Notes under the pieces: model-generated
What the model was told of the DNA's origin: nothing
Database searches by the model: none
Seen by the model: the letters and a program-made list of their open reading frames with translations, nothing else
Made by a program: the position numbers and the translations under genes
Part shown: piece after piece, positions 1 to 64,000 of the stretch
How the letters are laid out: every line of letters begins with the position of its first letter
How positions within the stretch are numbered: the first letter of the stretch is position 1
Assembly: GCA_964035545.1 (NCBI GenBank)
Contig: OZ037767.1
Span: 24,754,628 to 24,818,627 of the forward strand
Reading direction: 5' to 3'
From: Bugula neritina
Lineage: Eukaryota > Animalia > Bryozoa
Length of the DNA stretch: 64,000 nt

Positions 1-23
1 AAACCCCAAAACCCAACAAGGCA

Positions 24-3000
24 TCAGAGTGCTAAATAAATTGCATCTCCCACAGCTGCAAATACCTGATGAGCAACGATTCTGGAATGGTAGTTGGGTA
101 TTGGTATGCCAACTGAACTCGTCCATCTCTCCAAGACGACACTCGGTGGCACCGGGAAGTTCATCCTCATGCCCATTTGCTGAGGGTACCCTGGCATTTG
201 CTGCGGGACTTGTGGCTGAGGTAGAATCTGCATACGAGGTGGAGGCTGCAGTAACAGAGGTTGTCCCAGTACCGAACTCGCCAAAGAGCCAGCAACAGGA
301 AGTGACGATGCAACAGAGCCGGCAGCCATACTAGCTGGTGGGTGTAGTGCCTGACTATTAGCAAGGGCAGCTTTAGAATCCTGCTCAGACTTTTCATCCA
401 GATGTGCGGTAATTGTCTGCCCAGTCACTGAGACATCCTAAGAGTTAGTGGGGTAGAAAGATGAAGTGCAACAGACAACATATTGAGGATATGTTTAACT
501 AATAAAAACTAATGAAAACAAATATTGAAAATGTATTTATTTAGCTGCTTACTTATATTTCAACATTGGTAATTTTTGTAGTTTACTGGCCCATTATTGG
601 TTAATTCTCAGTTTTGACATAAAATAGATAATCGGCAAACGCATCAAGCCTATTTAAAAAAAATGAATTTCAACAACGCATACGAATCAAAAATAAAGAG
701 TAATAACACAAACCTGATCTAAAGTTATTCTAGCGATATTTTTGCATTCACAATAACTGTTAAGCATTTAATAGCCAGAGCTGGTTAACACACATATGTA
801 AACTAAATTAAATGAAGTAGAATCTACTATCGTTTCTACCATTTGTGCTAAGCTAATTGAATGGATATTCAACTTTGATAAAACCCTGAATGATGGCAGA
901 TAATCTACTCTACTCCGCCAAATGAGTGTTAGCACAATAATATGCTAGTACTACCTTTTCCAACACACCGCCATCTCCGGCTTTGAGCACGTCTCTTTCT
1001 CCTTGCGGCACAACAGGAAGTGGCGCCATATTCTTTTCCAATGCGGAAACCAGAGACTCAAAATTGAACCCTCCACTGGAATCGGTAGCAGTTAATTCTT
1101 TGGTGCTCTGCTATTAGCAACACTCAGATATACCAAATTATGCAGTTGAATTGTAAGAGATATAAATTCTTGTAGCTACAGTGCATCATACACATGTTTG
1201 TAAAAACACCTTCACACTACAAGCAACATCAAAGCATAGATGAGCGGTTGTGTTAATAAATAAAACTGGTTTCTTAAAAATTCTATTTCCAGAAATATTA
1301 ATCGTCATCATATTTTGTGATGAAGAGCAACACTGGTATAAACGACTGAAGTCTCAAGCAATTCTCTCATTGCTGCCACATAGAGTACAATATGACTGGT
1401 GTTGATTGATATGTTCTCCAGGGTGCTATAAACCATTGAATAACTCGCAACATCAACAGTTGCATTTAAAATATTAAATGCAACTGTTGATTGTAGTTTT
1501 GCTGATAGTATAAAAAAACATATTTTGCTCTTTAAACATACTAATCTTATTTCAAACTGAACTTTTGCAAAAACCATTCTGGACTATATTAATATAAATG
1601 GAGAGAATCGTCAGTATATCACAGAGCTAAACAATCTTATAAACATTTTCCACTATAAATAATTTGCAAACCTTAGTTTTGGAAGAGTCAGTATCGGAAG
1701 GAGATGTCTTCAACTGACCCGCTTTATATATTATCCTAGACGGCTTTGCAATTTTTGGTCTACGACTTGGATTAGAGTTTAAAGTTGTGCTCTCACCGCC
1801 TCCTTTTAATAGAGACTCTAAATCTATCTTATCTCCAGGCTATAAAACATAAACAAGAAAATAAGTTAAAATAAGTTGAATATTTTTATGATAAAATTGG
1901 CATGTTAAAAAAAAACTTACCGGAAGAAAAACATATTCAAAAATTGCCACTTTCATACAAATGATTTTAAAAACTACAAGTAGTGTTGATGTCCAAACGA
2001 CTTTTACTAGAAATTATATGCCACTAAAGGCGTAAACAGGAAATATGCACACACCTGGGGAACAGAAGATATGGAACCTGGCGCCATTAGTCGTATCGGC
2101 TCAACAGTAACAGAAGGCTTCTCTGAAAGCATAAAAGCAAAACTTTTCCTGTATTGAAGATTGATGGGCTTAGCATATGTAACAACTTGCAAGTTCTACT
2201 TGACATGACGTATCATCAACCCTGACATTACCAGATCAACTCTGATAAAAAAAGGCTGAGTGGAAAGCTTACTACTAACTCATGCTACTGAATATGCAAG
2301 ATGTTATGAAGTTTACCTGCTAATTAAAGTTTTCAACACTTTCTTACAAAATATAACTCTTACTGATTATAGGATTATACTCAAATTTCACTGATGAGCA
2401 CATTGTAATTACTCTGAGTCACCAGATGTTTGAATATTTGCTATATCCGGCACATACCAGCATGGGCAAGTGGCGCCGCGCAATGATCAAAATAATGACT
2501 CACTTGGAGACAGCGAAGATATATCAAGTAGCTTAAGAGCAGCAGCGGCTTGGGCCATGTCCTGCTCTGCATTGGCAGTTGATGATGCTGCCGGTATACT
2601 CTTGTCTTCTTCCTTCTTGTCTGCAGCCTTTAGCTTCGCCCAAATGTCAGTGTGATTAGATTTCTATAAAAAGAAACACTTTATAGAAGAAGTATAGATC
2701 TACTATGTCCCTTTAAATCAAAAACCAGATCATTTGTCTAAAACACACCAGTTCAATACACGAGTAATCTATAAGCATTGACATAATTCAAACTCATGTT
2801 ATGCTTTTAAATATAAAGAATATAGCAATGTATAATAATATGTAATATAGATAGAATATTGTTAATACTCGTATATAATGATATATATAATATATAATAA
2901 TATACAAAGAATATTGTTGATTATGTCACGTTCTCACCTCTCCAGACTTTCGTCTACCATCCACCTTGTTGACTTTGGGAGTTACGAACTCACTGGGAGA

Positions 3001-6000
3001 CATGAGCTGAGGCTGGGCCTTGCTGGAAGTATCTGTTGCCACCTTGTCAGTAACTTCTGCTGCGGTCAACTTAGATTGTTGGCCAGTGGCAGCTTTATCT
3101 CTCTTCTGTTTCTTGGTAACTGCGCTTTCTGGCTTTGTTGGTTTAGCCGGTTCTCTTTGATTTGCAGTTTGCTGCTTTATGGCACTATTTTCCACCACTC
3201 TTGGCTTAAATGCAGCTTTACTATAACTAGGTGATTCTGAACTTGCTCTTTTGTCACCACCATTGCTCAGCACAGCATTCTGCCTGGATTTGACGTCCGA
3301 CTTCTTCAATATTTTTACCGGCGTCTGAACTCGGGAGTTGTTGGACTAAAATTTACATGATCAGTGTGAAGAGAATATGTGTAAATGTACAGGTAAAAAT
3401 ATGCAGTTAACAGTTTACAAGTAGAAGTATGCAGGTAACAATGGACAGGTAGAAATATGCAGGTAACAATGTACATGCAACAGTGTACAGGTAGCAGATG
3501 TAAATCATAATGTACAGATAATAGAGTATGGAAATTGCAAATCAACGAAATACATAATGTCCAATAAATAAATAATGAAAATATTTCTTATCAGCCTTTA
3601 AAAACTAACCACATTTTTGTTGAGCAGTTCAGAATCATTTGCTGATTTTCCAGCTTTCCCACCAACTGAGGCAGCTGAAGAGTAACTTTTGGCAGCAGCA
3701 TTTCTGTTCTGAGAAGATTGCTGTTGCTTCACAACGGCAGCACCAGTCTTAGATTTCCCAGACTGACTATTCTTGAGTCCTTTTTCAGCAGCCGTCCTCA
3801 TGCCGTAAGAGATGTTGAGGAGGGCGTGGGGAGGACACCTGTATCCTTTACCTGGACTACACCTACGTATATATACTTCACTACTACACAGCATATAGCA
3901 GGAAGTGCAAGTAAACATAAAAATGTAAAAGGATTTTGCACTAAAATTGTTTGCATGAACTGCTTTGTTGAAGTCTATGAGAAAAATTAGTTTGCTGTAA
4001 AAAAGCAGAACCAAGCTTTCAGTATACTGATGATAATTGTCAAGCAAACCAAAAGCTCAACACTAAACTGTATTAAAGCTTTGCTTAATCCTAGTGTGTG
4101 AACAAATTTTATTTTACCATGTATAAAAATATTTATAAATATCATCACCTTATGAAATTACAGTTGTCTAGGGAAGAAATGCAGTAAGAGATGCGAATGA
4201 TATTTACAAAAGCCATATATAAATGACTCATTAAATCATTAGCCTAATGACAGAACACACCAGCCTAATATGTTAAAAATAGTGACATTATAACACCGGA
4301 TTCTGTCAAAAAAGCTACCTAATAGATAGACCACAAGCAAACTCCTCATCAAATACAACTTCTACCATGGTGTCTCTGGGGTCGTCCCCTAATATTACGC
4401 CAATTACAGTGCCTTTCAGGCTATATGGTACTGTGAAACCGAGTCTAACATTAACCACCCGGTCAAACAGTTGAAAGTCTGCGGATGGATCTGGTATCAT
4501 AGTGGAGGTCATTGAATATTGCTACAAAGAACACAACTCCTAATTGTAGACAGGCTAACTAGCAAAAAAAATAAATATGCAAAAAAATCAAGCTCAAGTA
4601 AATAATATACAGATGGAATGACACAAGCCTATACACTGGAATATAAAAATACAAAAGTCAATAGTTAAAATTTATATCATTTCCAGTATTTTAGACAGAA
4701 TCACATTGCCAAAGCTTACACAGTTTGTTGTCAGCCATTAAAATGTAAACATCTGATCTGGGAGAAACTGTGAGCAAGATACATGCACTGTTGGGTATCC
4801 TATGCTATACTGCATACAGCTGAACATGTGCATTACCTTGTATATTAGAGCTGGTTTGATAATAATAGTGTGAGTGCCATCAGCATCATCAGGAGATTTG
4901 TTAGACACCAGCTGCTCAACCTTCTCTATGGTAGGGGCCTCTAGAAACAGCCCACCGCACTTGGCTCGGTGACACTTATAAGTCGGTAACGACCGGACAA
5001 ACTTGACCAGCTCAGCACATTGAGTATCCCTACAAACACAGCACTAATTACTGGCAGCACATTGAGTATCTCTACAAACACAGTACTTATTACTGGCAGC
5101 ACATTGAGTATCTCTACAAACACAGTACTTATTACTGGCAGCACATTGAGTATCCCTGCAAACACAGCACTGATTACTGGCAGCACATTGAGTATCTCTA
5201 CAAACACAGTACCGGTCAGTTAAGGGAATACATGCCTGATTCATTATATTGATATAATTACCAGTTTAATTGGCAAATAGGACAAGAAGAATTACAGATG
5301 CAAATTTTACGAAACTGAACCTTTGACTCTCAACATTTGATAATCATTTCTAGAGTAATTGTTGGTACAAATAAAAATCATAAAATAAAATCTATTATTA
5401 TGTAAGCTACATCAGAATTAAAAAATTCAACTTAATGTACCTAACATCAGAATATGATTTACTTTTAAAGCGCTTAGATTCATCAAGTACCCTGTTAACT
5501 ACATCACCACTATGACGAAAACTACTAAATTCACTGTTACAACAAGAAACTTTTTTCACACGTATATGAGATATGTGAATAAACATCCGCAGGGAAGTAT
5601 ATTATAAAACATATTGCTGTTCAGATTCCCATCTATAATCTCCATTTCTATCAGCTGTTATGAACACATGAAATGCTGACAACAAGACCGACACTGTTCA
5701 ATGTAATGTACACACCTGTTCTCAGTAAAGATGTTGTCCGCCTGAAACCTGTCCTTGTTGAGGTTTTCGTGAATGTAGCCGCAGAAATCGGGAAACTTTT
5801 CAAGGTAGGAGTAGATGACATCTGCTGTAGCTTGAGAGTACAACCAGTCTCCATTGTCTTTACGGGTAAATCCAGGACACTACCCGAATATTACACAATA
5901 TCAGTGTTAGCAGTTTATATCAGTTTTCACCTCCTTTAATATGTAAATACTTATTCTAATATACTAGTTAGTAATACACTTATTAGTAATAAACTATTAG

Positions 6001-9000
6001 GACACACATCATCCAACAGCTCTATTACTAAGATATGTACCTCTTCATTTTTCTTATTGTTTTTGAGATCCAGTCCAATATTAATGTTCTCTTTGCCTTT
6101 TGATATGAGCATCATACCGGTTATGCGAGAAACAAAATGGCTGCTAACACCAAGTTGCTGAGCTATTTCATATGCTTTCATATACCTAGCATGTTTCTAC
6201 AACATCATATACAGTCAGTTGAGCCAGAAATAAATTACTTCACCAATAAATACAGTAGAGCTTGAAAATTAATTTCTTTAACATTTTTTTAAATTTCTAT
6301 CTTTAGTTCATAATTACAATGAGAAAACAAAATTTCAAATTGGAAAACTTTTCAAAGTTAAAACATGACTTACATTAAATTTGATGGCTGTAGAAAGATC
6401 TGGCTCAGCAGCCATGTTGACTTTTACCCTTACTCTGTCTTCAAGATGATTAACTACTTTGGCGAGAAAGCCATAGTAGGGGTGAGCGAGAACATACACT
6501 TGGCATCCAACTGGGAAAATATCCTTCAACTCAAAGAACTGCATTGAACCAGCCGACTCCACACCAAACTGTAACAAACATTTTGTGTTTTGGTATAAGT
6601 CACAACGTATTACATAACTTCAAAAGGCACATAACCCCAAAAATATTTACTAGAATATGAAAGAATATAAAATGGAAAGTTGAAGTTAAACCAGCGCTAA
6701 CAATTAGTAAATTTAAGAAAGTTGAATTTGAAATTGAATATGTGATCATATCCACTTCAGTTTAGTTGTATCAACTCCAATAATATAATATTACTTCTAC
6801 TTGTAATATATTAAACTAATTTTTATTGAATACTTTGTCAGTTGGCAATAACATATCATGACAAATAACATAAATTAAATTAATAACGTTGGATAAGTTA
6901 TTTTGGTGATTCAAACCAAGTCACTGGAACCAAAAAAGTATTTTCCTGTCTTATCAACTACTCAGGGAAAATATGTTTAGTTTGTTTTGTATTCAGTCAG
7001 GTTTGCCTTCAACACCAGCTAGCCTATCACTGTACAGTAATACTTATTTGCACTGCTAGTGAAGACTGAGATTTTACCTTACTAAAACCCTTACGAAGTA
7101 CACAAACATGCCCCCTATATACCCACAGTATTAAATAGATATATCTAGTTGAACCTGCTGCAACCTAAAGTAATTAAAGTAAACCATTAAAAATTGAGTT
7201 TTACAAAAAATCTTTTCAAAGTACAACATATCACAAGCCAATTTTTGCACATAGTATCACTTGATAGATAACTGGCTAGACAGCCATGTTGCTTATAGAA
7301 CTAAATTGTGAGAGTAATAACCTTGAGCATAGTGTCATTCTTAACGCAAGCCTGCAAAAGAAACGGGGCGGGCGTAGGTTGCCATTCTTTCTCTACGGTA
7401 ACTCTACCATCATTGAGGTACACATACTTTCGTCCGGTGATTGGCTTTGCTTGTATTATGAAGTAGGTTGGTCCAGCATCAATACCACGCTTCTTCATAT
7501 ACCTGAAAGTTGGCATAGCAAACTAACCCATCAACTGACCTATACTAGATACAATACTCAGACTATACTAGATACAATACTCAGACTATACTAGATACAA
7601 TACTCAGACTATACTAGATACAATACTCAGACTATACCAGATATAATACTCAGACTATACTAACCTTTCACTTAAAGACTGCTCCACTGTTTGCCAAACA
7701 ACCCGATCAGTGTCATCTACAGGTGATTTCACCACCTCTTTCCCTTTCCTATCAAACTCAACCCTCCACTCATCATTCTCCAGCACACACACTTTCGCCT
7801 CAAACAGATGAGGCCAGTTCACCCAGATACTTTTACCCAGTAGCTGCTGACCTAGCTCCATGATGTCAACATCTTCCTAAAAGGAAATATAATGTATATA
7901 CACAGGTATATTTTACTTACTATTCGCCGTCATAGGGCAATTTTTGAGAGAAAATTTACAAAAATGCGTAAACATTTGATAGCTATTAGGAAAACATTCA
8001 AATAATCAATTTAAAGAAGTGTTAGCGATAAAAAAATGGTGATAAACAATTTATGCCATGCCTAAATCCTCAATCAAGAAGAACTTTAAATGTTACATTC
8101 ACGATGAAGAACTGTGTCAGCTAGTAACTGATACGCAACGTCAGCATCTTACCACATCCATCTCATCTATCAGGGTGACTATTCTATTCTCTCCTCTGGA
8201 AGCTTGCTGGAAGACAGTGACACCAAGTTTCTGCAGGTAGGAGTTGTGCTTTATGTGTGTAAAAGTGGGAAAACCAGGGTAATAGAGTGTTGGCTTCACG
8301 CCAACACATAATCCTGAATTCAGCTGCTCTGCCGATACAACAAAATCTTCCCAATTCTTTAGGGTAGTTCTACAACATATGTCGCAATATAGTATATGAG
8401 CTCATTATAAATATACAAGCCACCTGGAAAGTTGCTAGTAGTAAAAAGTAGTTGAACAGTAATATATATACTTGCAGTTTTAGGTAACTCATGCCAGTGC
8501 TTTATATAAGAGCATTTATATTTTATAAATTTGAAGGTTTCAAGCATACACATGCAGATGTCGTCACATACATGTGTATGTATGGGCACCTGCTACACAT
8601 GCCTGATCAGTACGAGAGAGCACCACTAGCTAGATGGGCACCTGTTGCACATGCCTTACTGATGAGACAGAACACAACTAGCTAGATTTAATAGCGGGTA
8701 GCTTCACTTACTTAGTGTGATTCTGGGCGATATCTGGGAAGCCTGGAAGGGTGGAGGGAAACACACCCTGAGATTCAGAAATGTATCTGCAACAAACATT
8801 AACAACACATACTAAAAAGCAAAGCAGTGAATCAACTAGATAAAAAACACTGCACAGTATGTCAATATCATATTTATACTGGAGTACTTCTGGCTGCCAA
8901 TATCTTTGAAAGAATGGCTGTAACGAAAATTGTGCTGATACCGAGTGTTTTGTTACATTATTCTACTTGTTTTGTTTATATCATATGCAGAAACAAACCT

Positions 9001-12000
9001 CTTTGAGATTGACAACGACCTTCACTTACTGATATATAATACAAGGGCCGTGAATATTACGAGCACGCTCAGGAGCTGTTAGTTTCTTCTCTACAGACGA
9101 CATGGCTTCCAGTAGCCTTTTCTCGTCAATAAAGGAGATGAGTACAACAGCCTCCCAGTCCTGCTGCTTGCCATTGAGATCTAACTCAAACTCCTCAGGG
9201 TAGAAGTCAATGATGGGTGATGAGTCAGTTAACATCAGTTTCTACAACATGCCAGTGATTGTATTAAAAACAAAGACAAAGCAGCATGGGACTGCACTAC
9301 ATTACCTCCCTCTCAACGCAATTCATAAGAGCTTATTCTACATTTATGGTGAAGTAAGGGTTCAACTCCTACTCATGGCGTTTATTTGCTTTATTTTATA
9401 ACATTTTCTATTTCAATTTATATAACTCTATGCATTTGTCTCAGTTAAACTAATAGTACGATAAACCTATGTTTAGAGAGCAGCAGTGGTGTAGTGGTTA
9501 GAGTACTGGACTAGTAAACACGAGGTCCGCAGTTTGAGTCGAAACACCAGCAGGGATGTTATGAAGAGCATCCAGTCATAATCGCTTCTGTGCCACATAA
9601 GGAAAAGTCCTTAGCCTGCTTTAAAAATACCCTTTCCATCAGGGGTTTTTACAGGGATAGTGGCTATAAACTCGTGTGAATTCCTATGCTGAATGTACAT
9701 ATGATAGTTCTGCTCACCTGATAAACTGCGGGAAGTAACTTGCTACTGGCTCCAGGTAAAACAGCCATCAGCTGCTGGAAAGGTAGAAATGGTGTGCCAG
9801 GCTCTAGTACTATTTCAATGTCATGAAAAGAGTGAAGGTCACTGAGGTAGGGGGCGTAGTGTTGAGGGAAATACCAACTCCACGAGGGCACACCAGTAAA
9901 ATAATAATACAGTATCCATTGTAGTCCTAGAACGTAGTCTTTTGCTTGCTGTGCCAACACTTCTCTAGAAAACCGAGTTGAAAGGTCAAAAATATGTCTG
10001 ATACAGGTATTAATAAAACCATTTCATAAAAAAGTCAAAAGGTTCTATTAAAAAGGTATCATAAAACTTATAAAATCTTATTGAAAACCTCAGATACAGC
10101 AGAAAACTTTCTCTGAAAATCAAAAAAGATAAATTAGCAATAATATATTTAGGTAATCCAGAAGACCCCCTCTATATATTAAACTTACGGTGTAGCCTGT
10201 AAACCCATCTTATCAAAGTAATAATTAGACTTGTGCTTTTTAAACTCATAGCTCAGGCTATCTTCATCTGGCAGACGTGTAGGTACATATGGACGGGCAG
10301 TTTCAGATTCTGCAAACATGCAATGGCTGCTAATTTCAGGGAGTTTACAAAATGATCAACATACAGTCACTAAGTATGAGTTAATGTCTCATACCTTACC
10401 TGCATAACTCTTTCAAAACAAGAGTTGAGCTTTTTTGTAGGCTAACAATATTCTGATGGCATCACAATCAGCTATAGTTTATGCAGCATAGAAAAAATGA
10501 TACTAAACGTTAACACATTTAAATTAAAGTTAATTTTCTCCCTAAAAGTTATCTAAATTACGAAGTTTATATATATATTATGATCCTGTAAGAATTCCAG
10601 AATTCAGGTAGTCTCACAAAAGAAGATAGATTTATGACATTCAAATAAACTTAACTTTGTAATTGCACACAAAAATAGTTTAAAAAATACCATCTATTTG
10701 TTCTCCATTCTCAAATGGCACTAGCCCAAAGTCATCAATTTCATCGACAGCGGAAGTTGTCTCCACTCTCAGTGTAGCAGCAGGAGCAGCAGAAGTTCTA
10801 GCCTTTCCTTTAGTGGACTTGCCTTCCAGCCATTTGTTGTCCGCATAACTGTCACTAAATTTCTCCATGTCATACTATTAATATATACAACATATTACAT
10901 TTCATCATCTATATTATACTATCACAATACATACACTGATATTACACTACATCAACTATATTATACTATAAATACATACACACGTATTACACTACATCTT
11001 CTATGTTATACAAAGAATAGATAACAGAGTACACTATATGTTTTCTCCCAAGCCACTAGCAGAAGATAAAATTGTATTCATTGCCATCAAACTCATGTTG
11101 CATATTTGAAAAACAACAAAAAAACCGAAACAGAAGCAAAACATGTACCAACCTCAGCGAGTGCCACAAGGAATTGCTCCAGTCTGCCCATATTAATTTT
11201 CCCCTTGTCATTTAAATAACCACCCATGATGGGCAACATCTGTTTATATGTCTTCCATATGGTGGGCAGTGCATCCTGGGCTATGTGCATGTGAGGTAGA
11301 TGAGGTATAAAGTCATTGCCAACTAAGAAGCCCATCAACACCCAGTCATCTATGATTCTTTCCAGATTATACTCCACTGATATTAAACTCTGAAACCACA
11401 GCATAGTCACTACCATGTAAACATCATACTTGGTAAAACTGCTTATATAGAAAACATATCACTTTTGCATTTAAACAGATCCACTACAATCATTTGTTCA
11501 GTGAGCAAGAAATGATTGGGACAGTAACAATATTGGATAATACTTGAAATCAATTTCAATTCTTGGTTCTAATTTGCTGGTGTGGACTAAATATAGTAAC
11601 ATGTATGGCTCATTTTACATTAATATTATAATATAACTGTACAGATGCAACTGTGAACATCCTGCTAAACGCCACCAGCTAATCTAGACCCGGACTAAAA
11701 TTTCATACAATGTCTCCATCGGAGGTGAAGACAACTTCCGCTGTAGTTGAAATTAATGACTCTTATAAACAAATATAAGAGTGTTTTTTTTCTCTTAAAA
11801 CAATTAAGAGAGAAGAACACTAATAGTTCAAATAAATCTTTACATGAAAACATGATTCGAACCTGTTTAATGCTAGCAAACTCCAAGTCCAGATATTCTC
11901 TTAGCAGGGAAATATGAAGTAAATGAAAAGTGGTTTCCTCGACAGTAGTAGACCTACAAAAAAGCTAGTTTTACTAGAAACAAGGCAAAGCTCCCAAATA

Positions 12001-13896
12001 CTCTAATCCACATTCGACCACTTTCATGACTTTTGAAACAAGTCATCACAAACTAGACAGATATATTAAAACGGTGAAGTTTTCAACACAGTTGTTTTTT
12101 TGACGTAAACGTTTTCCAGCTTAATAAAAGTAGGAGGTCTCGTGATGAAGTATTTTTGTCTGGTTATAAGTGTTTTCAATTTACAAACTTCTCAGCAAAT
12201 AAAAATGTGAGGGTTTTGTAAAAAACACCATATTTAAATTTTAAACTACCATTGACTTTATAGAAACTAGGCCTAGCGATTCCGTAAGTATTTCAAACAC
12301 CCCCACCATTTAGAAGAGAAGCTTCAGTGTACCTTTTCTGAGTCTGTTTACCAAATCTGACCTCTTCCCTGAGAAGAGCAAAGTGAGGCTCGTGAGTGGT
12401 CAGACCGAGCATTATCAAGTCGGCATCTAAACCATAGAGGCAGTGTCGAGTGTTGGGGTCATAATCAGACCTGGCCTTTTCACTGCGAATGAAGTCCATT
12501 ATCTTGTGCTCTCCCTCGCCAGGTGTCTACAACATCCAGCAATTCTAATTACTATTAATACGCTGCTTATGATGAAATACCACAGTAGGTGCCCTGAAAG
12601 GGGTCTAAAGATTTCTTTTTCAATTATACAACAACACATTAGATTATTTCCACCACAAGATTTTCAATCCGATTCAGATCAATGATTAATTCTACAGCAT
12701 GTTGATAAGGTTGTTGCACCCCTTTCACCACACAGTATTTGTAACGTATACCAACTAACCTCGTGTCCTGACAGATACACTGAAACACCCTGCCAGAGTT
12801 TGTCATTAGATAGCTTGCTAACTACAAAGTATTTCAGTTGTTCATGTAATCGCACCATAAACTCTGTACCTGGTGTGATACAGTTCGAGTCGAACCTGGC
12901 CTCTGACGGTAGAGTTTCCCCTCGCTGCACAGCCCGTTTCTCAAGGTTCTCAGCCTCTTTAGCTGACCTAAGAATACAATTTATTTATAAATGAGATTTC
13001 CTATCAGCATTGATAGTTGTCTGCTCACTAATTGTCAAGACTTGAAATAAAACACACGATAAACTTTTGATGCTATCATTATACAGAATGAATTCAATGT
13101 TCTCAATTATAATAACCAGTGCAGATGTAGAAAACCAACACAGCAATGTAGCAAGTACAAAAAGCATATAATGGCAATAATAAAAAAAACATGCTATGAG
13201 TAAAAGATAATAATTATAAATAAACTAAACACCTAAATCTACGGCCCCTTTGCTGGTTCATCTTAGCCCTAGGCGCTACACCATCTATAGCCATAAAAAA
13301 CACCTTTTTTGGCTTTATCATTCTGAACAGAACCTAAAAGAGACAAAATAGCAGTTGAGTTGTTTCAAATTTCATGACCAACACTTGGGTGAATTTTTAT
13401 CCCATTCCTTTAGTTTCACAGCACATTATGCTCTTCAATATATGACTGGAACAGATAACTCCTACACAATAAAATGTTTTTCATAATAAAAACATGGATT
13501 TCATATAAATATGTAATCAAAATACAAAGAGTATTGCTTGTGCTAACCTCAAGATAGTGAAAGATGTCAGCAAATATTTTCTCTTCTGTGATTCTGAAGT
13601 GAGCATTACCATCATCAGGGTGAGAGCAGACGTGCACAATACCATTCATATCCAGGTAGAGGTTGTCAAACTCAGGCATCTATATAGAAACAAACGTGAA
13701 CTAGTATTGTGACATTTTAACAAACAACTTATATCTGTAACAAAATAGAGTGAGCTGATTTTATGTATATGAACATTAAAAGTTATATCGGGTGAAGTGT
13801 TGTAACAATCATAATGTTTACCTGGTGATCTTTCACTGTTTCACTCAAGCATGGATATCGTTCACTTATCCATCTGTAGAACTTGGGAACCCCCAT
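24..13896 (-). CDS. XRN1: 5'-3' exoribonuclease 1 (multi-exon, probably incomplete at the 3' end / window start)
   Basis: The N-terminus reads [17 protein letters not shown]. Motifs [82 protein letters not shown] and FDRVVNVR are present. Phase-consistent GT-AG exons: 13822-13896, 13548-13679, 13233-13333, 12760-12967, 12333-12526, 11863-11953, 11153-11389, 10691-10874, 10189-10309, 9718-9964, 9030-9241, 8712-8786, 8153-8369, 7665-7876, 7322-7502, 6374-6568, 6041-6196, 5716-5879, 4837-5029, 4319-4521, 3610-3862, 2938-3345, 2504-2663, 2055-2122, 1672-1839, 955-1110, 66-437 (1661 codons). The last exon either splices at CAG|GTATTT (66/65) to exons outside the window or reads on to the stop at 24. 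The low-complexity C-terminal exons are less certain. Confidence 0.96.
3385..3500. repeat. Degenerate ~28-bp intronic tandem repeat in XRN1
   Basis: Recurring ACAGGTAGAAATATGCAGGTAACAATG-like units, about 3-4 diverged copies. Confidence 0.6.
5013..5212. repeat. 42-bp minisatellite (~4.8 copies) spanning an XRN1 intron/exon acceptor junction
   Basis: Unit approx. CAGCACATTGAGTATC(C/T)CTACAAACACAG(C/T)ACTNATTACTGG starting at 5013, 5055, 5097, 5139 and 5181. The first unit overlaps the start of exon 4837-5029. Confidence 0.95.
7540..7662. repeat. 23-bp minisatellite (5.3 copies) abutting an XRN1 splice donor
   Basis: Unit CTATACTAGATACAATACTCAGA at 7540, 7563, 7586, 7609 and 7632 (two substitutions in the last), plus a partial unit running into the donor at 7663-7664. 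Confidence 0.95.
8582..8687. repeat. Two-copy ~52-bp diverged intronic duplication
   Basis: ATGGGCACCTG..ACATGCCT...ACTAGCTAGAT occurs twice in tandem. Confidence 0.75.
9480..9682 (+). mobile_element. tRNA-derived SINE, copy 1 (in an XRN1 intron)
   Basis: A-box-like head GTGGTGTAGTGGTTAGAG and a degenerate B-box. The body GAAGAGCATCCAGTCAT...CCCTTT..ATCAGGG...AGTG(G/A)CTATAAAC is shared with the copies at ~31752 and ~46805. Confidence 0.8.
10900..11010. repeat. Diverged ~47-bp intronic tandem repeat
   Basis: CTATATTATACTAT..AATACATACAC..TATTACACTACATC occurs about 2.3 times. Confidence 0.6.
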
Positions 13897-14819
13897 TTTA
13901 ATTAGCACTGACTTTAGTTCAGCAAATGTCAGCCTGAAAATATACTAGCATTTTTAAATATTTGCATTTACTTACCATAAAAACAAAAATAATCTATTTT
14001 CAAATATTTGATAGATTTCTGATGAATGGAACATTAGATTGAACAATTCTTATCAAGTGCCAACATCAATAGATGTAATAATTTAAAAAATACAATAACT
14101 GTCACTCAGAACTCCAAGAAGACCCTGATAAATATATCAAGTAACTATGCATGCAGTATAGTCAAAGGTTTTATAACAATAAATAATTACAAATGGTACT
14201 ACTATCTAAAATAATATGATTCTCATTGTGATTGTGATTCAGACTAATATTAAACCTAATAACTATAATTAATATTATACTTGTAGTTATAACTTAAATT
14301 TAATAATTAAAATAATAATATTACCATTGTGGTTGTCACACTCACTGAATCATTGTCATTGTGATTGCTAAGCTTAACACTATACTAATACTTAAACTTC
14401 TTTATAATTTAGATTATTTAATTTTATCAATTTCAAAATTTAAATTTATTACTGTTAGTATAAGTATTAATATTATAACATAAATAATAATTATTTAAAA
14501 TTATGCTTATTGTAAGAAGTGATAATGATGATCACAATCATAATAATAATTCAAATAGAAATTGTCTTTATCATTTGACATTTAACATTTATCTTTTATT
14601 ATTTGAAACAATCCAAGTCTAACAATCTGATTCACTGATAGTGATTGCCATTGTGATTGTAAGTGAAATTAACATTAACTTTGAGCTTTAGCCTGTGGCT
14701 GTAGGTCTAGTTTCATATTGAATTTTAGTTTGATATTGAATTTGATTTTCATTTTTGATTATCATCATTATGATATTCAACATCAATTTCGCATTGAATG
14801 GTAATAATAATTAATATCC

Positions 14820-15300
14820 AAGATCAAAGGAAGAGATAGTGTAACTGCGGCACGCGAAGAGCTACGATTAGAAACACTAGCAACTAGAAGAATGAACACG
14901 AGGCATACTCTTCTCATACGGCTACGCTTGTTATCCAAAAAGGAAAATCACAAATCGCTCATGTGCACATATGATGAACTTATGAAACAAAGCTCTGAAA
15001 GTATGACAGTCACCAGAGCAACATCTCGCGGTGTACCCCCCACAATCTATGCAAAAAATTCCCCTTATTACAACAGCTTTTTACCAAAGACAGTACGAGA
15101 ACTTAAATCTAAACTTTCTATACAGTAAAAGTGATCTACATTTACACGTAATGATGTGCACACTAGTCATTTGACAACTAATTGACATGTACGAGCTAAC
15201 CAAAGACTGCAACCTATTGAGGAGCACCACTTGCTATAACTATAAGTATTAGTATATCACATATGCTCTAGTGCTTTCTAAAGAAGAAGAGGTAAGAGAG
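14820..15300 (+). mobile_element. 5'-truncated non-LTR retrotransposon (CR1/L2-group-like) fragment: ORF2 C-terminus plus 3' UTR
   Basis: Open frame 14820-15128, KIKGRDSVTAAREELRLETLATRR...TR...YYNSFLPKTVREL, matches the SVT..L..L..L..RR / YxSFFPRTI pattern at the end of CR1/L2-like RT ORFs. The segment ends in a GAA/GA-rich tail. The clade assignment is inference. Confidence 0.65.
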
Positions 15301-15539
15301 AGGTAATATTGTTATTAAATATATTACTATGAGTATGAATATGATTATCATTAAATTTAATTGATAATAATAATGATTATCATTATGATCATCACTATGA
15401 CTATCATAATCATAATCATAATGATAATCATGATCAATCATCATCATGATGATTTATTTTTGATTTAATGATGTTCAATGACTTCAATATGTTGAAAGGT
15501 GATAGATTGTGACACATTTTAATTTTTTTAAAGCTGATC

Positions 15540-15910
15540 AAACACAATTGTAGCGACATTCATAATGTAACGGGAAAAGTGAGTCTCGCTCTCAGTTTCA
15601 GTCCGAGTCAGAATAATATGCATATGAGAATGCAAATGAAAATTAAAGTACACATAACGGAAACGGAGTAGGTTGGCATATGCGCATAACATTGTTATGG
15701 TTATAGAGTTATCCCCCTCGGGTTTTAACGCGTTAGTTTCGGCTTTTACGAGCTTGCCTCGTTTAAGGTGAGCGGTCCGCGGTTTTGTTACAACAAGAAG
15801 AATTTGGTCACGAATAAAGGCTATCTCCATAGGAATACAAAGCCATGCCATAGTCGCAAGTTCTTTTTTATTTTCACCGAAGTCTCAAAGTTTAAACCAT
15901 TACCATCGGT
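15540..15910. promoter_or_regulatory. CpG-enriched island; candidate bidirectional promoter for XRN1 (-) and LEKR1 (+)
   Basis: Local excess of CpG in otherwise CpG-poor DNA, located between two divergent genes. Both ATG exons are preceded by splice acceptors, so non-coding first exons are implied. Candidate plus-strand donor AAG|GTGAGC at 15767/15768. Confidence 0.5.
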
Positions 15911-16059
15911 ACTGATTGGTATAAGTATTGATATTATGATAACCATACTCACATTAAGTTTAATTATCACCTAGTAGTTCAGAAAATACTTGCTGGACAT
16001 TGTGATTGTAAGCTACTGACGAGACTATCACTATGAGTATGACTATGACAGTATGAGTA

Positions 16060-16332
16060 GGGTGTGACTAAAATGGGTGGCCACCCGGTGTCGCGGTCCG
16101 TGACACCCATTTTAGTCATAAGGGGGGGGTTTTGACTAAAATGGGTGTCGCCAAAAATTTTCGTTTTATTTTCACATTTTTAGACATTTGTGGCTGCTAA
16201 AATTGTTATTAAATAAATCTTCAGTGAATAATAAACATTTTACAATTGTTTAAACCAAAAAACATGAATAAATAATGATTAAATTAAATTAATTTTAACA
16301 AGAACTAAACCCGATAAGAGTTATCTTTCCTT
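16060..16332 (+). repeat. Left terminal inverted repeat of the MULE
   Basis: The outer ~90 bp are identical to the reverse complement of the right end except for the G-run (8 vs 7). Similarity then decays but is recognisable to AAGAGTTATCTTTCCTT at 16316-16332. Contains three alternating-orientation copies of TGACTAAAATGGGTG. Confidence 0.95.
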
Positions 16333-17950
16333 ATAATATAGCTAGCATATTCTATTTCCAACATGGAGCTAGAGTTGGAGTAGGTGTGATTTAGGAAGCC
16401 AACACAATTTGTTGTTACTTCTTTTAAGTTCTGTTACTGTAAAATTCCATTAGATACAAAGCTTCACAGTGTCACACTTTCTCTCCGAATGTCGTACTTT
16501 GAATATAAGCAAATAAAATATTAATATACATTTTGTATGTTGAGTTAAATTTAATCATAATGATTATGATATTCATTTGATAATCATCATCATCATTATC
16601 ATGATAAATTTAAAATTAATTGATTGCTGATGATGATGTTATGATGATGATGATAATCTCATGAGTAATCATTATTATTATTTTTATTTTAACTTTCATT
16701 TTGATTTGGTTGTAGTTTGAGTGAGACTAAGAGTAATACTAAAAGTAATTATAAACCTAAATCAGTAAATGGTTTAACTAACAGTTAGTGTTACGCTTAC
16801 TTGTTACTAAGTCAGTTGCTGTAGATCAAGATGAAGATGTAACACCAACTAACACTGACAGTCACTGTGACTGTGTCAAGTGAGACTGTTGGTCTAAACT
16901 TAGTCTTACCTTTTAACTTTTAAGTAATTTAGTGTTACTACATTCATTAGTGTTAGTATTAGTATATTACTTATAGTTTAATGCTTTTTACTTAGTTGAG
17001 TTCACCAACAGTAACGCTGTCATTATCATTATATTCATATTGTTAGACAATTTAATACATACATACATATAGATATAATTATAAATTACTAACATACTAT
17101 CAGTAGTGCTTAATCTTTTGATCCTCCTCAGTACTGGCACCTATAGGTATATATTAAATTTCCTCAAACTTCAAGACTGAAATATTGCCATTGCTAAGAG
17201 TTTATTAGCATTGCTTGTTACTATTATTAACAGGCAATAGTGTTGCTCACTAGATTTATTCGGTTTGGTTTTCACTTTTGTTGATGTTTGTGTTAATGAA
17301 GATGCAATCTCTTCAGGAGCGATTATACACACTCCAGCTAGTGCTTTTCACAAACACTCAAATAGTGACACTAAAATAGTGCATCATAAGGAATCTTTTT
17401 TAATAAATGATGTTTCAAGTCATTCCGTTATTTCAATCCATTTTTAAATCAACATTGTTTTCATTTTAGTTGGTGCAATGGCTAGTGGAAGTAGACCCCC
17501 CCCCCCAGTACCCCCTGCTAAACTTAACTCAATAGATTATGGTCAGGAACGGCAACTGTTTTGTTAATTAACTTTAAGTTGCATAGAAAATATATTGCAT
17601 TTAATTTTAATATTATATTTGAAATGTATGTCTCCTGTTTCTAATAAAGAATAAGCAAGTTTAAATATAATTTTTTCAATGACATATTAAATTGTTATGC
17701 TAATTGAAATTTTGAAACAGCTCAGCTGCTCTGACCTTTATTATCTGTAATTGAAGACATGTAGCTACAGATCAAAAACTGTATGGTGCAGCTAATATAT
17801 TAAAGCCTGTACAAAATTTGTCAGATGCACTGTTGCATCACTAGTTGATTTTACTGGTCTCAAAAGTTTATAGTACAGTTTTTCACTGGCAATAGAGAAG
17901 ACAACTTTTTCAGTGCACTGCAATACTTGTTTTTGTTTCGAATTTAATTC

Positions 17951-20277
17951 CACATTTGAAAATTTTAAAATTATTTGAATTAAAACAAAAATTTGTATAA
18001 AAATTATTGTAAGCTACTTTCCTGCCACACAGAAATTTAAAGGCCTCAAATAAAACAATCGTTTCCGTGCGACCAAATCCCCCTCCACTTTAGTTATCAA
18101 GGGGTGTTCTTTTTACTAAAATGGGTGTTGCAAGAATTTTTGATCTGTATTTTGCTATGTGAATAAATCTGATTTTATAACTATTATCATTAATTTGATT
18201 TTGAGTTTTGCACAAACTCAGCTAATTGAAATGCATGTACCTGCAAAGTAAAGATTAAAAAGATGAAAATTATGATGCACAATATCGAGGTCAATAACTA
18301 GGGGGTGTCGCGACGAGAAGTCAATACATATATCAAAATTTAAGTTTAATGATAATTTTTAAAGTTTTTCTAAATTAAAAAAAGTTGATATAAAGAAAAT
18401 TTCAGTAAATGAAATCTAAAACTAATCTGATGGTCATAAGTGCCCAAAAAGCCAAAAAATAGAGCAAACATTATAGCGACACTCATGCCCCCCTTCTATT
18501 GTAGTTATCCAGTGGTGTCTTTTTGCTAAAATGGGTGTCACGAGAATTTTTGGTTTGCATCTAACACTGTGGACAGATATAATTTTACAACTGACGTCAT
18601 TAAACTGATTTTGCATTTTTACACAAACTAAGCTAATTAAACTGTCGTGAAACTGCGACACAAGAATAAATAAAATTAAAATCATTTTGAAAATTCTTGG
18701 GGTCAAAAACTAGGGGGTGTCGCGAAGAATTCAATATGTGTATTTTAACTTAATTTCATTGATATTTTTCAGTTTTAGACATGCTGACTTATGAACCATA
18801 TACTTTAAACTTGTAAAAATACTAAGAGCAATATTAACAAACCAAAATGTTCACAAAATGTGAAAATAAAACTAAAAATCTCTGCGACACCCATTTTAGT
18901 CAAAACCCCCCCCCCAAATGACTAAAATGGGTGTCACGCTGATTTTTGCTTTATTTTTTAGCTTTCTGAACGGTTTTAGACACTACAAATTATGTAATAT
19001 TGAAACTTTTACTTGCTTTTACTAATTAAGATTATTAAAACTTTTAATACTCATAAATATTGGGAAAAAATGATGAAAACAAAACTAAAAGCAAAGAGAA
19101 GATAACTCTAGGGAGTGTCACTGACGGTTTCGGTTTTCATTATATTTTAATATTATTGCAAATTATTATATAATAATACTGTCATTTGGAGTGAAACAGT
19201 TATAATATATCATATTTTTCCTAAAGTTTTGATCAACAACTAATTTAACAACAAAAATTGCCAAAAAGCTAAAAAATAAAGCAAAAATCACCGTGACACC
19301 CATTTTAGTCATTTGGGGGGGTTTTGACTAAAATGGGTGTCGCAGAGATTTTTAGTTTTATTTTCACATTTTGTGAACATTTTGGTTTGTTAATATTGCT
19401 CTTAGTATTTTTACAAGTTTAAAGTATATGGTTCATGAGTCAGCATGTCTAAAACTGAAAAATATCAATGAAATTAAGTTAAAATACACGTATTGAATTC
19501 TTCGCGACACCCCCTAGTTTTTGACCCCAAGAATTTTCAAAATGATTTTAATTTTATTTATTCTTGTGTCGCGGTTTCATAACTTTTTAATTAGCTTAGT
19601 TTGTGTAAAAATGCAAAATCAGTTTAATGATGTAAATTGTTAATTTATATCTGTCCACAGTGTTAGATGCAAATCAAAAATTCTTGCGACACCCATTTTA
19701 GCAAAAAGACACCACTGGATAACTACAATAGAAGGGGGCATGAGTGTCACGATAATATTTTGCTCGGTTTTTAGGCTTTTAAAGCACTTATGGCCATCAG
19801 ATTAGTTTTAGATTACATTTGCTGTAATTGTTTTTAAATTCAATATTTTTAATTTAGAAAAAAACTTCTAAAATTAGCAATAAACTTAAATTTTGATCAA
19901 TGTGTTGACTTCTCATCGCGACACCCCCTAGTTATTGACCTCGATATTGTGCATCATAATTTTCATCTTTTTAAGCTTTACTTTGCAAGTACATGCATTT
20001 CAATTAGCTGAGTTTGTGCAAAATTCAAAATCAAATTATTGATAATAATTATAAAATCAAATTTATCCACATAGCAAAATACAGATCAAAAATTCTTGCA
20101 ACACCCATTTTAGTAAAAATAACACCCCTTGATAACTAAAGTGGAGGGGGGTTTGATCGCACGGAAACGATTGTTTCATTTGAGGCCTTTAAATTTCTGT
20201 GTGGCAGGAAAGTAGCTTACAATAATTTTCATACAAATTTTTGTTTTAATTTAAATAATTTTAAAATTTTCAAGTGT
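17951..20277. repeat. Internal long inverted repeat (arms ~17951-18965 and ~19265-20277, ~300-bp spacer) containing TIR-derived motifs
   Basis: The arms are reverse complements over ~1 kb with scattered substitutions (e.g. AAGCTACTTTCCTGCCACACAGAAATTTAAAGGCCTCAAA at 18011 mirrored at ~20180-20218). GCGACACCCATTTTAGTCAAAAC(n)..TGACTAAAATGGGTGTCACG at 18884-18938, and its mirror at ~19292-19343, match the TIR subterminal block. Confidence 0.95.
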
Positions 20278-20989
20278 AAAAGTATACAAAAAACTTAAGT
20301 AAACTCGAAAAAACAGGTATTGTAATTTAGACAATAATTATTATTGTTGACAATATAAAACCAGAATGTTACTCACTTTCCACCAGGTTGTTCTTAAAGT
20401 TATCTTCTCTTTAGCATATGCGTACTATGAATTGTTAATGAATTAAAACAGCTTGGATGTTTTGTTTACCATTCAGTTTGCCATGGTCATTTAGTGGCTG
20501 CCTTAATATTGATTGAACTGCACCCTACAAGAACATCATGTTATAATTTAGCAGGCATATCTTTACAATAATTAATAGCTTTTAAATTATAGAATATACC
20601 ATCTTGCTATTTCTATTGACATCACCAGGTAAATACTTGACTCATTTAGTTTTATAATTTGACTTACTAGTAATTACCAAAACTTAAATGAGTTTTGAGG
20701 TAGTACACCAGACTTGTCTTGTTTAATAATAATTTTTAGTAAGTGTTGTTGTGCTATGAGTTTTGAATATCTATAATTCTTAATTCATTCATATAAAGTG
20801 TAACTTTGCAATGTGTTAATTGCTATATAACAAAATATTTTATGCTTGTATATTTTCATTGGTAAATAAATGAAATGTCTCTTGATTTCACTATTATGTA
20901 CTTTTTCTACATACTGAGGATGTTCTTTTCGTTTAGAATCACAAGCTGTTTTTTATTTAAAGATTTCACAATTTAACTGATGGAGGTAT

Positions 20990-22057
20990 ATATTTAAAAT
21001 ATTGTTGTCTGTGTTTAAGAAGAGATGCAATTTCTTCAGATGTTGACTATCAAGACTCCATGCAGTTAGTGCAATTGCACAGACAACAGTTTCTGAGTAG
21101 TATTATCTTGAAAGCAAGTCTGGGCACTCAAAAAATATGTTTTAATTTTTTTTATAGAAATAAATATTATGTAAAAGTTTTTATCTCTTATCATAATAAA
21201 ATAAAGGGGATAGGTGCATTGACGAATTTATTAGAAACTACATGATATAAAGATTTACTATAGCCTACAAAGTTTTCTCCACATATTATTTTAATTTATA
21301 TACCAACGTTCTTTTTTAAATTTGTTGATAGTGTTAAATATTGGCCCAAAGCCTTCAAAATAATTATTATGCCGAAGTTCTTATAGATCAATAGTGATTT
21401 ATATGTTAACATTTTTGAGATTTGATGAAAGAGGCTTTCAAACTCTTTTGTTTGCGTCAGATTCTTAATTTTTACTGTTTGTTATGTATCAATACATCAA
21501 AGATTTTTTTAAAAGTTGTATATGAGTATATCTCTCAAACAATGGAACCCTTACATCAAACTTAAATAAATTCAGCATGAGATGTTTACAGTTGCTATAT
21601 TGCCATTCTATTGACCAACTGCACTGCCAATGTTGTGGTTGTTTGCACTAGAATGTGGCTATTGATGTTGTCATGATATTCATCTGTCCTAACAATCAAT
21701 ACCTTATATATAGATGAGCAGAAAAGCAGTGATGACAATTCAATTACCTGTTTAAATTTTTGAACTTAGAGGAGAATAACTTGATATATAAAAACCATTG
21801 CAACAAAATATTTTGGCACCGATGATGTAACACTTTCAGCATATTATATACATCACAATCTAAATGTTTGGAACACTCTGTTGACCAACATAATATTATA
21901 TTTAAAGGGTCCAACACTTCTAACCATAGCTTAAACCATTTTCATTCCGTAAGCTTTCTACACAAACGCAAATTAGCAAATGTTGGTATGGCTCATCCAA
22001 CAGCAGTGTGACAGCTTTCAACAGAATGCTATTTGAATAAACCGTTTTTACTTTTGT
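20990..22057 (-). pseudogene. Probable decayed, internally deleted paralogue of the OTU-MULE transposase gene
   Basis: Minus-strand peptide fragments resemble the intact plus-strand protein and occur in the same order, interrupted by stops and frameshifts, with a 59-nt GT-AG intron (21689-21747) at the OTU/transposase boundary. Aligned by eye only. Confidence 0.55.
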
Positions 22058-24134
22058 CTACAGAAATTAAATTGAATATATATTTAGCTCAACATCCAAT
22101 CTCCATGCTTCCTACATTCTGCACATACATAAACTGATAGCACCACAGCAAATTAAAGGGGGAATGTAACTGGTTGTGTGATGCCCACAACAGTCATCAC
22201 CATAAATAACATGACCTCATTAACCCTTCAAACTTCCTATTTATGCTTAGTTAACAGTCAGCAGGCATTACTAATCTACCTTGTGCTGACTATTAGATCT
22301 GTGGTTATGTCATTGTGGTTGGGGTGACTGTCATAACTCCTCTACCTCTACTAGACGATATTAATACTCTGAGGCTATGCAGTAATGTTTACTATGTTTT
22401 AGGATGCAATCATTGTGGTAATTTTATGGACAATCTTGACTATTTAGCAAATTTTAGGGACATATTTTTGCATGGTTTAGTAACAACAGCCATAGTATAT
22501 AAACTCTTGATAAATTTATTATAATCAGTTGGCAGCGTGATCTTAACAAATAACTGTTTTTATTTCAATTTAATGTTTTTCTATATAGTTTGCTGATCGC
22601 TGTGTATTCAGGACAAAAAGGTTAGTCACTTTATGCATATATTATATTATCTGTATATTATTGCTTTTACAGTAAAAACTTTCATAGCTCTTCTTTTATA
22701 TTGACTTTTGTAATTAACCACGCTAATGCATGCATATCATTTATATAACTATTATTTTAAACTATCATATAGTTTTTTTTTCAGCAAGTGTACAAATAAA
22801 CTGGTGGAAAGTACAACTTCTGCATATTGCATATATGTGTCATTTTACTTAATTTAGGACACACTCTATATCTCTATTTTTTAGCTACTTTTCACAATTT
22901 AACTGCTAATGTATATGATTTATTGCCCTAAAATAATGAAATAGTAACAAATACAGCTGAATAATTAAAGTTTCTTTTCAAATTTGGTTGATTTTCTATG
23001 TTTTTATCCAAATTCTTAAGTAAGTTGGTATGTGCGGGACGTGATGGTTTTTTCATCACGGTCGCGCATATATATTTAGCTCAAATGACAATGCCGGTGC
23101 AGTTTAAAGTTGGGAAATCCCCTCCCAGCCTTTTTCTGTTATGCATCATTATAATTAGTAGTACATAAAGTTACCACACATATAGTAAATTTCCATGAAT
23201 TCTGAGCAAACTACAATGTTTGGTCATAATTTGCACTAAATAGAGTACTAAATAGAGTAATATGACTCATATGAAAATTTGGGTGCATGCTTCCGGGCTA
23301 GTTACACTTGCTGTAACATATGCTGTATTTTTGTTCGGTAAAGGTTTTTATCTTATAAAGACAATTGAGAAGCATTACTGGGTGAAGATTATATAGGCTT
23401 AATGCTATATTACTTTATACTTGTGATTTTATAATAATTAGATTTTTACTGAGTTTGAAACGAGCAATAATAGGGAGAAGGGAAAAGGTCAGTAGTCATT
23501 AGTCTACCATTCTATAACCACTTGAATAATTTCAACACAATACTATTACCTGATTTAAACTAGTATGTTTTTATATTTTCTATTGTTATATTATATAATC
23601 TTACTGTTTTAATCTTGCACACTATAATGTAACTGCCCAAATTGTACCAACTTAAGACTTCACGGTGTTGCTTTCTGTAACAAAAGTGTTTAATAATAAA
23701 CTACATTTTAAAATTCCAGTAAATCTACCTCTATAGCGTCCTTGCTTGTTATTGAACCAATCAAAACTATTGCAATGCCTATAACAACTATAATGATATT
23801 ATTGCAAGAAGATGGCTTTGGAGCATTTATTAACTTTTCTTTTTTTTCCAATGTCATTTTATGTACATGAACAGGAACATTGCTTCAAACTGTTAAATAA
23901 ATTTACTAATGTCACATAACATTCCATTATATTACAACCATTTGATGTTTATCTAATTTTACCTATCATATAGCGATGAAGCTCATTAGTATACTTTTAT
24001 TCAATTAAATGCAGTACAACAAACAATAATTTAATTGCTATATAAGTACTGCCAAATTATCAAATTATTTTATGTTTAAAAGAAAAACATCAAATTGGTT
24101 ATCTCTTAAGCCAATATAACTTATTGTTTTTTAG

Positions 24135-27100
24135 GTTGAGAAAGTTGAATATTGTAGAATAATGCATTGGAAGAAAAGTATGTTGGCAAAGGTACAAATA
24201 TTTTGAAGCTTTAAACCTTCTTATATAAATAATAAACCAAACATTGCTGAATGGCATATTTTACTGAAAGCTATTTTAATTTTTTTTCAGTCCACTGCCA
24301 TTAACAATAGTTTTTAATAAATACTATAATTACCAATAGCTATAATTACTAGGCTTATACTAAATTGGTTAAAAAGTGATCAACAGCATGTAATTGGAGC
24401 ACACTTTTCTAAAAGCATATAATACAGCGAAGCATATGTCAAACTTTACCTAAACAGATATGATTTTGCTAGATACATGAAATTTAAGATTGCAACTTAC
24501 ATATTGCATGGTATATATATTATTTTGTTTTGTAGGAATGTTCTGTGAAAAAAGACGAGAATCCAAGTTCAATTATAAGGTATGTGTGTGTTGCAAACAT
24601 CTGTGAAAGAGGTTGATTGCAATCCCTGTTATATTTTTATCATGCAGAAGTGTATTTGAATATATGACTTTTGCAGTCCAATGTTACGGTTACCACCCGC
24701 CAAACATCAGCCACAGGCGCAGAATGTAAGTGACACAGACCAACCTCTTGCCTGGAATCAACTATGTTGCCAGGTATAGCTGTTAACTAACTCATTACAA
24801 TATCCTTATATGCTAACCTACGTAACAGGGTCTTTTTGCAGTATAAGCCTATATTGAAAATAGTATATACAAAGCATTTTATACCATGCCTGTTATAGTA
24901 TTCAATGTTATTCTCTGCCAGCTCGTAGTTATACGCCCCAATTGGCATAGCTGTTATCAATAATAACATTGGTATACCTAGTATGACAGAATAATAATTA
25001 TATTTCATAACTTCGAATTAAATATTTAGGAGAAACTGGTTGCTTAGACATTCAAGTGATAATTACAATTCTTATATCTATCAGTATAGTGTGTTGGCTG
25101 TAATTTGTTTCAACATTTTGATTGGTGCCTTTATAAGAACATTCCGTGACCAAAGCTATAATATATAATAATGTAATATAATAATAAAGTTCTGTTTTTT
25201 TGACGCAAGCTATTGTAAGCCCAGCTTGAATAGTTAGTAATTTAATATCGGTTGCAACATACTAATTAAAATTATTTGCGATTTACCAATGTTATCTAAT
25301 CTATGTGATTTTATTTAAAAGCTGCACTTTCAAAGATTAACGTATGTATTAATGCTGTTGAAAAGTTTAATGTTCTATTTGGTGTTAACAACTGCTGACA
25401 TATTATTAGGGTGCACTATTACATTTCTATTACTGCAGGACAGATCATGCATGTCATGTATGGGTCTGAACCACCCTAATCAACCAGCGAGTGAGAATAT
25501 TATTTATGCCAACAATCCCATGTCTCCAAATGTACAAGATCACAATCTGCCTTTGCCTAACTGCGCTGTAAGTAAACGGAACTGAACAATAATTTTGTTT
25601 GGATAAATTTTGAAGAGAGCAGTTCAGAATATTAAATGTGTTAAATTTGTTCATGAATATATTATTTCAATAATATTTTCTAGTAAAAGGCAATTTTATT
25701 ACTTTTGATAGGGGAGGTATTTATTTAATCCTTATTTTATTTAATTAAATTGCTTGTAGCCTACTGGATGGAAATCTACAACTAACTGTAGCTGCAACTT
25801 TCCCCATTTTACCATCAAGTTGACAGGGCAAAAAAATTATTATAACGGACGAAACTTGATTGAGCATGCCACAACTGAATCTTTGGGAAACAGATATTTT
25901 GAACATCAACACTCAACTACCAATCAAGTGCCAGATTCAAATGTTTTTCACCGTGGTACTACTGATGAAAGAAACAATTTGGAAAAAGTGACGACACCCA
26001 ACCAAATTAGAAATGATGTGCCCCAGGTAAAACTCTATTACAAAAAAGAAACAAGTTGTTTGAAGTGAACATTATTTATTTTGAATATAGGATTTTTAAA
26101 CATAAAATGCGTAAAACTTGTGCTTATATCTAAGTAGACCATTAAAGGCAACTGGAAACACAGTGGGTGTAAATATAAAATTATTTATTAAACTATATAA
26201 TACATAATATACCTTAATTTTCACGTGATCATTAACCTGCATAGAATTGGTGCCATAAAGTGAAACATAATATACATATAACATGTTAGAAATAGACTAA
26301 TTTTTTATATAAAAACAAAATAGTTTACTTGGCTTTTATGCAAATAAAGTAAAAACACAATGTTTCTCATTTATTTTTTTGTAATAAAATTCTAGTTTAT
26401 ATGGATATATTTCAACTAAATATATTAATTTGAACATGAACCTGATCATTTTTTATAGATGCGAGAAGAAGAACAACAAAGCCATAACATTGACGAAAAT
26501 CCTGTAGCTTCTAGAGAAATTGAAGAAGTTTCTGTTGTTCAGAAGGTAACCAAAAGCCTTAGTACTATATAAATTAATTTAGTACCATTTTTGTACAAAA
26601 TAAGCCTTCCCATAAAAACAACTTGGACAAGCTAAAAATATAATGTTCCTCAATATAATATAATTTACTTGAACTCACCCAAAATAAAGCAGCTAAAGCT
26701 ATGTAGGCTACATTATATGACCTTTTTGAAAAACAATCATCATGTGCGCTTGTTATTTTCTAAAGACACAAGATGACCAACCATCTACACACATTAGAGA
26801 AAAGCAATTTCAAGAAATTCAGACCCAGCTAGTAGCTTTGAGTGAGCCTGGCAGAGCCCTTGATCCCAAGATAGTCCAAAAGGTAAACGTCAACCTGCAG
26901 TGAAAAACAATTCTCAAACTGACAATAATTATAATTAAAAGAATTTGCAGTAATTTCACAAATATTTTCAATTTAAATAAATTCAATTATTTTAAAATAA
27001 AACATTGTCTGGAATAATCGAATGCCTTAGATCCAACTTTTGGTAGCAATTAATTTTTAAATTTATAATTCTTTCTTTGCTGCTAACAAAATCCAAAGAA

Positions 27101-30100
27101 TTTTTGTCTGAATAGAGAATTTCCAACCAAGTGTATTTCAATGATTTTATTGGTGATTTTCTACAGATAAACACTATTCAGAAGAGAAAAGAAAACCGTT
27201 TACAAAGTGAGACGGGAAATACATGTGATGACGAGATTACCAACAAATATTTGAGGTAAATCGACAAAAAATGAATCGATTAAAATAACTATTATTAAAT
27301 AATTCCATGCAAGAGAAAAGGGTATAATAATCTAAATTATAATACCTAATGATAATTTTATTTTTAAAAATGAGATGTGTCATGTATGTATGCATGTATG
27401 TATGTATGTATGTATGTATGCATGCATGTATGTATGTATATGTAAAACTATATTTTTCAGGAAAATAGGAATAGATGATATTAGAGCCATTAAAACTAAC
27501 GGTGATGGGAATTGCTTGTTCAGAGCGCTGAGTTGTGCTCTTTACTCAGATGAAAAGAGCCATGTAGAACTTCGTATTCGGGCATGTGTACACTTATATA
27601 ACAGCATGGACACTATAATGAATCGAAATAACCTGAGTAAATGGTTTGGCTTTGAGCTTGATGATGATGAATATTGTGCTCTACTTGCTAGTGCCATGAC
27701 ACAAGGTAATTTGGATTTCGGTGCAGAAAATTTGTCTAAATTGCTGATGCAAGATCACGCTATCGAAATTATGAGAAATGGGGAATATGGCAGTCAATGG
27801 TTAATAATTGCAATAGCTCATCTTTTAGGAATAAATGTACAAATTATATACCCTGTTCAAACACCACCACGATATATGAACTGTCTTCTAAGGCTCAATG
27901 AAAATAGTGATGACAAAATCATTCTCAGTTGGACTACTGCTGGTAGATATGTTGAAGACGAGAATAGTTTAGTTCCAGACCATTTTGTTGTGTGCACAGC
28001 AATGACCAGATCTCCGCAACATCATATGCCTATCAACATACAAGAAAAAGCAGATGCTGAAGTAAAGTTCAAAACTTATGGCCAATTCACTAGAATGTAA
28101 GTTTTGGAAAAGAAATAATTTCTGTAATTTTAGATTGTAACTGTTACTCTTTGTAAGATTGATTGGTTTATCATGCATGCTACTGAAAGGCCATATTGTA
28201 ACATGCAATGGCAACATATGACACAATTGTAATAATAACATACCTAAAATTCATATGATTTCTAGGCATACAACATAACTTTATTTATATAATCAATGTT
28301 GCCTGTGGTCAAAATAGTTAAGAATTATCTGACAGTTAAAATAAAAATAAATATATTTTTATTATTTTCAGGTCATGTCATCAAAATGTGCCAGCACTGC
28401 ACACTGACACACTGATAACCACTGAACATGCCATAGAGCTAACCAACAAACTAATAGAAGACACTATCACTTACGAGCAAGTAGTGACCCATAAACGATT
28501 AAATGGCATTATTTGTAGCGCTATATATGTAGTAAATGCTGATATTTACGAAATGAGAAGAGATGGCTGTGGGGTCTGGATAAAAACAAATTCCAGAGCC
28601 ACTCAAGTAAATGGAAAACACTTCATGTCAAGCAGAAGAAACAGCTTTGTTTGCAAAGGCAATAAGGGGTTGAAGAAAACGGAAATAACTTTTAAGAAAA
28701 GAGATGGAAGCTTTTTAGATTTATTAATTATTCAATATAGGTTTGACAATGCATCTGAAAGTAAAGTTATTGTCAAACCCCATGGAAACTCTAAAAGACC
28801 AGTTCCTTTCTTTCCGAGTGACAAAGCATTGCTGCAAGAGCTAAAGGACAAATCAACAGGCCTACATAGCAACGAAAACCCAGTGACAATATACAACAAA
28901 TCTGCCATAACTAAAAAACTGCATACAGTAAGAACAATAGGGGCAGTGCCAAGAGATGTAAAACAAATAAGAAATTTTAGGAACAAAAAACAAGCAGATC
29001 CAGTGGAGTCACTTTACGCATTGTATTTTGCGCAAAAGTCACATGATCAGTTTATCCAACAAATTAGTTTTGATGATGGAAATTTAACAGTCATCCTATA
29101 TACAAAGGAACAATTGAAAATATTTGAAGAATGTGCCATAAACTTAAGGAGGCCACTATACCTGGACACTACATTTAATCTAACGAACATGTACACAGTG
29201 ATATTTACATTGAGAGATGAGCGATTTGCTGGATCCCCAATAACAATTGGACCAATGATGCTGACTCAGAAAATGGATAGTGGTAGCTACACTGTGTTCT
29301 TCCAACATCTCATCAGAAAGTTGCCAAAGCTACAACATAGACAATTAGTATTTGTAACTGATGGTGAAAAAGCAATACTAAAGGCTCTTCAAATATTTCC
29401 TAAAAGACATGCATTTCGGTGTTTTTCACATGTGTACGATAACATCCAACGAAAGCTAACTCAATTATGCATACCAGCTAGCATAAAAAAGGTTATTTTA
29501 TATGACATTAGTCAAAAATTGAGTGGAGAGACAGAGAGTAAAATGAAAGAAGAGAGAAAAAACACCACTGAAAACTGGCAGAATATTAGTCGAAACAACT
29601 GCTACCAAAGTGTTTGCAAATTTATACACTATTTCAACGAACAAATCTGGGATTCTCTTATCGTAAATTCTAATGAAAAGATCCAAGAATACAATTTCGC
29701 GCAATCAACTTTTGTTACAACAAATGCCTCTGAGTCATGTAATGCAATGATCAAAAGATACATTCAAGGAAAAAAATTAACAGTGTCCAACCTTTGCATC
29801 TGCCTAAAAGAAATGGTTGATGGAATGTTAGAGGAAATGAAAAAAGGAATATCTGGAATATCGAAAAAATTTATCTTATTAGATACTTGGAAAGGCATAA
29901 AATTAGATCCAATTAGAACAATTAATAATCAAAAGAATATAGAAATTTCGCACGAAAATGAAGTGATGAATTTGCTAATGAGTAAAGCTAGTAATGCAGA
30001 AGTTGTACAAGTTAGGAACAGTGAAGATCATGTTTCAAAACTTGACAATTCACCACAATATGAAACTATAAAATCAAGGCACAACTCTCAACGATGCTGC

Positions 30101-30679
30101 AGCTGTGAAACCTACAAAAATTTGATGACCTGTGCACATATAGTGGCTGTTGCACAGCATGCTGGAGATAGCAGTTATTCCTCTATTAACTTGACACCAA
30201 AACCAAAGCTAAAAAACATTCTCGACAAATATGGAGGAAGAAAAAGAAATGAAAAGCCAAGGAAGAGGCGTGGAGCACAGAAAGATAGCAATCAGTCCAA
30301 AAAGAGTATTTTCCGAAACAAATCTGAAAATGGATATAGTAGTGTAACCGTAAAAAATATTAACAAAATGCAAGGATCTAGTGAAAATTCAGCTCTCACA
30401 ACTGCGAACAAATTAAACTCTACTAATCTAGAATTCATAGTTATTAGAAGAAGTAGGCGCATAACAAACTGCTTTGGATGTAAACAAGATTTTAATTTAT
30501 TTGACAGTTTTGTTATTAAACACCAACACAACTTTTTTCATATTGACAAAATGTGCATTAGGAAATCAAAAATCTATAGATGTATTTTTTCTAATACAGT
30601 GGTAGCAGATGGATCGATAGATTTCAAAAAAGTTCATCAGTTATGCTACCAAAAAGGTATTACAGTAATTCCAAGGTAG
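24135..30679 (+). CDS. Spliced OTU-protease / MULE transposase fusion protein (~1270 aa)
   Basis: Ten phase-consistent, stop-free GT-AG exons: 24135-24191, 24536-24579, 24677-24773, 25439-25567, 25760-26026, 26459-26545, 26766-26882, 27167-27255, 27461-28096, 28372-30679 (3831 nt). The first in-frame ATG is at 24162, but further upstream exons are possible. The small 5' exons are predictions without homology support. Confidence 0.8.
27376..27443. repeat. (TATG)n microsatellite in a transposase-gene intron
   Basis: Directly visible imperfect TATG/CATG run. Confidence 0.9.
27461..28096 (+). CDS. Exon encoding a vertnin-like OTU cysteine protease domain
   Basis: KTNGDGNCLFRALS..L..DE..H.ELR.R (Cys box with catalytic D and C), GEYGSQW..IAIAHLLGINVQIIYP, and IILSW...PDHFV (His box). 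The YP / W / xHFV pattern is that of the VRTN-like OTU group. Confidence 0.88.
28372..30679 (+). CDS. Exon encoding the MULE DDE transposase core with SWIM zinc finger
   Basis: LYLDTTFNL (D1), FVTDGEKA (D2), FRCFSHV (CxxH), TTNASESCN (E), CSCETYKNLMTCAH (SWIM CxC...CxH), basic NLS-like GGRKRNEKPRKRR and a C-terminal CxxC. The frame is uninterrupted. Confidence 0.93.
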
Positions 30680-31559
30680 TATATTTTAAAAATCATTTAA
30701 CTATAACTAAAAACATTGTTCAACAAGACCATTAAATCAACAAATGTCATTTACTAATATTTGCCTATACAAATGTTACTGTAGTTTTGTAATGCCCTGT
30801 TTAGCATTTTTTCCAATAGTATTGTCATAAGACCTTTGAGAAAAGTCTTTTTAAACAATTATATTACATTCATATTATATAGGTTTTGGTTGTAAATAAA
30901 TTATAATTGTAATCGAATAAACTATTTAAATGCCACATTCAAAAATTGTTGTCCAAAGTCTTGCAACAGGTAATACTACTAAATTCATAATCATTGGTGT
31001 TTAATGTTGATTATTCAATATAATTTAGTCATTAACAATCATTCAAATTATCAAATTTCGCCTTAATTCCATGAAATAAAGATTATTGAAATTAGGTCTC
31101 AGTCATGCTTATTCTAGACTTTGTGCACTTTATTATCTAGAATTTAGATCAAGGATATTTGGCTTGCAAATTGAGTTTGTTTGACGTGAAACTACGATGA
31201 CTCATTTAGGAATTACAGTAGCCTAGTGGTTTGCTGAACGTAAATCAAGCTGAAGTCTAAATAAACTAAAATTTAATAAAATAAATTAGTTGAGTAAAAG
31301 CATTGCAGAAAAATTAAACAGTGCTTTTGAATATAATACATTTCACAACCATTGTAATAATCATATACCCCATGTGATATTACAATACTAGTTGGTAATC
31401 ACATTAATATATATTAGCAAAAACTAAATTATAGTAAAAGAAGTTCTTTAAAATACACCTTAATTTTCTTCAATGGAGTTACTAAATTTGTGTAACTATA
31501 ATTGTTTACCAGACATGTCTGCAATTACATTAAACATATAAAAACTGATTTTAAAAGAG

Positions 31560-31612
31560 CCTACATACCTTACCTACCTACCTACTCACCCACCCACCAA
31601 CCTACCTACCTA
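31560..31612. repeat. Imperfect (CCTA/CCCA)n microsatellite
   Basis: Directly visible. Confidence 0.75.
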
Positions 31613-31751
31613 TTGGGTCAGCAAAAAACCCAAGCCATCGAAGATTGCTTGGCATATCATACACTACAGTTAACCATCATTATCATAATCATCATTGTAA
31701 TTATGAGTTGTTCTGATAAACTAAATTTAATGGTGTTAAAGTGACAGTTAA

Positions 31752-31955
31752 AACAGCAGCTGTGATCTAGATCTTGCTTAGTGAACACGAAGTCAAGGGT
31801 TGGAACCCCAACAAAGGCCATTGGTGATGTTAGGAAGAGCATACAGTCATAATTTCTCCAGTGCCTCATCTAAACATGCTCTTATCTTGATCTAACAAAA
31901 ACCCTTTTTATCAGGGGTTTCTCACTGTGATAGTGACTATAAACTTGCGTGAGTT

Positions 31956-31956
<1 letters not shown>
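31752..31956 (+). mobile_element. tRNA-derived SINE, copy 2 (nested inside the MULE)
   Basis: B-box-like GGGTTGGAACCCC. The body GATGTTAGGAAGAGCATACAGTCATAAT...ACCCTTTTTATCAGGGGTTT...GATAGTGACTATAAAC matches copy 1. Confidence 0.75.
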
Positions 31957-32132
<176 letters not shown>

Positions 32133-33017
32133 TTCAGCAAAATAGTTTTTTAAACCACATTGAATATGAAAATAAATATAATTTTGTTCATTTCATGTTG
32201 CAACATATATTTGAAGAAGTATAAAATAGTAGGTAAAACAAAACAATCATGTTCATTTTAATATTCAATAAATTTAAAAAACTTGACAAAATTAAAAATA
32301 AATATTAGTTTACTGGTCAGTTATCTAATTTTATATTTATTAAATCATTAATATATTAGTATTATTTTTGATAATAGTACTAATACAAAATCTTAAAGGA
32401 TATAATGATATAGTTGAATATGCTACAATAATAAAACAATAAGTCTAATGCTAATAGTAATACTAATAGTAAGTGTAATACTAATAGTAAAACTCTAGAA
32501 TACTAATACTAATAGTAAAAACCACTATGATTATAATATTAATTTAAATCCTATACTAGGTCTTATAGTTAAAGTTATAATTATGAAATTAAAAGTACAA
32601 CAATTAGATTTAGTATGACTAGTACTAGTACTATAGTAGTTTTACTCTACTTTTTAGCATTACTCGTATAATATTGCTTATTCGTTGTATACCCATACTG
32701 ACTGTATAGGTAGAATTAATCCTAGTATAAATAGGTACTACAATTGACTGTTGACATAACAAATTGAGATAGCTGTTAGCAGACTTGAAGTTACACTTAG
32801 ACTGAGCAAGACATACTCCTAGTCCTACTCACTGTAGCCTACTGTCACATTCACCATTGAGTTAATTTTATAATTCCAACTGTGAATTGAAATGAAAATT
32901 TAAATTCATTTTGCAACTAGTAGCAATTAGTTATACTTATAGTAATACTTATAACTTATACTTATAGTACTACCACCACCACCGCCACTACGACCTAGTA
33001 CTAGTTCTATTGATTGC

Positions 33018-33289
33018 GAAGGAAAGATAACTCTTGGTAGACTTTAGTTTTTCTAACTTTTTAAATTTTATTATGATAAGTTGGCGATTTTTGGTTTTAA
33101 ATTATTGTGAAATATTCAATATTTACTGAAGAATAATTTAACAATGATTTCAATGGTCACAATTGTCTAAAAATGTAAAAATAAAACGAAAATTTTTCGC
33201 GACACCCATTTTAGTCAAAACCCCCCCTTATGACTAAAATGGGTGTCACGGACCGCGACACCGGGTGGCCACCCATTTTAGTCACACCC
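33018..33289 (-). repeat. Right terminal inverted repeat of the MULE
   Basis: Reverse complement of 16060-16332; ends ...CACCCATTTTAGTCACACCC followed by the TSD. Confidence 0.95.
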
Positions 33290-34009
33290 GTATGAGTATG
33301 AGCATTGAGTAGGATTATGAATAGACACTAACTCTAAGTGACTAACTCCTATGTTGATAACAATTGAATTAGAATGACTTTAATCATAATGATCATGGTG
33401 ATAATGGTAGCTATAAATATGTATAAAAGATCAAAAAGGTAAATGAAGTCAATTTAAATTAAGTTTAAGCAGCTTATTTTAAATTTCAATTTAATTTGAA
33501 TTTCTAAACATTCTCAATTTAAATTTGTGAAATTTATCTTAATCAAATTTAATCAAAGTGCTAAATCTAAAATTTAAATTTGCGCACATTTTAGTTTTGT
33601 AACACACTTGAAATGCAACTTAATTTTATTCAAATTACTACTGGTATGTTTAAAGTTGAATTATAAGCATTAGGATTGCATTTTGATTTATACTTATGTC
33701 ATCTTATTAATATTTTCATAAGCTATTGTTTGTAAATTATAGTAGTATCAAAATACATTTTTCAAGCATTATTTTAAAACCATACAATCTGTGATCATTT
33801 TATATTACAGTTTGACTTATTTTTAGTGCATAAAGTTAAGAGATTTTATTATTCAAGCAATAGTTTTTGCTAAAATTCAAATTGAAGCTTATGGTAGTAA
33901 GATATTTTAGTTTTATAACTAAGCACCATTTAAATACTCAACTTATTACTAGTAAAAACTTCACAAATATAATTTTTACATATACTTTCAGATATACATT
34001 CAGTTAAAC

Positions 34010-37000
34010 ATGGAAAGACATGTTCCTATTCATCCCTTGCCAGAAGAAATTCAGTCCATGCCTCGTGATGATACAGTCTGTCAGTTCTGTGGAGTTAGTT
34101 ATCTCATACACAGAGAAATAAAAGTTTTAGAAGATAAGTTGGCACAAGCAGAACAGGAGCTTACAAAACTCAGAGGTCACTTAAATGAAGTCATGTCATG
34201 TGTTATTGGGTAGTCGAGTCCTTTAGCTTCCATATACAGGTTTAGGAAGTTGTAAACTTTAAATTACAGTCTAGAGTATTTGCATTTTATATTTCTATAA
34301 TTTCATTTCTATTTCTCTGCTAAGTAGTAATATTACTTGCATGTTTTACAGCTGATATAAAACCTAGAAATGTATTTCCTTGTATACAATAACCTGTTTG
34401 TACACTGTGCATACACAGTGAAAAGTTCCGATCACTGCTGTAGTATTTTGAATAAAGAAATAAACTTTTGCTATGACTCATTTAGCAGCAGTTGTCTGCT
34501 CCACAATGACCTGTGCTTTTGTTGGCGATTTTGTATCTACTCTCTCTATCTGCTTCAAATTTTATTATAGGCTCTGAAGAAAGAGAACAAAAGTTGCAGT
34601 CTAGCCTAAAATTGTCGGAAGATGAAAATGCGTTAATACGGGGGCAATTAAAAGACCGTGAGTCATTGTGAGTATGAGTTCTTTGTCTAATATTTGCAAT
34701 GTAGACGTCTGTACAGCATATATTTTGTTAGAGTAGAAAGTGCATTGTTTTACTAACTATATATATGTGATACTGGGCAGTGACTCGCTGTGCAGTCATA
34801 CATGTTCCTATTATCACATTCTGTGATTGTATAGAATCTCGATGCTGCAAAGTGAACATGATATCAAAGCAACAGAAATTCAAAAGCTTACCAACTCACT
34901 CAGGGTTAACGAAGAAAGATCTGCGGCTTTATTGTATGTATCAATACCTGTATTTGTTACATTAGTCAACATTATCATGTATATAAATATGTTCTAGTAA
35001 CAAACTAATAACTAAAATGTTAATCGTATGTATCAGTTTTTACAGTATTACATGTGTGATATAATTTTTAAGAAAGTAGTTGGTTGTTATGGATTTTAGA
35101 TGACAAAAATTTATAACCTTTGAATGTGTTTAATTTGTACTTTAAAATGTTTGTACAATGTTTGAAAAAGCATTTGCATTTACAGTTCAATGTAAATAAA
35201 TGTTATAACATTATTTATATAGTGTTGCTTCTGTAATATGTGGAGTTTATTGCAATTACGTAGAAATTAATCTTTCTGATTTCTAGATATAACAACAGTC
35301 AGTTGAAGGAAATGATATCTGAATTGGTACGAGTTCTGAAAGAGCAGAAGCAAGAGATTGTTACTATAAAGTCACACTTGACCACCTATCAGCAAGAGTA
35401 CCAGGATTTGTCTGCAAGTTTGAGTAGAACTGTGAGCCAGGTTTGCGGTAAACACTTACAGAGTAAGTCAAATTCTTACACTGATTACTAAGTATACTGA
35501 TCATATAATGTAACCTGTAGTTATCAGAAAATTAAAATTTAATAATTTAAAAAATGTACACTATGCATGACTGCATTTGTAGTTTGATTTTCAAAATGTG
35601 GAAAATTTGGCAGGCATTGATAATTTAATAAGTAGTGAACACGTGTTAAATCTTTTTCTATTTCTTAAATTAATATTTCATTATAACTTATTTTATAATG
35701 GTTATTCTCATTCTGTACAATTATAATATTCTAATGGTATCTTAGTACTAATAGGTGTAAAAGTAATATATATTCTAATTACATTCTTGAGATGATTTCT
35801 GACTGTAATTAAATTGCTATCATATGTAATGTTCATTTTACTTTGTATGTTTTCTTTTGCATAAACAAGAATTTTAACAACTTGTAGATGAAACAGAAAA
35901 GGAAGTAAAACTTGCCGAACTAACTTCACAGCTGGACACTCATAAGTCTACTATTCAGGAGTTATCTCACCAGTTGAAACAAGCAACTATAGACCAATCA
36001 GATTACAATAATGTGGCTAGTCAACTTAGCCAAGCTTCCCTAGCTAAAGACATGTTTGAAAATCAACTTAAAGGTATTACATTATTTTCATACACCATTT
36101 TATAAACATATAATAAACATTAGTTGCAATATATATTTTTAAGTTGTTTCTATTCCACATCTTTTTTTATTATGTAACAATTTTACTGATATTGTCTAGA
36201 TAATATTATAGGCTATTGAACATCTTACAACGTTTGCCAACTCTGTTTTTAATAATTATTTATCTTTATTTATTAATTCATCTTTCCCCTTGTAGTCTTA
36301 TCATATTTAGTTTCACTAATGTTTTGACTACCACTGTCTTATTATTTTATACCAAAAAAATAGTGTAACAATTAAGCACATATAGTTAGCACTGCCTTCA
36401 CTGGGTGGAAAGCTTCTTTTTATATTCATATATAGTCACTTAATATTCGTATAGTCACGTCTTTCTCCTAGGTGCCAATAATGAAATAGCAGTACTCACA
36501 TCAGAAGCTGAAAAACTTAAACAACAATTAGAAAACTGCCGTAGTGACTTGCAGTAAGTGCTGTTTTAAATTGTTGAATAACTAATATTAATTTTAGATG
36601 GTTTAAAGTTGTTTTCTCCCTTACATGCACAGCCATTTTTGTCATGTTACTAAAAAAAATGATATGCACTGGGTTGTTTTTTTTAATATTTTTTTGAAAT
36701 AACACTTGTGTCTTTCAAACATTTCCAGTGTATACTAATTGTGTACAGAGATGAAAAAAGTGAAGTTTGAAAGTTTAAAAAAAGTTTAGTAATGTCGTCC
36801 TTTTTTAACGAGTTTGAGTTATGAAAAAAATTACGAATTGCTTGTGTTGCTATTATAATGGCATTGTTTGTAGGAAAAAAGTTGTAGAGTTTGAATCAGT
36901 CACTCAGCAGCATAGCCTTAGTGCCAAGACGTACGAGAGTAGAATAGAGGGCTTGAACAGAGAGTTGAGTTACTATCAGAATGAAGCTAAAAAGATTAAA

Positions 37001-40000
37001 TCTCAATACGATTGGCTGGTCAATGAAACAGAACTAGCTAAACAAAAGCAAGTTGAAAATGAAAAAGCTGCCGAGAGGTCACAGGGTAAGTGCTTTATAG
37101 AACTCAGTATCTGTTATTATACAACCTGTGTGTCAATATTATACTGTTCAACAGTCAATTAGATTTCCTGCTACTTATCTTCTAGTTTCAGTTATTGCTA
37201 CAAACTATAGTCATATTGGAATGCTTTTATACTATTTAGTTCAAAATGGGTAAGAAAATTCTGACTGCAAGAATTGACAATTTTTTTGTGTATATATTTA
37301 CACGTAAAAAGTAACTGTTGTTTTCTAAAGTACATGTGTTTGTATTCTCACCTGTTTCTGTCATGTACAGGTAGCAAAATGTCAGCATATTATATAGTAA
37401 TGTTGGAATATTGACTGACAATTATATATAAAGTTTATACAATACTTTTCTACCCAAATTATGTACAATAATGGTTTATAAGTTCTAGTTTAAAATAGTA
37501 TATTGTAAGATTAGAGCAGATTGAGTAACTCTGATATAATATAGAATTTTGTATATTTGTATATATGTGATTTTAGATGAAACTGAGAATATGCGAGAAA
37601 AGCTTAAAAGAGTCCTTGGGGATTTAGAAGCTTTAAAATTAGAGAGGTGTGTGTGTTTGTGTTTCAGAAATAAAGGAAGGTACTCTTGCAACTGTTCTTT
37701 TATAATGCCTAATGTAAACAAAAATTTAAAATTGTGCATTGAGTTTTCATCAGCCAGTTGTCTTTCTAGTCTCACCTAAATCATTGAAACGGAACTTTGA
37801 ATGAAGAATTTGATTTGCAAAATAAGTTGGCAGGTAAAGTTGTATGTGCTCTTATAATGTCGAGTTTCTGTGGACTCATAGGCATGAGTTGTCAGCTTGT
37901 TGTTTACGTTAAAAAGAACTTAATTACCTTGTTTGGTGTTATTTAAGCAAAAGTGTGGTCATATGGGTTTCCTATTTTAAGTTATCCAGTTAACATTACT
38001 TTATAGTGTTTTAATATTTCATGGTAAAATTTTAATTTAGGTGTAAAAATTTCTGTAAATTGTGATCAGTAATTGTCTTTGCTGTCAAAGTTACTCTATT
38101 TCATATTATTATGGAGTAATCACTTTTAATAGCGGAATTCAGTTAAATAGTCACTAGTAACTAGTGACAAGTACATTGTATGGTGACTCATTGTTACACC
38201 TGCTGCAACATGTCTACTTGTAGAGAACAAATGATAACAGCTCATCAAAATAGAATTGAAGATCTGAGACAGAGTTTTAAGAGAAAGATGGTGGAGGCCG
38301 ACAAATGGCCTGAGAAGGTTTGTTTATACCCTGACTATTGAATGCTGCGTAGTCTTGACAACTGCTCCCAGTGCGGTTGCAAATTCTCTGTTACTATAAA
38401 TAAAACTATGAGATATGTTTGAGTAAAAACTCTTTGACGAGATTTAATTTTTAGCATAATTTCTTAAACTACTATAATCACAGCCATTATTCAAAGATTA
38501 GATAATAATTAGTGCATTGAACTAGTATTTTAGTTTTATTCATATACTAGCTGTTAGAATTACTGTTAATACAGATAATTATCATACTTAAATTATTCTT
38601 TATGTAGTTTTATTCCTAGGAATCTGACGAAGTATTTTTGAGGGTTGCTTCTTGCAAAAGTTTACTCATAGTTGCAAGGCTTTGCTTATTGACTTGTTGA
38701 ACCATAATACATATATCTACGGCAGAAGAAGTATTTATCTATTGGTAAAATAGTTAAAATATAATGCTGTAGTAAAATCTGTTCTTTCTGGGTAGAGTTA
38801 GAGTTTCAAAACTTTTATTAATAATGTTTGTACCACCTCAATAGATGGAAACAGCTCTACAGAGAGAAAGAAGCAAACATCAAGCAGAACTAACAGCTCT
38901 AGAGAACGGAATGAAAGAGAATTTTGTTATGGAAATGCAAATAGAAAAACAAAAACACCAGCAGTTGCTAGAAAAACTTACAAAAGAATCTAAAGCTGAA
39001 ATGTTACAGGTTACTTTATTATGTTTGTTATATTTATGCAAATGCTGGTGTTATTTATACAGACAGATATGCGTATTATTAATACTCGGGTATGTGGTAC
39101 AGATGTGTTGCTGTATTGTAAAAGTGTTCCGGATTTTTTTACAAAATTGCAAGCTGAACAAATTGATTAGAGAGTTTTCCGGCACAAATATTTTCTTATG
39201 AAAGGAAAGTTTCATAGGCTGTACCTATTTAATGCACACATCTTTTCACCTAGTTTGAATAGTCAACTTTTTAGTGATGAGTAATTGAGAGCTTTTATTA
39301 ATTTCAAAATTTGTCAATAAATATGTTTGGTTTTTAAAACAAACAATTGCCATCAGTTGTTGACCTGATATTTACCACAGTTGAGAGGGGAGTTACGATC
39401 TCATGCTGGAAGTCATGCTGAAATTAATGCACTTAAACAACAACTTCAAACCAGTAAATCTGATGCTGAAGGGACGGAAGCTAGATTAAGATCCGAGATT
39501 GATAATCTCAAAAACATAATAAATGACTTGGAAACTCGGTTAGGTCTGTATTTATTGTAAATTTTCATACATTTTGAGTTCATTATTACCATTCCTTCTA
39601 GTGCATACATGAATATATAATCATTTTCTTTACAGCAACTTAAAATAATTTGAAGACAAAATACTAGCTCTATCAGTAAACCTAAGTTCTAGTCAAGCAA
39701 TAATTAAATAATTTCTAACCAAATTTTTCTGTAATGCAAGTCATAAAGCCTGATTAGCTAATTGGCAATGATTGGGCTTTCACTTTGAATTAAAACAACA
39801 ATTACAATAATATTACTTGGCTAGCGAAAAATTTTTGTACTCAAAATTTTAACATTTTTAAAGTTGTGCTTTCATGTCAAGTCTGGTAGAAGACGACTCT
39901 TTTTTGAAGTGGCACTATTCTATAATCTGTGAAAGTTTACTATTTCAATGACTGTTTAAGATCTTCTCTTTATACATTTAAAATTCAATTTATCTTCAAG

Positions 40001-42425
40001 TTTTTCTGCACGAAGTATCTGTATGCTGTGCATTAGGCAAACTGGACACTGGTGATACCGAGTATATACTGCAACTGAAAAGTCAGCTAAGTGATAAAGA
40101 AAGACATCTAGAAGATTCTGCTGATAAAATTAAAAGTCAGCAAGATGAAATTGAAAAACACAAAGAGCAGGTGATCTATCTTATGATATAATTGTCAGTA
40201 TAATAGATCAGCTTGTTGTAACAACACATGATTTTATAGGTAACCTGTCAGCATGCTTGTGATGCCAAGTACTGCTTACATAGGAGATTTCAACAGTATT
40301 ATAGATTACATGCTTCAAATTAAGGTTAAAGACAATATATATACTCAAAATGTGACACCTTGTTCTCCTATAATCTTTGCATTCATTTATTTTTTCTCTT
40401 TTATATAAATCAAAATTTTTGGAGTATGTGTCAACAGTCTGTTTCATTTTATGTAACAATAATGCCTAAAATAAGTTTCTTTGTTTGATTTACAACATTT
40501 CATTTTAGAATCAAATTGAGCTAAAACAATATAGTTAGCCAACATTATGATCATTGTTAGAGTAAAGAAAGTCATGTAGAACTTTCTGGTGCTTATTTTG
40601 AAAACGTTAGCTAATCTCTAAGTGAGAAATATTTTATTCATTTAAACTAAATTCAGTTTCAACGTAAAATATTTTGAACAGAAACTTGAAACCTCTGTTT
40701 TACCAACCTAAACTAAATGTGTGTTCAAAGATTTTCCTTAAGAAAACATGTCTTATATTTGTTTGTTGCCCACTGTTGCTCCCTGATTATTGTTTTTATT
40801 TGCTTCTTTCACCTGTCCTATTTATGTAGTTGCTTGACTTAATGTATACTTTATCTATACACTGTTCTTTCTTCTAAACATATAAATACTTCTAACATTG
40901 TCTAAAATATTTCTAATAAATGTTTTATATGTGCTTAATATATTTGTATTATTATATCAAAATGAATTATAAATTGCTTTTAATTGACCATTTGGTTTTT
41001 TCAACTTTCCCCTTTTTGGTTATTTTAAACGTTTTATGTTTTTAGTCTAAAAGTTTTATTTTAAAGTTTGAAAGGACAAACATTTTAATCCTGAAAGCAT
41101 TCAATGCTAAATTATTCATTACAGGCATTTTAAAACTCTATATTTGGAGTGGTAGGTAAATTACTATGAAATAGTAAATTATATACTTTTTTTAATGTTC
41201 CTTGAAATTTGTAGCTTCAGATCCTTCAAGACACAGTAAGCAGAGAATGTGAGGAGCGAATGGAGCTCATTGATGCTCTTGGTGAGGCGAGAGAACAACT
41301 CCTACATTTGAAAAAGCCTGAAGGTGTGACTTACGGATGTAGAACTATTATATTTGCTGATTTATTCATAAAGATAGATCTGACTGACAACTTCTATCCA
41401 ATATATATAAATACTCTGTTTACTTGAGCATTCCAAAAACAAGACGAAATTTTCATATTATTTGCGTCTTCTTTTCCTTTGAGCTCTAGACTTATTAGTG
41501 AGAAAAAATCAGAATGTGGAGAGCAATAGTCATTTCAATTTGCATGTTGATTAAACCCCAAATATATTTTCTAACTCATGGAGTATTTAGAGAAAAGTAG
41601 AAGAAAACAGTGATTTATAAAAAATAAACTTTTATTTTAGTTTTTTAGTAAATGAAGGCTAACAATAAAAACATATTGACATAAAATTGCTCAATCATTG
41701 GAAATTTTCTGAATAATATGAGGCCTGTTTGCTATTGTAAAGAATATGCGGCACTAAAAATATTATTTATAAAGACGCAATGTTTTTCAACATAGCATAT
41801 TGTGATAATTGTATTCTTTTCATACATTCCGATATTTAAGTTTTGGTGCATCTTACGTAATTTGTACTTGCTAACTTATAAAATGATATTATATCTATAA
41901 CATGTTGAATCTCTCATATCTGCATGTTTCCTGGTAATATAATTCTATAATTGATGCTTTCTTGTATGATATGAAAGTTAATTCATAGTTTATACTTGGT
42001 TAAGATATTAAATAGCTTGCTCTTCTTTAGTTTGATCTGTAAATTATTGCTTTGTTTCAGGAGGCTACCCAAGTCCAAAGGTAGCGTCTAGTAAGAGTAG
42101 TAAACCTCCACCAGTATTGGACATCTCTCAAGAAAGAACCATCTCCCAGATATCTCCAACTTCTAGTCGCAGGTCTTCGGGTCAAGGTGAACTCATACTC
42201 ACCACTAGAGGGCCAAATCAGGAGTCTTCTCGTAAAACTATGAGCATGTCATCAGCTGGCAGTGGCAGCAGTGGAAGTAGCGAGTTTGCTGCCACTCGAG
42301 TGACTAATAGTAAGAACATTGCCCTAAAACCTGAAGTTCGAAAGGGGAAGCCACTGAATGCCCTCCGACATATGGATAATGATCAGAAAAGGAAAATTGC
42401 TGCTATTTTATCTAGAAATAAATAA
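34010..42425 (+). CDS. LEKR1: Leucine-, glutamate- and lysine-rich protein 1-like coiled-coil protein (~705 aa)
   Basis: N-terminal [29 protein letters not shown] and C-terminal LQDTVSRECEERMELIDAL..AREQLL are recognisable LEKR1 motifs. Phase-consistent exons: 34010-34175, 34571-34667, 34835-34933, 35287-35462, 35888-36073, 36472-36553, 36874-37085, 37577-37646, 38224-38317, 38845-39009, 39381-39543, 40037-40170, 41215-41323, 42061-42425. Candidate AATAAA at 42707. Confidence 0.88.
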
Positions 42426-45400
42426 GTCCTTTTCACATTAACTTATGCTACTGTGTATAATATGTTCATGCAATTCTGATCCTATTTTATGATCTTTACT
42501 TGCAAAAATTCATCTCTGCTGTAATGCCATTAGCAATGTACCATTTTAATTATTTTGTTTAACTTTATATTGCTATTGATAATCAGGACGATTTTATTGC
42601 GTATCTTAGACTGTGTACTTGGTATTGAATAATTTTTAGTATACAGCAACGGTTGGTTTTCATTGAAGTTTTTTTGCTATATTTCCTGATTTTTTGAACA
42701 GGAATGAATAAATGTCAACGCTGTTTTAATTTTGAGCCTAAAGTTTCATTTAAAGCAAGTTTTTTCAAGCTGGTTATAACATTTACTTCATTTTACATTA
42801 TTTGTACAATGTAAAAATCACCATAAAATACTTACTGCTTTTACAGCTAGATCCTGTTCAAAAAACCTCCTACCACCTACTTGACAACCTGGTAAAATGT
42901 TTAAATAGCTGTCCCATGACTGCTTCTGAGAGAATATTTATTAACATAATTAAAATTGTTTTCAGGATATAAATATCAATAGGTTTAGAGTTTAGAGCAT
43001 ATCTCTTCTTAGACATTGTGAACAGAATAATTTCTGTATGCTAATTATTCTACTTGAGAAGTAGACAACTTGTTTTACTTGGTTTTTCAAGCATACTCAG
43101 TTGTTGACCGGTTCAATGAAAGTCATTTGTATACAGTGACAGATGACATCAGCTATAGTCAATGTCAAAATTAACATGCGTTTCCGTAATTTTCAAATTT
43201 ACAATAAAAAGAGCATGTACATACTGTTCTGTAATTAATTAGCTTGAAATAAAATTGGTAGAAGTTGAATAAATTGAGCGACATTGTGTTTTTTGACCGC
43301 ACAATTGTTCAACCTTTTTAAGGCAAAAAAATTACTTGTAAATGGGTGTATGCATAAAAAATAATTGCACCCCTTAGTTTTTATGCATCAAATTATCAAC
43401 AGCTTATTTTATTCAAGCGCTTCACCAAATCTGTTAAATCCTCAGCCAATTATTTGAACTGGGAAGCCAACTTTGCCAACAATGATGTCTGCTAAACAGA
43501 GAACAGGAGATCACTGAAGGCACAAATTCTAACTGATAGTTAATCCTTTTGTCTCTCGTGCAAAGAATTGATTCACCTTTAGTGTTTGACAGTAAATAAA
43601 ATGCAATAATTGGTTTCAGCTTTCAACTGTTGATTCAGCTTGTGGCTAAGACAGGATGGAAAGTTTTACATTCATTTGGTCATGTCTGTTGGTATATCTA
43701 GAAAGAAGTTGGCAGCTACATTAACACTTTTAATAATGGAAAAGTAAATCAAGACTCATCGATTTAACTTTTTAAATAAATGACAGAGATACATTTTGCC
43801 ATTAGTTGCCTTTTAAAGTAAATTTCATAATTGCTTCTCTAAAAGCTCTATTTGGGTACTCGATTAGCATTTTTATTGATTGTTACTTTCATTTGACAAG
43901 CATCATTAACTAATAACATGTGTTTTACATTAGTAAGGAATTTTTAAAAGTTTGCTAATAATTTTCAAGGATGTAGTGCAATAACTTGCATTCAACTAGA
44001 TAACCTTAGAAAAATCGCATAAATTGGAAAAAATGGGCAAAAACTTTGTAGTCTAGTTAAAAATAGCCATATGCCAAATATTTAGCCAGTCTGTTTTCCA
44101 ACAGGATGTTGCATTAGTTAACTATAACAACAAGAGATGTAAAAACTGTGTTTATATTTACCGGTTTTTATAATTTGCATATGGCTACAAATAACTTGAG
44201 ATGAGTTGGAGTGTCTTTTTATTATATACAGCAGCTGAATTGACCTACTGATAATAGAGATGACACAAATAATTCATTTTAAAAAATAAGTGCTTGATGC
44301 ACAAGTATATTACACCTGCACAACCTCATTTTATTACAATAGGATAATTGGATAGTGATTTCTTTAGTATATACTGTAATTATAACTAGGCTATATGCAG
44401 CTTCATTATCAAACATGCTTGCTACTTCATTGTACAGGTTGTACATTATATGTTAGAAATGATGTCCAATAGCTACTGATACATGATTGCACCTTGCCAT
44501 TGATTTTGTTTTTTTTTAATCGATGGGAGAAAAACACCTTTAAAATAAATCCACTGAGCTAGTAAGCAATATTGTTACATCTATACTAATTTTCAATAAC
44601 CTCTAGCAGAAGTTGCAAATAATAATATGGAATTCACTTTTAAACACATGAGTGTGTATGTATTGAATCAATTCTCGTCCAAGAATACTCTATAGTTCAC
44701 TCCGTGCCTATAGCTTTCTCCTAATAGTGAATATTATTGCAATTTTATGACCTATACACTCGCTGGTAGAGTAATCGTGCATGCTATTCTGGGAACCGTA
44801 GAATGAACTGATTTTGTAAATTAATAATCACTTAATAAACAGTTCTATAGTTTCCCATATGACAAGATGCGTTAAGTAAGCTCAGCAATCATTTATTCCT
44901 GTTAATACAAATCCACTCAGTATAAAACTATTTTAGACTAATAGCCTGTGAAGAGCCCTTACATTGACAGGCAATATATCAAAAATCTCTGTAGTTATGT
45001 AATTGACCAAATATTACAAGCTGGGACCCAAGAGTTTTTTTTCAATAGTGATCTTGATATTTACAATAGCTAGCATCTGGGACAGCAGCTGTTTGCCTTT
45101 GTTTATACTGTCAAAGTGAGCTAAAATACTGCTAAAATCCTATTTAAAACAACGTGAATGTAAAATCTTATGTTTGCACTACCAGATTGGAGGTTTTTAT
45201 TGCAGTTTTGTTTTGAAAGGAAGGGCTTATTCAGGTGTTAAGCATGAAATGATTTTACCTCTATAGTGAATTAGTCAATTTTGAGCAAGTGTTTCAGCTT
45301 AAAGCCTTTATGATGTTAGCCCAGATTTTCGCATGTATACCGTATACCTTAATCTGACCAACATTTTAATTCGATTTGAAGGTTTTTCTACAAAGTATTG

Positions 45401-46804
45401 GGTTCAGGCAATTTGCAAAATTATATATTAAAGTTCAAACACATTCCTTTATCACAGCTTTAGTACTAAATTATAAAATGTCCTTTCGAATTTTTTTTAC
45501 ATGCTGTCTTTAGAAAACGATCGTTGGTTTCATTCTTTGGAGGCCTTAAAATATCAAATTCACAATGTATAATTAAAAAATACAAAATAAAATATTTTAT
45601 GGATAAGAATTATTTTAAAAATACTGTATTACCAAAAAATAACCATTTATTTACTTAGTCGTTGCAGCAATAGACATGAAGCTGTTTCCTGCTTTTAGTT
45701 CAATTTTATTGTTAAAATTTCGCTTAAAAGCTTATTGTACACCAAAGTTAAGTTATATTTCATACCCAGGTTGTGTATAATTTATTTATCTAGCAGAAAT
45801 GGCGGAGTAAATATTGGACATGGTAATTTTGCACCATCTAATTTATACTAAGCCTGATTCTTTGCACAACATAGTATCATTTTAACTCTCTTGGATTACG
45901 TGGAAGTTATATTTTTTCAGCCCCATGCAGGCAACCCAAAATCGTGAGAAAACCTGGGAAGCTGTTTGTAGTATTTTTATAGTACAGCAGAGTATTAAAA
46001 TTCTATCCATGGATAACGTTTAACAAATTAAGTATAATGTAACACACTGAGGTGGTAATAAGTTTAAAAGATCAAATTCTCTTTGCTTTATCAACTCTTT
46101 GTGTGTGGACCATGTTTAACTTATATTGTGTGTGGTGTGGTGTTAATGATACAAGGAATCTGATTGGACAATGCAAAAACTCACAAGTCACACATTTTAT
46201 TCCAAAGTAAGGCTAATACAAAAATGTGTTCAAGATATTATAGTATTGTAAACATTACATAGGAGATACTAGTAGTTACTTATGTTGTGTTATTTGCTTA
46301 AATAAAACATACATTCACTTTTAAAGACAAACACCAGGAAACCTTAAAGCCAAAAAATTGCTAAAAAAACAGTTCAGGCTAAGAGTATAAAACATAAGAT
46401 ACTTATAAGCTGCCAATATATTATAAGAAAATTTGTGTGCTAACAATTATTTTATATGGTTTAATTCTAGCACACACTTTTATGGCCAACTTGCATCTGT
46501 GATGTTTGAGTATGCATTGACAGCTCTTGTGTATTCAAGTGGATGTATATATTAGTTAACAACATTTTAACATTCAACAGATCTTGAATTAGGTTTTCAG
46601 AAAATAGATTTTGGAAAAGCATACAAGTTTTTATATATACAGAAAAAACGCCATGTCATTAAAAAGCATGATACAATTATATTGATATCAAGTTTTCAAG
46701 TTCTTGTCTTAAACCTGGAAAGGTTTTTCTCTTGGAAAGTGTACATAAGTTATTTTCTTACAAGCCAGCAATTTTCCCAAAGTGTTTGAAGCTTTGTCAC
46801 AGGG

Positions 46805-46981
46805 AACAGCTGTGGTGTACCGGTAGTGATTAGAGTGCTGATCTGGTAAACACAAAATCAGCGGTGCTGTTAGAAGAGCATCCAGTCATGATTGCTTCTA
46901 TGTTGCAACAGAAAAAGTCCTAAGCTCGGTTTAAAAAACCCTTTTCATCAGGGATTTAGTGACTATAAACATGAGTTTATT
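46805..46981 (+). mobile_element. tRNA-derived SINE, copy 3 (internally deleted)
   Basis: GTAGTGATTAGAGTGCTG...GTAAACAC...GAAGAGCATCCAGTCAT...AAAAGTCCT...CCCTTTTCATCAGGG...AGTGACTATAAAC is shared with copy 1. Confidence 0.75.
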
Positions 46982-49900
46982 TACAGGCCCAGTCATAAGA
47001 ATAGTCGTGTTAAGGAAAGTTTTATACCAAGTTTTTTATTCACAGATTTTTGTTAGTGCTAACAGGTTCAGTTTTAGCGGTATTGATCAATGGTCTAATA
47101 CGTACATCTCAAGCAGTTTAATACAACATAAACAGTATTTGTTTGCACAAGGTTTACAAAACACTAATAGGTTCAGAGTGGGAGCACTGACTCAAAATTT
47201 TTATGTGGACAAAAATTGTCATATGATTGATGCGTTGCAGACTCTCCGATTTTAATCAAATTAATAAAACTATTAAAACTAATATTTAATTAAAACAATG
47301 TTGAAAACAAAAATCAAAATTATACAGAGTTTTAATGGGCTTTTCATTTTCTTTCACTTGTCTCATTCATCATCGTTGTGATATAGTTTAACAAGACTGT
47401 AGTTTATTGAAATATAAAATTGAGTTTTTAAAAAAATCATAATCAGACGTGCTTTAGCTGTTGAATATACAAAGCAATAGTTAAAAGAAATATCTTTATA
47501 ACTGACTATTTTTATAATATATTTTGATTTGTATATTATAAAAAGTGAGTTTATTAGGGTATAAATAGTAATGAATGTGTCCATATCTGGCACTTAGTTC
47601 TTTCCACCATTTATCAAGCAAGCTAATAAAATTATACAAGAATGTGATGGCATAGTTTTAACATGGGGCGTATGGAAGGAGGTGTTCACACATGTGGTTA
47701 AATGATAGCACATATAACATGATAACCATCTAATATTAGATTATGCGTTAGGAGCACATAAATCAGTCTAGTATTAGAGAAAGGTGTATTTACTTTAATG
47801 TTAAAATGACTCAAGATCAGTGGGCACCGCATCAGTATAGCCCCTATCCAATTGTTTACATATTTTCTAATATTTACTCAAAGCCAACAACTTTGAGCTG
47901 ATTTATATTTGGGATAAGAGAGTTGTGTGCGGCCAGGTGCCAATGGTGCGTTCTCTTGTTGCAATCCTTCTACATTTCTCCAATGTTTATATTGTTTATG
48001 TTTTCACCAACTCACACAATGAATTATAAGTCAAGTGGGGCATATCTCGTGGCCATGACGTAATTGAATAGCTTTGCCCACGTTCCTTATTTCTTTGCAC
48101 TAACTTTAACTTGAGTTTTGTTTAAAAAGTGTGCTGCTATAGTAAAGAGTAATTGCACATCCTACACAGGTGAGAAAACTCAAGTTTGAAAAATTACTAA
48201 TTCATTTTATGGTATGGTAGTTTAGTTTAGTGTGGTTTAGTTTTTATTGGTTTTTGTAAAGCACAACACTATGTTTCTTTCCTTGCAAGTGTTTTATTAT
48301 GTCATTATTCTAATAAATATATAAGTTGTTTTATTGTAAGTCTATAAACTATTCTAAATCTAGATTATATGTAGTCTACGTTATATAAAGAATAATCTAT
48401 TAGTACTAATTTTTTTCAGTCAAATCTTTAACTACTTTCAATGTTTTTTATGTTGGTTGTTTATGCAATTAAAAATAGATTAATTACAGAACTACAATAT
48501 GACAAACAGATTTAGCTTGTACTGCTTGAGAGAGGCACCTTTGCATTCCTCTTTCAGCAAATTCTCTACAACTGAAATCACTAGCTCTTGAGTAATATCT
48601 TAATTGTATATTCTGATTCCCCACAAAACTAAAAATATTTTGTAGCCATCGCTCATCAATCAATATTAACATAAATTGCCCAAATAAATTCATATGTCCA
48701 GTTAAATGATACATTAAGTTGTGTTGTTTATTTCAATAGTTCTAAAGCCAGAACATGTACTACTTTTAAATAGTAACAATTAGACATTATTCATTAGTCT
48801 AAAGAACACTCCTCTTGTCTGCTTGATGTACGCCAGGGCTAACTGGCTGGTCATTAGAATAGCTGATTTCTTGCTCGCCGCACGTGGATTATGGTAACTG
48901 ACAACTGCCGCTACTAAAGCCGTCGACGTACATGTGGATGAAGCGAAAGATATGCACTGCCTTGACAAACACTCACATTAAAAGGTAATAAAAACGCTTT
49001 TACAACTAATCAAGTTACATTTTTTTGAATCAGGAAACCATTCATGTATAGCATATTTTATATGAGCAAGTATTATGAGAAGATCTCGTGTTAAATAAAA
49101 AATAGGCTATAGCAAATGTTAATGGAACATAATAAGAAATTTATATAATACTATCTACATTTCCAATTATTTACCTAGCTCACGCATACGCATGTTTTTA
49201 CACAAATGAAAGTACTACAGACATAAAAAAATGAAAAAGAACTAGGGTAGGAACAAACTAGCTAAATTTGCATAAGGACAAAACAATACATGTTGAAAGT
49301 GAACATTATAAAACTATCCTCTGCAATATATATTATGCAACACAATCTAAATATAATAAAGACCGACATGTCTATAGGTTTAAAATAATATAAAATGGTT
49401 GAAACTCATTTTATTTCATGTGATATTGTGATGAATAACTAATAGAGACCACCATACATAATGCTTTACTAAAGATATTACATTGAGAAATCTCCCTGAA
49501 ATGCAAATTGCAAAAGTTTGATTTGGGATCTTCTCCGATCTCATTAAATTACTCATGTTAAAATAAGTAAAATATATTCTGACTAAAATGTTTATTTGTT
49601 TTAAATACAGAAGTGCTTTCTGCTTGTATTCAACTTTGTAAACTGTCAACTGCACCACACTTGATGTATACACGGCTAGAACTAGCCAATAAGCTTGCAG
49701 AACTTAAGAATAAAAACCAACTTGTATTTTAACTGTAAATACTTTCATTTAAAATACATGCGGTTAAAGATTTTATGTTTACTTAGCAATGAGAGACACA
49801 AAATCTTATTCGCTAAAATCGAAATGCTTTTCAGAGCACAAAAAGTTGCGCTGTTGACGTCACATTAATTTTTACTTTTGTACCATCCACGAACCAATAA

Positions 49901-50264
49901 CAGCTCATTGAAGAGATGCTAAGGCATATTTGGCAGAGAAAACATACTTAGTTACAGCTTTTTAGTCTATTGTTTGCCGCTTTGTGTAAATTTGTATCAA
50001 AATTGGAGTCACATGTAAAGCTGACGTCGCACAAATGCGTCAGTGCCGAGCAGGAAAAGCAGTTTTAGAGTGGTGTTGAGCCTAGTAACTCGTACCCTTG
50101 CAGCTATCTACTTTTGCACCCATGTAGTAAGTGTAACAAATACTGCAGCAAATGGGTAGTGATTAGACCGTCACCACTACTGCGACTAGTTAGAATTATA
50201 CAGGATTATAACACCTTCATCAATTATAGAGTAATCCACCGTTTGGTGGTGTAAAGTTACCAAA

Positions 50265-50336
50265 ATGTTGACAGCGGAGTCTCCAATAAGTCTGGAGGCG
50301 TTCCAGCACCAGGTGCAGTTCAGCTGTGAAGGCGAG
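50265..50336 (+). CDS. Candidate distal alternative first coding exon of sim
   Basis: CAAA-ATG, 24 open codons (MLTAESPISLEAFQHQVQFSCEGE), donor GAG|GTATGT, phase 0, in frame with the acceptor TTTGCAG|ATT-ATG at 58198. Confidence 0.5.
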
Positions 50337-53300
50337 GTATGTCAGGAATGCTGGTTACACAATCTCTCAGATGACAAGCTATTGTTCCAGTTTTTGTAGT
50401 TTTGTTTTATTGCCAATTATTATTACTTTAACAAAAAATATATATTTGTGATATTAGTTCCAGATTGAAGCTCACACAGTAGAAATTATTTCACTGTATA
50501 AATTAAGAATTCCTTCATTCTCAAGTAGCTTTTTTCTCAGGTTTTGTCATTGTATGTAAAAAGTATGAACATATTTGCAAAGGAACAGAATATTTTAGCT
50601 TTTGTTGATCAATTACAATTTCGTTTGCTTTAGAGTATTAATTCCCTTTTAAATTGAATAATATTACATACTGCTTTTAATTTCTATTTGTGTAAAAGTA
50701 TAAAAGGTTTAGCTTGTTCAAATTTTCATATTTTTAGAGTTTTGAAACAAGCAGTTACGGGGCAATTATAAGTTTTATTCAAAATTTAAAAGCATTTTTT
50801 CCAATCAGCATGCATGTTTTAACCAATTTTCTTCTCATTAAATGTAGGTGAAATATTACTCAACACCAAAAATGTTCAAACTTGAAAGTGAATGTACCAA
50901 GAATCAAAATTTTCTTCTTACAAACCTGTGACCTTGAGCAAAAAGCACTACGTAGGTTTTTTCATCTAGTAATTTAAGTGTTTACACCTACAGCAGTAGT
51001 TGTATCCTGTTAGATTAGTTAGGTAGCTGTGCAAGTTCCCCCACCTACAACACTAATAAGATATGCAAAATTTAATGTGACAGTCACTATAATAGCTACA
51101 AAGTTTTTTTCAAATCTGTGCGACAAAATGTTATGAAATTTTTGCTACTGTCTTTGCCAATGTCCGTTGTGGTTTTGTAATGAGAGCAGTTTGTTTAACA
51201 AAATGTCAAATGATTCATTTGATAATAATCATCAATCTTCTACAATATTGACAGCAAACCTTTTCTAAGAATATCATGTGCTTTCATTATGAGACGAAAA
51301 ATACCACCCACATTTTACAGCTCTTGAAACATGACCTTTGCTGAACTATTTAGTTTCTCAATATAAATGTTTTTTCTTCACTTATTAATATGTGATATCA
51401 GCTTGTGAAACTGCCTTTAAATATAGTAGATAATATATCATATATTTTACAACACTTTATGCTCTTGGTATGACTGAAACTATTTTACGGTAAAAAAGCT
51501 ATAATTACGTTGCTTAATTTTGAGTTTCTATAATTAATAAAAGTAAATAAAAGTAAAACCTTAGCACAACTAATATGAAATTTACATTATTAAAAAAACT
51601 AATCTACTTTTTTTATTTAAAAGAGCACAAAATTGATGTCTTTGCAGCATATTTATTGTAAGGAAGTTATGTATCATGTTAGCACGTTTCTTTTAGACCT
51701 TACGACAACTTTACTACCCACTCATCTAGGGTAGGGGTCTAATCTAGAAGCACTGGTCAATGACTCTGTTAATTACATACTGGCAGACAGACCTTTCAGT
51801 TGTCTGCTGTATTTTCTAGCAGAAAGGTTTATGATTTTTAGAGTCATAAATATTATTACCAGGGCAGTGCTTATCAGAAAAAATTAATAATTTCTTTTAA
51901 TAATTACAATTCTATAATTTATTACTAGCAATTATGCAATGTATATTTTAGTATATATATTAAACTACAGTAGTAGAAAAATAGTTTCAGCGATAAAAAT
52001 AACATTTAATTTTATCTACAATATAGACCTCGTTTTTTGCTTGCAATATTGTAACACAACACAATCTATAAATCATTGGCTGCTGTAATTATTGACTTCC
52101 ATTGCTGACTATCAAATCACAGTGTCTGCTAACACCACTTACTGCTACCATGTGTTATAGTAATATACACAGTCATAGTGTATGCATATATTATATACTA
52201 AGCATGCAATTATAATATAGCGCATGTTATATGATTAGACTTAATCAGCATAATATGTGTGTACCTAATATATTATAATAATTTGTAGGCTTAGATAAAG
52301 TCTTAGTCTGGGCTCAGAATGTTTTTAAGCAGTTTAATACAAAAACATAAGTTTAGCTATATTGGTTTTTGAGTATTCCGCAACTATGTGTGGTGAAGAT
52401 AGCCTAAATGTCGAAAGAGAAAATACTGTAGCTGGTTGCAAACCAATACTATTAGGTTATTATTATTAGGTCACCTTAATGTGAATAATAACTAGGTCAC
52501 TGTAAATAATAATTAGGACATTGTAAATAATAGTTAGATCACTCGCTATAAGTCATATTTGAGTCACTATAAATTATAACTAGGGCACTACAAACAGTAT
52601 ATTTAGGACCACAACTATTACCTAATTCACATGTAACTGACTCAAATTTATTCTTTATGTAATTTCTGCTTGATACATAATATAATATATCAACTGATAG
52701 GTGCAGCACTACTTCATAATGCAGAACTAATATGTCTAGTGAAGTTCCATGTAAGTGTCGCAGAGCAAGGGGGAAAGAACAGGGGGTAGAAGCTGGCTAA
52801 AAATAGAACCAAAAATAAAACTATAATAATTTTTGGTATGGAGCTAAATTGAAAACGTGCTTAGAATCCAAAGTTATTATTGAAATGCTTTTTCTTTGAG
52901 CATAAAACATCTAGCTTAGACCCTGCCAAAATTTATGTAACTTTTGAATCAGATATTCTAAAAAGCTAAAATAAACTAAAAACTCAAAACCTTATATAAA
53001 ATGACTGGCATCTGCTCATATTAGTATACTACATCTTCATTCACCTTGTCTAATCATTCTTTGAGACTACAGAAGCAGTTATTTATATGCTCTATTCACA
53101 ACTACCTTTAACATGTTGGCTGACGTACTCTTCCACTTATAAACAATATATGTCTGTCTCATAACTTTTTCTAGACTGAGACTTAATTTGTACCTTATTC
53201 TAAACATTTTAAGAACCTATAAAACTCTTGGTTTATTGTTACTTGCTACTACTTCACATTAATTATTGGTAATATACCGTAAACTAATGATGAACATGGT

Positions 53301-54820
53301 TAAGCTATTGATAACATATAGGCATAAATAACTACCCCACATAATTCCATATTTAGAAATTTACATGATCTTATATTCAACTATAATATTATGCTTTTTA
53401 AGCTAAAAAACTTATGCTTTGTGAACTAGGAAAAACTGTTGTACTAAGTGGGTTGCACTTGGTAATGCAAGGCCTATTTACAACCTGGTACAACTTGCTA
53501 GTATTTTTTCAATCCAAGTACTCTAGTAACCTAAATAGTTTTGGTTAGTTGAGATCACCTATTCTTAGCTCACTCGAGTTGCACATTGTTGTTAACAAAC
53601 ATTATCTCTTTCGTGATCTTCATATTCCTACGAGTAGAAGATTGAGATATCGTAGCACCTGGCAAAATAGCCGGGTTCTTGAATGAAACTCCTCGAACTA
53701 CTTTTCTTAGAGCAAATGTTGTAAGCAGCTTTCTTGTCATTTATGTAACACCTACAAGCAAAATTTGATTTTAAAAAGGCTCTAGTTGTATCAAAATATT
53801 TAACAAGTGTTAAATAATGGTACTTTGATTTGTTATAGCATTTCGTTTCCTTTACAAAAGTGTTTCCAAAGATTTAAATTTGCTTTGTATTCATTTTGTA
53901 GTTACGATAATTACATGATATTATATCTCTCAGTGAAAGTTTCTATACAACGCATTTTATTGTATTAACCAGGCGTAAATCAAAGTTGAGTGGTTGTATT
54001 GAATCAATTTAGTATTATACACTATCTGAAGGGTTTTCCTATTTAGCCAAAGGCTAATTGTTTGTTTCTTTAATATGATATCATTGTGATCGAGTGTAAA
54101 GCGTAGCTTTGCTTTCAAACTTTTTAATAGTATAAACAGACAGTGAATAGCGCAACTTGGGTGGCATCGCAAATTATGAGTCGAATTAACTTCATTATAT
54201 GCTCAAGTGAAATTATCGTAAACACATCTTGTTTCACGAAGCCGCCACGTTGACAACTTCGAGGAATCTTCATATACGGATATTGAAGAACGGATCGGCT
54301 TGAAAATAGGCGCAGACGGAGCGGTTTGCTCAGCATATTTTTCAATCGTGGTAGTGATTGGACACTAGATAGCGAGAAGTGAAAAAGATAGAATGGGGAA
54401 TATTATATAAAGTTCAATACATCTGGAGCACCTGTGGCTGCTTACACAACAATGAAGTTTGTTAGTTTTTAGTCTCAAAGCAGGGAAAGGTTGGTTTTGG
54501 TGTTGAATGGTAATTCTATCCTTTTTAACTATTGTTACATTTGTACACAGTATTTGTACAACACTTTTGATTTTAATGAAGCACATGTCTAATATCTCAG
54601 CCTCCCATTCTGTCATGCTTTATTTTGAAATAAACATAGTGTATGTTTTCTAGACCAGGTGTTGTGGCTTCAGAAACTGAAGTCAAGTTCAAAATATATA
54701 TTTGAGTCAATTCTAATTTATCTAAATGAATATGCAGCTGCTATCTTTAATTTAGTTTAGTTAATATTCTACATTTTAACACCTACCTTATCAGAGCTTC
54801 TACTAGTAGGCTACTGCAAA

Positions 54821-54880
54821 ATGGGATGGTTCAAAAGAGATAATAAATTGAGTGCTAAGATACTTTGTAACTCAATCATG
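54821..54880 (+). CDS. Candidate proximal alternative first coding exon of sim
   Basis: CAAA-ATG, 20 open codons (MGWFKRDNKLSAKILCNSIM), consensus donor ATG|GTAAGT, phase 0, in frame with the bHLH exon. Confidence 0.45.
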
Positions 54881-57800
54881 GTAAGTGGATTCCTTGAGTT
54901 ACTGGTGACTTGATAATCATTAAAACGTTTGGCAAATACTTATTTTAATTAATAGAAATATGCATAACAAAGCATGCCAATTAGGAGTATAAAACTGTAA
55001 TTACCTTTTATCATTTATTAACTAACATCTGTTCTTTAGCTTTTATTTTAGGATTTTTTACATACAGCTTTAATAGAATTAAATAGAGAATAATTTTTGT
55101 TAAAAAATATGTTGCCTATCTGGACGTGAAATTATTAGCATTGCACAACAATTGGTAACGGTGTTGCCGTGACAACAGCATTTACTATACGAAGTTTGAG
55201 TTAAAGTCCTCCAGTCATAGTTGCAGGTATTTTGGAAGGATCTAGGCACGTTTGATTAATGATATGTAACATAAAGAATGACATGCAAACATTTAGCACA
55301 AGTAGCTGTGTATACGTGTAGATAAAACTCAATCAAGATTTTTCATCCTAAACATAGATTATATGCTATTAGATTATTTCTTCTCAATCCACAATCTTAG
55401 TGACATAATCAGATGATTAATTACATTTAATAGTGTATCTAATTGTATTCAATAGCTTTATATGATATGTATCAAATAGATACCAGTATTTGCTATCTAC
55501 TATGTCAATGAAAGAATTTTATGGGCTAATATTTATTGATGCCAAGATTTTACACGACAGCATAAATGCAAAAATATTTTTTTTCATAACATTGAATAAA
55601 GGTTTGGGGTTGACCAAGATTATTAATATTATTTCAAGCTTAAGTATTATTTATAATAGTTTAAAGAGGAATTTTAATTATACTTTTTATGAATATAATT
55701 TTTCTCGTTACATACTCAGTTGAATGCGCTTGCTATTTTTTGGCTAATGTCTGAAATAATTGACGAGATTGTCATTGAGAGTGTTTGATTCATAAGAATT
55801 TAGTTGTCCAGTATCTAGCACACAGGAAAGTGTTGTAATACAGGCTGAATTACACTGTCTCTAAATATATGGCTTCAGGCTCACTTGTTAAAGTAGAACT
55901 GCAGGTATTGAAAATAACTGCTGTAGGCTAATCATTGGCCCTTGATTTAAAAGTTCTATTTGGGAAGACAGGCTGCTGTGACAGATTAATATGATACATC
56001 CAGTCAATGGGGAGCAAGTCTGGTAGAGGGAGGTAGAGAAATGATTTTTTGATGATTCTATAAAAAAACACAACTAAATTCTTTCAATCTGTCAAAGAGT
56101 TGAAGTTGAAAATAATGCTACTTTCAAACAAGTTTTATGAAGTCAAAAAATGCTCTACCACACTTATTATTTAACACTTAAAACTCAAATATTTGTTTAA
56201 GTTCTTGAAAAAGGCATTTTGAAATCTTTTTTTATGAATTCACATTAACTACTTTATTGTTTTTTGTTACGCAAGTTATCTACTTTATATTCTGGAATAG
56301 TTAGTAGGGCTTCAGGGTGTAGCACATATGCTATTACAACCCATACACACAAATTGTCCTGAGGGAACAATCACTTTTTCAAGTGATATAAAGTTCTAAG
56401 GACTAATACTGGTAGATAATATTGTAAAGGATATGAGCTGTCTATATATACACTCTATCTAGATGCTGATAGCTCTCTGCATGCATCCATACAATCTTCT
56501 CACTCCAATACAAATTCTATGCTTTTATGCCCGCAGGGAAAATGATCAACAATAGTGCATAAATAGCCCCAAGCATTGCTAAGCCTCTGGAATAATTGGT
56601 ATGTGTGTTGAGCCATGGCAATTACACTCGCTGTATGTTCATCAATTATTATTGGTGTTGAAATTTTTAGACCCTGCATTTCAATAAATTGCATAGATCT
56701 ATTAATGTAGTTACAGCTATAATAGCCTGCAAGCGTGGACTTCAATTATTAATTATATTCTTGTACATCAATATAGCTTCTGCTCCACGGGTCTGCACAG
56801 TATAAATGGTAGTCATGTCATATTATTCATAGGTAAACAGTGTATCATTTTTTTTTCTATTTTGCTGGCACTCAAAAATTGACAGTTGTAGAATAAAGCC
56901 ATTATATGAGTGAGGTTTCAGTCACTGTTGTTAACATAATACAAGGTACTATGTCAGATTAAGCTTTTTACTTTTATTAAATGAATTAGGATGAAAAAAA
57001 CTGCTAACCAGTACCATAAAAGAAAAGTATTTTCATGATATATTGCATAAAGTCATTATATTTGTAACAAAAATGACTACATTATAATATCTGTACAGTT
57101 CAGCTACTCTGTAAAGTTTGCTTCCAACTTTAGAATAAAAGCTGTGTGAAAAAATGTTGTGCAGCCGTTCAGTTTCCTAGACAAACATGTTAAGTATTCA
57201 TCTCCTCACGAACTTCTATCAATACATCTGCAACTTAGCAAACACAGAACCTTCTCACTCTAGCATTTGTAATTTGCTTTACATTTCCTATTATAGTTAT
57301 ATAATTAGTGCTTTCAATGAAGGTAATACATAATTAATAGTAAGACTACTTTTCTACTCCAAATACACCACTTATTCCTAACAAAGCATTTTTTACCTTT
57401 CTGTTTACAACAACAATAGAAGATTAGCTATAAACACTAAACATCTATGACATCATTGGACAAGATATGCATATAGTGTATCATTCGGGTAATAATATCC
57501 GATGTTTAGGTCTGGCAGCACTCCAAGTGTCAAAACTTTAACTGCTCACAGACATAGCACCTTGATAACACCTGGCTTTACCTTTCATGTCATGCTATGT
57601 GTAATATTTATTAATAAACTCCTAAAATTATTATAAGTTTATTTACTTCCGCATTTTTTAAATTATTATAAACTCACGTCAGCTTAAAGAAATTTTTATT
57701 TCTCAGCGTATAAGAGATGACAGATAATAGATTGAATATTAATTTTGCTCTCTTATCGCAGCAGCAAGATATATAAGCCTTTATTCTTAACTAGAGATGT

Positions 57801-58200
57801 TCCTTAGATTAAAACATGAACTAAATGATTACGAACATAGAATATTTAGCTTGAATTGTAACAATTATGTAAGAACAGGTGCTGCAATTTCATCTTCTAT
57901 TGCTCGTATTCAGTTATAATAGTAGAACGATATTCAATTATCAACATGTGTCTACTTTAACTGTAAATCATAGAAAGTGAAGATCACTAAACAGTTACAT
58001 ACAATTTTAGCTAAATTGGCTACAAACTGCAATTTAAATTTACATAGTAATAGTATTACCAGTTTATGAAGATGACTTGCAGCAAGGGACATAACTTCTT
58101 ATCATTATCATACTTTAAAAACTATTCAATTTTTACCCCTTAGTTTTTAAAACTGTTTTTATTTTTATTCTATTAAACTTGAAACTAAATTTTGCAGATT

Positions 58201-63130
<4,930 letters not shown>

Positions 63131-64000
63131 TAATGAACTAGACATGACCATTTTGAAGTTAAAATAATTTAAAAGTCAATTTATTCATCTTTTGTGAAGA
63201 AAATAATTTTAGCTGTGACTACTATTTACTATAGCATACTTTCTTTATAAAATAAATGCTGTTGAGTAAGGGTGATTGAGACCCCTATTCAATACATAAC
63301 TGTATTAAGGTGCTCAGTTCTCAGTCTTTCTTGGTCACAGCTTGTTTTAAATGTTGCACAGAAAGTTCTAAAATTAATGCTAAAGTATAGTACAAAGTGC
63401 CTTTTTATCTAGAGATAGGTTAAAAGTTTGTTTTGTTTTTATGAAGATGAGCTGTTGAATTATTGGCAGCAATAAACGAGTTAGCTACAGGTGCCCGTTA
63501 TATCTATTTGAACATTATAGCGCATGACAGTAGCTGTTAATAGATGTGTAGTGAAACTATGCATCGTCGAATCAATGATCTCAAATGTACAGTTTGCTGA
63601 GCGTGACAGTGTGACTAGATGGATGTAGTAGCTGAGACCAACACAATGACTGACACATTGCAGATTGATTCATAGTTTAATTATGTTAATTGTTTGTGTA
63701 CAAGAGCTGGTTTGACTATACAGGGGCTTTAACACTAGTCTAACATTCAAAAGTCTTAAAGCATTATATCTAAAGTTAAGTAAATGCATGAAGATCCAGG
63801 AAAGTGAACAACTCCTTAACTAAATCATGCGTTCATCCAGTTAAAGATCAAAGTTACTAAAGTGTATAAACTATTGTCATATACTGTTTAACTGCTGTGG
63901 TTTAAGCTCTTTATTTAGCTACAGTTAAGAAATATAAAAACTTGAAAATTAATGTGCATTTATAAAAAACGTACCTAATATTTTGCCAGCATTTAAAGCT

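Follow-up and report, generated by a model that had tools for sequence, protein, structure and literature searches.

Mutator-like elements (MULEs) are marked by TSDs of 8 to 11 bp (typically 9), TIRs of about 100 to 500 bp, and a transposase with MULE (DDE) and SWIM domains. Some plant MULEs carry multiple long TIRs (Ferguson & Jiang 2012, PMC3310237), in which additional TIR copies of at least 100 bp lie inside a TSD-flanked element. These internal TIRs have no TSDs of their own, and their tips are diverged or missing, such that cleavage remains at the outer end. The extra TIRs, which have been proposed to aid transposase recognition (PMC3310237), are mostly arranged in tandem beside the termini and are almost all found in non-autonomous elements, among which multi-TIR forms outnumber single-TIR forms.

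Related architectures are known from other hosts. The foldback-type Mutator elements FB of Drosophila and Tm1 of root-knot nematodes (PMC3169594) have 9-bp TSDs, variable-length composite inverted-repeat termini built of repeated motifs (terminal tandem motifs of 8 to 31 bp), and nearly fully self-complementary MITE-like derivatives. In maize, Mu killer (PMC3440606), an inverted duplication of TIRA and part of mudrA, is an immobile locus of its own with 1.3 kb of transposase coding sequence, and genetic evidence shows that it silences MuDR. The tandem-repeat MITEs DTC84/pearl (PMC3879986) and the foldback MITE Tetris (PMC4079207) contain up to five internal core repeats in a fixed order, each with a palindrome near its junction that is the proposed hotspot of copy-number change (PMC3879986, PMC4079207); these core repeats are unrelated to the element ends, and no autonomous partner has been tied to them.

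The element described here, from the bryozoan Bugula neritina, lies within a stretch of 64,000 nucleotides (the window) and shares features with each of these systems. As in plant multi-TIR MULEs, its internal copies share at least 100 bp of similarity with the TIR but lack its tip, there is no TSD at the borders of the internal copies or of the palindrome that contains them, and multi-TIR non-autonomous forms predominate in the family. Unlike those of plants, however, its copies sit 2 to 3 kb inside an autonomous element, face apart within a 2.3-kb palindrome, belong to a ladder of 390-bp modules, and occur in an animal host. The superfamily, the 9-bp TSDs, the composite termini, and the self-complementary derivatives are shared with FB and Tm1, but the Bugula unit, about 390 bp long, forms a small foldback in its own right, the large palindrome lies inside the element rather than at its termini, and the TIRs are not short-tandem-repeat termini when searched with Tandem Repeats Finder. 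Like Mu killer, the palindrome is an inverted duplication that includes Mutator TIR sequence and could form a long hairpin; in contrast to Mu killer, it contains no duplicated transposase coding sequence, being non-coding, resides within an active element, and is known here from DNA sequence. Its modules, unlike the core repeats of DTC84/pearl and Tetris, are TIR derived and present in the autonomous element as well. The Bugula element is thus an unusual variation on the known multi-TIR/foldback MULE architecture and not a new kind of element.

A palindrome within a recently transposed MULE

The host element is a 17.2-kb MULE (positions 16060 to 33289) that has the 9-bp TSD, the long TIRs, and the transposase domains of the superfamily. 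Self-BLAST pairs 16060 to 16332 with 33289 to 33019 over 275 bp at 83% identity, and the transposase contains the MULE domain (PF10551, 33.4 bits against a cut-off of 27.6 bits) and a SWIM match (PF04434) whose score of 18.1 bits falls slightly below the 19.6-bit cut-off. The features of the element are as follows.

16051-16059, no strand: left TSD, 9 bp, GTATGAGTA (right copy at 33290-33298)
16060-16334, plus strand: left TIR of the 17.2-kb MULE, 83% identical to the right TIR; outer 38 bp at 16060-16097, hairpin (motif, G-run, motif) at 16098-16150, and arm a1 to 16334
17905-17951, no strand: degenerate outer extension of the left arm
17952-18968, plus strand: left arm of the palindrome (flank, U1, U2, hairpin, and first 50 bp of U3)
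18113-18490: module U1
18298-18313 (plus), 18710-18725 (plus), 19502-19517 (minus), 19916-19931 (minus): mid-module motif B, CTAGGGGGTGTCGCGA
18523-18902: module U2
18742-18938, minus strand: pseudo right end P', matching TIR positions 39-234 in reverse complement; outer 38 bp absent
18919-19311: module U3
18969-19261, no strand: non-palindromic center, the core of U3, 82-88% conserved in MITEs
19262-20277, minus strand: right arm of the palindrome (last 50 bp of U3, hairpin, U4, U5, and flank)
19291-19485, plus strand: pseudo left end P, matching TIR positions 39-234; outer 38 bp absent
19325-19704: module U4
19740-20116: module U5
20278-20326, no strand: degenerate outer extension of the right arm
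27375-28100, plus strand: OTU protease ORF
28388-30679, plus strand: MULE transposase ORF with a SWIM-like finger
33020-33289, minus strand: right TIR of the MULE

A second copy (C4:22596146-22613366) has its own 9-bp TSD (ATACCATAC, unlike that of the window copy) and differs from the window copy by 2 substitutions, along with homopolymer and microsatellite indels, over 17.2 kb, indicating that the whole element, palindrome included, transposed very recently. The transposase frame is open and 100% identical in the two copies, and the autonomous copy is apparently mobile at present. In a genome search, full-length matches to the palindrome were confined to these two autonomous copies, and no palindrome-free autonomous copy was found for comparison, the remaining transposase copies being truncated. 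Two degenerate transposase copies (C4:12463744-12466584 and C3:6884858-6895407) were considered as evidence of the ancestral state and set aside as uninformative because they are truncated and have neither TIRs nor palindrome.

Repeat search, global alignment, and self-BLAST of the element agree on the inverted arms, and the original prediction of ~1-kb, high-identity arms spanning 17951 to 20277 was accurate. The arms match in 956 of 1,021 alignment columns (93.6%, with 9 gap columns), a divergence of 6.4% (65 columns) that is distributed unevenly, identity ranging from 82 to 99% per 100 bp; the non-palindromic center between them is 293 bp long. Beyond the arms, a weak, indel-bearing extension reaches about 17905 on one side and 20326 on the other and is bridged by a diverged copy (C5); its left part is missing 18 bp that are retained at 20278 to 20295 and in the C5 copy. 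Flanks past these points align locally with a score of 120, against 86 ± 10 (maximum, 114) in shuffled sequences, such that any longer palindrome is at best marginal and is convincing for the first ~45 bp only. Self-BLAST detected no similarity between the palindrome and positions 24135 to 30679 of the element, and the sole ORF of at least 90 aa in the palindrome is a TTG-start frame.

The region could fold as the ~1-kb hairpin that had been anticipated, with a predicted energy of -1533 kcal/mol (-445 ± 11 for shuffles) and 970 inter-arm pairs. Because this energy lies far below that of shuffled sequences and the window contains 16 occurrences of the motif ACTAAAATGGGTGT with 2 or fewer mismatches, where 0.84 would be expected, a chance origin is excluded. 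The palindrome was assembled independently at two loci, on contigs C3 and C4, and its arm-specific segments and right border (20200 to 20410) have 0 mismatches to contigs of run X1, this read support consisting of k-mer contigs. Run X1 may be the assembly's own sample. The palindrome is therefore confirmed as real: five ~390-bp modules, derived from the ends of the element and arrayed in mirror image, within a 17.2-kb MULE.

Modules derived from the inner part of the TIR

Each of the five modules (U1 to U5) is opened and closed by the motif TGACTAAAATGGGTGTCRC in inverted orientation, with the inverted motif ACTAAAATGGGTGT at both bounds. Adjacent modules share a 45- to 50-bp hairpin (motif, C- or G-run, motif) that corresponds to positions 39 to 90 of the true TIR, the outer 38 bp being absent, and each junction thus resembles back-to-back ends without the 38-bp cleavage end. 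The two pseudo-ends originally described are both present, one right-end-like (18884 to 18938, motif/C-run/motif) and one left-end-like (19292 to 19343, motif/G-run/motif), and they are, as had been proposed, TIR copies without the outermost ~38 bp. They constitute just two of four module junctions, however, and the palindrome as a whole is made of five modules; two further, more degenerate junctions lie at about 18473 to 18541 and 19687 to 19755. P' is composed of an a2 arm plus the C-run hairpin and P of the G-run hairpin plus an a2 arm, with each block matching TIR positions 39 to 234 over ~195 bp at about 81% identity; the segment from 19291 to 19372 is 90% identical to the right TIR.

The TIR itself contains three copies of one 14- to 19-bp motif in alternating orientation. 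Three motif contexts are distinguished (A, AAAATGGGTGTCRC; B, TAGGGGGTGTCGCGA; and outer, CCCGGTGTCGCGG); the core GGTGTCGCG is common to motif B and the outer TIR. The motif is 90 to 100% conserved among modules that are otherwise 60 to 75% alike. GGTGTCRC cores number 16 in the element, 10 of them in the palindrome and 6 in the two TIRs; none occurs in its other ~14 kb, and elsewhere in the window there are 2. A tandem-repeat array was considered and rejected: Tandem Repeats Finder reported no array in the TIRs or the palindrome, whose modules are too diverged (60 to 77%) and alternate in type. Loose ends of read contigs at 18905 and 19322 hinted at an element ending in the hairpin spacer, and a genome pattern search found none.

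The same modules in a family of MITEs

MITEs (miniature non-autonomous copies) of this family carry the same modules between full TIRs. The TIR-bounded elements form a size ladder (131, 518, ~1300, and ~1690 bp) in which 0 to 4 hairpin-bounded modules of these types, several of them shared with the palindrome, lie between complete TIRs, in the layout a1 a2' / U3 / a2 b' / a2 a1' and variants of it. Both TSD copies agree at 9 of 9 positions in nine elements (131 to 2603 bp) and at 8 of 9 in three more, and most copies checked have 9-bp TSDs. Genome-wide, there are 84 full termini and 62 perfect hairpins, whereas the reversed-pattern control returned none. The 131-bp elements consist exactly of outer part, hairpin, and outer part, and 42-bp relics consist of two termini fused at GGGTGGCCACCC; both show joining at palindromic sub-motifs. 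L020, a family member, holds a nested MITE, and family members thus do land in each other.

About 15 MITEs, each with a 9-bp TSD of its own, contain the central segment of the palindrome (18742 to 19485 or 18742 to 19701) between complete TIRs, the core of U3 being found in either orientation. The junctions and center are therefore family-wide and older than the window copy. The MITEs are not plain deletion derivatives of the present autonomous copy, from which their a1-adjacent type of a2 is absent. Nor are MITE types I and II separate relics of the left and right arms: in the b-module tree, type II is nested within type I, indicating that what sets the two types apart is inversion of U3 between the inverted repeats beside it. 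That 4-module MITEs predominate could stem from one burst of a master copy and not from an advantage of internal sites.

Origin of the mirror symmetry

The best explanation, and a probable one, is that the palindrome is a TIR-derived module array made palindromic by inverted duplication and now forms an internal part of an active MULE. In the a2 tree, both arms fall within the clade of a2 attached to b (100/98), where they are sisters (100/96), whereas the a2 left of U3 in the MITEs and in a diverged copy, C8, is of the other type, attached to a1. The arms are again sisters in the b-module tree (97/92), with the C8 copy next (94/90) and the MITEs outside, except for L008, which groups with the arms and C8. 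That the arms are of the same module type and sisters points to duplication and not to two independent elements, and inverted duplication of a subterminal module array appears to be the best reading of how the palindrome arose.

The C8 copy has a single arm (TIR-L, a2', U3, U4, U5, and flank, onward to 20534); we regard this as the older layout. The left border is also present in the C5 copy, whose divergence is about as old as the split between the two arms. In the proposed route, an inverted copy of about 1.06 kb right of U3 (arm a2, segment b, module U5, and flank) would have been added to the left of U3 in the autonomous lineage, with fold-back or template switching at an inverted repeat that already surrounded U3 as the possible mechanism. 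The result would be the layout U1 U2 / U3 / U4 U5. The arms would later have diverged by 6.4% in a mosaic pattern while the whole 17.2-kb element kept transposing, and the palindromic hairpins may have served as recombination or annealing points that changed module number. Gene conversion in an older palindrome can also yield sister arms, and the mosaic of 82 to 99% identity hints that conversion occurs. A simple fold-back does not account for the 1.57 kb that separates the left TIR from the left arm (16335 to 17904).

Possible functions of the palindrome

The concentration of GGTGTCRC cores in the palindrome (10 of 16) makes an uncleavable cluster of putative transposase-binding sites the leading guess for function, albeit a tentative one. 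The original prediction had suggested an enhancer, decoy, or autoregulatory sink; clustering and conservation of the motif render transposase binding plausible. The palindrome would then be a dense internal cluster of candidate sites, uncuttable without the terminal 38 bp, that could recruit or titrate transposase in the manner of subterminal repeats or internal TIRs; failing that, the palindrome would simply be baggage that the element tolerates.

It is unlikely that the palindrome serves to make long hairpin RNA, with read-through or TIR-like promoters driving its transcription and small RNAs against the TIR motifs of the family as the product, although this reading, a Mu killer-like self-silencing trigger in cis, concerns function and is compatible with an origin by inverted duplication. 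The predicted fold, the TIR-like arm sequence common to all family members, and the precedent of Mu killer itself are consistent with it, but runs guessed to be RNA gave only contigs that are 5 to 8% diverged from the palindrome and thus derive from other family copies, no Rfam family matched the palindrome, and an element with recent transposition and an intact transposase frame is not obviously silenced. We also think it doubtful that an active element here carries its own regulator, either a transposase sink or synapsis scaffold that would set the rate of transposition or a hairpin-RNA gene that would turn the small-RNA pathway of the host against all family members, a kind of "Mu killer in cis" moving with each new copy.

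Alternative origins

The original prediction also raised the possibility of a scar of two fused elements ([L..R'][L'..R]). We consider it very unlikely that two complete elements came to lie side by side or fused at this locus and later lost their inner tips. The junctions do run right-like and then left-like, recombination from hairpin to hairpin between neighbors would delete exactly both outer 38-bp segments, and the nested MITE in L020 is in keeping with it. The same junctions and center, however, lie between complete TIRs in the roughly 15 MITEs described above, and the P'-U3-P core, found in many MITEs and the C8 copy at 82 to 91% identity, long predates this insertion; moreover, the palindrome is present in both 17.2-kb copies despite their different TSDs, and its arms are tree sisters of the same module type. 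A fusion scar at the window locus is thus largely refuted, though fusion may be the deep origin of the modules.

There is very little chance that the palindrome is an independent foldback element or MITE nested into the MULE. MITEs of the family are foldback-like and share positions 18742 to 19701 with it, but its borders have neither a TSD nor the terminal 38-bp sequence and, in the diverged copies C5 and C8, run without a break into the internal sequence beside them; we rejected a nested insertion on the missing TSD and on the missing stand-alone copy, the genome search having found no full one.

Some library preparations are known to generate palindromes artefactually, and the read support here comes from k-mer contigs rather than spanning long reads, but a chimeric fold-back of reads is the least probable origin of a structure found at two loci on different contigs with differing homopolymer lengths, with arms 6.4% apart, exact matches in X1 contigs to arm-specific segments and the right border, and each border present in the diverged C5 and C8 copies.

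Implications

If the palindrome is functionless, it represents ordinary transposon structural evolution. Together, the 42- and 131-bp relics, the 1-, 3-, and 4-module MITEs, the older single-arm copy, and the palindromic active element form a natural series that shows how palindromic sub-motifs of TIRs can cause a DNA transposon to grow by modules, to collapse, to invert, and to form palindromes. The apparent current mobility of the element makes it a usable system for asking whether internal, uncleavable, putative transposase-binding sites help or restrain transposition and whether a long palindrome can be maintained during cut-and-paste transposition.

Results

The palindrome at 17952-20277 lies within a 17.2-kb Mutator-like element (MULE). 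This element is bounded by 275-bp terminal inverted repeats (TIRs), which are 83% alike by self-BLAST, and by a 9-bp target-site duplication (TSD), GTATGAGTA. The match to the MULE transposase domain, which falls in one open reading frame (ORF), exceeds the Pfam cut-off, that to a SWIM finger is borderline, and an OTU-protease ORF precedes the transposase ORF. An intact transposase frame occurs in only two copies in the 216-Mb genome assembly (contigs designated C1 to C9), the one in the window and one on C4 that has a different 9-bp TSD, ATACCATAC. Over 17.2 kb, the two differ by two substitutions and by homopolymer and microsatellite length changes. Because the C4 copy has another TSD and only two substitutions, these sequences indicate that the whole element, palindrome included, moved very recently.

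Locations of the autonomous element
16060-33289, MULE with 275-bp TIRs, 9-bp TSD and transposase ORF
C4:22596146-22613366, second copy

The chief differences between the 17.2-kb copies are 8 bp in the length of an (AT)56 microsatellite (32021-32132) and 1 and 2 bp in the G/C runs of hairpin spacers (16115-16122 and 18903-18912, respectively), and these length polymorphisms could be used as copy-specific markers. The element's surroundings (15300-16059 and 33290-33400) are AT rich and minisatellite-like, with ATGAGTATGACT-type repeats, and its TSD is one of the repeat units of this array. A stretch of ~80 bp within the MULE (17474-17557) has at least 30 further matches across the genome, at 77 to 96% identity; read contigs part from the element precisely at 17557, and the stretch probably represents one end of a small, unrelated repeat that is nested here. 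Part of 16335-17904 recurs at C5:9041755-9043145.

Repeat search, self-BLAST of the element, and global alignment give the same result for the palindrome, bearing out the original prediction of a 2.3-kb inverted repeat with ~1-kb arms. In the global alignment, 956 of 1021 columns (93.6%) are identical, and the arms enclose a nonpalindromic center of 293 bp. Identity is mosaic, at 97 to 99% in some 100-bp blocks and 82 to 90% in others. Given an 18-bp indel at the arm border, which is spanned by a diverged fragment on C5 (the C5 copy), weak homology extends ~45 bases farther outward per side, to ~17905 and ~20326; no significant likeness was found between the flanks outside these points. Near the center, a right-end-like block is followed by a left-end-like block, as predicted. 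The ~195 bp continuing from each block matches TIR positions 39 to 234 at ~81%, and both blocks lack the outer 38 bp of the TIR, close to the ~40 bp originally proposed. Both predicted pseudo-ends are thus present, but their count falls short, as the palindrome consists of five modules.

Features of the palindrome
17952-18968, left arm
18969-19261, center
19262-20277, right arm, inverted relative to the left
18884-18938, right-end-like block (motif, C-run, motif)
19292-19343, left-end-like block (motif, G-run, motif)
18113-18490, module U1
18523-18902, module U2
18919-19311, module U3
19325-19704, module U4
19740-20116, module U5

The modules, of 380 to 410 bp each, are marked off by copies of the motif ACTAAAATGGGTGT, which occurs 16 times in the window (two or fewer mismatches) versus 0.84 expected. 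Fourteen of the 16 are within the element, three per TIR and eight in the palindrome, and their orientation alternates throughout; two more copies, at ~18475 and ~19740, are degenerate. U4 and U5 are the reverse complements of U2 and U1, respectively, and U1 and U2 are old paralogues (~73% alike by self-BLAST). Where neighboring modules join, there is a 45- to 50-bp hairpin, predicted at about -27 to -31 kcal/mol, that corresponds to TIR positions 39 to 90. A second motif, B (CTAGGGGGTGTCGCGA), lies at mid-module, and its core, GGTGTCGCG, recurs in the outer TIR. Of the element's 16 GGTGTCRC cores, the palindrome accounts for 10 and the two TIRs for 6, which leaves none in the other ~14 kb; elsewhere in the window (47 kb), there are only two. 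Conservation is 90 to 100% in the motif and the bases next to it, and the rest of the modules are 60 to 77% alike.

The palindrome was assembled at two loci with differing homopolymer lengths. The arms are 6.4% different, and contigs of sequencing run X1, which may be the assembly's own sample, match arm-specific stretches with zero mismatches (18284-18677, 19714-19904, and the right border, 20200-20410).

A pattern search of the genome recovered 84 full termini and 62 perfect hairpins of this family, and genome-wide controls with reversed patterns found none. Pairing of full termini yielded elements of the following sizes.

TIR-bounded elements in the genome
42 bp, 2
131 bp, 2
518 bp, 2
780 bp, 1
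1072 bp, 1
1300-1307 bp, 2
1665-1704 bp, 8
2603 bp (nested pair), 1
3,700-8,100 bp, 5
17,200 bp, 2

Among the MITEs checked, TSDs match at 9/9 positions in nine (131 to 2603 bp) and at 8/9 in three more. Splitting the modules into three arm types and the U3 core allowed MITE layouts to be read.

Arm types
16150-16334, a1 (TIR arm)
19342-19485, a2
18540-18741, b

The three-module layout is a1 a2' / U3 / a2 a1', and the common, four-module layout is a1 a2' / U3 / a2 b' / a2 a1'. From these layouts, the family's MITEs have as their core the central 744 to 960 bp of the palindrome (18742-19485 or 18742-19701), at ~85% identity. In a rarer type, U3 is flipped, and this type nests within the common one in the tree. 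Copies L026 and L020 (inner element) differ from copies L015 to L019 solely in which way the U3 core faces with respect to the b-containing module, and the two types look like a flip inversion between the inverted repeats bordering U3. The inner element of L020 (C4:8986256-8988858) is a 1680-bp MITE (TSD GTTTAAAGT) sitting 173 bp into a TIR arm that belongs to a different member of the family (TSD AAATTAAAA). Five solo ends of ~260 bp (outer 38 bp, hairpin, and a2 arm; C8:996778, C8:3602259, C7:12124705, C5:3336955, and C2:21329532), each with 87% identity to 19291-19507 across the same 221-bp span, may be carried within another repeat or segmental duplication.

In the smallest elements, the parts are joined at palindromic submotifs. 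Those of 131 bp consist solely of outer 38 bp, hairpin, and outer 38 bp, and are either the family's smallest mobile form or an in-place, hairpin-to-hairpin collapse of a longer copy. In those of 42 bp, which are perfect palindromes, two termini overlap or are fused at the palindromic 12-mer GGGTGGCCACCC; these elements could have been left behind by collapse or excision.

Smallest elements
C2:19780959-19781089, 131 bp (L038), TSD 9/9
C1:7654427-7654557, 131 bp (L039), TSD 8/9
C6:1183643-1183684, 42 bp (L040), flanking 9-mers 7/9
C9:287612-287653, 42 bp (L041), flanking 9-mers 5/9

Discussion

The a2 arms, all placed in one tree, form two clades, those joined to b and those joined to a1. Both arms of the window's palindrome are in the b-joined clade (100/98), as sisters (100/96), and the a2 left of U3 in MITEs and in an older single-arm element on C8 (the C8 copy) falls in the a1-joined clade. 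The tree of b modules likewise pairs the two arms as sisters (97/92), with the C8 copy next (94/90) and the MITEs outside this set, except L008, which groups with it. The C8 copy has one arm only, in the order left TIR, a2', U3, U4, U5, flank, and internal sequence. In the outer arm, identity is 92.1% between arms, ~91% between each and the C5 copy, which already has the left border, and 86 to 88% between each and the C8 copy.

The simplest history would have four steps. An older element would have held the subterminal array [a1 a2'][U3][a2 b'][U5], from which the MITEs derived; in the autonomous lineage, ~1.06 kb right of U3 would have been copied inverted onto its left side, presumably because the preexisting inverted repeat around U3 allowed fold-back priming or template switching; and the arms would then have diverged, with some patches staying alike. 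Comparison of the copies makes this right-to-left polarity fairly probable. The history leaves 1.57 kb (16335-17904) without account. Alternatively, an older palindrome may have been homogenized by gene conversion.

The original prediction also offered, as one option, a scar of two fused elements. Its observation held, and its interpretation is supported in part, but fusion at this locus fails because the module junctions are family-wide, common to both 17.2-kb copies and the MITEs. Deeper in the family's past, the modules themselves could reasonably have arisen by hairpin-to-hairpin recombination of neighboring elements. Nested insertion is rejected: the borders have neither TSD nor terminal sequence, and a genome search found no full-length match outside the two autonomous copies, nor the stand-alone copy with its own TSD that would have spoken against the prediction. 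The left flank is continuous with the arm at C5:13853286-13854444 (in L037), and at C8:4415796-4423867 the right arm continues into internal sequence to 20534. L037 (C5:13852791-13854444) is rearranged, joining 16581-17040, an arm like 19863-20277, and the reverse complement of 17949-17557; its 17040/19863 joint is also present in an X1 contig, and it retains the 18 bp lost from the window's left arm.

As to function, our leading guess is that the palindrome is a cluster of putative, uncleavable transposase-binding sites, since binding-type cores are concentrated in it and stay conserved among diverged modules, all MITEs larger than 131 bp keep modules, and there is precedent in plant multi-TIR MULEs, whose internal TIRs are not flanked by TSDs, show diverged tips, and are proposed to help transposase recognition (PMC3310237). 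Another, less favored idea is that the palindrome would be a source of hairpin RNA, for which Mu killer is a real precedent (PMC3440606). The ~1-kb hairpin expected upon transcription is indeed predicted by folding, with 970 interarm pairs and -1533 kcal/mol, versus -445 ± 11 for shuffles. However, k-mer contigs from presumed RNA runs are 5 to 8% diverged from the palindrome and so come from other copies, and the element, having just moved, gives no sign of silencing. An Rfam search of the region returned no match.

Since the smallest elements are joined at palindromic submotifs, module number would change at the hairpins, via recombination or annealing during gap repair, a role like that proposed for palindromes at the repeat junctions of the clam MITE DTC84 (PMC3879986). 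On the sequence comparisons made here, the palindrome represents an array of TIR-derived modules that was duplicated in inverted orientation within an active animal MULE. The nearest known systems are plant multi-TIR MULEs and foldback-type Mutator elements; unlike both, the array here is internal, palindromic, composed of 390-bp modules, and carried on an autonomous copy.

Follow-up and report, generated by a model that had tools for sequence, protein, structure and literature searches.

A recently mobile Mutator-like transposon of Bugula neritina with a predicted spliced fusion of OTU protease and transposase

Within the window analysed here, 64,000 nucleotides of Bugula neritina DNA, lies a 17.2-kb cut-and-paste transposon of the Mutator-like (MULE) type, autonomous and recently mobile, with one gene. 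OTU protease and transposase are most likely joined by splicing into one predicted protein, and we are highly confident of the element's anatomy and of this fusion. As an explanation of the whole we favor, with moderate confidence, a recent MULE transposon whose spliced OTU-transposase would carry a deubiquitinase acting in cis.

Ends and copies of the element

The Mutator-like element spans positions 16060-33289 of the window (17,230 bp) and has TIRs of ~270 bp and a 9-bp TSD. The two TIRs are 83% identical overall, the outer 150 bp being near-identical. A second full copy on another contig is 99.9% identical with 3 substitutions in 17.2 kb; its flanks differ from those of the window copy, as does its 9-bp TSD. 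Because contig, flanks and TSD differ, an assembly duplication was ruled out for this copy. The genome holds 76 TIR matches and many derivatives of ~1.3-1.7 kb with the same ends, and exact 9-bp TSDs were present in all five derivatives checked.

Part of the inner palindrome of the element (Table 1) is also found inside the non-autonomous derivatives L030, L031 and L034. The nested dispersed repeats match many other genomic sites at 70-82% identity and are present in both full-length copies. A decayed second OTU-transposase at 20990-22057 was unsupported by tblastn, by three HMMs and by DNA alignment against shuffles. The left TSD sits within a degenerate TATGA(C/G) repeat, and further MULE loci occur in the same genome, e.g. 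at C1:710154. The preliminary description of this DNA had omitted the TIRs and the TSD that make the whole a mobile element.

Table 1. Features of the element and of its gene, in positions of the window
Feature	Positions	Strand	Evidence or remark
Left 9-bp TSD, GTATGAGTA	16051..16059	.	same letters as 33290-33298
Left TIR, ~270 bp, starts GGGTGTGACTAAAATGGG, AAAATGGGTG motif three times	16060..16332	+	
Foldback-like inner palindrome and ~410-bp ladder of TIR-type motifs	17945..20284	.	arms 94-96% complementary
Three unrelated dispersed repeats nested in the element (about 22143-22792, 22831-23278 and 23463-23791)	22143..23791	.	
Exon 1, aa 1-19, first ATG 24162	24135..24191	+	phase fit and splice signals only; least certain exon
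Exon 2, aa 20-33	24536..24579	+	region's best donor and second-best acceptor; without diverged copy
Exon 3, aa 34-50	24677..24725	+	strong donor, phase fit; without diverged copy
Exon 4, aa 51-93	25439..25567	+	diverged copy retains splice sites
Exon 5, aa 94-182	25760..26026	+	diverged copy retains splice sites; without Pfam match
Exon 6, aa 183-211	26459..26545	+	diverged copy retains splice sites
Exon 7, aa 212-250	26766..26882	+	2 substitutions/117 nt against diverged copy; splice sites retained
Exon 8, aa 251-279, OTU start, conserved Asp272	27167..27255	+	diverged copy and homologues
Exon 9, aa 280-491, OTU core	27461..28096	+	Pfam, model, Foldseek, pN/pS
Intron 9, phase 2, predicted OTU-to-transposase join	28097..28371	+	GT-AG, sites retained in copies
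Exon 10, aa 492-1260, transposase	28372..30679	+	Pfam, Foldseek, pN/pS
GCM/WRKY-like DNA-binding region	about 28475-29032	+	putative, from model-based look-alikes
MULE core	D757 (29165), D822 (29360), CxxH (29420-29431), E946 (29732)	+	
Weak SWIM	30080-30163	+	Pfam E=0.002, under cut-off
Right TIR	33019..33289	-	
Right 9-bp TSD	33290..33298	.	matches left TSD

Exon-intron structure of the gene

Ten GT-AG exons from 24135 to 30679 add up to 3,783 nt and 1,260 aa with a terminal stop only, the first Met being codon 10. The predicted protein consists of a polar N-terminus, the OTU, a putative GCM/WRKY-like DNA-binding region, the MULE DDE core and a weak SWIM, in this order. The preliminary description had joined two ORFs, 27375-28100 and 28388-30679, through a phase-2 intron. 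These coordinates are correct, but both starts are artefacts: 27375 falls in intron 8, ahead of the microsatellite of that intron, and 28388 is a mechanical start codon, GTG and not ATG. The join itself held up. Intron 9 is GT-AG with matching phases (2/2), a rough consensus score made for this analysis places its donor second among 326 GT and its acceptor first among 316 AG between 21800 and 28400, and the sites at 28096/28372 are retained in two further decayed copies in addition to the diverged copy described below. Retention of intron 9 would bring in an in-frame TAA at 28098-28100, so that the protein would stop behind the OTU. The intron has AATAAA at 28340 and 28346; such motifs are common in AT-rich DNA.

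Eight in-frame exons upstream of the OTU core had also been described, with ~295 aa in place of the 279 aa found here. Exons 4-8 were corroborated by a diverged copy (G000:C3:6.885-6.895 Mb), in which all donors and acceptors of exons 4-10 are retained. Over exons 4-9 this copy differs by 84 substitutions in 1318 exon positions versus 207 in 1393 intron positions (p=5e-13), and by 2 versus 28 indel events (p=1e-6). For exons 1-3, which are modelled from splice signals, the search of the own genome found no diverged copy; the exon 1 donor is the weakest (rank 39). An open stretch like the 267 nt of exon 5 turns up in 0.15% of local non-coding draws. At junction 8/9 the spliced form scored 156.8 bits versus 147.4 for the unspliced ORF and adds Asp272, which 86% of 112 homologues share; none of 200 shuffles of the exon-8 part matched the spliced score. 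Searches of outside sequences and fold predictions took single exons as input, the joined protein being built locally only. In these searches the N-terminal region had no Pfam match and no outside homologue, and a PHD finger, looked for upstream in this element, was absent.

OTU domain, transposase and proposed role of the protease

Exon 9 matched Pfam OTU above cut-off (E=3.8e-8). Its AlphaFold model (pLDDT 90.4) had the ubiquitin-directed OTUs OTUD3 (E=1.3e-6), OTUD1 and DUBA as best Foldseek matches, in agreement with the OTU fold expected in the preliminary description. The fold matches include viral OTUs, some of which were solved bound to ISG15. Since identity to solved OTUs is only 10-17%, specificity is not readable from the sequence.

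The OTU residues encoded in exon 9 are Asp295 (at 27504), Cys298 (27513) and His454 (27981). An intact triad with the Asp of the GDG motif had been claimed, which stood for Cys298 and His454: Cys is present in 152/157 and His in 125/157 aligned OTU rows, and both codons are kept in every decayed copy covering them. His+2 is Val in this OTU. The GDG Asp of OTUs occupies the oxyanion-hole position, and by analogy with A20 the third catalytic residue is probably Asp272 of exon 8, 26 residues ahead of the Cys. The folded OTU segment excluded Asp272, whose candidacy comes from sequence and the A20 analogy. The OTU is under purifying selection among transposon copies (pN/pS 0.27, p=9e-5), which is weaker for exons 4-8 (0.51, p=0.019). 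In the OTU tree this domain is a long, unplaced branch, and a host gene that could have donated exon 5 or exon 9 was looked for and not found.

Exon 10 alone is a 768-codon open frame, and the transposase domain is under purifying selection (pN/pS 0.42 for the exon). Its identification as a MULE with intact DDE was confirmed by a Pfam match above cut-off (MULE, PF10551, E=6e-8), by the alignment of D757, D822, C842/H845 and E946 with relatives, and by Foldseek, which ranked ISCth4 (an IS256/Mutator-type transposase) first and Hermes next. Of the traits of the Mutator/MULE superfamily, the DDE with CxxH, a TSD in the usual range (8-11 bp, mostly 9 bp) and long TIRs, which often have subterminal repeats and here have repeated motifs, are all present. 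The SWIM suggested along with MULE, in contrast, gave a weak profile match under cut-off. The C-terminal region of exon 10 contains Cys/His. Language-model look-alikes (Atlas) of the DNA-binding region were FAR1 (0.94), GCM (0.91) and FLYWCH (0.87); model confidence in this region is moderate, and the protein has no Pfam hit there. The relative P0003 has a CG-1 match.

The order OTU-then-MULE in one exon or ORF was seen in Styela, Ciona, Brachionus and metagenome proteins. P0050 and P0173 contain both parts as uninterrupted ORFs, Ciona P0093 and Brachionus P0067 and P0108 have the OTU and the transposase start in a single protein, and Styela P0063 has the same order. In Styela clava P0131 a single exon holds both parts; it belongs to a TIR element of 8.1 kb, which occurs at three sites with a 9-bp TSD at each. 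The idea that this relative targets 5S rDNA was dismissed (1/3 insertions). The linker between OTU and DNA-binding region varies across relatives. Three OTU fusions elsewhere begin with a PHD finger (a chromatin reader), and the related MULE protein P0003 has the SUMO protease Ulp1 and a PHD finger in place of the OTU. Relatives of this OTU are largely transposon-linked: the same type is C-terminal in the pogo proteins P0119 and P0020, N-terminal in Helitron P0152 and, in P0008, an ORF of its own ahead of a hAT transposase, and Helitron P0152 and P0089 are matches of this OTU. The nearest transposases had no OTU within 10 kb on each side of the Clytia locus or in the only 2.4 kb upstream on the P0002 contig; therefore the OTU is dispensable for MULE transposition in general.

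In the mechanism proposed from the biochemistry of MULEs (Muta1, PMC5499845), the GCM/WRKY-like region would bind the repeated TIR motifs, and the DDE core would excise the element via double-strand breaks with hairpins on flanking DNA and insert it with 9-bp duplications. The same transposase would mobilise non-autonomous derivatives in trans. Tethered just before the DNA-binding region, the OTU may act in cis as a deubiquitinase (Cys298-His454, probably with Asp272) that removes ubiquitin from the transposase and from nearby chromatin or break-signalling proteins. The transposase might thereby avoid degradation or removal, and the break repair response of the host would be tuned. A service of ubiquitin proteases in transposition was proposed in 2010 (PMC2836005), and this OTU may well be an active ubiquitin-directed protease in that service.

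The same fusion might instead cut another ubiquitin-like modifier (SUMO, NEDD8 or similar), mainly against silencing at the ends of the element. The PHD fingers of P0003 and the three OTU fusions, the Ulp1 of P0003 and the viral fold matches solved with ISG15 point in this direction. Yet the closest folds are ubiquitin-directed and the PHD finger was not found in this element; we also know of no OTU-type SUMO protease and consider this alternative unlikely. It is quite unlikely that most transcripts end in intron 9 and encode the OTU as a protein by itself, with the transposase made separately or by rare splicing. The TAA right after the donor, the AATAAA in intron 9 and the open frame of exon 10 would suit such an arrangement, but intron 9 is phase-matched and combines the strongest acceptor with the second strongest donor, both of which persist in three decayed copies, a single exon encodes both parts in relatives, and the start at 28388 is GTG.

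Very unlikely in our view is a cis-cleavage by which the OTU would free the DDE part of its own transposase from the polar N-terminus, like the OTU-like proteases of viral polyproteins. The N-terminal OTU on a 1,260-aa protein and the variable linker are compatible with it, as are viral OTU-like peptidases described to do both jobs (PMC10318531); the varying OTU position in pogo, Helitron and hAT, however, is easier to reconcile with an isopeptidase acting in trans than with a fixed cleavage. MULEs pick up fragments of their hosts (PMC6431247), eight of the nine introns precede the OTU core, and the N-terminal region lacks Pfam matches and outside homologues, as would be seen if the OTU and the upstream exons were captured host cargo in Pack-MULE style, useless to the element. 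We regard this as highly improbable in view of the purifying selection, which is clear for the OTU and weaker for exons 4-8, the mostly transposon-linked OTU relatives and the missing host donor for exons 5 and 9.

Vertnin and known transposon systems

The OTU had been called vertnin-type. Its invertebrate homologues indeed carry automatic 'Vertnin/VRTN-like' names, but the papain-like domain of human vertnin is without catalytic sites (PMC10318531), and what looks transposase-like in vertnin is a helix-turn-helix of the IS3/IS911 type rather than a MULE core (PMC3024977). With a molluscan VRTN-like protein as query, no vertebrate VRTN was among the matches, and 0/70 relatives of that protein had a MULE domain. 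Common to the element and vertebrate vertnin is the OTU-like domain. Here Cys and His are present, a MULE transposase follows the OTU and the gene is mobile, whereas VRTN is a fixed host gene with an inactive OTU, then a helix-turn-helix region, and no MULE core reported. The link of the element to vertnin is weak, and no publication tying VRTN to transposons was found in a search outside which most subscription papers lay. Only tentatively, then, do we suggest that the 'vertnin-type' OTU is an active accessory protease shuffled among invertebrate MULE, hAT, pogo and Helitron elements, that many invertebrate 'Vertnin' annotations are transposon proteins, that OTU-MULE fusions arose more than once and that vertebrate VRTN descends from such a transposon-borne OTU, domesticated and inactivated.

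The question why proteases of the OTU, Ulp1 or USP type occur in several superfamilies of DNA transposons dates from 2010 (PMC2836005), and the same literature search found no experimental answer. An intact, very recently mobile copy whose ends are known, and which has many non-autonomous partners, makes the role of a transposon protease open to experiment; the Styela relative with OTU and transposase in one exon is a further test system. OTU fusions now extend to Mutator elements across several animal phyla, for which no publication was found (most subscription papers and Repbase Reports being outside the search). Invertebrate proteins named 'Vertnin' by automatic annotation can be transposon proteins.

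Close counterparts are the PHD-OTU-MULE elements of Styela clava (XP_039247589.2 and paralogues), with the OTU directly upstream of the MULE transposase, long repeat-rich TIRs starting GGGTGT, 9-bp TSDs and several recent copies. They differ by a PHD finger for the polar N-terminus, one intron, a length of 8.1 kb, the lack of a SWIM tail and about 24% identity. The transposase tree does not group them with this element; built from 11 rows with long branches, it speaks modestly against a single origin of OTU-bearing transposases (AU p=0.027). OTU or Ulp domains may also occur in some Phantom proteins. Phantom/Muta animal MULEs have 8-10-bp TSDs, subterminal repeats and a foldback-like structure as seen here, and a DNA-binding region of WRKY-GCM type, to which that of exon 10 may correspond (PMC6446971, PMC3169594, PMC5499845). 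A match to FLYWCH, the domain that precedes the MULE domain in the Phantom subgroup (MULE group 20), is absent from our protein (Pfam, E<=1), as from many Phantom members (PMC6446971).

So many introns had been called unusual for a DNA transposon. They are not unprecedented, plant CACTA tnpA being an example, but nine do exceed the 0-4 of Ginger1 (see below). Ginger1 transposases carry OTU or Ulp1 domains (Bao et al. 2010, PMC2836005) and share with this element the cut-and-paste transposase-OTU fusion, GT-AG introns, the same proposed role and TIRs of 40-270 bp. Ginger1 has a Gypsy-like integrase core, a C-terminal OTU, 0-4 introns and 2.6-7 kb (PMC2836005), as against a MULE core, an N-terminal OTU, nine introns and 17.2 kb here. 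Helitron/Helentron elements bear an OTU of the same broad group, but their enzyme is a rolling-circle Rep-helicase, not a DDE transposase (PMC6431247). Ulp1-carrying Mutator elements of hydra, lancelet, Arabidopsis, maize, rice and melon (cited in PMC2836005) belong to the same superfamily and likewise carry a papain-like protease for ubiquitin-like modifiers, which is Ulp1 (C48, SUMO) there and OTU here. Ginger1 and Helitron elements with an OTU and Mutator elements with Ulp1, together with a proposed role in transposition, are precedents (PMC2836005, PMC6431247); transposase-protease pairings are already known in other transposon groups (Ginger1-OTU, Mutator-Ulp1), and the OTU-MULE pairing is a variant of them.

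The element and its recent movement

The Mutator-like (MULE) transposon is 17,230 bp long and is bounded by terminal inverted repeats (TIRs) that both start GGGTGTGACTAAAATGGG and are almost identical in their outer 150 bp. An exact 9-bp duplication is present at both flanks. A second full copy was found on the minus strand of another contig of the B. neritina assembly (G000:C4:22596146-22613366). The two copies differ in 17 alignment columns, i.e. 3 substitutions and short indels, the indels lying nearly all within homopolymer or microsatellite runs. Because the flanks of the second copy are unrelated to those of the window copy and carry a separate 9-bp duplication, we concluded that it arose by an independent and very recent transposition. 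The left TIR had at least 76 matches in the genome, many of them paired as elements of 1.3-1.7 kb, and exact 9-bp duplications were seen in all five short elements inspected. Decayed copies of the gene were located as well, two in the genome and a third that occurs in two metagenome assemblies (L050, L051).

Features of the element and its surroundings (window positions)
Feature	Position	Strand	Remarks
Left TIR	16060-16332		inverted arm; repeat analysis
Right TIR	33019-33289		inverted arm; repeat analysis
Internal palindrome	17945-20284		2.3 kb; 12 TIR-type motifs as a ladder, period ~410 bp
XRN1	start near 13896	minus	~2.2 kb between XRN1 start and element
Coiled-coil gene	start near 34010	plus	~0.7 kb between element and gene

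Three dispersed repeats are nested within the window element. The motifs of its palindrome include two end-like sites back to back, and about 1 kb of it is the interior of the 1.7-kb non-autonomous elements; no target-site duplication was seen around it. In two older copies (L050:4261-9943 and G000:C3:6895446-6895896) the right part differs from that of the window element, and the stretch from window position 21811 back to ~19389, in the 5' part, recurs inverted downstream of the transposase, which suggests that older copies had multi-kb foldback arms. In the L050 copy a TIR-like end directly abuts the intron-8 microsatellite and only the OTU and transposase exons remain. The decayed copy on C3 has a 4.8-kb insertion in intron 9 (6887646-6892490) and is adjoined by another decayed transposase, a more distant member of its group (6898466-6900824; 40-63% protein identity), beside which no OTU was found.

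Within the AT-rich, 216-Mb host genome the insertion sits between two divergently oriented genes, both of which could be affected by 17 kb inserted into their shared promoter region. The first exon of the coiled-coil gene presumably resembles LEKR1, and a Pfam search with this gene gave no informative match. Short tandem arrays with units of 42 bp (5013-5222) and 23 bp (7517-7662) lie in the XRN1 region.

Gene model, protein domains and selection

The preliminary description had proposed that splicing joins the OTU and transposase reading frames in a single protein, with ten or more exons in all. This model held up: the predicted gene has ten exons with GT-AG introns, matching phases and 1,260 open codons, the earliest ATG of the frame, at 24162, being a candidate start. 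The OTU-transposase junction is retained in all three decayed copies, and by a rough consensus score its acceptor ranks best and its donor second-best in the region. A diverged copy (C3:6.885-6.895 Mb), which independently supports the predicted gene structure, retains every splice site of exons 4-10; its substitutions amount to 6.4% in exons versus 14.9% in introns, with 2 versus 28 indel events. No diverged copy of exons 1-3 was found. With variants pooled over copies, pN/pS was 0.51 for exons 4-8 (p=0.019), 0.27 for the OTU (p=9e-5) and 0.42 for the transposase (p=1e-9), figures that are raised by post-insertion decay of the copies.

Outside searches were run per exon, while the joined protein was analysed in local computations only. 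Exon 9 matched Pfam OTU above the cut-off, and its predicted fold (pLDDT 90.4) resembled OTUD3, OTUD1, DUBA, Cezanne and viral OTUs, in agreement with the assignment made from sequence reading. The claim of an intact catalytic triad stood in part. Cys298 and His454 are retained in nearly all homologues, yet the Asp of the GDG motif is probably not the third residue. In an OTU profile of 112 homologues, with the window protein left out, 86% of the rows carry an Asp, most often 26 residues ahead of the Cys; in the spliced model this is D272, encoded by exon 8. The motifs near the Cys are similar to A20, which serves as the analogy for placing the third residue, and D272 is suggested for this role. 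The spliced 8/9 form scored higher against the profile than the unspliced frame and than 200 of 200 shuffles. Thus junction 8/9 is supported by the gain of D272 as well as by the score.

Exon 10 encodes the MULE core with D757, D822, CxxH and E946; it also matches SWIM weakly. In the fold comparison ISCth4 and Hermes came closest, and over its first 200 residues the exon product resembles DNA-binding domains of the FAR1/GCM type. Those exons of the N-terminal 250 residues that were searched gave no Pfam match, and none of the retrieved proteins was an outside homologue of this region.

Distribution of OTU-transposon pairings

A search with exon 9 only yielded 286 proteins, three of which also match the transposase, placed downstream of the OTU; a fourth was found via their profile. 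In P0050 and P0173 both domains form uninterrupted ORFs. In P0131 (tunicate Styela clava) a PHD finger and one intron precede the OTU and the transposase, which share a single exon; the gene belongs to an 8.1-kb element with TIRs that occupies three sites, each flanked by a 9-bp duplication, and its TIRs likewise start GGGTGT. One Styela copy (L053:7064-7182 and 7176-15280) is inserted into a 5S rRNA gene of a 5S array; target specificity for 5S was rejected, as the other two of the three copies are not in 5S. An OTU with the start of a transposase occurs in proteins of Ciona, the rotifer Brachionus calyciflorus and one further source. P0180, from the cluster of P0173, is an OTU-MULE protein whose metagenome bin is labelled bacterial (Candidatus Thiodiazotropha sp.); its source is probably host DNA that ended up in this bin. 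In B. neritina itself, a 741-aa open frame (G000:C1:710154-711416) matches the tunicate-type OTU-MULE profile (E=2e-27) better than the window element does, and four clustered OTU matches (G000:C2:15990492-16009545) were unrelated to exon 9 at the sensitivity of that search.

OTUs of the same type accompany Helitron, pogo and hAT proteins too. At L057:1179-5016 the outside OTU nearest to that of the window element (P0008, 32%) has an ORF of its own, which precedes the gene for a hAT-type transposase. No OTU was found near the closest transposases (Clytia locus, 10 kb on each side; P0002 contig, 2.4 kb upstream), and one related transposase has a C-terminal Ulp1 and PHD in place of the OTU. A single clade of OTU bearers was modestly rejected (AU, p=0.027) with a small tree of 11 rows and long branches. 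Taken together, the sharing among transposon types, the closest transposases, the Ulp1 variant and the tree argue that the putative OTU protease is an exchangeable accessory that was acquired repeatedly or has often been lost.

Possible role of the OTU and comparison with known systems

The ends of the element, its catalytic residues and its recent movement are read directly from the DNA. By analogy with Muta1 (PMC5499845) the transposase would bind subterminal motifs and excision would proceed via double-strand breaks. We infer from its fold, its conserved residues, the selection on it and its position that the OTU, as an active deubiquitinase, would act at the transposon ends, where it would protect the transposase and tune ubiquitin signalling at the break. 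Alternatively its substrate may be a modifier other than ubiquitin, it may process the transposase protein itself, or a stand-alone OTU isoform may terminate at the TAA at 28098. That the OTU is useless cargo is the least likely alternative because of the selection signal.

Published precedents are the OTU and Ulp1 domains of Ginger1 transposases, the Ulp1 of Mutator elements and the OTU of Helitrons, together with a matching functional proposal for transposon-borne proteases (PMC2836005, PMC6431247). OTU goes unmentioned in a broad survey of MULEs (PMC6446971), and a literature search, with the original Phantom paper and Repbase outside its scope, found no paper on OTU-MULE fusions. The Mutator element of the window, in which the OTU is N-terminal, is unusually long and intron-rich, intact and recently mobile. 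With it the role of transposon-borne ubiquitin proteases becomes testable.

The resemblance to a source of vertnin, also put forward in the preliminary description, rests on automatic names such as that of the B. calyciflorus OTU protein (Vertnin). A search that started from a molluscan VRTN-like protein yielded no vertebrate VRTN. None of the 70 relatives of this protein carries a MULE domain, and the transposase-like part of human vertnin is an IS3/IS911-type helix-turn-helix (PMC3024977). While human vertnin is devoid of catalytic sites (PMC10318531), Cys298 and His454 are conserved in the OTU of the window element.
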